Position numbers and translations under genes: made by a program. This document shows, piece by piece, positions 1-64,000 of a DNA stretch of 64,000 nt. The stretch's first letter is position 1, and each line of letters starts with the position of its first letter. This DNA is from Psilocybe cubensis (taxonomy: Eukaryota), in assembly GCA_017499595.2 (NCBI GenBank), contig CM039002.1, positions 3,348,001 through 3,412,000 on the forward strand. Reading direction: 5' to 3'. The notes beneath the pieces were generated by a model. That model saw only the letters and a list, made by a program, of their open reading frames with translations, ran no database searches and had not been told where the DNA came from.

Positions 1-1168
1 GCACACTGAGGTTGTTCCTTACAATGAAATCAGTGACCAACACTACTCCAAAGACAATGTTAATGCTTCAGCGGTTACTGACCTTGATCGTTGGTTGCAA
101 ATGAATGGAGAATATCACTCCACTCCGGGCCCTTCAAGCCAGGTCGGTCTCGACGAGGGATTCAGTGCATTTACTCTGGACAATGACAACATGTTCCAGT
201 ACCTATACAACAATGGAGCCTTCAGTTTCCCTGACTTTACTACCGGCACACCAATTGCGTCAGGGTCAGGTTCTTCAGAGAACAATTTCGCCTCTTTCCC
301 AGAAGTCTCTTTCACCCAGATGCTCATGGATGACCAGCCAATTCCTAATGTTTCTCTCCCAGTATCAAATCCATTTGGAAATACAAATGCCAAGGATATA
401 GCTGAACACGAGTCAGAAATGCCATCTTTAGCAAGAATTAATGGATCTCATACGGGAATAACAAATGCTGCATCCACGAATGGAAATTTCATTCGAAATT
501 CCAACAACACTGATCCCGAGCGTTTGGGGGGGGAAGCTTTGCCTAGAAATCGTCATTCGCATGGACAGTCTGATACAGATCCATCCCTTCCTACAGAAAA
601 AACCTTCATTTGGCGTCCTGTTACTATTTCAGATGCAAATCAACCGTCTTCGACCGAAAGGGTTACTGGAAAAAATTCAATACCAAATGATTCCAGTTCT
701 AGCAACGTTGAAACGGCTATGAAAACCAGGACTGAAGAAGCCACCATACCTATCAGTAACGTTGAAATGCCTTTGAAAACAAGGGCCGTTCCTAAGCCAA
801 AAGGGCAACCAACAAAAAGAAAAGATAATATTTCTCAGTCTTCTCCCGTGCACATATTTAACAAAGTGCTCAACGACATACCGATGACACCGACAAAATC
901 CGCCTCCATAACAAAGTCAAATCTAACCTCGTCTATGCAGGTCACTACTGCATCCCGTGAAACACCGCAAGGGAATTCTACCCAGGCTGCGCAAACAGTC
1001 ATTGACCGCTCTTTGAAAAGGAAAGGACACACTCACAAAGTGATTGACAATGAAAAAGACTCCAGGCCAACAAAACGATATCTATCAGCAGATGAACTTG
1101 CGGCACACGAGGCAAACAAGATGAAGGTGGGGGGAAAGCGAGTTCCAAAGAAAAGGGTGCTTGGGTAA
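1..1168 (+). CDS. 3' part of a hypothetical low-complexity protein with a basic NLS-like C-terminus (transposon cargo); truncated by the window start
   Basis: Frame is open from position 2 to the stop at 1168. S/T/N-rich, ending ...ADELAAHEANKMKVGGKRVPKKRVLG. Confidence 0.6.
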   Translation, partial: HTEVVPYNEISDQHYSKDNVNASAVTDLDRWLQMNGEYHSTPGPSSQVGLDEGFSAFTLDNDNMFQYLYNNGAFSFPDFTTGTPIASGSGSSENNFASFPEVSFTQMLMDDQPIPNVSLPVSNPFGNTNAKDIAEHESEMPSLARINGSHTGITNAASTNGNFIRNSNNTDPERLGGEALPRNRHSHGQSDTDPSLPTEKTFIWRPVTISDANQPSSTERVTGKNSIPNDSSSSNVETAMKTRTEEATIPISNVEMPLKTRAVPKPKGQPTKRKDNISQSSPVHIFNKVLNDIPMTPTKSASITKSNLTSSMQVTTASRETPQGNSTQAAQTVIDRSLKRKGHTHKVIDNEKDSRPTKRYLSADELAAHEANKMKVGGKRVPKKRVLG

Positions 1169-1285
1169 GCTTTAAACGTGTTTAAAATTTGACCTTAGAG
1201 AATAGGCAATGGTGTGAAAATTTACATAATTTCATTTGAAAAGTACACTCGAGTAAAAGCATTAGTAATCTAATCGAGAAAATTG

Positions 1286-1645
1286 TCAATACTCTACCAA
1301 ATCATCTTTGTCCTCATTAGATTCTGGAGTGGGAAGTAAATTACCATCGGGACCAATGATCAGCGTGGAATGGCAATCTGGATGTTGGAGCGTACGATGA
1401 GTAGGGGGGCAAGGTACATTGAGCGTTGACGGAAAGAGTGGTTGATAGAGAACCAGCTCGTGGGCGTGGGAAGCTTGGGGTGGAGATTGGGTGGCTTCTG
1501 CCTCCCCATCGACGTCTTGTTTAAGATGCTCACTCTTATCCTTACCGGCGTTGCCATCCTGAGATCGTTTGCTCGAAATACCCTGACTTTCCTCTAGTGG
1601 ATTGGTGAGGTTGAAGAATTTAATCTCATTTGACACATTCATCAT
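1286..1645 (-). CDS. Hypothetical protein (possibly the last exon of a small gene)
   Basis: 119-aa ORF with no recognisable motif. Confidence 0.3.
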   Translation of the reverse strand: MMNVSNEIKFFNLTNPLEESQGISSKRSQDGNAGKDKSEHLKQDVDGEAEATQSPPQASHAHELVLYQPLFPSTLNVPCPPTHRTLQHPDCHSTLIIGPDGNLLPTPESNEDKDDLVEY

Positions 1646-1955
1646 CAGTAAATCCGGATTTTCGAAGGTAACTCAACGTATTGTCCTGCCAACCGGATGT
1701 AGCATCAAAGTGGGCTGTAGACAGTATAGCGTCATGTGTCATCGGCGGGATGCTCCGTTGAGCTCTGTAGCATTCCAACATTACTACTGCGAGCTTTGGA
1801 TTTTCCTAGCTATCTCTATGTACGATTCCAGACTTAGGAGAGTTTGATGTCCAATGTGATTGGTCTCAGTAAAGCTCTTCAATCATATCAAGCAATAAAA
1901 TGTACATTTTTAAAGGCAATTAAGTGTCTATTTACAATGTAGTATCTTGACCCTA

Positions 1956-2506
1956 TTAATGATCCTGACATTCTCGTATGAGATCCTGCCCATTACTAAG
2001 AAAGTGTAGAAACAAAGTAGTTATCACTGTGACTCACCTCTACCGTTCGAATATGAATCTGGCCGTTGGCTATAATGGACATCCCTTGGGTCAATATGTG
2101 CTCGGGGCTGCCTGAGTCTGCATCCCGAAGTGTCTCCTCCTAGTTATCTTAAGCAAGAGTATCAACTTGAAACTTGAAGAAACAGAAAACTCACGGCTCG
2201 TGCTTTGAGCCACTGGTCACCCTCGGTAATCTTGGCTTTAGCCAACGATAGTAACCTTGGGTCCAGGGTGGTCCAGTTAATTTCGTTGAAAAGGGCCAGG
2301 ATGGCCAGTATCAGCCTGTTCTCGGTCAAAAGGACCATTTTTTGGGTCTGCTCAACTAACTGAGCCATTTCCAAGTCGTATTGCTGTCTTTGAGAAGCAA
2401 GTGAGGCGGCCTCTGGGAAAGTTGTAGGATGTATTAGATCTGGGAAAGTAGGGGCCAATACTTCTGCTTCGATTCGTAAAATTTCCTCATAGCTGATGAT
2501 TTGCAT
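1956..2506 (-). CDS. Small helical hypothetical protein, 3 exons
   Basis: MQIISYEEILRIEAEV...KARA|EETLRDAD...RTVE|DLIRECQDH* can be joined through GT-AG introns. Confidence 0.5.
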
Positions 2507-2801
2507 GGTGTGTGATACGCTCACTTTGTCGTAGTTGGAATTCAAGCTGAAAACAAACTTCGCGGGTATAAAAATTCTTCAGGGGTTCTGTATACGTAAA
2601 ACAAAGTTCTATAGATTTTTCTAGGCTAGTCTAAGAAGATGCCTATCTAACTGAATGCGGGAGGAGCGCGCGTAGTGGTGGCAAGCAAAAGAGTGATTAT
2701 TGAGAATGCGTACTACATGGCGCGGTCGTGAAAGTTGAAACTTATTGAGACTATGTGGCAGTTGCAGCACTCTCACCAAAGGCGCATTTGCCGACCCAGA
2801 G

Positions 2802-3850
2802 TCACCATTGCAAGGCTTGTGCGAGGGCACGTTCGCAGCGACCAATTTCACGAGGTGGGAGACCAGATAACCTTGCCCAAGCACGGTTAGAATAACACTT
2901 TTCTTGTGAAAATTTGGAGGCCAGGATGAGGGATGCCAGAAAGGCTCTACGGGGACACAGGAGGGGAGATGGCAAAGAAAGGGTGGTGGAAAGAGGAGCC
3001 GTTGAGACCTGCACATCTACGCTGGACAGAGAGTCTTGTGGATAGATGCACGATTCAGCCAGATCTTGTGAACCAGAATCGGCAACACGGAATGTTTGCA
3101 TAGAATTGTCAATGAAATTATTGATGATGTTGATCTTGCCGGAGTTCTCAAGAGCAGTAAGCTCAGCATCCATCGCCAGCTCTTCTGGGGTAGCTTTCTG
3201 AATACTGCTTTTGGGCTGAGCATAAGAGCGAATGCCGATGTTTTCCTCTTGCAAAATCTGTGGGACCTTGGGACGAATGGATTCTAGATAACATAGTGCT
3301 ATCTGCAGTACGTTTTTAGATGTCCTTGAGTGGCGAAGGACTTTATAAACAAAAGACTTGAGGGGTAATATCTGATCGGATTTGGTGCCCGAGGCAAGCA
3401 AGAGGGTCGGGGAAGGGTTATGGCCGGATACGGAGGGATGACTGTTGTGTGGATGTATTGGATGTGTATGAGACGCTATGGATTGCAAATCGGAAGAGAT
3501 CTGCTTGGAAGTTGGACGGGAATGAGTAGGAGGAAAAGAGCTACCCCCTACTTTGGCGGGGGGTAGGAACACGGAAGGAATATCCTGAGGGTGCCAGATC
3601 TCGGACAAGGTGCTGACAGCTTGATCTGCAATGGAATTTAAAAAATAAAGTGAGTATCTCCGGCAAGGTGGGCGCTAATTGAGGACAGGACGGACCGGCA
3701 AGCCTTGAAAAAAAATTTTGTTTAGAAGAAGAGGCGCTCTGGGAAGAATCCTTTGGAATTTGCGCAGTGGTGGGTGGAATAGATGAGTGAGAACGACTTG
3801 ATTCTGCAGAAATGAGACGGATGGAGGGGTATTCAGTAGGTAATGATACA
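2802..3850 (-). pseudogene. Pcl/Clg1/Pas1-type (Pho85-partner family) cyclin, C-terminally truncated by a premature TGA
   Basis: Cyclin box: VLRHSRTSKNVLQIALCYLESIR ... SPLLCPRRAFLASLILASKFSQEKCYSNRAWARLSGLPPREIGRCERALAQALQW. The stop at 2802-2804 is followed in frame by LWVGK, so W-(R>stop)-LWVGK. Confidence 0.8.
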
Positions 3851-3883
3851 GAGGCATGGCAGGTATGGATTGTGGGAGAGAGG

Positions 3884-4390
3884 CCAATGCTTTCCTCTTG
3901 CAAATTTTGGGAACCTTGGGACGAATGGCTTCGAGATAACATAGTGCTGTCTGCAGTATGTTTCCAGATGTCCTCAATCCTCAAAGGACTTCAGTGGGTA
4001 GAAATAGGGAGGGAATGTCTTGAGGGCGCCAGATCTCAGATAAGGTGCTGACAGCTTAATCTGCAATGGAATTGAAAAAATAAAGTGAGTATCTCCGGCA
4101 AGATGGGCGCTAATTGAGGACAGGACGGACCGACAAGACTGGAGGCGAATTTTTGTTTAGAGGAAGAGGCACTCTGGGAAGAATCCTTTGGAGTTTGGGT
4201 GGTGGTGAGCGGAAGATGAGCGAGAACGACTTGATTCTGCAGAGATGAGATGGATGGAGGGATATGCAGTAGGTGACGATGATACAGTGTGAGAAAGCGG
4301 GACTGGTGAGAAGCGGCTGTTGATATTGATCCGAGTCGTCTTTGTGTACAACGAGGCCGGCGTGTTGGGTGATAATTTGAGTGGCAATGT
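3884..4390 (-). pseudogene. Degenerate, internally deleted tandem duplicate of the cyclin 5' region
   Basis: About 4025-4290 duplicates about 3590-3850, including the intron. About 3884-3975 duplicates about 3235-3325 (RTSGNILQTALCYLEAIRPKVPKI). The duplicate has GAT-TAA at 4056-4058 where the other copy has GAT-CAA. Confidence 0.75.
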
Positions 4391-4434
4391 GCATTAGGGA
4401 TTGAAAACTTTGTGGGTTTCCTGAGGTGGATATG

Positions 4435-7400
4435 TTATGATGACAGGGCCAAATAGAGTTCTTTGTCAAAATATTTGTTTAATCGGAACTCGGTGCTAGT
4501 GGAATGACTGTTATGTGTAGTAAGGCTTCGCCTTGCCTTTTCGCCCATCTGAGGGACCAGATCAACCAGGGAGCGTATTTGATTCAATGGTAAAATTCCA
4601 CCCATAATGGTGTTATCTGTACGTTGACTTCGTTTTAATTTATACATGCCGGTTATTGGCTCTGGGTAAGGTCCACGGATCGCAGAACCTAGAGACTGTG
4701 GCTGATTTAAAACCTCAAAACGTTGGACGTATGCGAGAAATCTTCCAGTAATATCGGGAGACACAGTACTGGGTGTCTCTCCGACAATGCGAAAAATAAT
4801 ACGAATGTCGACGACAGAATGGCCTACAATATTGGCTGGTCAACGGGGTTCGGAAAAAAGTCACAAAGAAGTACTACCTTGAAGCCCACTGCGAGGCCAC
4901 TCCTCAGATTCATCCACGTTTATGATTGCTGAATCGAAGTATCCAAAAGGATGTTTGTTAGATGGCGGATATGCATTAAGTGTGACTGCCTCCAGGATCT
5001 CATGAGGGTATTGGTACGCAGTCGACTGTATACGGACCTTATGCCATACCTCAAGTTTTGAATACGGCAACGGACAACCGGGAGGAGAAACACGCCTGCC
5101 AGTTATCCCCTTGATGTGATAACCTCGAGAATTGGTGTGTCTCGGATTTGATTCCTTATTGATGAGTGACACATAATCGGCAATTGCTGGTCGTAGGTCG
5201 GGAATTTTAAAAATGCTCGCAACCTCGTCGATATGCAATCTTTTGGAACTAGCATCCCTAGATAAATGGGCAACAACGTTTTTGCTGCAAGAAAATGTTC
5301 TGTAGGGGACTGGGCCTTCCAATACGCCACGCTCATAGAGACTAGCTTTGTAGAAGTAATCCACAATGCGATTGGACTTTGCTGATTGAAAGGTTGTCAT
5401 CGGCATGATTGTTGAAAGAAGTTCTGACGTTGTGTCCATCACAACCTCGCCGTTTTCCTCCCCCTCATCCCCCTCCTCCTGCTCCTCCTCATCCGTAATT
5501 GTTGCAGAGTGTATAGCCCGAAAATCGATCCTCATTTCTCGTATAGCTGTAAACAAATCGAAATTGCGCAATTTGTCACGACGATCAAGGTATCGACAAA
5601 CTTGAGGCTCGTATCTTTGATTATTGCTGGAACTGGAAGGGGCTTTGACCACCTCGATATGTGCATGCTCTGTCGTGTCTGCAGACCATTGGATTGCACA
5701 TCCATTTAGTCTAATTGCGTGTACTACACTTTGCAAAAACTCGAGTTTTGGAATATAGAAATTATCGATTGGGTTGTTTTTTTTACCTCGACGTGCTCCC
5801 GCGTCAAGGATGGCTTGTTTATTGGCATGGAAATCTTGCAGTGCCTGCTCAATTCTGAGACACATTGCCTCGGAGATTGTTTGAGATTGTGCGAGATACC
5901 GAAAGTCCATCAGAGACCGGATGGCTAAGATAAAGGGTGTACTGACTGTGTCTGCAATGAGAGCAACAATGTATCGCTGAACGTCCCGATGTTCCCTACC
6001 GGTCACTTGTTTCAAGGAAGAAATCCCTTCCTTGAAGTGTCGGAAACCAGTGCGGTGCTGTAAAATCGAAAATCGAAAATCCAATTCGGAACCTCCGACT
6101 GCAGCAATGCACCATTTTGCATCATGATCCCAGAACATCTTGTGCCAGTGATGAAGGGGTTCAGGCGTAAGGAATGCAGAAGGATCAGACAAGGGCCAAT
6201 CTCTCCAAAACGGTAGGTGAACCCCATTGAGACGGTGCTTTTTGCTTTCTTTTAGATATGGTTCGAGATGATTAGGGGGCTTAACATTGTTGATGGCCAT
6301 GATGGTGTTGATTGTATGATCTGCAGTTCGGGAAGGGTGGCGAAAGGAATCCCCAAACGTCTCGTATTGTGCCAACGTCACAGAGGATGTGGATCCTGCG
6401 ACGCAAGCCGCCAGAGCAGATTCTGGAGTATCAACGATAAGGGCAGCAAGCGGTGTAAAGCAGAAACGATTATTCCCCAATGCATCTGCTATGGTGGTTC
6501 CCACCCTCGCAGTTTGTTTGACCAATTCTAGAGCAATGTCCATGCACTGGTGATATAGCCGTGCTGCCATCATCCCATTCACAGCTTTGGAGCGATGAAG
6601 AAACTTTGGTATGGGAAGAAGAACAAAAAGAAGGAATAAATGATTTGACGATTTGTTTCTAACGTTCATCATTATGTTGGCAATGCTGATAAGGCCAGGG
6701 TAGGCGACACGGCCTCCGGTCATGTTGGAAATGTTGGTTTTATCCGTGGAAATAATAGGAGGTACAAGTGTTGCTCCTTTTGGGAGCTGGTCCTTGGGAA
6801 CCTTGTTATACTGTCGTCAAACTTGGACAAAGGCATTGCTACTAACCTGCATAAAATGCGCAATGTCACCGCTAAACCACTCAGTGTATACCCGCATCAT
6901 CTCGTTGCACTTGTCGAAGAGCTTGAATGGGCTAAAGTGCATGCTATCTTGGAGCAAGGGACTGATGAGAAGCGCCTTGATACATTCCAATCCATCGCGG
7001 TAAAAAAGCGTTAGCTGATTTTTGCTTGGTATTTCTGGTATGATCGTTTGACTCTTCCACTGCGGACCAGAGGGAAGGATCTCTGCCCGGTTGCGTAGAT
7101 CTTTTGCCGACTTGTAGGACAAGTTGAGTTTTTTTATCTATACGGGATCGACTCAGCTGAAATAAATAATGATGGGAATGTACGCTCAATTACCAGTTCA
7201 AGTTTCAAAAAATCATTCAGCATTCCTACGCTCATGTCAGAGCGAAGTAGGAACAGGGAGAGCTCCCATTCATCTTTCGAGGCAAAAGGATAGTACAAAT
7301 TTTCCGCCCGCTGGGGTTCGAATTGATCCTGTTTGAGCTGATCCATGAATGTAAGGCCTGTTCCAAATGCTCTTCCAGCCCCGTTATAATCCTCCTTCAC

Positions 7401-7739
7401 GTACGGATAGCTGTATTTTGATGCCTTGGGGGGTGGGTCATCTTCCATCTCTGATGACGCGCCAAGAAAATTGTCGATATAGTCCACTTCCATAAAATTA
7501 CCAATTTCGGGAGAAGGGTCTCGAGATACGGGGGTTGCTGATCTAGATGTAGAGCTTGAACGATTGGACTGAAAATGCATAACGTTCTCATATTGAAAAC
7601 GACATGCCGATTTTGGTTGATTGATGTGATTTTGGACATCTGCATGCTTAGCGAATGGCTTGTTGCATCGAGGACAACGCACACAGATTTCCTGAGTTCT
7701 CTTGCCCTTGCCCTTTCCCATGTTGAAACAACGACTCAT
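4435..7739 (-). CDS. Plavaka-family transposase with an N-terminal C2H2-like zinc finger (multi-exon)
   Basis: Motifs: CPRCNKPF..HADVQNHINQ; YYPFASKDEWEL; RAEILPSGPQWK; LFYRDGLECIKAL; spliced MQ|DQLPKGATLVPPIISTDKTNISNMTGGRVAYP; PLAALIVDTPE; PEPLHHWHKMFWD; ELDFRFS..RHFKEGISSLKQVTGREHRD; IPKLE..WSADTTEHAHI. Exons join in frame by GT-AG introns. Confidence 0.9.
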
Positions 7740-8210
7740 ACAAAAGCGAAGATACGAAAAAAAAACTGATAATGTAATGTTCAGTAACGTGCAGTGGGTC
7801 TATAAATGTTATCTGATTATGTCTCCGTTAATACAAACAAATTTCACATGGGTTAGTATTCAACCAATCCGTAGTACAATCCAAGGAGGGCTTCGGAAGA
7901 GCTTTACTGTATATACGCACCAGAACAAAGACACTAACACATTTTTTGAAGTGGGTGGAAGAAGCATCAACAAACGTAAGTTAGTTGATTTCATTGACCT
8001 TGATGATAAATTCAAACGCACAGCAGTTACAGTAAAGCCAGAAGCTTTCATCCCAGCGAGAATTTGCGTATTGGTCTGGCGATACGAGCAGCACACAACT
8101 ACAGATAATAAAACAATCGTCATTATGTTACAGGACATACACGCCTTTCAGTACTAAATAAAACATGGCATGTATGTAAATCAAGATGTGTGTCAATGTG
8201 TTGTACAATA

Positions 8211-11200
8211 TCAAAGTCGCCGTCGTTTAGAAGGCGGAACAGACTCTGATTCTGATGAAGAGATAAGCATTTGCGACGTAAAGGCATAATCGAACACACG
8301 TACTCGGATTTGTGCTCTCCAGCTTGACTTTCATGCCATCCAGATACAGTTTATCCCTCACACTCGTACCAAGTTCCAGAATCTCCTTGGGAGTTCCTAG
8401 TTTGTGACGTGGTTAGTGAATATCCAAAGGCAGACACTGGTCCACCTACTCAATTGCGTTGAGGAATCCGCACAGGCATCACAGTCAATGAGAGTGATTA
8501 CGGGTAACTTGAGCATCTTTGGGACCGAGGAACGAGGAAGCTGGTCGATACTGCGACATATAACCTTGTTCAATTCTCCGCTGCAGACGCCCTGAAGCTG
8601 GACAAAAAGCAAACTGGTGTCGGTACAGCAAGGGGCACCACCAATGTTGTTATGTTTGGCTTCTGCGTCGTAGGCTAGAATCATACGGGCATAGCGGCAA
8701 AGTATCATTTCATGGAACTTTTCTGTCGCCATGATATTTTGTGCATCCTTGTTTTTGTCCGTCTCAATCATGTAGTGGATGGACTTCGTGCGATGACATA
8801 GCCACTCTAGAATAGCCAAGGCTTCGCCACGGGCAAAGATGCACGCCTTGCGCTCTTCGTCGCTCAGGCTGTTGGTATCCCACCGCATCCATGCGTCTAA
8901 CTGTGCCGAAGTCTTGGTGGAGAACATCTGATCGGGATTTCGATAGGTCTCGTAGTCGAGCGCATTTGCCAAGATCATGCACACGCACAGAGCTATCAAG
9001 CTCGAGTATCCGGACTGCGTACTGTAGAATGGGACATGGTACATTTCATAAAAATCTGAGAGAAAATAGAAGAAAAGAATCAGATATCTTGTAGGAAACG
9101 GTAAAAAACCTCATACCTTCTGGGTCGCTGTCACCTTCAACCAAAACCTTGTAGAACCAATGTATAGTTTGCTGCAGGAAAAATCGGGACGTTGAATGAT
9201 TCGTATTCGTTGCCCTGTATCCAGCGGTAAAACAGTGAATGATTCCTGTCAGGGTTTCTTCGAAGGAAGTGGAGGAGTAAAAATGTCCGCCACGGCAAAC
9301 CACTGAGGAGATAGAATACGCCATATGTAGAGTATTCGGTCTCATGAAGCTGTTTTTCAAAGTAGCGTCAATATAATCAAATGGGTAGGACATTCAAAAA
9401 TCACATACAGTTCTGACTGGTTATCGAGAACAATCGCCTCGTAAATCCAGTCTTGGTGGTGCGTTTCCCCGTAATCCAGCTTGTCTCCCAGAAATACACG
9501 GCGGTCAGAAGAAAGGTCAACATCCAACCGTCTGGGATACATGATAATCCACAGCTTTAGTCCATGAAGAGGTTGGATGAAGGAACAGAAACCATTGGCA
9601 TCGATATGGATATCTGAAAATGCCCCCTCTGTAGCTACGAGTCCCCACGACATATCACCAAATGGGACGGGGGTACTATACTTCCAGCTACCAGATGTAG
9701 CCCGAAGAGCAGCCGCCTCAGTACTCAAGTCAAAAGAGTGAGCGCCTGCATGAGGTAAAGGGATGTCGAGGGCATTGAGGATCTTTCCTCTTTTGCCTTT
9801 CATCCTCGCTGCTTCCATGACCTGAGAGAGGGACCCACGCTTAATCCTCTCGATGGGGTTAGACGACATGGTCGACATATCTGTTACGGCCATTAGCATG
9901 AGACGCAGAAAGAAAAATCAAAACATCGAAGAGGAAACACACCTTGGATTGACCTGGTGCTCGTCATATCACCCATATGGCGACGTACCTGGCTGTAGAA
10001 CTCGTCGGAGCAAGTTGAAATAGACTCCTCTTGAGAAGGAGACATAAGGACGACGTTCCTTTCAGAGAAAGACTCCATCAGATACATGGATTTCGTGGTG
10101 CTGCGGTCGAATACCGCAAAACATGATTCTTCGGGACGTGCTATGTGCAATGGAACTCCATCGACGTAGTCACTCTCGACCAATTCCAGAACCCTTTCAA
10201 CACGATCCACGTCGGCTTGACTCTTGTTTGGAGAATAAATAAATGACGAAAAAATCAATATCGAGAATGACTTACATGGGCAACAACGCAGAAACTTTTA
10301 AGTTGGCCACGACCGTTGTAGATGGACCAAACTTTGGTGCCATACACCTTCTCCGGAGTGCTGACGACATCAAGGGTGGTGTTGCTGTCGTACAGATCGA
10401 CATCAATACACAGGTCGTCGTCCGAATCAAATGTGTCGGTAGCCTGCGTCGGCTTGCGTTTGGGAGGCCGCTTGGAAAGGCCCTGCCGGCCCTTCCCTTT
10501 CCCTTTCTGAGAGGAGTCAGCCGTGGTGTTTTTGCTCCTGTTTATCTGGGAAACAGGAGGAATCCTCAAAATAAGAGGAGCAGGAGGTGCGTTCTCCCCC
10601 TCCTTTTCGCCTTGGCTGTCTTCCAATGTATTCCTCTCCATGTCTGAGGAATCATTGTTTTGCTCTGGGCCTACCCCCTCTCCATCGACCGACATTCTGT
10701 CCTCCTGGACTGGTGGAACATCCCCTTGCCCCTGCTTCTCGGTCTCATTGTCCGACGAACTGTCGTCTGGCCTTTCCTCCTCACCATCTTCTGACATTCG
10801 GTTCTCCTCGTCGGGTCGTTCTCCGTCTTGCCCCTGCTTTTCGCCCTCGTGAACTTCCGACATATGATTTGCCTCGTCAGAAGACCCTTCAGCTCCTTGT
10901 CCAGCCCCGCCGTCTCCCAAATTTTCTGGACCATTGGTATGTGGACCATCCTCCATTTGATGGTCGACATCAGCTTGCTCCGGATCGACGTTCATCTCAC
11001 AATCCCCTGCAGTTGAGGGCCCAGTATTCTCAGTCTGAAGTAGACCAGATCCAATATCATCACTCCGCGGCAAACCAGGTTGCTTGTCCGTGGGCACATC
11101 CTTGCCAGCCACCGAAGATGTGTCTTCCGGAGGCTGTATATCTGAGGTAGGGACCGTATTGTCCCCGTTCTCCTGTTGACCCATGCTGACATCCTTGCCA

Positions 11201-12870
11201 GCCACTGAAGACGTGTCTTCCGGAGGCTGTATATTTGAGGTAGGGACCGTATTGTCCCCGTTCTCCCGTTGACCCATGCTGACCATTTCCGTCGTGTCCA
11301 CTTCGTGATCATCGTCACCCTCCGCGTCTGCGTCGGACCCTTCACAGGTGGTTTTTTCACCATGATGGGAAACGGTCTGAAGTTGAGCTGTTTTAAACGG
11401 ATTTAAATCATGTAATTGACGCAGACTTTGCTTATAACTTACCGTGTGGTTCAGTGCTGTGCCTTGCTAGGTTAGAATTTGCTGTAACCTTGGCGCTGCT
11501 CGTTGACGCTGGCCAATTATTAGTTTAAATTGTTATTTTGTTACAGTACGTAGAACACACATATGAAAAAGTGAAACGCGGGATCTTGTGCAATTACCCG
11601 CTCGCATTCCATCCAGCAGTCTGAGATAACAAGTTTATATAAGGCTGACTGGATGTCGCAATTTTGCGCTGCAATGATTTTCCAAATTTCCATCTCCACT
11701 TCACGCAGAACACGGGGGCGACAATTACCGAGCGCTTTTGAGGCCTAAAGGAGTGCGTTAATCCAAGTTAAACTGGGAGGATGTGGATACACCTACTTTA
11801 AGCAGCTGCTCCCGGTCACATTTCTTAGAATACCAAGATTTATTCACAAAAAGAAGGATGGGGGATATGAAAAGGGCGACATGCAGAGGAATTTTTAAAT
11901 GAGATGGCGTGACCTCTGAGAGGAACAACGCAGCATCAGGATGGCCGCTTGCACTAGGGTATGTTGAGCAGATTGTATCAATGAATAGAGGAAAGAAAAC
12001 TTACTAGAGATTTGCAAGAGTAGCCGTGTCCGTTGGAATGTCTGGTAGAATGTGTTCATTGTCCTTCATACCGCGCATTCCTGACAAGATTTGGTAGTGT
12101 AGCGAGGCGCAGTACACATTCCCGATTATTTTCCCCACAACACCCTTGAAGTGGTTACGCGCCAGACAGAGTAATAGCGTTGATTCCGAGGGCCCGCCCT
12201 GGGTGAAAGCGGATGACGGCGTGTCACTGATAGAAGGGGTGTTGATGTTTCTGTGCGACTTAGAGTCGGCTCTGAGGATGCGCTTCCTGGCAGAGCAGAG
12301 CATTGCCGGCCAGTCCTTCAAGTCATCTACAAGCTACAATAATTGTTTGAAAATTAAGAATTAACATTGAGTGACTTCATGATCGCATACCTTGAACCGT
12401 GAAAATATTTCCTTAGTTCCTGTGCTGGCCTGTATTTCATTCAGGGGCACGGTCACCGGCAACGATGGTCCAAAGGCTGCTGGCCACAACGCTACGAGAT
12501 CGAGTAGACGGTATGCTGCAAATAAGCTACCCGCCTGCTCCCATGTAGCCGAGGTTACGCAGGGTGTCTCTACGATGTTGTTCTGAAGGGCAGCCAAGCT
12601 TTGCCTATACTTGATGGCCGCTCGCATGCTCGATGATGAAACATCGTAATTCAAAAAGGTGAAGTCCTCATATCGTCGGAGGAAATCCACCATCCTCTAC
12701 AGAAACTTGATATTAGTACCATAAATGGCAATCCAATTAAGACCTACGCGGAGTGGGTGCGACTCTGGCAACATGTTTTCCAGAGTCTGACGAACGACCT
12801 GCGTTTCGAAGAGAAACACCAGAATTTCTTCAGCTTGGAGTCGGGCAACGGGGGAAATCTTCTGGGCTTG
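8211..12870 (-). CDS. Large multi-exon protein with an acidic disordered region and a JmjC (2OG-Fe(II) dioxygenase) domain; start uncertain
   Basis: WGLVATEGAFSDIHIDANGFCSF..GLKLWII (HxD plus Lys) and YEAIVLD..|FMRPNTLHMAYSISSVVCRGGHFY (distal His) give a JmjC double-stranded beta-helix signature. Consecutive minus ORFs (12361, 12004, 10255, 9893, 9357, 9046, 8397) are separated by short GT-AG introns. Ends PPSKRRRL*. Confidence 0.75.
11092..11283 (-). repeat. Two near-identical 96-bp direct repeats encoding MGQxENGDNTVPTSxIQPPEDTSSVAGKDV
   Basis: Visible in the DNA and in the 10255..11301 ORF translation. Confidence 0.9.
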
Positions 12871-13063
12871 CACTACAAAACTTCAACGTCTCACCCTGCA
12901 TTCTATTTCTTTGGGTACTTACTTTTTTTTGTGTGTTTTTTTCTGGTGTCTCAAATTTTCAACTAGATGAATTTTAACTGAACGAAAACTATTATAGAGT
13001 GTCTAGAGTATTGTCTATGTCTATTTTATTAGAATGTATGTTAAATCTATGGGGAGGGGTACT

Positions 13064-13309
13064 ACGCTATGACGAACGGAAAGAAAAACAATCAAGTTGG
13101 AAACACGCTATTTCCGGAGCGATTCTTTAGGGTAGGTTTCCCGTCCTGAAGTCACGAGTTGGTTAAAAAAACGCCCGTGATGCGGCTGATGTAAGGGGGC
13201 GTTTTTTTAACCAACTCGTGACTTCAGGACGGGAAACCTACCCTAAAGAATCGCTCCGGAAATAGCGTGTTTCTCACCATATGTTTTCTCTTTCCGTTCA
13301 TCATAGCGT
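13064..13309. repeat. Long inverted repeat (hairpin): perfect 77-bp arms with a 20-nt loop, plus imperfect outer arms
   Basis: 13100-13176 is the exact reverse complement of 13197-13273. 13064-13090 pairs imperfectly with about 13282-13309. Confidence 0.97.
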
Positions 13310-13514
13310 CTTATCATAGTAATAGGTTGTGTAGTATCTAAAAATAAATTATCACAAGTTAAGATGATAAATTAAGTGAGATGAACATCGATTAACAGTC
13401 TTTAAGACCCACAATGTCTAGTTATAAACGCAGATGACTTGACAGCCTAGGCAACCGCACAGTGTGTACTAATCCAACCCTCCATCTAATCACTAACTTC
13501 AGGGAAATTTAATT

Positions 13515-15773
13515 ATGATCTCAAAAAATCAGGACATTAATCCCTTCATAGACATTGAAGCAGCGGTTTCCGATGATGATGAAAGTTCGGAAGAGCTTGA
13601 TTATGAAGGGGGCCAACTACGTATGTTCCAATAATTTACATATATTCTGCTCAATATGTACTGATGCTAATGGGTTCTGACATACAGTGAATGATAACGA
13701 TGAATACTCTGAGGATGAGGAACGTGTTGCACACTCTCGGCTATATCATGCCATGCAAAATACAGATAACGCTGATGAATGGAGCGATTTGTTGCCCATG
13801 CTTCTGCCTTCACGCATGAAAATTCGTCCTGACAATGATATAGAGCCATCTAGTTCACGAGAACTTATACAGAAATATGGCAATCCCCAACCAGGAGGAC
13901 TTGGTGATAATAATTATATGCCTTCCGCGACTGATATCATGTATGAAATAGGTTGCAAGGTACGCAAAAATAATATAAGTCTTCAGTCAGCATTTATTGA
14001 TCACCTTACGAGTGATAGGTTGGACGCGAAGAGGCCGTCGCTTTCAAAATTATGCAGATGTCAACGAACCCTACATTTTCCATCATCCTTGCCCGGTCTG
14101 TCTTCGCTCAATCCTCAATTCCTGGGAGAATCTACGTCGAGGCGCCATCAATGCAACATGCGCATACGTTAGCCTGCCTCGTTAGAGAGCTTAATCCGAC
14201 ACATTTAGTTAGGCTATCCTCGGAGAGATGTATGGAGATCCTATCTCATCCCCCACCCTCACGCCCTGAAGACCAATCGTGGGTCAAGGTTGCTGGAAAG
14301 CGTAAGGCTTGGACGACCTACGCAAATGCTACCGGCCTTGTGTTCACATTCCAGGGTCGGAAAAGTGTTGTTCTTATCCCCAGACCTCCGGACAACATCA
14401 AGAAATCGCACCTCGACAGGATATTCCAGGATGGATTTATTATCACGGATTTCGACGCCATCGATCTCAAATATCTTTCCAATGTCCTCCCAACATCGTC
14501 CGAGTTGGAGCAATTTCGCGAGTGTCCATTTGTAACGACGGAGACCTTAGCGCAAGCCTCGAAAGCCATCTCCATGACTCGACTGAAACGATATGATCGA
14601 GTCAAAATTATTGGTGGAGAATACTTAGGTCTTTTTGGAACGGTCAAGAGTGTTTCTGACGCTGAGGTGGAAGTGCACATCCCCTCCCAAGGTATAACAC
14701 AAGCAGTTGCACTACACGATCTACGTGCAGCTTTCCAGATAGGCGATAGTATTGAAGTCGTTGAAGGGGATCACAAAGATCTCCATGGATGGGTGTCAGA
14801 CTTTGATGGAAGATCTGTTTGTATTATCGCCCCAGAGCACGAACGCGAAGTAGGTGAACTGTCATTCTCTTTGTCTCAGTAGTGTTCAACACATTTTTCA
14901 GGTCATTGTGCCCATCCACACAGTCATATTCTACGTCCCCCCTGCCCATGCTACTCTTCGCCCGCGAAAGCGTCATTCGTCAAAGCTTGGAGAAAGAGAC
15001 CACAACGACGTCTATATAGGTTTGAGTGTCATCGTTGTCGGGAATAATACATTCAAGGGGTACTATGGCATCGTTAAAAGCACTACCCCCGACGGCTTTG
15101 CAGACGTTGAGCTGGAAGCTCGTAACCAGAGGGTGGAACGTATTAAAATATCACATTTAATTATACAGTATGTGGTTTCACTTGATTCGTTGACTGTCAG
15201 GTGCTTACTGACATTGTTTCAAGCAACCGAGAACATATAAATTCCGCTCAAGACCCCGGGCCTTCTGGTGGAGCAACTCCAATGCCGTCCACAGTAGCAA
15301 GTTTTCTGTCTCCTGCATGGAATCCGTATTCAGCAATACCTGTACACTCGGCGGTGGAAATCGCAGAACTACCCTCAACCATCGCTCACTGGCTAGATAC
15401 GAAATACGATAAGCTGAAAGGATTACGATTAAAAGTCGTAGACAAATCCAAGGGCGACCATCAAGTGGCGATGGAACTTCTCAGCCTTACCGACGATACT
15501 GCCCACCTAGCATTACTGGGACGTACACTGACATTACCGAAATCAGTGTTGTTTCCAATTCATCCTGTAAAAAAGGACGACTTCGTTACACCGCTTGAGG
15601 GCGATTCAATGGGGATTATATTCAGGATACGATCAATAGACAAGGATATTTGCGTTGTACATAAATATCCCGTTACTCGTATGAAACGCGGTGATACATT
15701 CCCAACTTTTCCGACAACATCTTTGATTCAAATCTTCCCCCCGTCCCGTGGTGTCAAAGTTGTAAATATGTAG
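13515..15773 (+). CDS. Spt5/NusG-like transcription elongation factor paralogue (acidic N-terminus, NGN domain, several KOW motifs)
   Basis: NPFIDIEAAVSDDDE acidic N-terminus. NGN-like YEIGCK|VGREEAVAFKIMQ..SVFAQSSIPGRIYVEA. KOWs: YDRVKIIGGEYLGLFGTV, FQIGDSIEVVEGDHKDLHGWV, IGLSVIVVGNNTFKGYYGIVK..ADVELEA. CTR remnant GGATPMP..SPAWNP. About 5 exons. Shorter and more diverged than canonical SPT5. Confidence 0.82.
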
Positions 15774-15940
15774 GGTGCAGCATTACTTGTATCTCGAACA
15801 CGGACTTGTAGACATATACGGGTTTTATGTCATTCTATTTAAGTGTATTTCGGCAATCAACAGTGCTAATGGTTCGTAATGTGTTGATCGTCTTGAACTT
15901 AAGCCACCACCACCACACCAAATTGTTGCCTATCTTTATC

Positions 15941-16283
15941 ATGAACCATTCCAATAGCAACAACGCTTCGCAACCTCAAAGTCGCCGCCTCCCTAGCATA
16001 CCCGAAGAGGCAGAGTTCTTTGTTTTAGGTCTATTTTCATGTTTTAATCCACCTTCCTCTAGAATCAAGGCATAGAGGCCGTTAAAAAGGCTCTTGACCA
16101 ATTTCAACTCACTGAACAGAGGTGTCTAGAAGTTCAGGCAGAGCTACGTTGTTATATGGACGACATTATGCGAGCATATAAATCCAATGAAGATCTTCTG
16201 TTTGAAACCCAGCTCGAAATCGCCCATCTACGGGTATCCCTCATTAGTCGGGGAATACCTATTCTAATGCACCCTCAGGATAA
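15941..16283 (+). CDS. Small coiled-coil hypothetical protein (2 exons, probable GC-AG intron)
   Basis: MNHSNSNNASQPQSRRLPSIPEE|NQGIEAVKKALDQFQLTEQRCLEVQAELR...LEIAHLRVSLISRGIP..*. Confidence 0.4.
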
Positions 16284-16567
16284 TCCGCGATCATGATAGG
16301 TGCAGTCTTTTCCCCTCTGAGATGTAACTTTACTTAACTCTAAGTAGGACATGGAATCTGACTATAATGTATATGTGATATATTGTAGTAGATAGGGGTA
16401 CTGTTTCAGTACCTGTAATTTCTATATGGCACGATATATTTTTGACTGATGTCCGTCGCCTTAAATTTTGAAAAGAGGCTAATTTCGCATACCTCCGGAT
16501 CGTAGCTTGACATAATTCACCACCCCTTGTCTCTATTTCTGCATTACAACCGTCAAACCAGCCCAAT

Positions 16568-19274
16568 ATGCCACCTAAAGGATCCAAAAAGAAAAAGGCG
16601 GTTGTCAATGCCACGGTTGAAGGTATCATCTATATATCCTCATTACATCCGCATACTTAATGTTTTATCCATCTAGGACAAGAGGTTGAACAGGGTCCGA
16701 GCTCCGTGGCAGAAAACGAGCCACCTCAGGCTCCTGAAGCAGGTCTGTACTAGCATTTTCTTTGTTGAGATTCACTGAACTCCTTATTAAAAAGACCACA
16801 ATGGCCGTCCTATCCGAAGCACCCGTGGTCTTGGTGGAGTAAATGCTCGGCAGGAGAAAACATCTAACATCATTTTTATTGACTTCGAGAAGGCTGGGAA
16901 GAGGAAGTCAAGGGCCGCCAATGTGGATACTAGCGCCATGCCTGAAAATGAGATGGCGCCTCCCTTGAAGAAACCTCGCAATGGGGTGAGTCTACTGTTC
17001 TAATCTTAAATTTGCTATCTTCCAAGCACGTCTAGGTTACCGTTGTGTCGCATGTAGGTCCCCCTATTCAAATGCAACCAAGGCCAACGCCTTCAGTTGC
17101 TCCTTGGGATGTCCAACAAGTCCAACCAAGCCCACGACAATCTCAGGGTGCCCCCCCTCCTGTCCAGATCCAACGTGCAGCTCAGAGAAATCAGGAGCAC
17201 TCAGAGCTTGATCATGCTGTCCAAAGACCCACTGCCCCCATCCAGCGCCCCGCTGCTCCGGTACAACAGCCAGCACATCCTGTCCCGCGCCCCGTACAAC
17301 ATGCAGCACATCCTGTCCCGCGCCCTGTACAACACGCAGCAAATCCTGTTCAGCGTTACGCTGCCCCTGCGGCAGAGAATTCTGTCCAATACTACGATGC
17401 CCCCGTACAACAACCAGTGCATCCTGTAACACAACATGCCCCCGTACAACAGCCAGTGCATCCAGCAGCCTATAACGCCCACCAAGAGGCTAGCATCAGC
17501 CATCAAGACGAGGAGGAGCAACAAGATTACGAAGGCATAGAGCAGGAGGAAGATGAGGAGGAGGAAGAGGGGGATAGTGACGGTGAAAGGCAATCTGAGG
17601 AAGCATCAGGGGACGAATGCATGCAAGGAATTGATGAAGAGAATATTGGGGATGAAGAAGCTCTCCAATATGTCGACGGTGAAGCCTGCTGCCCAGCGTT
17701 GGTTTAACTCCACCTTTATGTTGTGTTTGCTTACCACCTATGTTTGACAGTGGTTGATGAAGTTTCCGATGATGAAGAGGAGAGGAGAGCAAGGGCATTG
17801 CTCCGCCAGCCTTCCCCCCATGTAATCATTTCTCTGCTGTATTTAATGTCTAGCTAATGTATTATTGATATAGGTTGTGGAAGTAGAGGATGTTCTTCAA
17901 GAACACCGTCGTCGTAATCGGGCGAACAAGCCATCTCGCCCTGAGGCATTGCGCAAGGCGGCTGTTTCGCAAGGAGCCGTATCCCAAGGTTTGACAAGGG
18001 AGAACAACGAAGCATCTGACGATGATGAGGTGCTTGGTGAGGCACACATCGCTCATAAGAAGTCCAGTACTTCTTCTGCTAGGGAAGTATCCAAGCATTC
18101 AGTTGCATCCTTTACTGGTTACTGGAAAGATGTGCTCAAAATTGCACGCAAACTGATGTGCCTGTATGTAGTAGAGGAGGTCCCCTTTCCCACTCGGGAA
18201 AATCACTTATTAGTCGCCGATGGATGTGTGAAGATGGCAGTAACCGTGTTTGAAAGAATGAACACGGATAAAGTGTTGCCTGATAGTAAGTTCTGTCTTC
18301 TGTGATTTTAGTTAATTGGTTTACATAACTTTGCAGAGAAAAAAACGCTCCTAGACAGGAATACCGCCGTAACGGTATATTTTTAGCGTGTTCTTTTAAG
18401 GATATCGTACTAACGTGTCTGTTCTCATTAGGCATTTGTCTACGCGTCAACCTTCCGGGGAAGACTGAAGACGATGATCAGACCCCTGGTCAAAAATGCG
18501 TATGGCCTCGAAGTCCCGTCGGAGGTCATCGCCGCGAACCCCAATATGTTTGAAAATCAGATGGGGGAGATCGAATACATCAAGGACAGGGTAGCATATT
18601 GGCTACTCAATGGTAAATACCACCGGGGTGTTGCCAAAACCCGAGTGAGTTCGCCGTCCATTTTACCTGGCTTACCACTCATTGATTTGTTTCCAGTATC
18701 ACGATGTCCCATTTGGACATCCTTTTGTGAAGAAGATCTGTCTGGACTTCTTCTACCATCCTACAAAAGGGGTTGCAGTCCCCATCAAAGGTCTGGAGAC
18801 AAAGACGGATTTCTTCAAGACATCGCTTCCCCACAAAGCATTTGCGCTTGTGGCCAGTTGTGTAGTTCTGATTTCTCTCCTGCTATTGGCACTGCCTTGC
18901 TAACAAGCATTTTGCTGTAGATCCACAACTGTCTTGAGGAGTGGAGGGATGGGATTGACCCTGCAAGAGGTGGTCCGTGTTCGGGTATTGAATTCAAGGG
19001 AGAGGAGTACTCCCTGAGGTATGATGCCTGCATGTTGGTTGCAGCAGAGGCAGAGAAGGATACCTTGAACCAAGGTCCTCGCTTGGCTCGCTTATGTAGG
19101 GAAGTGGCTGAGGAAGGATGGTGTGTATCTTTTTTTATTCATTTCTTTCTTTGCATCATTTAGATCTCCATAATCAGTGCTATTATGAGGCCTACGAAGA
19201 ACCCCCCCAACCCTTATAGGATGACTCTCCATTCTATCCCACAGGAGGAACTAGATTACGGTCCAGAAGGGTAG
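16568..19274 (+). CDS. DUF6532-like transposon-associated protein with Q/P-rich and acidic N-terminal half (multi-exon)
   Basis: Starts MPPKGSKKKK. C-terminal ASTFRGRLKT...PFGHPFVKKICLDFFY...PHKAFALVASC|IHNCLEEWRDG...FKGEEYSLRY resembles the agaricomycete DUF6532 pattern. Confidence 0.6.
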
Positions 19275-19541
19275 TTGGGTGAATGAGCGGGGCAGCTGCC
19301 GGGTGTGGATTAGAAGATACCATATTTAGATCGTCACATATTAATAGTTATGCATCTACTAATAGAAACATGTTTGGTCCGATCCAAACATAGATTATCT
19401 ATTTTTAAAATTGCCCATTTTAGTCAAAAATGGTTCGGTTTTCAGTGTGATATTGGCACTTGCAGGAATAGCCACACAACACTATACAAATGAAAGTGGA
19501 TACTATATATGCCTTTGTACCTATTTGCAGTGTGTTATGAT

Positions 19542-19614
19542 GTGCTACAAATCTGTGGTAGCATGCTACAAATCTGTGGTAGCATGCTACAAATCTGTGG
19601 TAGTATGCTACAAT
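19542..19614. repeat. 21-bp tandem repeat (TGCTACAAATCTGTGGTAGCA), about 3.5 copies
   Basis: Read directly from the sequence. Confidence 0.9.
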
Positions 19615-19814
19615 TTGTATGTCAGTTGTATACAGAGGGGTATGGACCATGGTAAGCATGCTACACGCCGCTACACAGCACTCGCGTTACAATACAGATC
19701 ACTACAGAGTACCATGTCACGTTGGTACCAAGCTACAGGTACATCAGTGTGTGTTACCCAAATGGGACCGTTACTATGGGCACTACAGAATTACGTATCA
19801 CTACGGATCATTAC

Positions 19815-20642
19815 CTACTTGGCCCCGGTATTGCTGATGATGGTTAGGGGGAGCATTGGCAAGGGCATGTTAACAGGCAAGTTAATCATGGGTAACTTGG
19901 AGTTGGCAACCGGCAGTGTGTTTATAGACGAGTGAGCCATGGGAGAGGGATTCATGGGCGAGGGATTCATGGGCGAGGGATTCATGGGCGAGGGAGCCAT
20001 GGGCGAGGGAGCCATGGGCGATGGTCTGATGGACGAGCTGGGCGAGGGATTCATAGACGAGCTGGGTGATGTATCCATGGGCGAGGGATTCATGGGCGAT
20101 GGCTTTGTGGACGAGCTGGGCGAGGGTGCCATGGGTGTGGGATTCATGGGCAATGGTTTTGTAGACGAGCTGGGCGAGGGATTCATAGACGAGCTGGTGT
20201 TTAAGAAAAAGTCTGGCGAGGCATCCATTGGATGGTGGTGTTCAATTGGCGAGGGTGTCTTGGCAGGCATATCTATTGTGGGCGACATATTAAGTATGTC
20301 TTCTGCACGCAGGGAGATAGTAGACGGAGTATGGGTTTCCTCAACCATGGGCGTTTGTGAATTGACTACTTTGGATAGGTTGTTCAACTCATGGCTGGTA
20401 TGTTGTGCAGAGTGGTCCTCGTCGAGATCAATGGGTTCAGCAGATGAGCCTCCGGACCATGATCGACTGAATGCAGCTAGTTTCTCTGACGAGTGTACAG
20501 GTACGTACTCAGCTTCAGAAGCCATGTTCATGGTGATGTTTGGAGACCCCATTTTTTCCAGCCCATCTTCAACAATTTGACAGTTTCCGCACATAGCACT
20601 GTAACATTGTACAGTAACATACGATACAATGAACCTATACAT
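19815..20642 (-). CDS. Hypothetical protein with 15-bp MNPSP/MAPSP repeats (a further 3' exon to about 19670 is possible)
   Basis: 275-aa ORF. Repeats at about 19935-20200 account for the antisense MGEGF ORF. Confidence 0.5.
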   Translation of the reverse strand: MYRFIVSYVTVQCYSAMCGNCQIVEDGLEKMGSPNITMNMASEAEYVPVHSSEKLAAFSRSWSGGSSAEPIDLDEDHSAQHTSHELNNLSKVVNSQTPMVEETHTPSTISLRAEDILNMSPTIDMPAKTPSPIEHHHPMDASPDFFLNTSSSMNPSPSSSTKPLPMNPTPMAPSPSSSTKPSPMNPSPMDTSPSSSMNPSPSSSIRPSPMAPSPMAPSPMNPSPMNPSPMNPSPMAHSSINTLPVANSKLPMINLPVNMPLPMLPLTIISNTGAK

Positions 20643-21052
20643 TGTGATGCATTATACGGATTCAAAGAATTCATTAAAGCAGCGAATATACACTATCCAA
20701 AACAGGGAATTTACAATGTAGCATATAGCGTGGATTCATTGAACAGCAGTAATTAATAGGACTTCTAGCTGACATCTAGTAGGATTGTCGGAATATACAG
20801 TGAGGTCGGGTCTTAGTGTACTCTGCGGAAATTTCTAAGTAGTAATACCGACAATTGATGATCGGGTTTGGCACAGTTGAATATGTGCATACCGCTTGGT
20901 GCTGGAAGTCAAGGGTTCATGTCAACGAGTCAAGTACAATTTCAAACTTGACCTACTAGGGAGTATTGTACTTCACATTACACTCATGTCTGAGGCAAGG
21001 AACAGTGATAATTTGTTTTAAAGAAACTAACTATGTATCACTAGCTATGTAT

Positions 21053-21697
21053 CTACTGCTCCTTCTGCTTTGATATTTCGGATTTCATTTTCTTGTACAT
21101 CATAAAATAATTGCTCTTGTAATTATGGCGCCCTGCAATCCCCTTGAGGGTGTTAGTTGCCCGCTTCTCAAAGATTTGGAATGATTTTCTTTGCATGTCG
21201 GCGACCTTCAACTTCTCCATTTCGGCCATATAAAGGCGGTGAGCAGCGTCGCGATATGAGATGCCAAGTTTTTCTACAAGTGCTTGGACCTCAGCATGTT
21301 GTCGGAGAAGCTCCTTGTCGGTAAGCGGCTGCCAGAAGTGATCATTAGTGTGTGTGAGTGGCGCGGTTTGGATTTTAATGACATACCGGGTCGGGTGGTG
21401 CGTGCAGCGTTCCCGCAATAGTGTTGTAGGTCTGTAAGCGTTCAAGATAGGGATCCTTAGGATGGTAAATACTTTCAATATAAAAATCAATTAAAACTGA
21501 TTACTTACCAGACCGTCAGCATTGGCGATTTCAGTCTTCATTTCCGCTTTTTTGTGATAAGCGGACATTGAATATTCCAGAGAGGGCACCACAAAAAGGG
21601 GGACAAGGTACTTCTTCCCCCCGGGCCCCTCAATAACAGTATAACCACTGGGAACATTGGATTCAACAGTCTGAGGCTTGGGATTGAAATCGGACAT
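21053..21697 (-). CDS. Hypothetical helical protein (3 exons), KDZ-region cargo
   Basis: MSDFNPKP..GKKYLVPLF..ADGL|DPYLERLQTYNTIAGTLHAPPDP|PLTDKELLRQHAEVQALVEKLGISYRDAAHRLYMAE.. joins in frame via GT-AG introns. Confidence 0.7.
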
Positions 21698-21966
21698 GAC
21701 GCGACAGTGGCTTTGGGAGGAAAAGATAGGATGCCTCGAAAAATCACAAGAGATGCCATGATATACCCTTGCACGCCAAGCATTTGCGGAGGCAATCATA
21801 GGTGCACGTCTGGGAACAATCACATGACCTTTCGACTTACAGCGTATCGGGTCAATTCAGAGGTACCGTGCAACTTGTGCAACTTGCTTCTCTCCACATA
21901 CATCCCTGACCCCCCAATCAACACATTTAACACATACTCCACACTCCCCCCTCTTAGCTGTTACAA

Positions 21967-25476
<3,510 letters not shown>

Positions 25477-25592
25477 AATTGTGTAGTGGTTGATTGTGCA
25501 GGCTGGTTTTTTTTGTATCTCTATCAATATATTTTTCCTGCTTGCCCAAACTTTCTTATTGTGAAAACATGATACTAAGATACATAGAATAT

Positions 25593-25965
25593 CTAATGGC
25601 TTCTTTGTCTTTGACGGCGTACCCGCTTTCCAGAGAGAATAAGGTCCTCATCTACCTCTCTATGCTTTCTTCGCACACCTGAACTTTCTGCTTGCTTATC
25701 TGCATGTGCTGGTATATGCAATGATGCCTCGATCTGCCGCGCCTCTTCCAATAAACGTCTTGACTCTTCAGCCTGTGCAATCTCATCGGGAGTGGTTGGC
25801 TTTTTTCTCGGACGTGGTTTGGGTCGGGAAGATTTGTTTTTGTTGGTATGCCGCCCAGGCTCCAGAATACTAACATCAAGCAATCCATTAGTACCAATCA
25901 CTAGAGTTGGTGCTGTGGATGTGGGTGCGGGTGCGGGTGTGGGTGTGGGTGTGGGTGTGGGTGCA

Positions 25966-25996
<31 letters not shown>

Positions 25997-27975
25997 GTGC
26001 ATCTGCGGGTGCGGGTGCGGGTGCGGGTGCGGGTGCGGGTGCGGGTGCGTGTGTGGGTGCGTGTGCGGGTGCGGATGCAGGTGGTGCGGGTACAGGTGCG
26101 GGTGGTGCAGGTGCGGGCGTGGGCGCAGGTGCCGATGCAGGTGCAGGTGGTGTGGGTGCAGGTGCAGGTGGTGCGGGTGCAGGTGGTGTGGGTGTGGGTG
26201 CGGGTGGTGCGGGTGCGGGTGGTGCAGGTGCGGGTGCGGGTGCGGGTGCGGGTGTGTGAATTATAACTTGATTTGCTTGACTTTCATTCAACAAAACTGG
26301 GTCAATATCCTGCATATTGATCTTTGTGTGAGGTGGTGGAGGTGGTGCTTTTGAGGGCGCTTCTACTGGCTGAAAACTATCAAAGGACACCAATTGAGAA
26401 GCACCTTGCATGTCTTCAATGCGGAGTGGTGCAGATTCAAGAGGTGCGGGTTTCGTAGGTGCGGCAGTATTCTTCTTTTTAGCTGCTTTTTTTGGTTTTT
26501 TAGGTGGAACCCGGCGCTTCTCTGCATCAGATTGAAAGTCTTCGTCGGGGTAATTTGTTGGGGTAGTTTCATCCCCCTTCCTAAATTTTTTTACCTTGCG
26601 GAAGCGGAAGACCTGGCTGGGTGGAAATATTTCTTGTCGGGCGTAAATGTGGTCCATGATACGTCGGAGGTCATCTAAACTGACTGAGCGGGGTGCATTA
26701 AGGCGGACCTTTGGGGGTAAATATTCTGGTGAAATAAATGTTGACTGATATTCATGAAGAGCATTAAATGGTGCATGTTTAGAACGGCCATTGGTGGCTA
26801 AAACTACTCAATTGTTAGGCAAAGGTATCCCTTTTGAAGAAAATAATGACTGGCAACTCACAGTAGTTCTGCCCCATATACATACGATACAACTCTTCCA
26901 ACTGTTCCTTGTTGTATTTACTTGCATCAAAGTTGGATGGCAAAAGCGGAAATCCGTCGGGATCTTGGTCAAGGATAGATATTTCAGTAGTGTTTTCATT
27001 GCGGGTCCCATTCCGTATTCTGTCTCTAGCATTTAACAACCCACGAACATATGTAGCAACCATCCTCTTCATTTGGGTGACTTCATCGGGCTTCTGGTCC
27101 TCAAACAGAGTGGAGACAACACCAAGTGTACTAGCAACTTGATCATGACTATCAAATTGGTGAGTGCATGTGTTTGAATGTGGAAAAACATGACTCACAC
27201 TCGGACAGAGAGCTGGCCCGATTCATTGAGCCTTGCAACAAATGTTATATTCATCAAACCCATTTCTGCCCAATGAACAGTAGCAGCCTCATCAAGCCTC
27301 TTAAAAGCATATTTGTTCCCCCTCCTATAAATATTTTAGAGCTAGTGTACTGTTAAATATTAATGACTTACTTTAGTTTCTGCTCGTCCGTATACTCAAC
27401 TGTATTCAATGTTTCCGCTTCCCTATCCAGAGCTCGTTTTTCTTGCGGAGTCATGCGGCTAATAATATTGCCCATCGCACGGGAGCGGGTTTCAAATGCC
27501 AAAGGTGTAGTACTGTCGGCATGTTCAAGTCCAAGGATTGAGGCAATTTCCTTATAGACATCGTCGGGTCGGGTTCGCCATAGCACAGTAGTACGCTTGT
27601 GCTTTTCCCCCTTGAGTTCAGCACCGGTTGGTTGAGGTGCTCTCCAATTATTCCGAATCCAACCAAGTAGCCGCTGGCAGTAATCGGAATTGGTAAATAT
27701 TGTCAGGTAAGTAACCAATAGTAACATACCTTTGCCTCTTTTTGTGCAAATTCCTGAGTTGCAGACAGACGTCTACTTCCTGTCGTAACCCAAATATTAA
27801 ATAGTTTAGGGAGAATCTTGCATACAACCTGTTTGCGTTCAAGATTAGATGTTGCCGCAAAATATTCTTCTTTGAAAGGGTCTATTTCCTTTCTCTCCAG
27901 ACTATTGTACACCCTCTTGCGCCTATCGTGGGTCTGAAAAACATCTAGAACATCTTGCTCATCTATCTCCGACAT
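25593..27975 (-). CDS. Multi-exon hypothetical protein divergent from the KDZ transposase, with a PA/HA-rich C-terminal region and basic tail
   Basis: MSEIDEQDVLDVF..LPKLFNIW..|RLLGWIRNNWR..; ..DGFPLLPSNF..KEQLEELYRMYMGQNY..; FRFRKV; (PA)n; ILSGKRVRRQRQR. Its start is about 200 bp from the transposase ATG. Confidence 0.7.
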
Positions 27976-28171
27976 GTTCTGGGCTGCTTATACCTTTTTA
28001 TGGGGGTGTAAAGAATTCAGCTTAGCTAGAAGGTTTCCCTATTTATATTTTTCAGGCCTGTATGACAAATTTCACAACCTCCATTCAGGAATAAGATCCA
28101 ATCGATTTCATGATAAGGAACCTAAGAGTCTTCACGTTTGTACTTTGTTCTGCTCTTTCTATTCCTTTTCT

Positions 28172-31100
28172 ATGCCGTCACAGAGAACCAAAAGTTCAAG
28201 AAGATCCAAAAAGGGGACATTATATGAGGATGATGCTGATGCAGCAGACGCAGTAACATATGAAAATCGTACTCGTACAACAAGAACTGGAAGGACGGTT
28301 CCGGACTTGGTAAAAGGTATCAAAAAATGCAAGCTATTATTACAATCACTGACTTTCCTTGTTCCAGTCTCATTGGCAGTTCCACAGAGGCGTAATACAG
28401 GTGATCCATGGCATATAGACAATCAGGATACATCGGAAGGCTATGAAGGTGATTATGACATACACAACACTGATGACCACCGCGACGATGGAAGACCTGT
28501 AGACTCCAGACCTCGAAAGGTAATTTCAAAGTTTTAAATGGAGTTGCTGGCTTATCTTATACGTTAAAGACTCAAAGAGACTACATTCTGCAATTTGTGG
28601 AACGAGTGGATGATATACTTGGTGCATTGCTGAGTCGAGAAGCGCCGAGGGCGCTTAATGCACCATCCATCTGCACACAATGCCATAATGATTGCATCTC
28701 GGTATGGAGGTGTCGAGATTGCTCTATTCCATCTCTATTATGCAGACGGTGCATACGACATGAGCATCAGGTTAATCCAATGCATAGGATAGAGCGTTGG
28801 AATGGTGCCTATTTCCGATCAGCAGAGCTATGGGAGGTGGGATGTTATCTATTAATATCTCACCATTCTGCAGAATTTCCTCCTCTATGCGAATCTCTAA
28901 CATTTCAAAAGCAACTTCTTGAGGAGTTGGAAGAGCGGAAAGACTTTGAAGAACAGGCTCTACTGCGCGTCGCACACCCGACATCTGAATCACCTTCATA
29001 TCCTTCAAGATATGACAATGATATTTTTATGGATGATACTAAGGAGGACTCAGAACATACCCAAAATCCAGATGGCATTACAGATAATCAGTTTGAGGAG
29101 TATCTCAACCAGCTTCGGGAGGATCCATCAAATTTGGAGGGATTTGAAGATGTTGATGATGAAGCAGAGGTAGGTGATGCCGACTCCGATGTCCGATTCA
29201 TGCCAGCATATCTTTCGCCACCAACGGTCGGGAATCGGGATCCCAACTCTACCTTCACTGGAAATGCCCCCTTTGCTGATGGGTTAAACAATTCCTATGT
29301 GCGAGTTGTGCATACTAATGGCCTTCATCATTTGGCTATGGTATCTTGCGTTTGCCATGGGTCGGGGCAGCTTCCTTTAGATCTCATGGCATGCCGATTG
29401 CTACCGACAAGTTTCCAGCAAATCCGCACACTATTTTCCGCACAATTATTAGATTATTTTCGACTCTCAAATTTAGAACTCAAGTCTTCTGCTTACCAGT
29501 TCTACTCCCTATTGCGACGTGTCACCAATCCGACTGCCCCGCATACCGTTGTCAATCTTTATAATGAATTTCGACGGATGTCCCGCTTATGGAGATGGAT
29601 GAAAAAGTTAAAATGGGCAGGATTCGGAGGCCATAACGGCAAAAGTGCACTGTCGGTTGGGCGGGGAGAACTAGCCAATTTCTGCCCAGCATGTCCACAG
29701 CCTGGTGTCAATTTGAGTGCCAACTGGAAAGATGACCCCAATCGCTGGGTCTACAAGCGTGTTTTTGTAGCGGACGGAAACTTCAAAGCAGACCATGTCC
29801 GATCTAAAAAACCATCCCGCGATATATGGTTGTCGGAAGGTGGTGGAATGACACCCGATCGAATGGAGTATGGTGAATTTTTGAAATCCGCCATTGAAGC
29901 ATTGACAGTAAGAGCTTTGTATTTGATAAATAACAGGTGGAATATCTAACTACCCTCTTCAGGGAGCACCATGTGAAAACACATTCCGGGCAATCCAAAA
30001 TTCATTATTATCATCAAAATCCTGCGATGTTACAGGCATTGTGGGGGTTGCCTGTGCAAGGCATGGATGTTACGCCCCCAATTCACTTGTCGATCTTTTT
30101 AAAGGAGAGCAACAAAAGAATGTCGACTTTGCTCTTCTATCAGCATTAAAATCAACAGGTGTTGATCCCGACCAAGGCCTAGCGGTTATCTACGACATAA
30201 TCTGTCAATATATCATTTATCTTCTCAAGCGTATTGGGCATCTACTCCCCAAAGGACTCAAAGTTGATCGGGCAATTGGCATGTTTCACGTACATGCTCA
30301 TAAAGATGAATGTTTCTTTAGATATGCACCAACCTTCATTCCTGGTGCCGCTTGCGTCTGCGGAGAAATTTTGGAATCACTATGGGCGGATTTGAATCAT
30401 ATATCTCCCGCCGCCCGCACAGCAACTCTGGCGCACCGTGCAGAGTTGCTAGACGATCATGCTTCCGACTCTAATCACAAAAAGGCTCTTGGAATCACAA
30501 AATATCTCTGTCGTAGGCATGATGAGGCTGAAGAAAAACAAGAGCAGTATCGGGTAGCATTTGTAAACTTAACCCAAGGAGCTGACCCCGATGCAGTAAA
30601 GTTATGGAAACAACAAATTGAAGAAGCTGAGTCCAAGAGGTTGGTGGACCCAAAGGTTATGGATATATATGCAGCAAAAAGGCCTGGAACCTCCACAGTC
30701 ACTCCCGATGCAGTTCCGCATCGACCTCTAAACCCGATTGAGTCATGGATACAATTTGCAGTAGTTGTGGAAGAAAGACAGTATGTGTTTAAATCAGTCT
30801 TGATTATTTATCATGGTGTTAATAGTTATACACACAGATTGGACATTCGGATGAGAGCCCGACGCCTTATTAACCATGATCGGCTTGCGGAACGTAACAA
30901 ATTAATAAAGCTACGCGAAACTTTAAAAGCATTAATGGCTCAACTAAGCATTCTGCAAAATGATGCGGGAGTTCTTCCGACAGCTTCCAAAGGGAATGAA
31001 ATACCCGAACAACTCTTTATAGATTGGGAGGATGAGGAAGACATTTTGGCGCCGGGATCGGGTTCAGCGGTGTATGAGCCTATTGACCTTCAAACAATAT

Positions 31101-31917
31101 TCCTACCTTCTAATGGGAATGTGGACATCATTCATGCACCATCTGAAATACATGCTAGGATTTCACAAGCTCGAGGACACCTGAATCAAATTCGAGAACT
31201 TATTGCAGAGAGGTCATTTCAGTATTCCGATGTCATACGAAAGGGCCCACGAAAAGGTGTGCGTACACGAGGACAAGCGGCAGCAAAGGAGTTGAGGGAA
31301 CGCATTTCACATCATGCACAAGCCTACTCACGATGTCGAGATTGCCTAGTTCAACTTGGTGCCGACAACAATATTCTTCGGGAGTTTCGGGTCCTCACCA
31401 AAGATGATGTCCGATCAAGTACCGCTGTTCTTAACCCGAACATACCAGGATCGACAAATTTCCGCTTGTCATGGATATGGTACTCAGTAAATCAACGGTT
31501 AGGTCCCCGATGGGTGCTGGATCCCGACGCTCCCGACAATGCCGATCCGAATTCTCTCGGCGATAACGCTGATCCGGCAACAGTGCTTGAATGTCAGTTA
31601 ATTTCTCATATTGATTCTATTTTTGTTGAGCGCTAATTTCTATTAACCTTTCAGTTAAAAGAGTACATTGGTTAAGAGCCAGAGCTCACTTTCAACGATG
31701 GAAGGAGGAGAGTACATTGGTTAGGTATGAGATGCAATGGACCGTGACATATTTCTTACACAAGAGTGCAACCTGGAAGTCGGCTATCGAGGATAACCCG
31801 ACAATTTTGCCGGGTGCAATAGCATATGCACATCGCAAAGCGCAAATGTGGCATCATTTGGCTTTGATATCAGATCGATCTTTTAGATCAGTAAATAAAC
31901 ATTACAAACCTTTGTAA
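28172..31917 (+). CDS. KDZ transposase with CxC2 cysteine cluster (multi-exon, apparently intact)
   Basis: CTQC..WRCRDC..LLCRRCIRHEHQVNPMHRIERWNG; VVHTNGLHHLAMVSCVC (CxC2); CPACPQPGVNL; ADGNFKADH; TGIVGVACARHG; DLFKGEQQKNVDF; YDIICQY; FHVHAHKDEC; GEILESLWADLN; final exon RVHWLRARAHFQRWKEE. Confidence 0.93.
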
Positions 31918-31949
31918 TTTGAAATTTTTGTCCTTAATCTGCAACCACC

Positions 31950-33560
31950 ATGAGTGACTCCGAGTCATTTTTTGACCAACCCTTGATCACGATCAGACCG
32001 TTCAACCCCTTTGACATCCAAGTTGGGTCCCAAAAGGCCGAGCAGGTTTTGGCGCAAGGAATCATATATTGTGGTGCTTCTAGACTTCGCGAGGCTTTAA
32101 TTCATATCATCGACGCCAGTCTGGACAACCATGGATGGATGCAACGTTGCCTTCAGGAAGAATTGGTGTGTTATCAGAAATGATCATCATCTTATCACTG
32201 ATAAATCTCATGTACTCAATAGCACTACATTATGGCAGTTGTCGGTCAAGCATATGCAGTTGGTTGGGTGCTGGATATCCCATACATCCTTCGCCTTCTT
32301 TCCGAATCTCTTTTTGCATGTCTACCCGAAGAGTTTCCAATGGACTTTCACCCCGATCTTTTGCCCTCTTTGGCCGCGGATGACAATGACCAGGGTTTTG
32401 AGAAAGGTGTCAAAAAATACCTTTATGACTGGTGGACTCGTAATACCCCCCCAAGTCCCGAAAGAATGTTAAATCATCTTACCATTGGGAAAATCATGAA
32501 ATTTCATGGTGAACAGTATGCTAAAAGTTTCCCCAAAGCAAAGGATTCCACCAAACCGCTGCCTCCCGCTGAGCCGAGTGGTATACGTCATGGGCAGCTG
32601 TCTACTCTTGATCCCCCTCCCGATGCCCCTGGTCAGACAAACTTTATTTATCCGACTCAGATTGTTCCCGACTCTAAACCCGGTGACATACACTGTGGTT
32701 GTTGTGCTAAATTCCGTAATCTTTCTGATGATCTGCTTGTTCAGTTCAGAGGTGTCAAGAATTTCTCTACATGTCTTGCCGATGTAGCCTCCAACCAAGT
32801 TGCTTGTATTTCGCGACGTGCAATGGGATTTTTCAAGCTCTACGAGCTTAGCCAGGAACTTGACGATGCTGCTATTGAGGGTGCGGCAACGTATGGACGC
32901 GACAACATCAAAACCCGCAAACCCGAAATACCCGCCGATTTGATGAATTCAAAGCAGACGCCCCCATCCGACAAGTGGACTTGGGGGAAATCTCTTACCA
33001 TCAAAGATGTCCTCAGCATTTCCGAGGTCAGCAATCCGAAAGAACATACAGGATACGCAAAAAATCTCAAGGAAGGGCAAAAGGTTAAATATTCCACTGA
33101 AGACTCTTTGTCTCAGGTCGGCACCTTTGATTCTGCAGCCATATCCGCCGTCCAAACATTGCCTTCCGCCACATTCACCCAACCCGACTACTTCAAGTAC
33201 GGTACCGAAGGGAGCCCGCCTTCCAGTGTCGGAGATTTTGCAGAAGTTGCAGATCAGGTCCCGCTTTCCAGCGTTGAAGATTTTACAGAAGCGGCGGATC
33301 CAGTCTCCAGTAATGGCAACTCCAGTGACTCCGAATCGGATAACGATATTATAAACCAAGCCGCAAACGACAACCTTTTTGGTTCCGAGTCGGATGACAG
33401 CTTGGATGCAGCATTAGGCCTTTTCGACGATGACAGCAGCACAAATGCGGGGTCGGATGACAACTTGGGCGGAACTTTGGACGAAGAAACAGGAAGGCAG
33501 TCAGATATTGCAGAAGATGAGGGTAGTGGCAGCGAGTTCCAGTCGGAGAGTGGTATGTAA
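31950..33560 (+). CDS. Hypothetical protein with an acidic C-terminus, directly downstream of the KDZ transposase (at least 2 exons)
   Basis: ATG is 32 bp after the transposase stop. Long 442-aa ORF with an HCGCC motif and a D/E/S-rich tail. Confidence 0.65.
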
Positions 33561-33854
33561 CTTTGTTATATCCTCAACAAATTCTTAGAATTCATAACGA
33601 TGTACATGTTGAAACTACCCCGTTGCTAGCTGTGTCGGAACTGGAACAGAGTGGTTTGGTATTCACTCCTGCATACTTTGATAAATTTTTAGATGTTAAC
33701 ATGTTCAAGTTTGAGTAGTAGCATACTGTGTCTGTATGATCAAATTATATCATTTGTCTTCTATGTATGCTATGAAATCAAGTGAAATAAGAATGAACAG
33801 ATCACATAATTTAGAAGTACAATGAACTAAATACAAGTTGAATGTGATAGCGGG

Positions 33855-34667
33855 TCCGATGCGCGCATTTCCAAGTGGTGCGCACAGCGTGTAAGCGCCG
33901 CGCGCGGCAGCGGCGGGTCGGAAACTCTCCGATGCGCGCGTTTCCAATGGGTGCGCATAGCCTGTAAGCGCCGCGCGCGGCAGCGGCGGGTCGGTAACTG
34001 TCCGATGCGCAGGTTTTCAATTGGTGCGCAGCGCCGCACGCGGCAGCGGCGGGTCGGAAACTCTCCGATGCGCGCGTTTCCAATGGGTGCGCATAGCGTG
34101 TAAGCGCCGCGCGCGGCAGCAGCGGGTCGGAAACTCTCCGATGCGCGCGTTTCCAATTGGTGCGCATAGCGTGTAAGCGCTGCCGCGCGGTCGGAAATCT
34201 AGCAGATGCGCACGTTTTCAATTGGTGCGCCGCGCCGCGCATGGCAGCGGCGGGTCGGAAACTGTCCGATGCGCGCGTTTCCAATTGGTGCGCATAGCGT
34301 GTAAGCGCCGCGCACGGCAGCGGCGGGTCGGAAATCTAGCAGATGCGCACGTTTTCAATTGGTGCGCAGCGCCGCGCGTGGCAGCGGCGGGTCGGAAACT
34401 GTCCAATGCGCGCGTTTCCAATTGGTGCGCATAGCGTGTAAGCGCCGCGCGCGGCAGCGGCGGGTCGGAAACTGTCCGATGCGCGCGTTTCCAATTGGTG
34501 CGCATAGCGTGTAAGCGCCGCGCACGGCAGCGGCGGGTCGGAAATCTAGCAGATGCGCAGGTTTTCAATTGGTGCGCAGTGCCGCGCGCGGCAGCGGCGG
34601 GTCGGAAACTGTCCAATGCGCGCGTTTCCAATTGGTGCGCATAGCCTGTAAGCGACGCGCGCGGCAG
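33855..34667. repeat. GC/CpG-rich non-coding satellite: about 12 units mixing about 73-bp and about 63-bp variants
   Basis: Unit ATGCGCGCGTTTCCAATTGGTGCGCA[TAGCGTGTAA]GCGCCGCGCGCGGCAGCGGCGGGTCGGAAACTGTCCG. Unit starts near 33859, 33932, 34005, 34068, 34141, 34206, 34269, 34343, 34406, 34479, 34553 and 34616. Confidence 0.97.
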
Positions 34668-34972
34668 GCCGCGTACCTCTATTGATGCCAGCGCAGGATG
34701 CAATCCGAGTACAGTGATGTCGGAATACTAGCAAAAATTAGGTTTCCGATACCAGTCCTATTTAATGCAACATTCAAATCCTTACCCATAACAATTTTAC
34801 TAGTGAACAAACAAAGGTATGATTAGATACTACATATTTGTATAATGTTAGACATTCAATGAATCGAGAAGATACACCACAATGTAGTTACCTTTTTGAA
34901 AGTACTAGATTCAGGGTTTCAATGAATTCATTAAACCCCCATCATATGGTACATTGTAGTGGGCATTGTATC

Positions 34973-36890
34973 CTATGTTACGATACAATGTAGCATTTCA
35001 CACTGGTTTCCGTCGGGTATGTCGCCGGCTTGAACTCCAGTGTCATGGTACATGTGGTGTTCATCCTCTGATCCATGGCTGATGTAGATGTCGTGTGCCA
35101 TGGCATTCATTTCACGTCTCAGCAAAGTCATCCGATGTATAACCTCGCCGTGAAAGTTGTTCACCATGTCAGACTTTTTATCAAGCATCTGAACCATAGA
35201 AATAAAGAATGCCAGCTTGCCTGCCATATAGTCAAATCCATTGTCGTTACTCTGAAGTTGGTCGTCAATTTTCTTCATTCTTTCTAGTATTTTATCCGTT
35301 TGACATTCCAATGTTTTCAGGCGCTCTTCTGTAGTCCGGTCTTGTTTTGGTCTGCTATCGGATCCCTCTTCGTCACCATCCCAATTTCGGATGTATGTTG
35401 GACGCTGCGGTAGTGGAAGTGAAACGCTTTCATTCTGCGTCCGGACAAAATCATCTTGCATCCATCCCATCCATGTCTTAACTGTTTTATCTGCTGCATG
35501 GTAAGTTTCTCTTGTACATAAATTACAGTGTTTTAAATGCTTACCAGACATATCTTCCGTCTGAATAGAGACGCTGGAAAAATGACCAGCTCTACCGTCA
35601 GGTTGATTGTTTGTTGGGCCCGGCACCTCTGCCTTGCGCACAATTTTCTTTGTGTCATCGCTCTGGGTGTCCATCTCGGCATCTTCTCCTTTCTGTGAGT
35701 ATGTAGAGGGATCCACCGCCAACATCTTGCCCTTGCCCTTGGCTTCCCGGCGATTGGAGTCAGCAATGGGTTTGCTAAGCTCTAAGTCGGGGGTTGAAGT
35801 TTCAACCTTCACTAACTTCAAGGTTTGGCCGCGTCGAGATTTTGCGTCGGGTTTTCGATCCTCTTCTAACTCACTTGTGATAGATTCATTGTCGTCAACA
35901 TCCGAGCATCGCTCTATTGCCTCACTCCTGCCTTTACAACCCCTTCGGTGCTTGTTGCAATAAAAACAAGTAGCCATTTGGTAGGTCACTCGGCATTTTC
36001 GTCCATGTTGGACACACATTTCGCATCCCTGAACATGTATCCATTTTGTAGCTTTTGCGGGGGGGCGATCGTCATGAGTTGGCTTCTCGGACTTCTCTCT
36101 GGTTGGCTTTTCGGACTTCTCTCTAGTTGGCTTCTCGGACTTCTCTCTTAAGTTACTCACCAGAGTCCGAGCCCGAGGTTTAGCGCGCTTCGGTTTGGGG
36201 TAAGGACGCTTGGGATCTGGAGTGTTCTTGTCACTTTCGGCCTCTGACGGAGATGGATTGTGGGAGGGTATGAATTCGTCATCTTCATCAGATGCAGCCT
36301 CAATGTCATGAAATCTTTTAGGCGACCTTTCACAAGACGGCGTCACATCGTCAACACGATGTCTTTTGAGAGAACGAATAGTGGATGCCTCTGCCTCTTG
36401 TTCGACTGGATGTGATACCTCTGTATGATTTTGTGAGGTTGCCGAGCGCCTCTCTGAACTTCGCCGAGCTCGAGTCTCTTTAGCCTGGTGTCAGGGCTAG
36501 GCAGGTGAACCTTCGCCTCCGATTGCTGAGACGCATTTTCAGTCTTTTGTAAAAGATTCTTCATTTCGTTCAGGAATTCGGGACTAGCGTGTTTGTTTTT
36601 CTGACGTGCTTTTCCGTAGGCTAACAAGAAATCAAACAGAAATTTATTCGATGATTTCTGCTTTTCTGCAACACAGTTTGTAGCTCTAGACGTTGCTATG
36701 GCAGTCTGTCAAATTTATGGTATGTTGGTATAATCCGGATAATTAGGGTTTGGTTAACTCACCACTAGGTCCCAATGGCGGTCTATTATCTCGGTCAAAT
36801 TCCCATTCTCGAGGCCGAAGCGAATTTTTTCATTGAGTTTGGCGAGACCTGCGCGGAAGTCATTGAGGTTTGTAATGGTTGGAATTGACA
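34973..36890 (-). CDS. Zn(II)2Cys6-like cluster protein with a C-terminal coiled coil (multi-exon)
   Basis: CEMCVQHGRKCRVTYQMATCFYCNKHRRGC fits Cx2Cx6Cx8Cx2Cx6C. REKSEKPT x3. Coiled coil EERLKTLECQTDKILERMKKIDDQL. Probable first exon MSIPTITNLNDFRAGLAKL at 36890. Confidence 0.7.
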
Positions 36891-37238
36891 TTTTATTATA
36901 TTGGTTGACTATGCTGTGGTCGTAGATGAAGAAGGGTCAAGGTATTGGAATGTCTTAGGAATAGGCAGGCGTCTAGTCAGATTTTTTGTGGCTGACCCTA
37001 TGACGCCTCGGTCCGATCACCTGTCTTGATCGAGGTCGTCACATTGGCGAGCATTTCTCAATATCTAGGCATTGGGCAACAGCAATTATCTTGTTTACTC
37101 TGAGAGAGCCCTACATGCAAATAGGCAGTCATTCTATACAAGATTTACGGTGCGTGAATATAACTGTCAAACACAGATTCAGACGGCGAGGCGATGGCGA
37201 GAGGGCGAGGGGCCGTGAGACAAACACACCGTGTCCGC

Positions 37239-37362
37239 TGAAGCGCCCAGCATCTGCCAAAGATTGCCCCACCCGCTCAGGAGTATGGTGTAATAATGAA
37301 GCGCCCAGCATCTGCCAAAGATCCCCCACCAGCGGATCCGCTCAGGAGTATGGTGTAATAAG
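37239..37362. repeat. Two imperfect direct repeats of about 58-65 bp near the putative element end
   Basis: TGAAGCGCCCAGCATCTGCCAAAGAT...CCGCTCAGGAGTATGGTGTAATAA occurs twice. Confidence 0.85.
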
Positions 37363-37976
37363 GCTGATCTGCTCTGACAATAATGCGTAGTACAGCGGAT
37401 CCGCTCTGTCGTGCAGTTTAGTACAGTGTGGTGGCTACTATATACAGTAATACAGGTGCCCGGACGAGCGGACTCGGTGACCTGTATGGAACTACACACT
37501 GTACACGTCCCTTGTAGGGTAGTGTATGGTACAGTGTAACAAAGTAATGTGGTATAAACACAAGTATCGCATTTAAACATAGTATAGTAGGCACATATTT
37601 CGAATAAAAATTTAAACAGAAAGAAACGTTGAACGTTGAACGTTCAACCTTTCTTTACCCGTAAACTTACTGCAATCCCATGGTAGCTAATCAGCGGGCC
37701 AGATGCAGGTCACTTTGTGCCCTTGTTGTCCGAGACACGACTGTGTATACCACAGTGATTTATACAGGACAGGGAAGAATTCGGGTGAGTTTCGCTGCTA
37801 CGGCTTTGTTGAGGGCTGAGGCTGTTTGGTAATCTCGTAAACAGCAACAACTTGCAATTGAACACTCATAAGTTCCAAATTGTGTATTATTGCAGATGTC
37901 TCATGACCTGGACGTCCAAAATAAAAAAATATTGCATGTATATACACAAAAAATTTGCTCAAGTTGTGTTCAAATT

Positions 37977-40082
37977 TTAACGGATAAAGATCGTCTTGAC
38001 CTCTGTATATGCATGGATCGCTACAGAGGTGGATTTGTTAGCGCGTGGTCTGTCAGATTAAATATATACCTACTCACCATGGTCACCGAGCTCTCGACCG
38101 ATTCCAGAACCTTTCCAGCCACCGAAAGCCAGGTCTGGGTGAGCATTGCCTGTGGTGTTAACCCCGACCTGTCCAGCTTCTAGGCCTTTGATGAAACGAA
38201 TAGCGCGTGAAACGTCTTTCGTGAAGACACTACCGAAGACTATTAATGTACTGTGTTGGTTCCCGAGTTGAAGTGATACAAACGACTCACTATGCAGCCA
38301 ATCCATACTCTGTATCGTTTGCTCTGCAAATATTATATATATTGCGACTACAGTGCCATCATTTTCTGACGTGACTCACCTTTTTAGCACTTCCTCCTCT
38401 GAAGTAAACTTGTGAAGCACTGCAACGGGACCAAATATCTCTTCCTTATTGATTATAGCGTCATCCTTAACATCAATGAAAATAGTAGGCTTGACATAAA
38501 ACCCCTGGGAGGATGCTAAAATCAACAGGCACGAAAGGAAAAGAAATCGCTCGCACTTCGTCATCTCCAGCCGTCCCACCTGTTAGAACCTTAGCACCTT
38601 CAGCTTTCCCGGTCTCTATATATTGTAGAACTCGTTTGTGCTGAGACAATTATTAGCCGATTGTATGAATAAAGTATTTTCGACCAACCTGAAGAATGTC
38701 GACTTGCGGGCCCGAGGAACATGATTGGTCAGTTGGGTCCCCGACCTTGTAACTTTCGGCCGCCGCAGCCAGTTTTTCGGCAAACTTATCGAAGATTATG
38801 TCTTGTACATACACCCGCGTTCCAGCGATACAGATTTGTCCGGAATTGGTGTTGAATCCACCCAGAACTCTGCGAGGAAAGAAAATGAACAAGCTTGTGT
38901 GCCATTCAAAGCTATGACAATTACCTGGTGACAGTATCTTCCATGTCACAATCCTCGAACACGATGACAGGGCTTTTACCACCAAGCTCGAGAGTGCATG
39001 ACTTTAGGTTAGACCGAGCTGCCGCCTCTGCAACTGCTTTCCCAGCAATAGCAGAACCAGTAAAAGCAATTTTACGAATACGCATATGCGAAGCCAGAAG
39101 TTGCCCTGTCTCTCGGGCGCCACTTAGGATGCTCAATATACCGTCAGGGAGTCTGTAAGTGAAAATCGGTCTGGTTCTGGACAGGATAGAAAGGTGTATG
39201 ATATACATACCCAGCTTTCACAACAAGTTCTGCAAAAAGAAGAGCACTGAGAGGTGATTTCTCACTCGTCTTAATGATGCTTGCATTTCCAGTAGCTACT
39301 AGATGAAAGGAAAGAAGGTAAATTCACATGATACTGGATTACTGTTGTTGAAAAGAATAACTTACAGGCTGGCGCCGTTTTCAACGCAAGCATGGAAAGT
39401 GGAGCATTCCTATTGACGTGATATTTCATTAATGATTGGCACACATCAGTTTAAAGAATAATGTACCAAGGTATGATCCCAGCTGTAACGCCGTAAGGTT
39501 GCCGAATTTCCAGACCAAAAAAACCTGGCACATTCAAACTAGTCTTGCCGTGTATCTTGTCACTTTAACAGAAGCAAGGAATAAGCACTACATAAATAAA
39601 ATTCGATTAATCCTTACGCTGCTCCGGCAAACCAGCGATAGACATATGCTAGGCTGTAGGCTTCAATACTATGCGACAGAAAATTTAGTTCTATTGGTTT
39701 TTATATAACAATGATAGACGAAACGTACATCGAGTCTTTGATGGGTTTTCCCATCTCTAATGATTGCGCCTGCCCAAGAATATTGGCGTTCTCTTCAACA
39801 AGATCGGCCAGTTTGAGCATGGCTCTAGAGCGGATAGATGGATCACCGTCAGCCCACGCAGGCCATGCCTTTTCTGCAGCGTCTACTGCAGCATCGACCT
39901 CTTTTTGTCCTGCGACGTGCACCGATGCTATCTTCTGTTTGGTAGCGGGGTTAATTACATCAATTCGTTCTCCATTACCCTCAACAAACTGTAAAGTGGT
40001 TAACAATCATAGAGAGAGAATTGAAGGGGTGTGATTGAACCTTTCCAGCAATAAACAAGCATTCCTTGAGTTCAATTGACAT
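37977..40082 (-). CDS. Aldehyde dehydrogenase (NAD(P)+-dependent, multi-exon)
   Basis: INPATKQKIASV; KIAFTGSAIAGKAV; NLKSCTLELGGKSPVIVFED; NSGQICIAGTR (catalytic Cys); EEIFGPV; AFGGWKGSGIGRELG. Confidence 0.95.
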
Positions 40083-41261
40083 GATGGGGGAAATTTCAGT
40101 CCTTACTGACTGGAGTATTCCTCATAGGCCTCCTCTTATATAACCCTTGCCCAAAAATGTCACTCCTCACATCATGACGGTCGATGATGTACATTAAAAA
40201 TGCGCCGCGCAAGGAATATCCACCTGATGGACTAAAATAGTACCGACATGGAATCAGGTTCCCAAAGTCATTGCACCTTTGCTTTGAGAAGACATATATC
40301 AATTTATATGGCCAGGCCTTGTTCATCGGAAAGAATCACAAGCGTTGCATGGAGTGGCACCAGTCGAAGATCTAACAAAGGCAATGAGAGGATAGTCAGG
40401 AGTTATGACAATGAATGATTCGCGCCTACAGGTACAAGTCGCGTCTACCAACCAAAGGATCTTCAAATCACAATATTTCTACATCGTCGACTCACTTGCA
40501 AAACTGTTTCTACAATTCTGAGAGAGATTGTGTTCGTCGATTCATAGTCCAAATGCTCAGCCGACTCTCTGAATGGTTAAAAACGAATGATGAGATGTTG
40601 TTGAGATCGATGAGTGTCGAGTTTCACCGAAGGTTCCCGCACTAGATTGGACTGATCTGAGACTGATGGAGAGAGATGATCAAGATACCGTAATTGAGCA
40701 GAAATGAGCCCGAGGAGTAGCGCTGAGTTCTGTCGCAATATTGCAAATGTACAGCAACTTGTAGATTAGCAGCCGCGCCTCATCAGCGCCATAGTTGTAT
40801 CTGATTAGTGCGCTCATCTCGGGTTGCTTTCTGTTGCTTTGTGCCCACTGATGTATTCCGGCCGAAATCCGCGGGCGGACATTTAATTATGGTCACGTCG
40901 GATCATCTGAGTTATATGTACTCGATTCAGTGCGGTATTACTATTAATAAAGTATACGGCATCCCACACAACCTTGGGCTGCATCCCAGTGGTGGGCGGT
41001 CAGCCCATGGATAACGGTCATAAAAGTTACGGTTAGCATCAAAGTCAGAGACGGTTAGTGACTGTTCATAGCGGTCATGACGTTACCCATTCGGCTGTCA
41101 ATGCTGACTCAGTGCCATCAGCGCTATTTTCCAAAATTGAACCACGGCATCACAGACTCATCCTCATATTGAGAGACGATTTGATAGGATCTATTAATAT
41201 AATGTAATTAGGGAAGTACAAAGAGTATATTTAGTACTATGGGTACTCTGTTGATTAGTTT

Positions 41262-41853
41262 GAGGGCAGGTGGTTTGCGAAAAAAAAAGGCGCGGACTGT
41301 CCGCCAGACTGACCGGCGGACAGTCTGCCGGACTTATAGGCCTTATAGTGAGCGAGCGTGACTGGGTTAGTGACAGCCGTGCACACTGTGCTCGACAGCG
41401 ATCAGTGCCCCTCCAACACACTACCGCCCTCCGCCCCCGAGCTGGCCTAGAGGATGTTCACCATTGTTTTGGCTGTATGAAGTTTTGGTATTTATATTAC
41501 AGATTTATTTCTATGGGAGTACATGTGAATGACTGCATTGGGGTAGGAAAAACGCGTCCCTGACGCGTCCGAATAAACTTGTTCGCAAGTTGAAGTTGAG
41601 CCATCCAATATCCAAAAAAGCCACAATGCACCGAAGAAATTCTCACGTGTTTGGGGCAGCAGTGGAATACGCTACGAGCAATGTGCGCACCGTGTAGCGC
41701 ATCAGGGGGCGGGCTATGTCCAGGAAGACTTTCATGAGCTCGCGACGTGGCTCGGACGTCACATCATGGTCACAAACACACAAGATACACCTTGAGTCCG
41801 GCGGACAGTCCGCCAGACTGTCCGCGCAAAAAAAACTCGTGGACGAACCTTTC
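41262..41853. mobile_element. Non-autonomous Mutator(MULE)-like/MITE insertion, about 590 bp
   Basis: Flanked by the direct repeat TGATTAGTTT(G) at 41252 and 41854 (TSD-like). Ends G...C. Imperfect inverted ends built from GCGCGGACWGTC/GGCGGACAGTC motifs (41290-41335 vs 41795-41827). Confidence 0.65.
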
Positions 41854-42239
41854 TGATTAGTTTGGCCGCTCATTTGGTTTCTGGCTACCAACAATAATTA
41901 CAATTCCAAAACCTGCCGCACATGGGCTGTGCCGGAATGCCGTTCTTGATGGAGTGATGGAGAGGACTTGCGTCCGTTCTAACTAGGTTCTATTTGTTTT
42001 TCTGTGCACTTGTTTATGTATGAGTATATGTCCCAGATTATGGCGAACTCTCACAGAAGATAACCGGGAAGATTTCGGAGTATATATAATTCGTAAAAGT
42101 ACTCTTACATCGTCTTGTATACCAACTAAACTTAACATGTTAGGTGACGGAGAATGCACAGACAGACTTTCCTGCTCATGTGACAATATTCTTTCCATAT
42201 TCTTTCCAAGGCGATAATCTGTACATAGTGCATAACTTC

Positions 42240-44505
42240 TTATTTTCGTGGTTCAATACAGCATTGGAATGCTTCTGGAAGTCTGTTGGTTGGTTATTAG
42301 GCTGAAAAGGTGATGCTTTATATAGCACCTACGACACCAATCCAGAGGAGTATTTCACTTCTATTGGAATATTTTTCCCTTGCTCATCAATCGAACAAGA
42401 GATATTGAAAGATTGGATGATATAGGCTGTCATCAAAAAAATGGCGTTCTCAGCCAGCATTTTTCCTGGACATATTCTTATCATGGGTAGGGTCAGATGC
42501 AATCAGTCGGCATAGATTTTATAGACATAGCGAGGTACCTTCTTCCAAAGCCAAAACAATAAGCTGATGGGTCGAGGGCTGGATTATCTTCCAAGAAGCG
42601 TTCAGGAGCAAATGTTTCTGGGGGGTAAATTTTGTTGGGAGCATGGGCAATGGCCCTGCAGATTGAAAATCAGCGAATTAGTGTTTCATCCGTGAATAAT
42701 AGAAAACTTTGATGTTTAAATTACATACCATACATTTGGAATGACTGTAGTGTTTTTAGGAATGAAAAATCCTATGATGATTTCAGTTTGGCACCTTAGC
42801 AAACAATGGGAAGATTATCTCTCTGACCGCGATAGTAATCGTCGTCAATTGAAGATCTGGCAATATCCATTGGGAGTGGAGGATGCCACCGCAAGGTCTC
42901 CTTAATAATTGCGTGGATATATGGGAGATTGTCTCTGTCCTTTATATTTGGTTTGCGATTAGGTCCCACGATCCTGTCCAGCTCTCCTTGAGCAAGTTTC
43001 AGCTTTTCCGGATTAGTCGCCATGGCCATAATCATATTTAATACTGTAGATGAAATCTAGTCACTGTGTCAGATGGATATACTCTCTCGCGGTACGTTTC
43101 TCAGCTTACGACTTCTTGTCCAGCTAGAACAATGAATTGAATGACATCACCCTAAAAGATGCAACAAAATTGATACCCACCTGCGTACATGGAGGCAGAT
43201 GCCCACTTGAGAGCTTCTTCATACTCAGCATCATTTCCCCACTCCATCTTGAGTTCTTCATGAGTAAGTACGTCTGCGGTGAACGAAGGCTGGGCCGTTC
43301 CTGCTTCCTGTTTGGGCTATAGTTAACTTTCCATCCCTAATTCAAGCCCAACTGTTCGATACTCACTATCTCGGATTTGACATATTCAAATGGTTTGCAT
43401 ATGAGTTCCGCTACCATAGTCCGTCCACGTCGTCCAACTTGGTGAAATGTGGCAAAGGGTATCCACGCGGGTAAATATTTGACTAAGCTCGTGAGATGTC
43501 AGAATAGGGCACGGCATGACCATTCAGGATTGCGTACGAGCAGGAACCAGATCAACAATGAAGGCTCCAGGAATTACAGCTTTACTTATAATGTTCATTG
43601 CAGACTCGGCAATTTTTATATACTGCAGAAAAGAAAAGTTAATTTAATCCCTTGCGCCGGTAATTTGGAGTTCAGACGACTAACTGGATCTTCTGCGGAC
43701 CGTACCGTTATTCCATAGATTGTACCCATAATGACCCCACCAGCGGCCCTGTGAATTGAATGATTAGGTCAAGGCGTTAAAACATATATAATGGTGAAAT
43801 TTGGTGACGCACAGTCTAACATGGTCACAAAAGTCGTCTGGGTTCTCAAGGAAGGAGGCGTTGAGGCGACTTGCCACCTCGGCAAGAGTCGACTCGTAAC
43901 TCTTAACAGCGCTTGGACTAAGTGCTGCACGTGCAAACTTGCGATGCAAGCGCCATCGTGGACCAAACGGTGTGAAGGCGGTGCTCTAAACCTTGAATCA
44001 GTGACATACTCCTTCGAGAGAGAATAATCACACTGACATTAACCAGGTCCATAAGCTCGCTGGCAACGACAAAGTAAGGTCGACTGCAGTACACATTTCC
44101 TTTCTTAACAAGGAGGTCTTGCATGGACTCCAGGCTATTGAGAACAAGGATAGAGTTTCCTAAGCCTTTATAATAGACAATGTCCCCTAGTAGGAAAATA
44201 TTTCAACTGCTTATAACATCTGTTTGTCTAACTAGCTTGCGTACCATGTTTTTTCAGACTCGCCAAGCTTATCCAGGGGTGTGTTAAAGGTATACTCAAT
44301 AAATTTCCTACCATATCAATATATTGTGACTCTTATATTTCCGATGAACTTCGAAAATATAAAATGACCTACCCACTATAGGGTACATACGAGGTCCCGG
44401 GGGCTGTTTTGCGGAGCTACGCCTTGAAAATTTCATGATAGCTGATGCAATAGCTGCAGCCAAGGCTAAAGCGCCCCAAAGATGGGGAATAGTGTAGAGA
44501 GACAT
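42240..44505 (-). CDS. Cytochrome P450 monooxygenase (CYP64-like group, multi-exon)
   Basis: N-terminal TM helix plus [12 protein letters not shown]-helix [14 protein letters not shown] (ExxR); FAPERFL; heme motif FGFGR|RICPG. Confidence 0.95.
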
Positions 44506-45211
44506 ACTGTATCGAATTGAGCAAAATCTAGACTCAAGTAATGGCCAATTTATTCGGGCCACTTAACCTGCCTCTGATATACAATGGAGTGATCTAGTAC
44601 TAAATATTGTGATCCAAAAATGTGAGTCACCGAGTCGGCCATTCGAAACACTGGCAGAATCTCGGAACGCAGAAGTTGGGAGCGCGCTACAGCTCTGTTA
44701 TCTCACATCAGTAGAATTGGAACTTCGACCCTGGCTCGATGCTTCGGGTCTGCTATAGATGGAAATTCTATTTTTAAAGATGCAAAGATCAAGCAACAAA
44801 TACGCGGGTAGATTGTCCTCCAAAATTGTGAGTGATCGCTGTTGGTCATGCCAAAGAAACCCTGTCAACGGAGCAAAGAAGTTGCGCGTGCTACAACTCT
44901 CCCATCTGGCCTGCGATGTTATCTCAATGCTAGTGTACATATGCATAGCTGAAGTCAAAAATAAATGGGAAAGGTTGCGATCCAAATCTGTGAGTCGCCG
45001 TTCACCATCCAAATCGTTATACTACAACGTAAATCTTCTATCTATATTTTCATGGGTTTCCGCATGGTTGATCATGTGCATCAAAGGTCTCTGTAGATGT
45101 TAGTTCATCGTTATTTCTCTTATTGTTGACCTGAATATTTGTCAAGAGTTACAACAATGAAATATAAATTAACCCCGGTCGGGAGAACTCTCCTTTCAGC
45201 AAACCACTATT

Positions 45212-46426
45212 ATGTCTACCCTGGCTTCAATTCTGGCTGTTATTTGGGGTACTCTTCCTAGCCGATCCATTATGCCAGTGTTATCATTAAAAATGCCTAG
45301 TTCTCAGTCACCAGAACCCCCGGTGCACGTAAGAAAGGTCATCATAAACCTTTTACAAAGTCTTGAATACACTCCCCCGAACATTGACCCTGAGAAGAGA
45401 GAAACTCTCTGTCGATCCTTGCATGCAGAATTTATAGGTTATTCCAACACCAACAAAATTTGGTATGACGAAGTTTGTATTCAGTCAGCGGCAATGGCAG
45501 ACGTGGGCTTTTTCAAACCTTTTGGCATATATGCACTAATCGAGTTCCTCAGCTCTCGTATCGTGGGCATTCATCAGATATTCAACTTCAAGTGGCCCGC
45601 TTTACCTGGTACTTGGTACTTTTTAACGGAAAATAACCAATGATAACGACCCTTTCCGTAGGTTCATGATATTTTTCGATGATTTTTGCCACAGATTTCC
45701 ATCATCTCTTGAATCATTCCAACGCTGCATGCTTACAGGGACACTTGTAAAAGAAATTCCAGTATTACAACACTTTCGAGACCATCTCACCGATATGTAT
45801 TACATGTGGGATTCTATTCCAGCAAATTGCATTACAACATCCGCAATGGAATACATCAACGGTTGTTTACTGGAAGAGACGCCAAACATTAGGGAAATGG
45901 AGCTTTCAAGGACTGCATCCTCATGGCCTTCATATTTGCGAGCGAAAACCGGAGTTTCTGCAGCTTACGCTTTCATGATATTCCCAAAAGGTCGCCACCC
46001 CAATATTTCTACGTATATTCAAGCCATCGGAGACATAAGTCAGTTCATAGACCTGACTAATGATGTTCTGTCGTATGTTTCTTTCTTCCTTTCTCACAGT
46101 GGCATTTTTGATATTTCGATTCTACAGATTTTATAAGGAGACACTTGCCGGGGAAAGGCAAAACTATCTCCATAACAGGGCTTACATTACCAGAAATTCG
46201 GTTGAAGACACCCTCGAACAGGTTGCGCAGGACATAATATCAATACATTTTCGCATTACAGAAACACTAAAAAACACAGAAGAATCGGTGCCTTGGAAAA
46301 ATTTTGTAAATGGTTATTTGTAAGTTTAAAGTTGCCTTTTTAAAATCCAATCAATCAATGACTCTTTACAGAGCGTTTCATGTTACACAGACACGATATA
46401 GGCTACACGAGCTGGGAGTATACTAG
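45212..46426 (+). CDS. Trichodiene-synthase-like (TRI5/Cop6 clade) terpene cyclase (multi-exon)
   Basis: IFFDDF; YLRAKTGVSAAYAFMIFP; spliced NSE motif DLTNDVLS|FYKETLAGERQNY; C-terminal FHVTQTRYRLHELG (RY pair). Confidence 0.92.
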
Positions 46427-47524
46427 TCTTGATTGCGGGATAGATTATGAAACCATTTGATGAACAATATAACACAACGTGGAAAGAAGAATCAGAAAAC
46501 ACAGGAAGTTCCGCTTCATACCACTTGAGCTCTGCCCGATTTTTACGGATTTTGGGTCGAAGTTTGGAAGAATCATCGTCCTACCCTCTGCAGCAAGCAC
46601 TTGATTGAGTAGATAATCTATGCTAGATTGATAGGGGTATTTTGAGATGTGGAAAAGTAAATGTATAACAGGTGAGAATCTGGAACCAGCGGCCGGGATT
46701 GGGGTGATATAATGACAGAGGTCTTTTAAAATCAGCGTGAACGGTAGAGTCGTTGGAAGATCAGAAAAATCTGGCGGTAAAAAAACGGAAAAATTTGGTA
46801 TCTTGCATCAGAATCAGGATAGAAGAAGATGAAAACTACCCTGTAGCCAGAAGCAAGAATACCAACAGTCCATATCTTTAGTGATATTGTCGGAGAAATG
46901 AACTATGATCCAACTTTTGTAAAATTACTAGCGTTGATACAATACTCTGGATTCTGGTACCTAAATCTTTGTCACGACATTCTTGAAATCTTATCTCATT
47001 CTGATACTATTAAATCCCGACCCCAATATATTATACATCCATGCCCAGTTTTTGAAAGTTGCGTTCATCCCAAAGCGGATCTGTCTCTCAATTATAGAGT
47101 AAGCCGATTTGCATGGAATTACTTTCTATTATGCCGGATGGCTGCATCAAGGCCTGATGTATGTAATAATAACATTGTGGACTCTTCGCTATCGTTGGCT
47201 GATGGGGACTCGATGGCTCTTCAAAAATACATGTTGCGGGTCATCCGGGCATCGCAGCAAAATGATACTACTTAGTCATAGCGATAATTGAATCTATATG
47301 TAAAGTTTCGCGGCCTGGGATCCACACCGGTGAATTCGGAGGTACAAGTTTATGCCAGGTTCCAACCTATTCTTTGATTGAGAAAGCAAATATTACGATC
47401 ATCGGTTCACCATCATCAACAATATTCCACGCTTCTGGTCTGTGACTTAATTTTAGTGTGGGAGGCCAATCTAGTTCTGCTTAAATATCATCCAGTAAGT
47501 ATTCCGGCCAGTGGTTCATTCAAC

Positions 47525-49523
47525 ATGAGTACTCCATCTGACGCTGACTTGAATTCTCTCTACATTCAGCTGCTTAAGGATTCCAAATCGACATCTTATG
47601 TTGGAGGTATGTCTTATTCTTGACCATTTACTGTTGTGCATCATATCCATGTCGATATCTTAGCTGCAGCTTTGACTGTTGCAATGTGAGTACAGAGGAT
47701 GGCGTAGGATCGTAAACTCCGTCTTCATAGGTACTAACGACCAACATGTGTTCTCAGTGTCGACCAGATTATGACCCTCCCACAAGAAGTAAGACCACCG
47801 AAGTTTTTTCAATGTTTATGTTCTGATTTATCTGATTTATTGTTAGATAGATCTTGTGTGGAAGGAGAAGTGGAGTTTGTCAAAAGCTCTATATGTGTGT
47901 ACATAATGATGTTTTATGCTATCCCATATGGTATATCATGACTAAACCTACTCCAATAGCTCTGGGTAAGTCCCCAAGCTTACACAACATTTTTATCCAC
48001 TGAAATTTGTGTTACTTAGAGTCGATATTTTAACTTGGCAAACATATCGTAAGTGATGTATTCTCGTCTGCCAATATCACTACTGACGAGGTTGATGCAA
48101 CCTCAGCTTTTATATGTATTGTGAGAGACGGTCACTTCCTTCGTGGAACAGTGGATTCAAATTCGATGCTTATTTGTTGTTCTCTAGTCAATGTGCACAA
48201 GATATCCTCAGATCATGTGAGTATTGACATTCTCCGGTAAGGTCTTCCGATACTGAGGCAAATACCTTTCTCAATAGTTGTGGGTGATTCAACACACTTT
48301 AAACAATCTTATCTCAACCCTCTTGTCTCTAAATAGCTGCCAAATTGTTATCCTGGTTAGTCTTCGACAGGATACTTAAATTGGAAGTATCATACCGTCT
48401 TACTAGAAGAAATAGGTTGAAAGCTTAGGTACCAACTTAATCATGCTAACTGCAGATGTTGTTTTAGCTCTGCGGTAAGATTTACGGAGCTCCTTTTAAT
48501 ATGGGCTAATAACCCTATTAAAATCAGAGTCTGGGTTCTTTATCATAAGTCGAGAAAGATGCTGGCCTTCCTGATTTTGTTACTTCTTGGTACGTGTGCA
48601 AATGAATCACAAAATCTTTTTGTACATTGACATTGATTGATTCCCTTATAGGAGAGATGATATCAATGTATGTGGCTCAAGAAACGCTTATCTAACAACG
48701 TCAAGCATATGAAGCCTAAGTCCCACAGGATTACGATGGTCAATATGTCGGTTCTCCCGATAAAAGGTTTGGTTTTATCATTAATTACGACGATATTAAT
48801 AATCACTTTCACCTGTTAAGCATACTTGCATATGTAAGATCTGCTGATTGGGGACGGAAAGTGATGGACTAATGTAAATCTCAAAGGCCCTTACTATCAG
48901 GCTGCTATCCGCTAGGCCTGTCTCTGATTTCTAAAACGTTTGACTAACAATTAATTATACGTTGCTATAGATCCACCAGGGCCGTATATTAAATATTACA
49001 CAATCCCAGCATTGTCAACGGTGAGTTATACACTTTTGTGAAGTATACATTTTATAACAAGTTTGAATGACATTCCAGTCCGCATTGATGTTCGCAATGA
49101 CTCTGTGGAAATGCGGATATTCATTAGTTTCTGACCATGAGATGCCAGTAATGAAGGTATTCGCATCAGACGGGATCATGTACTTTATTACTGTACTTCG
49201 TACGTTTTCAGAACCTTGTTATATTCTTCAAATTTCTAACTCGCTAACGTCGACAATGTCTGACAGTTGTCATATCTTCCAACCTTATCATTTTCTCCGT
49301 TGGAAGACCAACTATGGTGGAGATAAATCTTGCGTACGTCTCTTACTTTTGTTGTAAAATGGGAACTCACTCTTGTGTTGCAATCAAGAATGTCATGCGC
49401 GTACGTTTAGCTTTCATCACCTTTATAGAGCGGACGTTAATTCAAGATCATAGGATGTATTCCATTATTTCGGCACGATGCGTTTTAAATATAAAGACAG
49501 CCATACGCCGCACAATTATTTAG
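47525..49523 (+). CDS. DUF6533-like multi-pass membrane protein encoded by many very short exons; 3' end uncertain
   Basis: Spliced pieces ..SYVG|AAALTVA|DQIMTLPQE|IDLVWKEKWSLSKALY|..SRYF.., later ADVVLALR|VWVLY and MKVFASDGIMYF fit the agaricomycete DUF6533 pattern. Confidence 0.7.
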
Positions 49524-50217
49524 GGAAAAATTGTCTTCTGGAACATAAATACGAACAGAAAGTCATATTGTTAAACCAACGCTTCACCAGATATTATTTT
49601 AGTATATCTCGTCGATATATGATGATGTTCTTTGATTTGGGACGTGATTTAATTTATACAACTTCTAACCAACCAAATAAACTCATTAAGTGCAGAGTTG
49701 AGCAAGTCCTTCTTCTATTTTGTGGAAGGAATATAGAAAATTAATCAACTAGCTTAAGGCGTCCAATCTCCTTGTCGATAGCTTCCACTGTCCATCCGAA
49801 CACTTTTTATCGTATGCTGCCCAATGTCTCAATTCAACATTCACCTCCCTTGAACTTCGTTCGGTGATTAGGGACTGGTTGAAACGTTCCAGAATTCACA
49901 AAAAACAAGGGCACTCCAAATCCTTTTCTTCAAACCGGATGTCCAGAGTTCATGAAATTGGGCATTTTGGCCTGTTTGGTGCCTGACTTGTAGGCTTGTA
50001 AACATTCGTGGGAAAATGACGAACAACGCCACGCCTCGTGGCTGAGTGTTTCACGCATCCTCTGCCCAAGTCCTTGCTCATCGTCCTTCTCGTTTCGGCA
50101 GACGTCTTACCTTCTTCTAAACCTTTTCTCATCTTCAGAAATATTGACAATGTTCCAAACCATTTAATTTATTTTATTCGCATCTCTTCAAGTTATTAGA
50201 GCACAAGTTCAACAACA

Positions 50218-53200
50218 ATGGCGGCGTCAGCGACATCGACGGCACCAATGAACTCGTACCCTCGTATTCCGCCATCGCCATCGCCATCGCAATCCCCACT
50301 TTCATCGCCCACGGTTCCACGATCTTCAGCTTATCGTCGTTCCTCTTCCATTTCTTCAACCACTTCAACAACCTCATCATCTCCATTTCCCCACTCAACG
50401 CCCACAACCTCACAATATTCACCATCGAAACCTAAACCACCACCGTTGCACAACGCGCATCCTTACGCGATCAAAACTACATCCACTGCGCTCCTCACCC
50501 GTTCCACATCGAGCACGACTATGTCCGATGCCGCGGTGAACCACTACATCCCACCCTCCTCGCCGTCTCCTTCGCCGTCTCCTAACAGCCCGGGTGGCAG
50601 TGGGTTCGCATATGGATTTGGCTACGGAAGTGGGTCGGAAGGAGACGAGCGTGATGGCTCACCCACCGCGAAGCGGAGAGGGCATCGGTACAGTCGTAGT
50701 TTGACGTCTGACTTGCCGATGCCACTCCCCCCACCCCCCGGTTCTGCCGCAGTGAAAGGGCTTAGTGCGATTGGGCCCTCCTACTCGACACCTGGATTTG
50801 AGAGTCCGTATAGGCAGAGCAGGCAGCCTCGCTCCCCGTCCCCTTCTCCATCAGGTTCAAGAGGCAGAAATCAACCGAGACATGCTCTCAGCGAGGGCGA
50901 AGCGGAACAGGAAGACGATGACGATACGCCACGCAGGAGGCTATATTATCAGCAACAACAGGACCAGTTTTCTCGTGGGATGGGTCTGGCTGCACCCGCT
51001 TTTCCTGAAGTCCATAATCACAATGGTGCTCTCCCAGACGATCCGAAGGCATGGACGCCGGCCCAGCTTGCGCAATATCTCTTGACGACGTCGTCTGCAG
51101 ACTTACATGGGAATGATACTATCGCAAAATTCGTCAAGGAGAAGCAGATTTCTGGACGCGCGTTTTTGAGACTTGCGGATGCGGATCTGGATAGGTGAGT
51201 TGCTTTAGATCTTTGTTACATATATCTCATCGGCGCTCGATGCTTCTGTGATCGTGAACATGCTGTCATTAGTTGACGTGGGCGTTTATTTCATTTCGTA
51301 CATTCTTCTCGTTTGGGAGATGTGTATTCCTTTCACCGTATGAACGAGTACGGCCAATCAGATCGACCTCCATTTTCTACTTTTGATTGCTTTGTCTCAT
51401 TCCACTATTTTCACTAATCTCCCCATTCAACTTGTTAAACACACATGCTAATCACTATTTTCAAACAGTCTTTCATCCGCAACGCGCGCCGCCCTCCTCA
51501 ATACTTCTCGTACACTAAGACAGAGTCTCGTTCGTGCTCGTATCTTGAGCTCCACATCCGATTCAAATCCACCTAAGCACCAATTGCCACCCTCGACAAA
51601 CGTGTATTCAAGCTCGGGGTCGCCCCTGGACGGAGAACACAAACCTGGATCTAGCACAACCTCCAGCGTCGGTGCTATGAACAGCGACAACGACGGGTTC
51701 AATCCCGACTTCCAGTTCGGCGGTGCTTCTAGCGGTACCACCAGCACCAGTCCGCTTATACCGATTGGCACGCTGAGCCGATCTAGAGGCGTTCGTCCGC
51801 GCCGGCGTGATGGGGTGAATGGCAGCAGGGGAAGTGTGGATAGCATGAGCGGGGCTAGCGATTCTGGCTCGAGCATCTCATCGTCCTCGAGCCACTCGCA
51901 CACGAGAACGCGTACGCTCTCTGCTGCCCGTGACATCTCGGCGAGTGCGAAGAAGCGGGTGAGGGAGAGGGTGGACGAGCTTGAGGAACGGATTAGTATC
52001 AGTGCTGGGAGTGGGGTCGAAGAAGAGGGTAGTGCGAGTTCGTCAAGCAGCGGAGTTGGAAGAGAGAGAGGCGGGTCGCCGGTGAAGCGTGTTCAGGCGG
52101 TCCCTGTTTCAGCTGATGGCACCAAAGCCAAAGCCAAGGCGCTCCCTCAACGTGGTGGAGTCGTGAACCTTTTCGAAGAGGGGCAGCGGCGCGGGCATGA
52201 TGAACCCATCAAACAGCGCCAGCCGCTGGACAAGGAGGAGGAGGACAAAGACAGCACCATTGTCGGTCTTGCCAGGAAGAACGTGAACGGGCGCGAGCCG
52301 CGGCTGCTTCCCTTCCCGCCTGCGCCGCCACCATCTCATGTCCATCACCACCCTCACCAGCACATTCAGGCTCAGCAAACGCATACGCCAATTTCGTCTG
52401 CGGGCGTCGAAGATTACGAGTTTGGCTTCAGGCGGACGTACGGCGCCATGCATGGGGACGCACAGGTCACCGACCATGGCGCACACTCTAATGGTGCCAT
52501 GGCAGACCCATTTGGGAGCGTATATGTCGTTCGACACAGTCCGCGACCGGCGTCGGTGGCGCATCAGCCTACCGACGCGGGATCTCCTCTAAGCGCTGGG
52601 GGATCTCCGGCCCGCGCCGCATCCGCCGCGGCCAGTTCAATGGCTGGATCAGGAGGACGACCGCCGAGGCTGCTACCCTTCCCGCCTGTCGTCGGACATG
52701 CAGTATTGCACCACCCCGTGCCCAAACGCGCCGTTGGGGTCGGTGTAGAGTCTGCGACGAGCGACACGGGGAATGAGGTTTGGGAGAGTGCGCTCGAGGA
52801 CCAAGAATGGGCACGTGAGGTGGTCCAGCACGAAATCGGGACGTTGGAGGATGCGAAGGGTATTTTGGATCAGAAGATTGAGAAGAAAATTGAGAAGAGG
52901 AAGGAGGAGAAAGAGGAATTGGACGAAAGGATTAAACTAACGAAGGGGGCTTTCAAGGAGACGCAGACGGGAACCGACGAGGCCGACGAAGAAGAGGAGA
53001 TGAGCGTCCAGCAGCTTTTGCTCCGTGGTGACCCTGGCGTGCCCAAAATATCGGGAGTCGAGGCGTGGGAGATGGAGTTGGGCGAGACCGTTAAACGGAT
53101 TGGCGCCAATACTAGTGTCAGTGCCAACGGCAAGGATGTGGAGATTGGACGTAAGGCTGGCGGTGGAAGTAAGCGCCACAACCACACTGGAAAATCGGAG

Positions 53201-54265
53201 ATGAAGACCAAAGGCAGGGCTGAACTTGCAGGATCGCAAGCTCAGAGAGGCGGGTTGATGGGTCTTTTTGCGGATGATTCAGAAGGAGCAGGCGTTACAC
53301 CAGCCTCGACGTCGTCCATTCCAGAGAAGCCTACAGAAGAGGTGGACGCGGAGAACAAAGCACGCGCCGAGCGCGCAGAAGCAGACAACAAACAACGCGA
53401 GGAGAAGACTGCCGAATTAAATGCCAGAGAGATGGCGTTGGATGAGAGAGAGCGTGAGGTGCGCGACAGGCTGGCTAGTGTGGAGGAACGCGAGAGAAAG
53501 GTTACTATTCGAGAGGAGGAGGTCGGCAAGCGTGAGGTGGATATTGGAAAGCGTGAGGACTCGGTAGGCAAGAGTGAGGAGGCCCTTGTCCAGCGCGAAG
53601 TCTCTATCCAAACGCTTGAGGCTGGTGTAAAAACGCGCGAAGGTGAACTTGAGCGGCTTGAGAAAGAAGCTCGTGAGAGAGAGACGCGGGTCGGGGTGAG
53701 AGAGGTTGAGGCAGACAGCGTCTGGCGGGACTTCGAGAAAAGGGAACAAGACCTCAAGGAATATGAAAGTAACGTGCAGGAGAAGCTTGCGGAGGTGGAG
53801 AAGAGGGAACAAGAGTTGAAGGAGCTGGAAGGCGTTCTGCACAGAGGAAAGGAGGACCTAGAGAGACGGGAGCGTGAAGTCACTCAGCGGGAAATTGACG
53901 CCTTCGAACGCGAAGAGAAGGAAAAGAAACGCCCAACAACCATGGAGAAAACCATACAAGCTGTTCAGGAAAGTAGCGACAAATGCGTCGAAACTGTCCC
54001 CAAAGCACAGCAAATTCATTCCGCTGCGTGCCCGAAGCCGTATCTTGTCTCATCATGGATGCTTAAGCGAGACTATTTCCTGGGTCGCTTCATTGGCGCT
54101 TTCGCTGATCTTGGTGACAATTACACCTCCGAACGGGGAGGGGGGATGTTGGCCAATATTAGAGGAGGGGGAGGGGCGTTAGTGTTGATGGGGATTGGAG
54201 TGTGTGCTGTTGTGCTGAGGGTGCTGGGGCGGAGGATCGCTGGTGTTGCTGGTGTTAGGACATGA
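50218..54265 (+). CDS. SAM-like domain protein with S/P-rich regions, a long E/R/K coiled coil and a C-terminal transmembrane anchor
   Basis: PDDPKAWTPAQLAQYL..FVKEKQISGRAFLRLADADLD (SAM-like); intron about 51195-51467; charged heptads at about 53350-53930; hydrophobic tail ALVLMGIGVCAVVLRVL. Confidence 0.8.
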
Positions 54266-55690
54266 ATTTTTGGAACCTCTGGGTTCCTGCCTCGAATCTT
54301 CGAGTCTTGATACGACGTGATGATCCCATTTACGACTCATAATGACCTCTCTCACGACTACTTTCCCCAACCGCCCGCTTTTGAGCGGCATCGGTTTGCG
54401 CTCTACGTTCTGGTGTTTCTTTGGTCTGGGCTACGCTTTCGTTCCTGTTTTCCTCGTCTCGCTCTCAAACCATCATCCTCCCCGCTTACAACATTTGCTC
54501 TGATACAAAAAGATTCATATTTCATTTTATTCATGCTCAACCATCTTTTCCTATTCGTTATCTTATCGATTTGCTCCTTTATGTATTATTACTTTATGGT
54601 TATTATGAAAATGGTTACATGATAAATAGCTTTCGATATTGTAGTAAGCCTTCATAGCCTGAAATTTCGTTGGAGGTCGTTGGGCATTTAAATTGTGCTG
54701 TGCAGGATCCAAGTCGTTTGCTTGGATGTACCTGTAATTGCAGATCCCTAGTACCCCCATACTATGATACGTCATAGTTCGTTTTTAGCCGTTGGTAGAT
54801 TGATTGGATGTCAAATGATTTACTGGTATATATGTTGATAGGACGAGGAAGAGTATGGAAGAGTACGTACATAAACGGAGTTCGTGCATCTTTTTGTTCC
54901 TGACTCGAATTTTGACCCTTGGTGTCTTTCATGATATATAGAGCAGCTCATGCATCAGATTATTATAGCTTCAGGGTGAACTCTAACCTTTCGTATCATT
55001 ACTGATTTTTAAATTCTCAACAAGACTTACTCGGAGTACATGCTGATGACGACGCATCATCCACTTCACAGCCATAAGTTCTTGAAAAGAAAATAATGAA
55101 TAATGACATAAACCGCCTGACAGCTTCATGAACCATCATTTGGTTTCGGGTTTGTCGGACCCTGAATTCGATGAGCAGGGCAGACTGCGTGTAGATATTT
55201 ATCATGTAAACTGAGCACAAAGCTTCACCTTTGAAGCGGAAGCAGAACAAGGTGTCTTTCCGATCCATGGATGGGCAAGTCAGCTGTACATGATCGTCTC
55301 ATGTTATGTGGTACTAGGGAGGCAGGCAAAGGGCCGCAGGCCTAATGATATATTGGATCATGAGCGGGCTTCGTTATATTTGTGCTCATGGTTACTTAAT
55401 AAGGCTGGGTTGGGTAGGGTTACACAAGTCCATTTTGTGCGCACAGTGTGTACGGAAGAACTCGACGTATTTCTTTGTAATTATGCAAAGGCCTCTTCAG
55501 TACCGCCCATTTAAGCGCCTGGTGCACGGAAGCTCGGATACTGGAACATGCGTGGCAGGTGTCAATCACTGATGGCAGCTCAGCCCACGTCACACGTTCA
55601 CAGCCATACATAATAAGAAGGTCAACTTGAAGAAGGTTCGCTTCAGTTCGCCTTCGAATTTCGCCACTTGTGCGACGACGATCTGTCAAA

Positions 55691-57676
55691 ATGCTTCGAC
55701 GTGAAGCTAGTAGTCTCAGCTTCTCGTCTGTCTTGCCAGCAACGAACTTCCAGGACCTAAGTGCTCTCTTATCACTTCTTGCTAGTGATGCTGTAGAGCA
55801 AAAGTTGGGTAGTAAGCAAAGGCATGTCATCAAATATATCAGATAATAGTTTGATGAACGAACTTTGATCAGCTACGATTGGGAACGCATGTCTAGCGTC
55901 TGGTCTACCTTTGGAATGATTGGTGTCCTTCGGTTCTACCTGAAATTTGCAGCTGGCCTCGCGAACGCGGAAAGGGCAGGCGTTACACTCTCTGGCACTG
56001 AAGTTTATACAGATCAACGCACGGATACGGCGTTGTGCTACTGGGGAGTTAACAGACCGAACGAGCGGATAACATGGTGGGCGTCCGCACATGAGTCCCT
56101 GGCTCTCATGCAATCCTATACCTCGGAGTCGGCATGGTTACGACCTATCTTCATCGCTGTTGGCTCCACAAAGTGCCCGTGGAGCTGGCGAAGTGTCCGA
56201 TGTATCATGGAAGTTATCGCCCCTGTCTTGTGGGCATTTATCTCACTGGCTATCACGACTATTCCGACTATCATTTTATTTACATCGTTACATGAGCTAA
56301 CAGACTACGAAATTGGCACGTTATGCCTTCAGGCCTCCGTCAGCATATTTTCAGGAACGATTATGCCAATCCTAATCGACCGACTCAATGGGTCGGGGAT
56401 TGATGACCTTGGAGAACTATATCACGATCGCCTGCAAAATAAGACTGCTCCGCTGATTCGAGATGGTGATCGAGTCATGGCACAGTATAACATCAAAAAA
56501 GAGGTGCACATTATGTGGCAAACACCGCGAATAGAAGGCCAAAGACAGAGCGGTGATCTGTGGTGGATACGCGTACTGTGCGCTTTCAACTGTGTTATCG
56601 TGCTTGGAGGATATCTTGGGAACTACGTAGCCTTGGGCAACGCTGATCAAAATCGTCAGTATATTTGGCTGGGATCTCAAGTCTTCATCCTAGCTTTCCG
56701 ATATGTCCTTTGGTCTCGACGACCCTTCCCATCCCCTCATAGACCACTTAGCCTCCTCTACATCGCAACAGGATCTATAGTAGATCCTCTGCCAGCAACT
56801 CCTCCTCCCGAGCGCGTCCCTGCGTCTTCCCCGGGAAAGCTTACTCTGGAAGTCGTAAGTTATGCAATGGCGGCAGTCCACAGTAAATTCGCGAATCAAG
56901 GATCCCCATCAAACCGCATTCGAGGCGAACTTCTCACCAGAATGGCCAATACTGTCCCATCAGATATAATATCTGTTGAATATGTTCTCCTCGATGATTA
57001 CTTCTATGGAAAGCAAGAGTATAGCAAGATGACTGTCTTACGGCTTTCGTGGGCATTTGTGGAGGAATGTTACATGGCGCAAGGAGTGATATTAGGCCCT
57101 AATCCATGGGCGTTTGGAGGTCTATTCCTCGGCGCTGTTTTCCTTGACAATGACTTCGTCGGATTGACCACGATCCACCCATCCCAGCTACACTTCGACA
57201 GCTGCGCTGATAAACAATGCGCTTCAAGACACGACGACTATCGACAAGGAGGATTTACTCGAGATGGTTATTATGTATCAGATTTAGTTGGAGGCACCGT
57301 GGTCAAATTTGTCGCTCCTAGCGAGAACAACGTCTGCGCATGGCACGATTCCTTCAGAGACAATATTACTCGCTGTAGGTCGACAGCAAAGGCCAATGGA
57401 CCATCATACATTGAGGTTCATGCAGCAACTTCAAGCCTGAGAAATAGAAACGGTCGAACAGACGTATCAAGGGTGGAACCGAGACTCAACTACGATTTTA
57501 TTCAAGCCAGTTCCCTGCAGGCGCGTACCAAAGCGCACGACAGCTGTCCTAAAAATGTGTGCGAGATCTACACGTTTGGAGACCTATACCTTCGGAAAGG
57601 ACAAAATAAAGATGGTCGATTTAGAGAATTTATGAAAGTGATGAGTAAGTGGTTAACGTGTTTAATGCTGAAATAA
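55691..57676 (+). CDS. Hypothetical multi-pass membrane protein (probably 1 intron near the 5' end)
   Basis: 603-aa ORF with several hydrophobic segments. Upstream exon MLRREASS..FQDLSALLSLLASDAVEQKL joins to YDWERMSSVWSTFGMIG. Confidence 0.7.
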
Positions 57677-58863
57677 TCATGCTTTTTCACTGATTGAGGG
57701 CCCTTGTAACGCTCTTTTCTAGAACCTTTAACACGAACTTAACGACTACATATAATGACCCGCACTGTACATCATTACCACAAGCTAAAATTGGAGCTAA
57801 AATATTACCGCGTCCGTCTTTGAGAAAGTAGAAGGCCCCTCTCTGAAGCAAGCGCCCGGCCTGAGTTTGCACAACCCATATCCAGACCTTGGTTTGTTGA
57901 AACGGTCGTGACCTATCAACTCGCAACCATAACTTGGTGCCGAACAAGGCCTACTACTTCTTCCGTTCATGGCTTAAATGCAACGTATATGAGTAACAAC
58001 TGGAAGATAAATGCAATAAATCTCTCACTGAGATGTCAGGGTTGATAATTACATTTTCATGATATTAAGCAGGTGATGATCAATTGCTGTCGCTCATGGA
58101 CGTGGCTGAGACTAGTTGAGATTGTGATGGGGGTAAAATTTATCACAAAATGGGTTTTAGGGAAATCTCTAAGTCCCATGTCAGGAACCGACCAACACGA
58201 ACCCCAATGACACTTCATCATGTGGGAATTATATCTTTAATACTACATGCGTAATGTACTAGATAAACAATTTTCTGGTCACCTCGACCATCAAAATATA
58301 CCTATCTTCAAATTGATCTGACAGATGTGGGTCTGTCGTTTATAGCGTCGATAAAGACAACATCACCAGGCTCCTTCCAACTCAGCGAGAATTCCAACTG
58401 AAGGAGCGTGCTTAACATCCTGTTTGGCAAGCCTTCAGCGAGCAGCATTGAAATAGGTAACAACTGGGAAAGCTACTTGTCTGATATTGTTCTACCTAGG
58501 GGATTTTTGCTGCATTCGCAAACACAATGCTGTGGTGTAGGCTTCTCATCAGAATGATGTACTATCAATAGCACCTCTGTGGTTCACCTACACCATCCGC
58601 CTAGTGGCATTTTGATCATTTGATCTTGGCTACATGATGGGATCAGCACGCCAGCGCCATGTCGAAGTGTATAATTGGACTTTGGGCTGATGCTGTCGAG
58701 TAACCTGAAGCTGCGTCTTGTGTCCTCTTATCCCCACCCACCATCACGCGAGACACTGGCAACAGCAAGTCTGCTCCCGCTGGAAAGGGTTTATTATGCC
58801 ACCCGCTCATATCTTCGGTGAAGCTCAGTGCTTTAGTTTTATATTGAAAACTATGCTAAGGGT

Positions 58864-60288
58864 ATGGCTACAGTGATAACTTCCCGATTTGACGACGCGG
58901 CAGGCCCGGCGTCTCAGAACATTCGGGATATCATTGTATTCGACGTTCTTTACGGAGTCGGCCTAGTATTGCTCATACTCCTTCTTTTCACCGCACTGTT
59001 CTCCCCGCGTCACATTAAACGAGGGCCTACGTGGTTTCTGATGCTCGTTGGCTGGATAATCACCAGCATGGGAAATCTGATTATAGTGGGACAGCAGACA
59101 GGGCCTCCACCATCTCAAGCGATATGTCTTTTTCAGGCGATGCTGGTGTACGCATCTCCGGTATTGTGAGTAGAGAAAATTGTTTCCGCCAGTTTTTGTC
59201 TAACTATAATTCAGAACATCCTCTACTGCATTTGTATTTGTCTTCCAGGTAAAGACAACAGATTCATTTAGATATTTGAGGTTCACATTTCCCTTACCAA
59301 CAGGTTTATATGTCCTTCCGAATGGCAGCCAACTCTTCCAATCAACCAATGCTCAGTCGGAAACAAGTAGCATGGGTGCGCAGTCTAGCCATATACCTCT
59401 ATCACCACAAACTTATTTTGCGTCAAGATGAATTTCATTCCATGGATAGGTTTTGTTGCTGTATTGGTCGAAATTCTGATCGTGAGTCCAACACACGGAA
59501 AATTTTCGAATAAGCAGTATTTAATTGGATAATTTGAACAATTGCAAACGACAGATAGGGATCAAAAATCCTAATGAAGTCAGAAGAAATGAGCCAGGGA
59601 CCTATTGTAGTTTGTCAGGGTCTATAGGGTGAGATGCAATCCACTATGCCATTGTTCAAGTTGTTGATGCTAAATTTGAATCCTAGTTATGGAGTGACCG
59701 CAGGCCTTACTGTTCTCGCCATGCTTGCAGTATTGGTGATGGAATGTATGTATTTCCCTCGACAAAAATGACCGATTTGAAGCAGTCTAAAGTTGTATAA
59801 AGTTCTCACTGGTCGCATCCTGCGTCGCGTCTGGAAGAATTCAGAGACCGTACAGCTCATACGAAATAATGAACTCTTCTCGATTGAGACCATGGCAAGA
59901 TTAGGCATCTTCTGCTTCTGTCCAATGATTGCTCTAGCGTAAGTCGGTTATCTGGCTTCCTCAACAATTCCTAAGATGAGCCTCGTTGTACACAGAGTGT
60001 CATGTTTGCAATACTTCCCTGGGCACAGCAATCTAGGTGCAAGTTTACAGCTTGCTATTGCTATCCGTGAGTGATTCAAATTCTTAATAGACTGCTTTTA
60101 ACTTCTCGTATCCAATAGTACCTTGTTGCGCAATATTAATCTTCGGCAGTCAGAAGGTGGGGGTTAAACTATTTCTTATTGAATATCCCCTTCAATTCAA
60201 TGACTGGCATTATAGGACATTGTGCGTGCTTGGACATGTCAGAAGAGCTGAATCAAATTGTACCAAAAGAACCATCGATAAATGTAGC
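58864..60288 (+). CDS. Multi-pass (GPCR-like) membrane protein, multi-exon
   Basis: TM1 FDVLYGVGLVLLILLLFTALFS; KRGPTWF; GQQTGPPPSQAICLFQAMLVYASP; GTYCSL; ends ..LIFGSQK|DIVRAW. Confidence 0.7.
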
Positions 60289-60879
60289 ATACTTTGTTCT
60301 CTTTCTCTGACCACGTGTATTCAATTTAGTACAATGTTATTTGAAACCGTTTGACCTGGTCACTTTCCGACCGTCAAAATCCCTGTCCTAATGCGCCCAC
60401 AAGCCGCAAAACAAAATCGATGTGAACAGTGGATGCGCGTCGCTATGATAATATAGGCCCATACCCCTGTACTTCCGGATATGTTTGTGCTTCTGTTATT
60501 TATCTGATCAGTAAGATCATGAACCACGATGTATGTACAACGAAACACGATTATTAATGTGTTCGGTGACCCTTACTATTCTGACCAATATTTGTGTTAT
60601 AGCATTGAATGACATGCCAGATGACTAAGAAACCCCAGCAAGCGATGCATCCATATCCCACCTTTATACTGGATTCGAGTTGAAGGACAAGTAGGACCAT
60701 TAAAGACATGGTAATAGGATTGAGACCAAATGGGGACTGGCCCGATTTGGACGCGTATGTACTTGGACGCGTCTTAAAATGTGCCGTGGGTACCTTGAAA
60801 AGATACCCAGTGTACAGAATCGGACACACAAGACAGTCCTTCGGATTCAACTATAAGGTAGTTACACGATTTCAAAGTG

Positions 60880-62178
60880 CTAAGGTGCTACTTTTTTCTT
60901 TACAATAGCATTGTGAGGTGGCTGAAACCGGGCCTGCAAACTCATCTCGCCGATTCTCAGAATCTGTTCCTGTGATAATCCCAATCCGTACGGAGGTTGG
61001 GCTAAGAGGAGTGCATATTCAGCGAGGAGGGAAGTCCGAAATGGTAGGATATCATCAGTCTGGTCGATTTCATTAAACGGTAAGCTATATGTCTAAAGAA
61101 AGGATTCGGACGATTGAAATTGTCACTTACGCATATTGAAATCGGATGACCTGCCTTAAGGTATTGGAGAATGTGGTGGGATTCCAGAGTTGTTACAGTC
61201 TTGCACCTAGATTTTTGGATCGTATTGGAATTGTAAGAATTACTTTCTTTGATAAACAAATGCTGTTTGACGCACAGAAGATTCGAACTAAGGCAGATTT
61301 CGATGCACATCTTTTTTTCCAAAACAACCGAAATCGCTTCTTCGTTCAGAAAGGTCGCGTGGCCCAGACGATCAGGATCATACGAAAGCAGCTTTAGTGT
61401 TTCCTCCTCAGTGTTTTGTAGGGTCTAGTAAAGATTGTAGCATTGGGTCAATCTCGACCACAAAAATTTTGATTGTCACACTCACCTCAGCAATGTGCAA
61501 GGTCAATCCTAACCCAAATCTTTTGGCTTCTGTAAAGTATGGGGAGAACATTTCCATGTCTCCGGCAGTAGGATCACCACACAGGTCAATGCCTACAACA
61601 CGTTTCCCCTCCTGACGCAGCTTGCAAGCAATTTTCAGGCACTCCGCGACAACATCCCCACCCATCCTCCTGTCCAAGCTTACAATCAATCCGACTTTAT
61701 CCACATCATATCGTTCCATCTCATCCAGCACAGTTAGAAGGTATTTCTCTCTGTCCATCCATTTCGTCGCGCGGGGTGTTGATCGAAGCTCGAGGTAGTT
61801 GCACTGTGGGAGTGTGCCATCCAGAAAGAAACTCAGGACAGCGCGCGTGGCCCGACCTAGAGCCTCGGGAGTAGAAGTGAGCGTGTAAATTGCAGGGAAT
61901 AAACGGAAGAAATCATGGATCTCGTCGAGAACGGGGCCTTGCATCAACTTTTCGATGCCTTGTGTGACCAACTCGTCTGAGATTTCGGCATCGCTTGACT
62001 TGTTCGAGGATGCTCTAGCTTCCAGATATTCTGAGGCGAGTTCTTGTAGTGTGGGTATTGGTATAGAGCCGTTCAAGTGGGCGTGTAATTCAGCCTTGGG
62101 AACCGACTGTAGAAAAAGGATCTGTTCAGGGGTTAGAGTGCCTAACGCAACAGCTGCTGCTCCACCAATGGAAGACAT
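60880..62178 (-). CDS. Adenosine deaminase-like protein (ADAL/MAPDA, N6-methyl-AMP deaminase family)
   Basis: PKAELHAHLNGSI; YLELRSTPR; VVGIDLCGDP; LTLHIAE; RLGHATF; IEICLSSNL; SIC|TDD. Confidence 0.9.
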
Positions 62179-62594
62179 AACGCAATACCTGTTCAACTTT
62201 GCTTATTGAATTTATGTATCTGAATTCACCTTCCGAAAGGTAAGGACTTCGATAATACGGTTTGACACGGCGTAAGTGAAAGGATGTTCAATGAGTCATC
62301 TGGATAGTGAAGGATCGGCCTTTGAAAATTAATCAGTTGCAATCATCAGATCAACTCGCTTTGAGGTATAAATTAATTGATCAGGCCTGGATCAAAAATG
62401 CCACATGCTTGACACAAGCTTCAAGCGTCAAGTGTCTAACGAGTTTTGCCAGAATCTAAACTCAGGGAGAAAAACCCGAGCTAACGTTGATAAAATACAG
62501 CATGGAGGTCGTAGGAGACCATAGCAATTTGGGAAGTTACATCGGTAAATCACGCCATTTTTTTCTGACTCCAAAGAGAAAATGAAGGGATAAC

Positions 62595-64000
62595 TTAACC
62601 CTCTCTAACAACCTCGCGAACACTCTCCGCAAAGATCTGACATCCGGTTTTCATGTCGTCTTTGGTCACATTCAAAGGGGGGATGAACCTGATCACCTCA
62701 TAAACACTGGTCGTCAAGATCAGCATGCCCTTTTCGATACACTTTTTCGCCACACGCGAAGCCATGTTTTGGGGATGTTTCGCTCCACTAGGGTGTGCAC
62801 TGTGCTGAGAGTGTGGTGGACTATCCGGGGGAAGGGAAGCAGCGGAATGCGTGGTGAAAGGCTCATGAGCATGAGAGTGGGAGGAAACAGAAGACGATCC
62901 GAATTCAACGCCGACCATCAGGCCTCGTCCCCGTACGTCTAGAATGTGCGGGTTCAATGCAGGGTCGTATTTTAACGCGTTCAATGCGGAGAAAAGTTCA
63001 TTCGAGCTGAAAAATGATTGCGTTAAAAATTATTTGTTGATTATGAACGCAGTGGAAACCGACCGGAGTTGCACATTCTCTAGGATGTTTTCTTCGACCA
63101 TGACTTTGTTGACGGCTACGGCGGCTGCACATGAAACCGCGTTGCCTGCATATGTTCCTCCCTGGATAGCAGAAACATAAGACATATGACACAACGTGGA
63201 AGTAGTAGTTTACATACCATGGATCCGGCCTTGAGCTTATCCGTCAATTCACGTCGACTGACAACACCACTGATTGGGAATCCGTTTCCTAGTCCCTACA
63301 TGTCCAATATGCTCTCGTAAACTCCTACGGGAAAGGAATTGACATAACCTACCTTTGCGATCACTAAAATATCTGGCTTCACACCACTTTCTGTTACAGC
63401 AAACCAATTTCCAGTTCGCCCAAAACCACTCTGAACTTCATCCACAATAAGCATGATACCATGCTTGTTGCACACCTTACGAAGCCCCTGGAGGAACTCT
63501 GGCGGTGCCGGAACATATCCTCCTTCTCCCAAAACAGGTTCAACAATGATTGCTGCTGTGTCTGCTGGCGCGGTTTGCTGGGCCAGGAGAAGATCCAATT
63601 GGTAGAGCGCGTTGTCGGACAGGACTGCAGTTGGAGTATTCACTGGCATATTGGATTGATGCCAGTACGGATATGGAATCGAAAACACGCCAGGCTATTT
63701 ACAGCCAGAAGAACGTCAAAACTTATTTATATCGACGACTGGAACAACGATCTACCATGAGTGGGTGTGTGCCAGCAGAATAGATTGTCTTGCTCTTCGT
63801 CACGGCCATTGCACCGAATGTGCGTCCGTGATAAGCACCTAGCAGTGGCGGGCTAAATATTGATACGCGAAGGGGAAGTCAACGAAGAACACAAACCTTG
63901 CATGCAAATAATGTTTTGTCTCTTCGTAAACCACCTCGCCATTTTGATGGCCGCCTCAACGGCCTCCGATCCAGAATTCCAGAAGAAGAACGAGTCAAGA
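62595..64000 (-). CDS. Class III PLP-dependent aminotransferase (4-aminobutyrate/acetylornithine aminotransferase-like); 5' part outside the window
   Basis: [96 protein letters not shown]. Confidence 0.95.

What the first reader, a model, noticed from the sequence alone, without database searches (positions are those of the whole stretch)
2802..19447. Giant Plavaka transposon carrying a chromatin/transcription toolkit (JmjC + Spt5-like + cyclin): candidate transposon-encoded anti-silencing system
Seen: one block of more than 19 kb holds an intact-looking Plavaka transposase, a JmjC protein with HxD...H residues, an NGN/KOW Spt5 paralogue, a Pcl-type cyclin and a DUF6532-like gene, ending in a CACTG-type terminus. 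Established: KDZ and Plavaka elements in basidiomycetes are known to travel with TET/JBP dioxygenases; JmjC proteins can demethylate histones; Spt5 drives Pol II processivity and is regulated by CDK-cyclin phosphorylation. Inference: the cargo is functionally coherent (erase repressive marks, promote elongation, recruit a CDK). It may be a giant cargo-mobilising element that keeps itself transcribed in heterochromatin, analogous in scale to ascomycete Starships but driven by a DDE transposase.
Basis: partly seen in the sequence, partly recalled or inferred. Interest (0 to 1): 0.9.

Follow-up and report, generated by a model that had tools for sequence, protein, structure and literature searches.

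The report
Giant Plavaka transposon with chromatin genes
This is a real 18-kb jumping gene, present in about a dozen near-identical copies in the mushroom Psilocybe cubensis, and it carries a histone-demethylase-like gene, a copy-like relative of the transcription factor Spt5 and two other genes whose role is still untested.

Summary
The unit is window 1643-19839 (18,197 bp). Raw reads of another strain cover exactly this stretch about 13 times deeper than the left flank. They break off sharply at both ends into several different flanks.

The ends read 5'-CATCAG...CTGATG-3', the PlavakaB signature described in PMC12730594, with a 2-bp AT duplication. Removing the unit restores a 388-aa reading frame. 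Named Psilocybe cubensis gene models show the same gene order on 8 contigs.

The element carries five genes:
- A Plavaka transposase.
- A divergent JmjC protein. Its family profile hits KDM7, PHF2, PHF8 and KDM2A at E 2e-8, and the metal and 2OG residues are conserved.
- A divergent Spt5 paralogue with NGN and KOW domains.
- A weakly supported PHO80-type cyclin.
- A DUF6532 gene.

The window's own copy is decaying. It has two nonsense mutations, and its private changes are concentrated at CpG sites.

An Spt5-like gene also sits beside related Plavaka transposases in metagenome contigs. No JmjC-like or cyclin-like gene does.

The anti-silencing function is untested. I rate this a new variant of a known kind, with interest 0.7.

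The parts
1643..19839 (.). The whole PlavakaB-type transposon, 18,197 bp
   Evidence: In the raw DNA run X13, depth is about 450-600 from 1643 to 19839. It is 42 at 1642 and about 0 beyond 20177. Loose ends lie at 1642/1643 and at 19839, with low consensus agreement (0.38-0.54), so the flanks differ.
1641..1642 (.). Left copy of the 2-bp target site duplication (AT)
   Evidence: Removing the element plus one AT restores a 388-aa ORF.
19840..19841 (.). Right copy of the 2-bp target site duplication (AT)
1643..1657 (+). Left terminus, CATCAGTAAATCCGG
   Evidence: It matches the reverse complement of the right end at 12 of 15 positions. The CATCA start is the PlavakaB terminus given in PMC12730594.
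19825..19839 (-). Right terminus, ...CCGGTATTGCTGATG
1698..1771 (+). Left subterminal TGTAGC motifs (2 sites, + strand)
19543..19737 (-). Right subterminal TGTAGC motifs (7 sites, - strand), including a 21-nt tandem repeat at 19543-19613
   Evidence: Nine of the window's 33 sites lie within 300 bp of the two ends, in inverted orientation (binomial p 2e-11).
2038..3746 (-). PHO80/Pcl-type cyclin-like gene (weak assignment)
   Evidence: Exon map from the sister-copy models P0015 and P0009. PF08613 at E 0.005, below cut-off. Atlas score 0.85 to PF08613 clusters.
3234..4287 (.). Partial tandem duplication of the 5' part of the cyclin-like gene (about 87% identical units)
   Evidence: Depth there equals the rest of the element.
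4435..7721 (-). Plavaka transposase gene (N-terminal C2H2-like finger, PF18759 domain, DUF6830)
   Evidence: An in-frame TGA at 6817-6819 lies in a putative 36-nt intron.
8293..12774 (-). JmjC-like gene (about 1290 aa in sister copies). H-I-D is in exon 9411-9881 and the second His in exon 9118-9348. The window copy has a stop at 11747.
13064..13309 (.). 246-bp palindrome (113-nt arms, 92% complementary) between the divergent JmjC-like and Spt5-like genes
13414..15770 (+). Spt5-like gene (acidic N-terminus, NGN, at least 3 KOW). The window copy has CGA>TGA at codon 8 (13435).
15812..16296 (+). Two short ORFs of unknown nature
   Evidence: no family found.
17036..19163 (+). DUF6532-like gene with a Pro/Gln-rich and acidic N-terminal part. 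The window copy lacks 35 nt at 17682/17683 that many X13 reads carry.

Best explanation
Window 1643-19839 is one copy of an 18.2-kb DNA transposon of the PlavakaB lineage. Plavaka is a DDE transposase group related to CACTA/EnSpm. The host is Psilocybe cubensis, identified by near-identity to named proteins.

Shown here:
- The whole 18.2 kb is one repeat unit, present in roughly 11-16 nearly identical copies.
- It has sharp ends that read CATCAG...CTGATG, a 2-bp duplication, different flanks at different loci, and internal-deletion derivatives.
- This copy interrupts a reading frame.
- Besides the transposase, every full copy carries a JmjC protein of the KDM2/KDM7/PHF8 type with its metal and 2OG residues kept, a divergent Spt5 paralogue, a probable PHO80-type cyclin and a DUF6532 protein.

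Inferred:
- The element moves by cut-and-paste. The transposase would recognise the inverted subterminal TGTAGC repeats.
- The accessory proteins act on the chromatin and transcription of the element's own copies. The JmjC would remove or oppose repressive histone marks, the Spt5-like would support Pol II on the element, and the cyclin would bring in a Pho85-type kinase. I put about 0.3-0.35 on this functional part.

The confidence given below is for the structural claim.
For: Copy number and boundaries:
- 68,421 reads of run X13 were laid, and 55,790 of them are at least 99% alike.
- Depth is 467 at position 1665 against 42 at position 1642. It stays at about 450-600 in every bin up to 19839 and falls to about 0 beyond 20177.
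- 370 loose ends lie at 1642/1643 and 380 at 19839, with consensus agreement 0.38-0.54. The right flanks differ between X10, X12 and X13.
- Deletion joints occur at 6084>7459 (27 reads) and 1755>7030 (7 reads).

Termini:
- The ends match the PlavakaB termini and the 2-3 bp duplication described in PMC12730594 (passages; sequence).
- Removing the element restores the interrupted frame.

Public gene models:
- 15 of the 39 cluster members were listed.
- 7 fused models join the JmjC-like gene to Plavaka, 6 join Plavaka to the cyclin-like gene, and 4 join all three. Together with separate JmjC-like models, these copies lie on 8 contigs.
- JR316_0004105-0004109 are consecutive: Spt5-like (two models), the JmjC N-terminal model, the JmjC-like gene, then Plavaka.
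- A second 'SPT5' model lies two accession numbers from a JmjC-like model on another contig.

Family assignments:
- Among 31 JmjC-family members the key residues are kept: His 27, Asp 28, Lys 27 and the second His 29.

Recurrence elsewhere:
- Spt5-like genes lie upstream of transposases 49-51% identical to this one in metagenome loci L002, L004 and L005. Their profile hits SPT5 chains at E 1.2e-7, and the top 10 hits are all SPT5.
- A relative of the DUF6532-like gene lies beside the transposase in L009 (tblastn E 1.9e-7).
Against: - No RNA evidence. No listed run that holds the stretch is on record as RNA.
- The window copy has nonsense codons in two accessory genes and lacks 35 nt in a third. 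Loss of these genes is therefore tolerated in at least this copy.
- 18 of 29 window-private transitions are at CpG, against a background of 19% (p 4e-7). That fits methylated, silenced copies.
- None of the 28 related metagenomic Plavaka loci holds a JmjC-like or cyclin-like gene in the flanks that were held.
- None of 149 JmjC-family relatives is fused to Plavaka, Spt5-like or cyclin-like sequence.
- The two Spt5-like accessory types are not demonstrably related to each other beyond both resembling SPT5 (hhalign probability 2.9%).
- The copies are too alike for a dN/dS test.
- The transposase frame depends on an unusually short 36-nt intron that has not been verified.
- A 2-bp duplication matches by chance 1 time in 16.
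- No empty-site allele was seen.
Confidence: 0.88

Rival explanations
1. Passive cargo. The four extra genes were captured by the transposon, as in gene capture by plant CACTA and Pack-MULE elements. They ride along without helping it, and their apparent intactness only reflects the youth of the burst.
For: - The copies are at least 99% alike, so selection cannot be read from them.
- The window copy already carries two nonsense mutations and a 35-nt gap in accessory genes.
- None of the 28 related Plavaka loci carries a JmjC-like or cyclin-like gene.
- None of 149 JmjC relatives is fused to Plavaka.
Against: - All four are complete multi-exon genes, not fragments.
- The JmjC-like gene is a full-length member of a family of 926 representatives, with catalytic residues kept.
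- The Spt5-like gene is only distantly similar to SPT5 (E 1e-10), so it is not a fresh copy of the host gene.
- Spt5-like and DUF6532-like genes recur beside other Plavaka transposases.
- At least 6 listed sister copies keep the same full-length JmjC model.
Confidence: 0.25
2. The accessory proteins serve transposition itself rather than anti-silencing. Possible roles are DNA binding or synapsis, like TnpA of En/Spm, or timing of excision in the cell cycle through the cyclin.
For: - CACTA-type elements commonly need a second protein (recalled, not tested here).
- Subterminal repeats are present.
- A cyclin-like gene is on board.
Against: - None of the four proteins shows a recognised DNA-binding domain in Pfam.
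- JmjC and Spt5 families act on chromatin and RNA polymerase (established knowledge).
Confidence: 0.15
3. Not one element. Either a small Plavaka lies next to or nested in host genes, or this is a segmental duplication of a host gene cluster.
For: - No long terminal inverted repeat was found. Only 12 of 15 terminal bases match.
- The JmjC-like family is large and may include host genes.
Against: - Depth is uniform over all 18.2 kb, with no step at the transposase gene.
- Both outer ends carry the PlavakaB signature and a duplication.
- Flanks differ between loci.
- The same gene order is seen on 8 contigs.
- Removing the unit restores a frame.
Confidence: 0.03

Closest known systems
PlavakaB transposons of Agaricomycotina, including the TET/JBP-carrying families of Agaricus bisporus and Gymnopus confluens (PMC12730594; passages and section 3.2.3 read, supplements not seen)
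   Same: Plavaka transposase, 5'-CATCA..TGATG-3' termini, 2-3 bp duplication, an agaricomycete host, and a 2OG/Fe(II) dioxygenase as passenger.
   Different: The passenger dioxygenase here is a JmjC of the KDM2/7 type, not TET/JBP. No TET/JBP hit came from any ORF scanned. There are three further accessory genes. That paper's main text has no occurrence of JmjC, Spt5, KOW, cyclin or Psilocybe.
Giant Plavaka elements of the red alga Bostrychia moritziana with accessory genes PAG1-3 (bioRxiv 10.1101/2025.02.11.637652; passages read)
   Same: The same transposase lineage, the same size class (17.4-19.1 kb) and several chromatin-related accessory genes, including a 2OG oxygenase domain. Anti-silencing is proposed but untested there too.
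   Different: The accessory set differs. There it is an N6-adenine methylase plus SET protein and a ParB-like plus 2OG oxygenase protein. Here it is JmjC, Spt5-like, cyclin-like and DUF6532. That preprint states that in basidiomycetes only TET/JBP was known as a Plavaka accessory gene.
VANDAL (MuDR) elements of Arabidopsis with the anti-silencing protein VANC (PMC5735166, PMC10398659; search listing and abstracts only)
   Same: A DNA transposon that encodes its own factor against epigenetic silencing. This is the functional model for the present element.
   Different: The transposase superfamily is unrelated. VANC is a sequence-specific DNA binder, not an enzyme or an elongation factor. Its function is shown experimentally, whereas nothing is shown here.
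Epe1 of fission yeast, a JmjC anti-silencing factor (PMC6576747, PMC7192584; abstracts only)
   Same: A JmjC protein that counteracts H3K9me heterochromatin.
   Different: Epe1 is a host gene. Direct similarity between Epe1 and the element's JmjC was not tested here.
Specialised Spt5 paralogues such as plant SPT5L/KTF1 (RNA-directed DNA methylation 3)
   Same: NGN-KOW proteins that diverged from SPT5 and work with a specialised transcription system on transposons. The PDB chain 8hyj_W appears weakly (E 0.13) for the metagenomic Spt5-like profile.
   Different: Those are host genes that promote silencing (recalled). Here the paralogue is carried by the transposon, and the direction of its effect is unknown.
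Starship elements of Pezizomycotina
   Same: Fungal mobile elements that carry cargo genes.
   Different: Starships move by a tyrosine-recombinase 'captain' and are described as far larger (recalled). No such gene was found here, and this element's enzyme is a DDE-type Plavaka transposase.

Membership tests
Plavaka (PlavakaB) DNA transposon | Transposase with the Plavaka domain (PF18759) | tested here: met
   E 1.5e-62, 212 bits against a cut-off of 26.3. Sister models reach E 7e-72.
Plavaka (PlavakaB) DNA transposon | Termini 5'-CATCA..TGATG-3' (criterion from PMC12730594) | tested here: met
   Read-defined ends at 1643 and 19839 read CATCAG...CTGATG.
Plavaka (PlavakaB) DNA transposon | Target site duplication of 2 or 3 bp | tested here: met
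   AT on both sides. The frame is restored on removal. This is weak on its own, since 2 bp match by chance 1 time in 16.
Plavaka (PlavakaB) DNA transposon | Several copies at different loci with the same ends | tested here: met
   Depth is about 13 times the flank, with mixed flanks at both ends. Gene models lie on 8 contigs.
Plavaka (PlavakaB) DNA transposon | Observed excision or an empty-site allele | tested here: inconclusive
   No joint from 1642 to 19840 was listed. The right flank has no depth in X13.
JmjC 2OG/Fe(II) dioxygenases (KDM2/KDM7/PHF8 type) | Significant match to a JmjC model | tested here: met
   The single sequence fails in Pfam and reaches only E 0.4 to PHF2. The profile of 31 relatives gives E 2e-8 to KDM7, PHF2, PHF8 and KDM2A, and 14 of 14 hits are JmjC. 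Five of the 31 relatives weakly hit PF02373.
JmjC 2OG/Fe(II) dioxygenases (KDM2/KDM7/PHF8 type) | H-x-D...H metal triad and the 2OG-binding Lys | tested here: met
   H185, D187, K202 and H259 of the 530-aa segment align to those of KDM7. They are kept in 27, 28, 27 and 29 of 31 family members.
JmjC 2OG/Fe(II) dioxygenases (KDM2/KDM7/PHF8 type) | Cupin/JmjC fold | not tested
JmjC 2OG/Fe(II) dioxygenases (KDM2/KDM7/PHF8 type) | Histone demethylase activity | not testable with these tools
   Needs an enzyme assay.
Spt5/NusG family | NGN domain | tested here: met
   PF03439 scores 24.3 bits on the window ORF and 31.5 bits on sister model P0022, against a cut-off of 22.4.
Spt5/NusG family | KOW domains after the NGN | tested here: met
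   KOW2_Spt5 at E 6e-13, plus KOW5 and KOW hits on two ORFs. 14 of 14 PDB hits are SPT5, best 1.1e-10.
Spt5/NusG family | C-terminal repeat region that CDKs phosphorylate | tested here: not met
   No repeat array. A single SPAWN-like motif aligns with the fission-yeast repeat, in a stretch that is not significant on its own. No tandem repeat lies in that gene.
PHO80/Pcl-type cyclins (PF08613) | Match above the Pfam gathering score | tested here: not met
   17.6 bits against 21 on the window ORF. Nothing at E 0.01 or better on the fused models P0015 and P0016. No PDB hit. The atlas score of 0.85 is lead level. I call it cyclin-like, not a proven member.
DUF6532 | Match above the Pfam gathering score (24 bits) | tested here: inconclusive
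   Three collinear pieces cover profile positions 55-101, 113-158 and 158-188, scoring 23.2, 17.0 and 14.6 bits in three ORFs. Each is below the cut-off. They could not be joined for a search.
Transposons carrying TET/JBP | A TET/JBP dioxygenase gene inside the element | tested here: not met
   No TET/JBP family appeared in any Pfam scan of the element's ORFs.
Starship elements | Tyrosine-recombinase captain gene at one end | tested here: not met
   No such family appeared in the Pfam scans. The ends and the enzyme are Plavaka-type.

The most novel reading that the evidence does not exclude
A DNA transposon that brings its own transcription and chromatin kit: a private Spt5-type elongation factor, a KDM2/7-type JmjC enzyme and a CDK-recruiting cyclin. 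These would act on the element's own copies to keep them transcribed despite 5mC and histone-methyl silencing. The Spt5-like factor would be an old, recurrent partner of Plavaka transposases rather than a chance capture.
Probability: 0.3. Interest if true: 0.85.

Novelty: new variant of a known kind. Interest (0 to 1): 0.7.

Why it matters
Transposons that encode their own counter-silencing factors are few. The known examples are VANC, TET/JBP, SET proteins and the red-algal PAG genes. None is known to carry an RNA polymerase II elongation-factor paralogue.

Three things stand out here:
- A young, high-copy family of about a dozen near-identical 18-kb copies sits in a cultivable mushroom. Its accessory genes point at histone demethylation and transcription elongation.
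- That makes the idea directly testable, by comparing expression, 5mC and histone marks between full and deleted copies and by knocking out the accessory genes.
- The JmjC-like family has 926 representative clusters, and the Spt5-like proteins common in basidiomycetes (lead level) may largely be transposon passengers that genome annotations currently list as host genes. Fused gene models named 'cyclin pas1' or 'SPT5' in the public annotation are examples.

Tried and rejected
- Long terminal inverted repeats around the block: none found. The pair 2014-2040 / 20992-21018, which contains CACTG, is only 74% complementary and lies off the read-defined ends.
- Whole-genome search: no genome is held for this window.
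- RNA evidence: no RNA holder was listed. Two possible RNA runs hold next to none of the words, and I did not lay them.
- Empty-site allele: not seen. The right flank has no depth in any of the four runs laid.
- Spt5-like homologues longer than 504 aa: none.
- A large 72-sequence alignment failed. I used 31 shorter relatives instead, which biases that set against long fused proteins. The fusion check was therefore done on 149 of the 150 listed hits.
With the 55% paralogue P0023, 20 pattern matches were found but no relative.
- Direct profile comparison of the two Spt5-like types: not significant.
- PDB search for the cyclin-like part: no hit.
- Literature: no paper was found that links Plavaka or KDZ with Spt5, JmjC or cyclin genes in fungi. 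One search gave 6 papers, none on fungi by title or abstract. One search gave 0 papers. One search showed nothing on Psilocybe transposons in its 15 listed rows. One search gave 1 paper, which only lists DUF6532 alongside KDZ and Plavaka domains.
- Limits of the literature check: the library lacks most subscription journals. Iyer et al. 2014 was not read. The supplements of PMC12730594 (Figure S2, Data S1), which hold further Plavaka families, could not be seen.

Full report
**What the window is**

The JmjC-like exon at 9411-9881(-) is 99-100% identical to three proteins of Psilocybe cubensis. The window is therefore from that species or a very close strain. No listed public gene model is letter-identical to the window; segments are 80-100% identical, most exons 94-100%. 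The window also holds a KDZ transposase with a CxC2 domain at 28.5-31.6 kb, so this is a transposon-rich region.

**Checking the observation**

Pfam scans gave these results:
- Plavaka transposase is confirmed: PF18759 at E 1.5e-62 plus DUF6830 on ORF 4861-6816(-).
- The Spt5-like gene is confirmed: NGN, KOW2_Spt5 and KOW on 14019-14882(+), and KOW5 on 14854-15240(+).
- The cyclin call rests on a sub-threshold PF08613 hit, 17.6 bits against a cut-off of 21. It is backed only by a lead-level atlas score of 0.85 and by the public product name 'G1/S-specific cyclin pas1' on fused models.
- DUF6532 appears as three collinear pieces, each below the cut-off, in three ORFs.

The JmjC call needed more work.
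- Pfam is silent for the window protein.
- Its best PDB match, PHF2, has E 0.4.
- An exhaustive search found 926 representative relatives at E 1e-3 or better, and 332 at 1e-10 or better.
- A profile of 31 of them hits only JmjC demethylases in the PDB: KDM7, PHF2, PHF8 and KDM2A, 14 of 14 hits, best 2e-8.
- The H-x-D, Lys and second His residues are aligned, and they are kept in 27, 28, 27 and 29 of the 31 members.
- Five of the 31 weakly match Pfam JmjC.
- UniRef names several relatives 'JmjC domain-containing protein' in Agrocybe, Gymnopilus and Panaeolus.

**Is it one mobile unit?**

No long inverted repeats bound the block, and no genome was available. I therefore laid public reads on 1501-21500.

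In the raw DNA run X13, which carries the same species label, 68,421 reads were laid and 55,790 of them are at least 99% alike. The depth pattern is:
- 42 at position 1642.
- 467 at position 1665.
- About 450-600 in every bin up to 19839.
- About 0 beyond 20177.

Loose ends pile up exactly at 1642/1643 (69 and 301 reads) and at 19839 (380 reads). Their consensus agreement is only 0.38-0.54, which means several different flanks. Contigs of three other runs break at the same base, 19839, into different sequences.

The unit is therefore 1643-19839, 18,197 bp, at roughly 11-16 copies. Two estimates give this range:
- Element depth of about 560 against a flank depth of 42.
- Element depth against the 32-51x expected from 1,632 million letters read and a genome of at least 32 Mb. 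The 32 Mb is the sum of the nine distinct contig lengths seen.

Depth shows no step at the transposase gene, so the transposase is not a smaller nested element.

The reads also show variant copies:
- Joints at 6084>7459 (27 reads) and 1755>7030 (7 reads). These are internal-deletion derivatives, as expected of cut-and-paste elements.
- A 35-nt stretch at 17682/17683 that the window copy lacks. About 211 reads carry it, and about 360 loose ends also mark the spot.

**Ends of the element**
- The unit starts CATCAGTAAATCCGG and ends CCGGTATTGCTGATG. Twelve of the 15 terminal bases are inverted-complementary.
- A 2025 paper (PMC12730594; passages read) gives 5'-CATCA..TGATG-3' with 2-3 bp duplications as the signature of its PlavakaB group.
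- Here AT flanks both ends. Deleting the element plus one AT restores a continuous 388-aa frame on the minus strand.
- The hexamer TGTAGC occurs twice just inside the left end on the + strand, and seven times just inside the right end on the - strand. That is 9 of the window's 33 sites, within 600 of its 64,000 bases (p about 2e-11). The right-hand cluster includes a 21-nt tandem repeat.

**Independent support from public gene models**

The 90% cluster of P0003 has 39 members, all from P. cubensis, and 15 were listed. Mapping them on the window gives:
- 7 fused models that run from the JmjC-like gene into Plavaka.
- 6 that run from Plavaka into the cyclin-like gene.
- 4 that span all three.
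- The order and strand always match the window. Together with separate JmjC-like models, these copies lie on 8 contigs.
- At least 11 separate JmjC-like gene copies are listed.

On one contig, the consecutive locus tags JR316_0004105 to 0004109 are Spt5-like (two models), the JmjC N-terminal model, the JmjC-like gene and Plavaka. On another contig, a model named 'Transcription elongation factor SPT5' lies two accession numbers from a JmjC-like model.

**Anatomy of the element**
- Left subterminal region: 1643-2037.
- Cyclin-like gene: 3746>2038(-). Its 5' part is partly duplicated in tandem at 3234-4287.
- Transposase: 7721>4435(-).
- JmjC-like gene: 12774>8293(-), about 1290 aa. Its N-terminal region is shared by 39 of 149 relatives.
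- A 246-bp palindrome at 13064-13309, between the divergent genes.
- Spt5-like gene: 13414>15770(+), with an acidic N-terminus, NGN and at least three KOW domains. It has no C-terminal repeat array.
- Two unexplained short ORFs: 15812-16296.
- DUF6532-like gene: about 17036>19163(+).
- Right subterminal region, running to 19839.

**State of this copy**
- It has a stop in the JmjC-like gene at 11747 and a CGA>TGA change at codon 8 of the Spt5-like gene (13435). At 13435, 270 of 270 and 230 of 231 X13 reads carry C.
- Among the 40 best-supported differences shown (99 more were not shown), 29 are sites where the window has T or A and nearly all reads have C or G. Eighteen of the 29 are at CpG, against a background of 19% (p 4e-7).
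- This is the mark of 5-methylcytosine deamination, so the copy has probably been methylated.
- The transposase frame contains a TGA at 6817-6819, within a 36-nt GT..AG piece that all public models remove. Whether this is a real intron is unverified.

**Do the accessory genes travel with Plavaka elsewhere?**
- None of 149 JmjC-family relatives is fused to Plavaka, Spt5-like or cyclin-like sequence.
- A metagenome scan with the transposase gave 28 loci at 38-56% identity.
- None of these loci holds a JmjC-like or cyclin-like gene in the flanks that were held. Only about 5-7 loci have more than 3.3 kb upstream.
- L002, L004 and L005 carry a 397-399-aa ORF 2.4-3.6 kb upstream of the transposase. 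These three are one family, with ORFs 90-100% alike. The ORF's profile hits SPT5 chains at E 1.2e-7, and the top 10 hits are all SPT5, covering NGN-KOW1 and KOW2-3.
- L009 has a relative of the DUF6532-like gene beside its transposase (E 1.9e-7).
- The two Spt5-like types are not significantly alike directly. Common descent and independent capture both remain open.

**How it most likely works**

Shown: this is a multi-copy PlavakaB transposon that carries these genes as integral parts.

Inferred, for mobility: it moves by cut-and-paste, with the transposase acting on the CATCAG ends and the subterminal repeats.

Inferred, for the accessory genes, with about 0.3-0.35 probability:
- The JmjC of KDM2/7 type removes or opposes repressive histone methylation on the copies. 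This parallels the TET/JBP genes of other fungal transposons and the 2OG oxygenase of the red-algal PAG3.
- The Spt5-like protein supports Pol II on the element.
- The cyclin-like protein recruits a Pho85-type kinase.

Against a fully effective system: the window copy shows CpG decay and broken accessory genes.

Rivals: passive cargo (0.25), a role in transposition itself (0.15), and not one element (0.03).

**Comparison with what is known**
- Fungal Plavaka and KDZ elements are known to carry TET/JBP (PMC12730594).
- Giant 17-19 kb Plavaka elements with three other chromatin-type accessory genes are described in a red alga (bioRxiv 10.1101/2025.02.11.637652; passages read). That preprint states that only TET/JBP was known in basidiomycetes.
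- My searches found no report of JmjC, Spt5-like or cyclin genes in fungal transposons. The library has gaps, and the supplements of PMC12730594 could not be seen.

**Verdict**

This is a real element and a new variant of a known kind. The function of the accessory genes remains open.

Noticed in passing
window 28477-31636 (+): A second, unrelated DNA transposon gene: a KDZ transposase (PF18758, E 2.5e-38) preceded by a CxC2 cysteine cluster (E 1.9e-15). Large neighbouring ORFs at 32223-33560(+) and 34973-36490(-) have no Pfam family.
   Followed up: no
window 1643-19839, 29 positions listed: Window-private changes are almost all C>T or G>A relative to the reads of another strain, and 18 of 29 are at CpG. 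This is a deamination signature, suggesting this copy is or was cytosine-methylated.
   Followed up: partly
window 19840-21500: The right flank of the insertion has essentially no depth in any of the four runs laid, while the left flank is at single-copy depth in X13. The sequence to the right may be strain-specific or highly variable.
   Followed up: no
window 22580-23045: About 17 tandem copies of a 27-nt unit inside a 327-aa ORF (22163-23146, +), encoding repeats like AAPQ(S/T)RVSG.
   Followed up: no
window 33795-34731: A complex array of 73/137-nt tandem repeats, 65-97% alike.
   Followed up: no
window 51452-54265 (+): A 937-aa ORF in a G+C-rich stretch (up to 57.5% GC against about 45% elsewhere), with no Pfam family.
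   Followed up: no
window 13064-13309: A 246-bp near-perfect palindrome sits exactly between the divergently oriented JmjC-like and Spt5-like genes. Reads show strand-switch joints there. It may be a shared regulatory hairpin or a small nested foldback element.
   Followed up: partly
proteins P0023/P0174 and P0025/P0176: More distant JmjC-like paralogues (55% and 35% identical) also occur as near-identical copies in the P. cubensis annotation: P0023 and P0174 on two different contigs, P0025 and P0176 five locus tags apart on one contig. This hints that other repeat families carry this gene type.
   Followed up: no
runs X10, X11, X12: Runs labelled with three other organism codes hold short contigs at least 99% identical to all parts of the element (41 of 46, 41 of 48 and 29 of 33 pieces). 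Two of them (X10, X12) break off at 19839 into right flanks of their own. I did not interpret this.
   Followed up: no
L009:1639-2580 (-): A metagenome contig with a related Plavaka transposase also carries a THO complex subunit 2 gene fragment (THOC2_N, E 6.7e-34) about 7.4 kb upstream. This is probably a host gene next to the insertion.
   Followed up: no

Follow-up and report, generated by a model that had tools for sequence, protein, structure and literature searches.

Every domain of life has Spt5/NusG, to our knowledge the only transcription factor so widely shared, and eukaryotes normally encode it in a single essential gene. Structures of Pol II with DSIF show that NGN–KOW1 closes over the DNA at the clamp, that KOWx–KOW4 and KOW5 form an RNA clamp beside the stalk and that the CTR provides a phospho-regulated landing pad. 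Specialised paralogues such as plant KTF1 and ciliate Spt5m are host tools that control mobile DNA. KTF1, a host-encoded protein whose long tail of WG/GW repeats serves as an Argonaute hook, is the partner of Pol V in RNA-directed DNA methylation and is also known as SPT5L or RDM3.

In Paramecium, Spt5m is described as an Spt5 homologue that is specific to meiosis and serves non-coding transcription (PMC5416832), and specialised NusG paralogues of bacteria (RfaH, ActX, LoaP and others) are described as plasmid-encoded in some cases (PMC7819879). Kojima (2025; PMC12730594) reports the TET/JBP dioxygenase as cargo of fungal DNA transposons including PlavakaB, where it is proposed to counter silencing, and gives the PlavakaB termini as 5′-CATCA..TGATG-3′ with duplications of 2–3 bp. 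Neither Spt5 nor KOW occurs in the main texts of four transposon papers (PMC12730594, PMC5751038, PMC10799480 and PMC9674265), nor in the supplement text of the first. We found no published description of the short Spt5 family considered below, or of its transposon setting, in the literature on Spt5, Spt5-NGN (PF03439), Kyakuja and basidiomycete transposons, although the founding KDZ/Plavaka study might mention one.

Here we analyse an Spt5-like gene in a 64-kb stretch of Psilocybe cubensis DNA, referred to in its entirety as the window. An earlier note, made from the DNA letters, had proposed that the gene encodes a transposon-borne Spt5/NusG paralogue with a reduced CTR.

Gene model and domain content

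The Spt5-like gene (13515–15773, + strand) is intact and consists of five exons separated by four introns of 67, 59, 52 and 56 nt, all of them GT–AG; the product has 674 aa. The spliced frame of 2025 nt contains no internal stops between the ATG at 13515–13517 and the TAG at 15771–15773; the span proposed in the earlier note was exact. The exons are listed below, with domain bounds in exon 3 taken from Pfam, the AlphaFold2 (AF2) model, Foldseek and the family alignment.

13515..13620, + strand: exon 1, start codon and acidic N-terminus; an F-I-D-I-E-A motif lines up with the N-terminal motifs of family members and human SPT5 (profile alignment)
13688..13959, + strand: exon 2, acidic/linker region and strand 1 of the NGN; without a Pfam family when taken alone
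14019..14849, + strand: exon 3, remaining NGN (~14022–14204), KOW1-like domain with shortened insert (~14271–14516), KOW2 (~14589–14690) and KOW3 (~14736–14843)
14902..15167, + strand: exon 4, short linker replacing KOWx–KOW4, then a KOW5-like domain (~15049–15135; Pfam KOW5_SPT5, 9.3e-7)
15224..15773, + strand: exon 5, one CTR-like unit, SPAWNP (15309–15326), a tandem KOW6–KOW7-like region (~15387–15740) and the stop codon

Pfam searches were run on single-exon translations. The exon 3 translation matched Spt5-NGN (2.9e-5; 24.4 bits, cut-off 22.4), KOW (8.5e-7), KOW2_Spt5 (1.5e-12) and KOW5_SPT5 (5.9e-7), and that of exon 4 gave the KOW5_SPT5 match listed above; exons 2 and 5, searched separately, returned no family. 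Predicted folds were consistent with these assignments. The AF2 model of exon 3, built from 45 aligned sequences, had a mean pLDDT of 88, and Spt5 chains from elongation complexes of Pol II ranked first (E 1.7e-13) among its 42 Foldseek matches in the PDB at E ≤ 0.001. The corresponding TM-scores were low (0.25–0.31), as would be anticipated for small domains in a string. Within the exon 5 model, blocks spanning residues 61–170 reached a mean pLDDT of 92–97, and Foldseek ranked the human DSIF KOW6–KOW7 crystal structure 5ohq first, at E 1.8e-5, with a TM-score of 0.76 on the target and an rmsd of 3.4 across 115 columns.

The order of parts in the window protein is acidic N-terminus, NGN, KOW1, KOW2, KOW3, KOW5, SPAWNP unit and KOW6–7-like tandem, which amounts to six KOW folds. 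An NGN with at least one KOW after it, detected by Pfam above the cut-offs and by fold matches, places the protein in the Spt5/NusG superfamily. Both the NGN-like domain and the acidic N-terminus postulated earlier were borne out, the latter by a count of 26 D+E and 8 K+R among residues 1–100. KOW domains had also been correctly recognized, but the count of at least three fell short of the six folds, and the absence of KOWx–KOW4 had been overlooked.

The NGN retains the motif G-R-I-Y-V-E-A, of the form G-x-I-Y-V-E-A. Other parts are reduced. No Pfam match to KOWx or KOW4 was obtained at the cut-off, and KOW3 and KOW5 are separated by only ~35 residues. The family alignment shows that the KOW1 insert is ~30 residues shorter than in relatives and has lost the family motifs G-D and R-P-x-Q; this region gave no Pfam match to KOW1_SPT5 (PF23042), yet it forms strands in the AF2 model, and the Atlas neighbours carry PF23042. 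What remains of the CTR is one SPAWN(P) unit at residue 521.

Divergence from canonical SPT5 and membership of a short Spt5 family

When exon 3 was searched against 1.84 billion representative proteins, 350 matched at E ≤ 0.001, of which 88 reached E ≤ 1e-10 and 10 reached E ≤ 1e-30; canonical Spt5 is included in the 350. The closest protein (P0001) comes from Psilocybe cubensis and is annotated as hypothetical. Its identity is 98% to exon 3 and, in a BLAST of the spliced protein, 97% over 318 aligned residues; the matches ranking after it show 30–40% identity. Seventeen of the 150 listed representatives have a single unbroken BLAST alignment to the spliced protein that starts no later than query residue 126 and reaches at least residue 622; these near-full-length relatives are mostly 680–780 aa long. 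Many matches of ~300 aa coincide in extent with exon 3 and resemble ORF-only calls of it, suggesting that the intron positions are conserved. In searches for homologous proteins, the ‘near’ search gave P0001 only, the profile search gave P0021 only and the ‘longer’ search gave none.

An alignment of 20 family members (A1) revealed conserved positions in all domains. The window protein retains 8 of the 9 invariant and 11 of the 14 near-invariant columns, with R changed to K at one invariant column. Neighbouring clusters in the Atlas contain 50–168 members, and Basidiomycota is the commonest phylum in nine of the ten rows shown, the phylum being known for few cluster members. The taxonomy and naming of relatives derive from two named proteins and this Atlas summary; the UniRef title of one family member reads ‘Chromatin elongation factor SPT5’. 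As judged from these sequence comparisons, the window protein belongs to a large, deeply diverged family which is mostly basidiomycete among members of known taxonomy. An outside hint comes from Agaricus bisporus, and the case found there may belong to the short Spt5 family.

When 28 representatives were scanned with Pfam, four (P0116, P0121, P0123 and P0150) had KOW1_SPT5 above the cut-off and look canonical; the other 24 gave weak NGN and KOW matches only. One SPAW unit was present in 14 of the sampled family members (n = 24), two units in 1 and none in 9, and the reduced CTR is a trait of the family. Against carriage by a transposon, no fusion to a transposase domain was seen among the 28 family and canonical representatives, and the extra parts of seven longer or fused family models matched neither the window nor each other's partners. 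In favour of it, one fused model includes a Tet_JBP-like stretch (29.3 bits, under the 34.9 cut-off); Tet_JBP and RTC4 matches in the longer or fused models were rejected as below the Pfam cut-offs.

In order to place the family relative to canonical SPT5, the A1 profile was compared with solved structures. Against human SPT5 (5oik_Z) it gave an E-value of 3.8e-73, with profile positions 9–439 aligned to residues 68–519 (N-terminal motif, NGN and KOW1–3) and positions 469–588 aligned to residues 704–830 (KOW5 and the first CTR-type motif). Since the profile leaps from residue 519 to residue 704 of human SPT5, KOWx–KOW4 (~180 residues) has no counterpart in the family. The window protein thus shares with canonical SPT5 the N-terminal acidic motif, NGN, KOW1–3, KOW5, a CTR-type unit and the KOW6–7-like tandem in equal order; it differs in being ~300–400 residues shorter, in missing KOWx–KOW4 and in having one CTR unit rather than an array. 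SPAW counts in canonical-type proteins were 5 in P0116 and 4 in P0150, with none in three others, whose repeats differ; set against the first two, the single unit here agrees with the remnant of repeats described in the earlier note. A neighbour-joining tree (Biopython; 70 sequences, 295 columns, without support values) placed four canonical-type sequences at the base, with the 65 family members and the window protein apart from them in a star-like arrangement of long branches.

The arrangement of the N-terminal motif, the NGN and the KOW domains, which is the same as in canonical SPT5, and the UniRef name of one family member might suggest that this is simply the ordinary, essential SPT5 gene of the genome. 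We consider the chance of this to be negligible. The window protein has 674 aa compared with 966–1042 aa in three canonical-type representatives (P0116, P0123 and P0150), to which it is only 22–24% identical; exon 3 alone matched solved Spt5 chains only at E 5.8e-10 to 4.4e-5; and KOWx–KOW4 and the repeat array, defining parts of canonical SPT5, are missing. Canonical SPT5 is a single conserved gene, whereas the window protein belongs to a large diverged family and is encoded in a transposon setting. The Pfam matches, profile-versus-PDB comparison and fold searches support the view that the protein is not canonical SPT5 but a diverged paralogue with a reduced CTR, as originally proposed.

Transposon setting and candidate element

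The Spt5-like gene sits in a transposon-rich stretch, and ordinary genes begin only at ~38000 in the window. The relevant features are as follows.

1640..1657, + strand: candidate left PlavakaB-type terminus, beginning CATCATCAG
4864..7799, − strand: Plavaka transposase gene, with a zinc-finger ORF, the Plavaka domain in two ORF pieces (Pfam 1.5e-62 and 1.1e-16) and DUF6830 (3.6e-45)
8400..11466, − strand: JmjC/cupin-like gene, with H-x-D and a later H in ORFs 9360–9917 and 9049–9393 and an acidic, repeat-bearing N-terminal part
13061..13312, no strand assigned: palindromic MITE-like insertion with 113-nt arms (92% complementary), ~200 nt upstream of the start codon of the Spt5-like gene
18432..18917, + strand: DUF6532 ORF of the downstream gene (Pfam 7.2e-5; 23.2 bits, just below the 24-bit cut-off), inside the candidate element
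19825..19842, − strand: candidate right terminus, inverted partner of 1640–1657 with 15/18 matches
28477..31633, + strand: KDZ transposase with CxC2

The Plavaka transposase gene lies 5.7 kb from the Spt5-like gene. The assignment of the JmjC-like gene comes from an ESM Atlas lead (0.92) to a JmjC cluster; this neighbour had no Pfam match and no sequence match in the PDB.

The candidate element is an 18.2-kb interval (1640–19842) that encloses the Spt5-like gene, the Plavaka transposase, the JmjC-like gene and the DUF6532 gene. Its left end at 1640 reads CATCATCAGTAAATCCGG and the inverted partner ends at 19842. Within the window this is the sole CATCA-initiated inverted pair with at least 15/18 matches that flanks the transposase. 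Of 1000 mononucleotide shuffles, 22 yielded one or more such pairs, as did 47 of 1000 first-order Markov shuffles (2–5% by chance), in a test framed after the terminal pair had been seen. Motifs of the form TGTAG show opposite strand biases at the two ends, with 5 on the + strand and 0 on the − strand in 1600–2400, and 9 on the − strand and 1 on the + strand in 19000–19900; 4 of the 9 at the right end lie in a 21-nt tandem repeat. The flanks of the interval, ATT and GTT, agree at two of three positions and hence do not provide a clean 2–3 bp target-site duplication.

The two ends came to light when a 14-nt terminus that the supplement to PMC12730594 gives for one family was matched to the window: it hit 9 sites against 6.1 expected, and two of them face each other around the transposase. 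No long terminal inverted repeats flanking the gene emerged from generic inverted-repeat searches of the window, and a 10-nt match between 2014 and 21018 was discarded as a pair of termini, being expected by chance. The 73-nt tandem array at 33854–34667 has no copy elsewhere in the window and so does not help to place the boundaries. There is no second copy of the Spt5-like gene within the 64 kb, and the 90%-identity cluster of P0001 comprises three member sequences on one contig, so that nothing indicates recent amplification.

The earlier description of the gene as transposon-borne is thus strengthened by candidate PlavakaB-type termini that enclose both gene and transposase, and weakened by the moderate significance of the pair and the imperfect duplication. 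We consider it plausible, with the balance close to even, that the Spt5-like gene is cargo of a PlavakaB-type transposon.

Proposed role and alternative explanations

Taking gene and setting together, we propose that an intact short Spt5 paralogue, carried as cargo by an 18.2-kb PlavakaB-type transposon, serves the element as an alternative Pol II elongation factor, a combined reading that we regard as standing an equal chance of being right or wrong. The parts retained are NGN–KOW1, KOW5 and one proline-directed CTR unit. NGN–KOW1 would place the protein at the Spt5 site on the Pol II clamp, over the DNA and probably together with Spt4, where it might act in place of host DSIF or compete with it. 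With KOWx–KOW4 and the repeat array missing, the expected consequence is competition for the Spt5 site and a differently equipped elongation complex, one that would not couple normally to CTR-recruited factors. The transposon might gain in either of two ways, in that its long multi-gene unit would be kept transcribed or co-transcriptional silencing would be blunted. From the established roles of the Spt5 domains, we infer that the protein functions as an alternative clamp-binding factor of Pol II without RNA clamp or repeat platform.

The main rival to a transposon-serving function is a role on the side of the host, comparable to those of KTF1 and Spt5m. The gene would then be a specialised Spt5 paralogue of the host that aids non-coding transcription by which transposons are silenced, and would lie by chance in a transposon-rich island. 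An intact gene with four canonical short introns is what such a role would predict, and the same applies to the ORF-only representatives bounded at the exon 3 edges, with the conserved intron positions that they suggest, to the constraint across all domains and to the single copy at 90% identity in public data. There is precedent too, in that known specialised Spt5 paralogues act in silencing pathways according to two reports (PMC5416832; 10.1101/2023.04.30.538882). The family nevertheless falls into hundreds of 50%-identity clusters with a star-like, long-branched tree, an unusual pattern if it were one conserved factor of the host, and the gene is located between candidate Plavaka termini together with a transposase. 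The Argonaute-hook repeats of KTF1 are also missing: the window protein has 6 Trp and a single GW, which is located within KOW3, in place of a WG/GW tail. On balance, we regard a host function as unlikely, though a serious contender.

Signs of erosion in and around the gene raise the further possibility of an inert relic, in other words a passenger copy that is decaying among the remains of old transposons and has kept an open frame but no function. The shortening of the KOW1 insert by ~30 residues with loss of the G-D and R-P-x-Q motifs, the missing KOW1_SPT5 match in Pfam, the MITE-like palindrome ~200 nt upstream of the start and the imperfect target-site duplication would all fit this explanation. 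It is difficult to reconcile with 2025 coding bases devoid of stops and frameshifts, with four canonical introns, with the retention of 8 of 9 invariant columns, with the confident AF2 models and with the 97% identity, over 318 aligned residues, to the closest public protein, itself a hypothetical protein of Psilocybe cubensis. We therefore judge decay without function to be distinctly improbable.

If the proposed role as a transposon-serving elongation factor is correct, its implications extend beyond this locus. Carriage of an Spt5 paralogue as transposon cargo is unusual for a core transcription factor and, should giant DNA transposons be the carriers, it would mean that eukaryotic mobile elements too can bring their own elongation factor. 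By analogy, and as a speculation that is probably too generous, the Spt5 paralogue of this DNA transposon, the JmjC-like oxygenase found here and TET/JBP in related elements could make up an anti-silencing cargo set that re-tools Pol II; the paralogue would be a eukaryotic counterpart of plasmid-borne NusG paralogues of the RfaH/ActX type, and the basidiomycete family would have been spread by such elements. The short Spt5 family, missing precisely the RNA-clamp module and the repeat platform, offers a natural dissection of Spt5 domain functions. Through it, a connection between elongation control and the silencing of transposons also becomes open to test in fungi, in which 5mC, large DNA transposons and TET/JBP cargo already come together.

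The nearest functional analogy is provided by RfaH, ActX and LoaP, which are likewise paralogues of a universal factor, carried by or serving horizontally moving DNA and acting on few targets. These are bacterial two-domain proteins recruited by a DNA signal, however, and kinship with the window protein is confined to the shared NGN and KOW folds. The TET/JBP cargo resembles the Spt5-like gene in being a passenger that acts on chromatin or transcription in large Agaricomycete DNA transposons, but encodes another protein. Spt5m represents a second Spt5 devoted to one particular kind of transcription that is connected with mobile DNA control, and differs in being a ciliate host gene without known transposon carriage. 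Finally, KTF1 is a specialised Spt5 paralogue tied to transposon biology; the family profile matched the KTF1 chain 8hyj_W at E 1.2e-33, which is far weaker than its match to canonical SPT5.

Genes and a palindrome beside the Spt5-like gene

Two genes of the candidate Plavaka-type element were read on the strand opposite the Spt5-like gene:

4864-7799 (-), Plavaka transposase gene, read as three ORF pieces
8400-11466 (-), JmjC-like gene, between the transposase gene and the Spt5-like gene

The transposase ORF pieces are separated at ~6811-6846 and ~7158-7195 by breaks resembling GT-AG introns of very small size (36-37 nt). In the JmjC-like gene, we observed H-I-D followed later by H in a cupin-like context, and the ESM Atlas lead for this gene was to JmjC clusters (0.92). 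Pfam and PDB sequence searches with the same gene gave no match. Its upstream part is acidic and contains a 93-nt tandem duplication (11096-11283).

A palindrome of 252 nt (13061-13312) precedes the start codon of the Spt5-like gene by ~200 nt. It has arms of 113 nt, 92% complementarity and a loop of 20 nt, and resembles a foldback or MITE-type insertion, possibly flanked by a 2-nt duplication, CT.

Possibly fused relatives of the Spt5-like protein

Among the representative proteins matching exon 3 of the Spt5-like gene, P0006, P0020, P0036 and P0104, all from outside the window, are long gene models in which the short-Spt5 architecture (NGN and KOW domains without KOWx-KOW4 or a CTR repeat array) is accompanied by a Tet_JBP-like stretch, RTC4-like domains or WD40 repeats, the Tet_JBP-like and RTC4-like matches all being under Pfam cut-offs. 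These models may represent fused neighbour genes, through which conserved gene linkage could show.

KDZ transposase region and minisatellites

28477-31633 (+), second transposase gene, with CxC2 and KDZ domains
33854-34667, tandem array, 73-nt unit, ~12 copies
19938-20181, 22634-22991, 24202-24348, 25054-25190 and 25923-26254, minisatellites with periods of 15, 27, 57, 18 and 6 nt

Downstream of the KDZ transposase gene lie a function-unassigned ORF and then the 73-nt array, whose unit has no copy elsewhere within the 64-kb window and which could belong to a KDZ element as a subterminal repeat. The minisatellites are strung between the two transposase regions, in coding frame inside long ORFs that had no Pfam match.

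Genes outside the transposon island

Four genes of ordinary appearance, together with a long open frame, were recorded:

38073-40006 (-), aldehyde dehydrogenase
45173-46133 (+), TRI5-like terpene synthase
61411-62202 (-), adenosine deaminase
62598-63694 (-), class-III aminotransferase
51452-54262 (+), open frame of 937 residues

The open frame, which had no Pfam match, occupies a GC-rich stretch (GC 0.575, AT skew 0.26) and runs from a serine-rich part into a charged, coiled-coil-like part, with a hydrophobic C-terminal segment.
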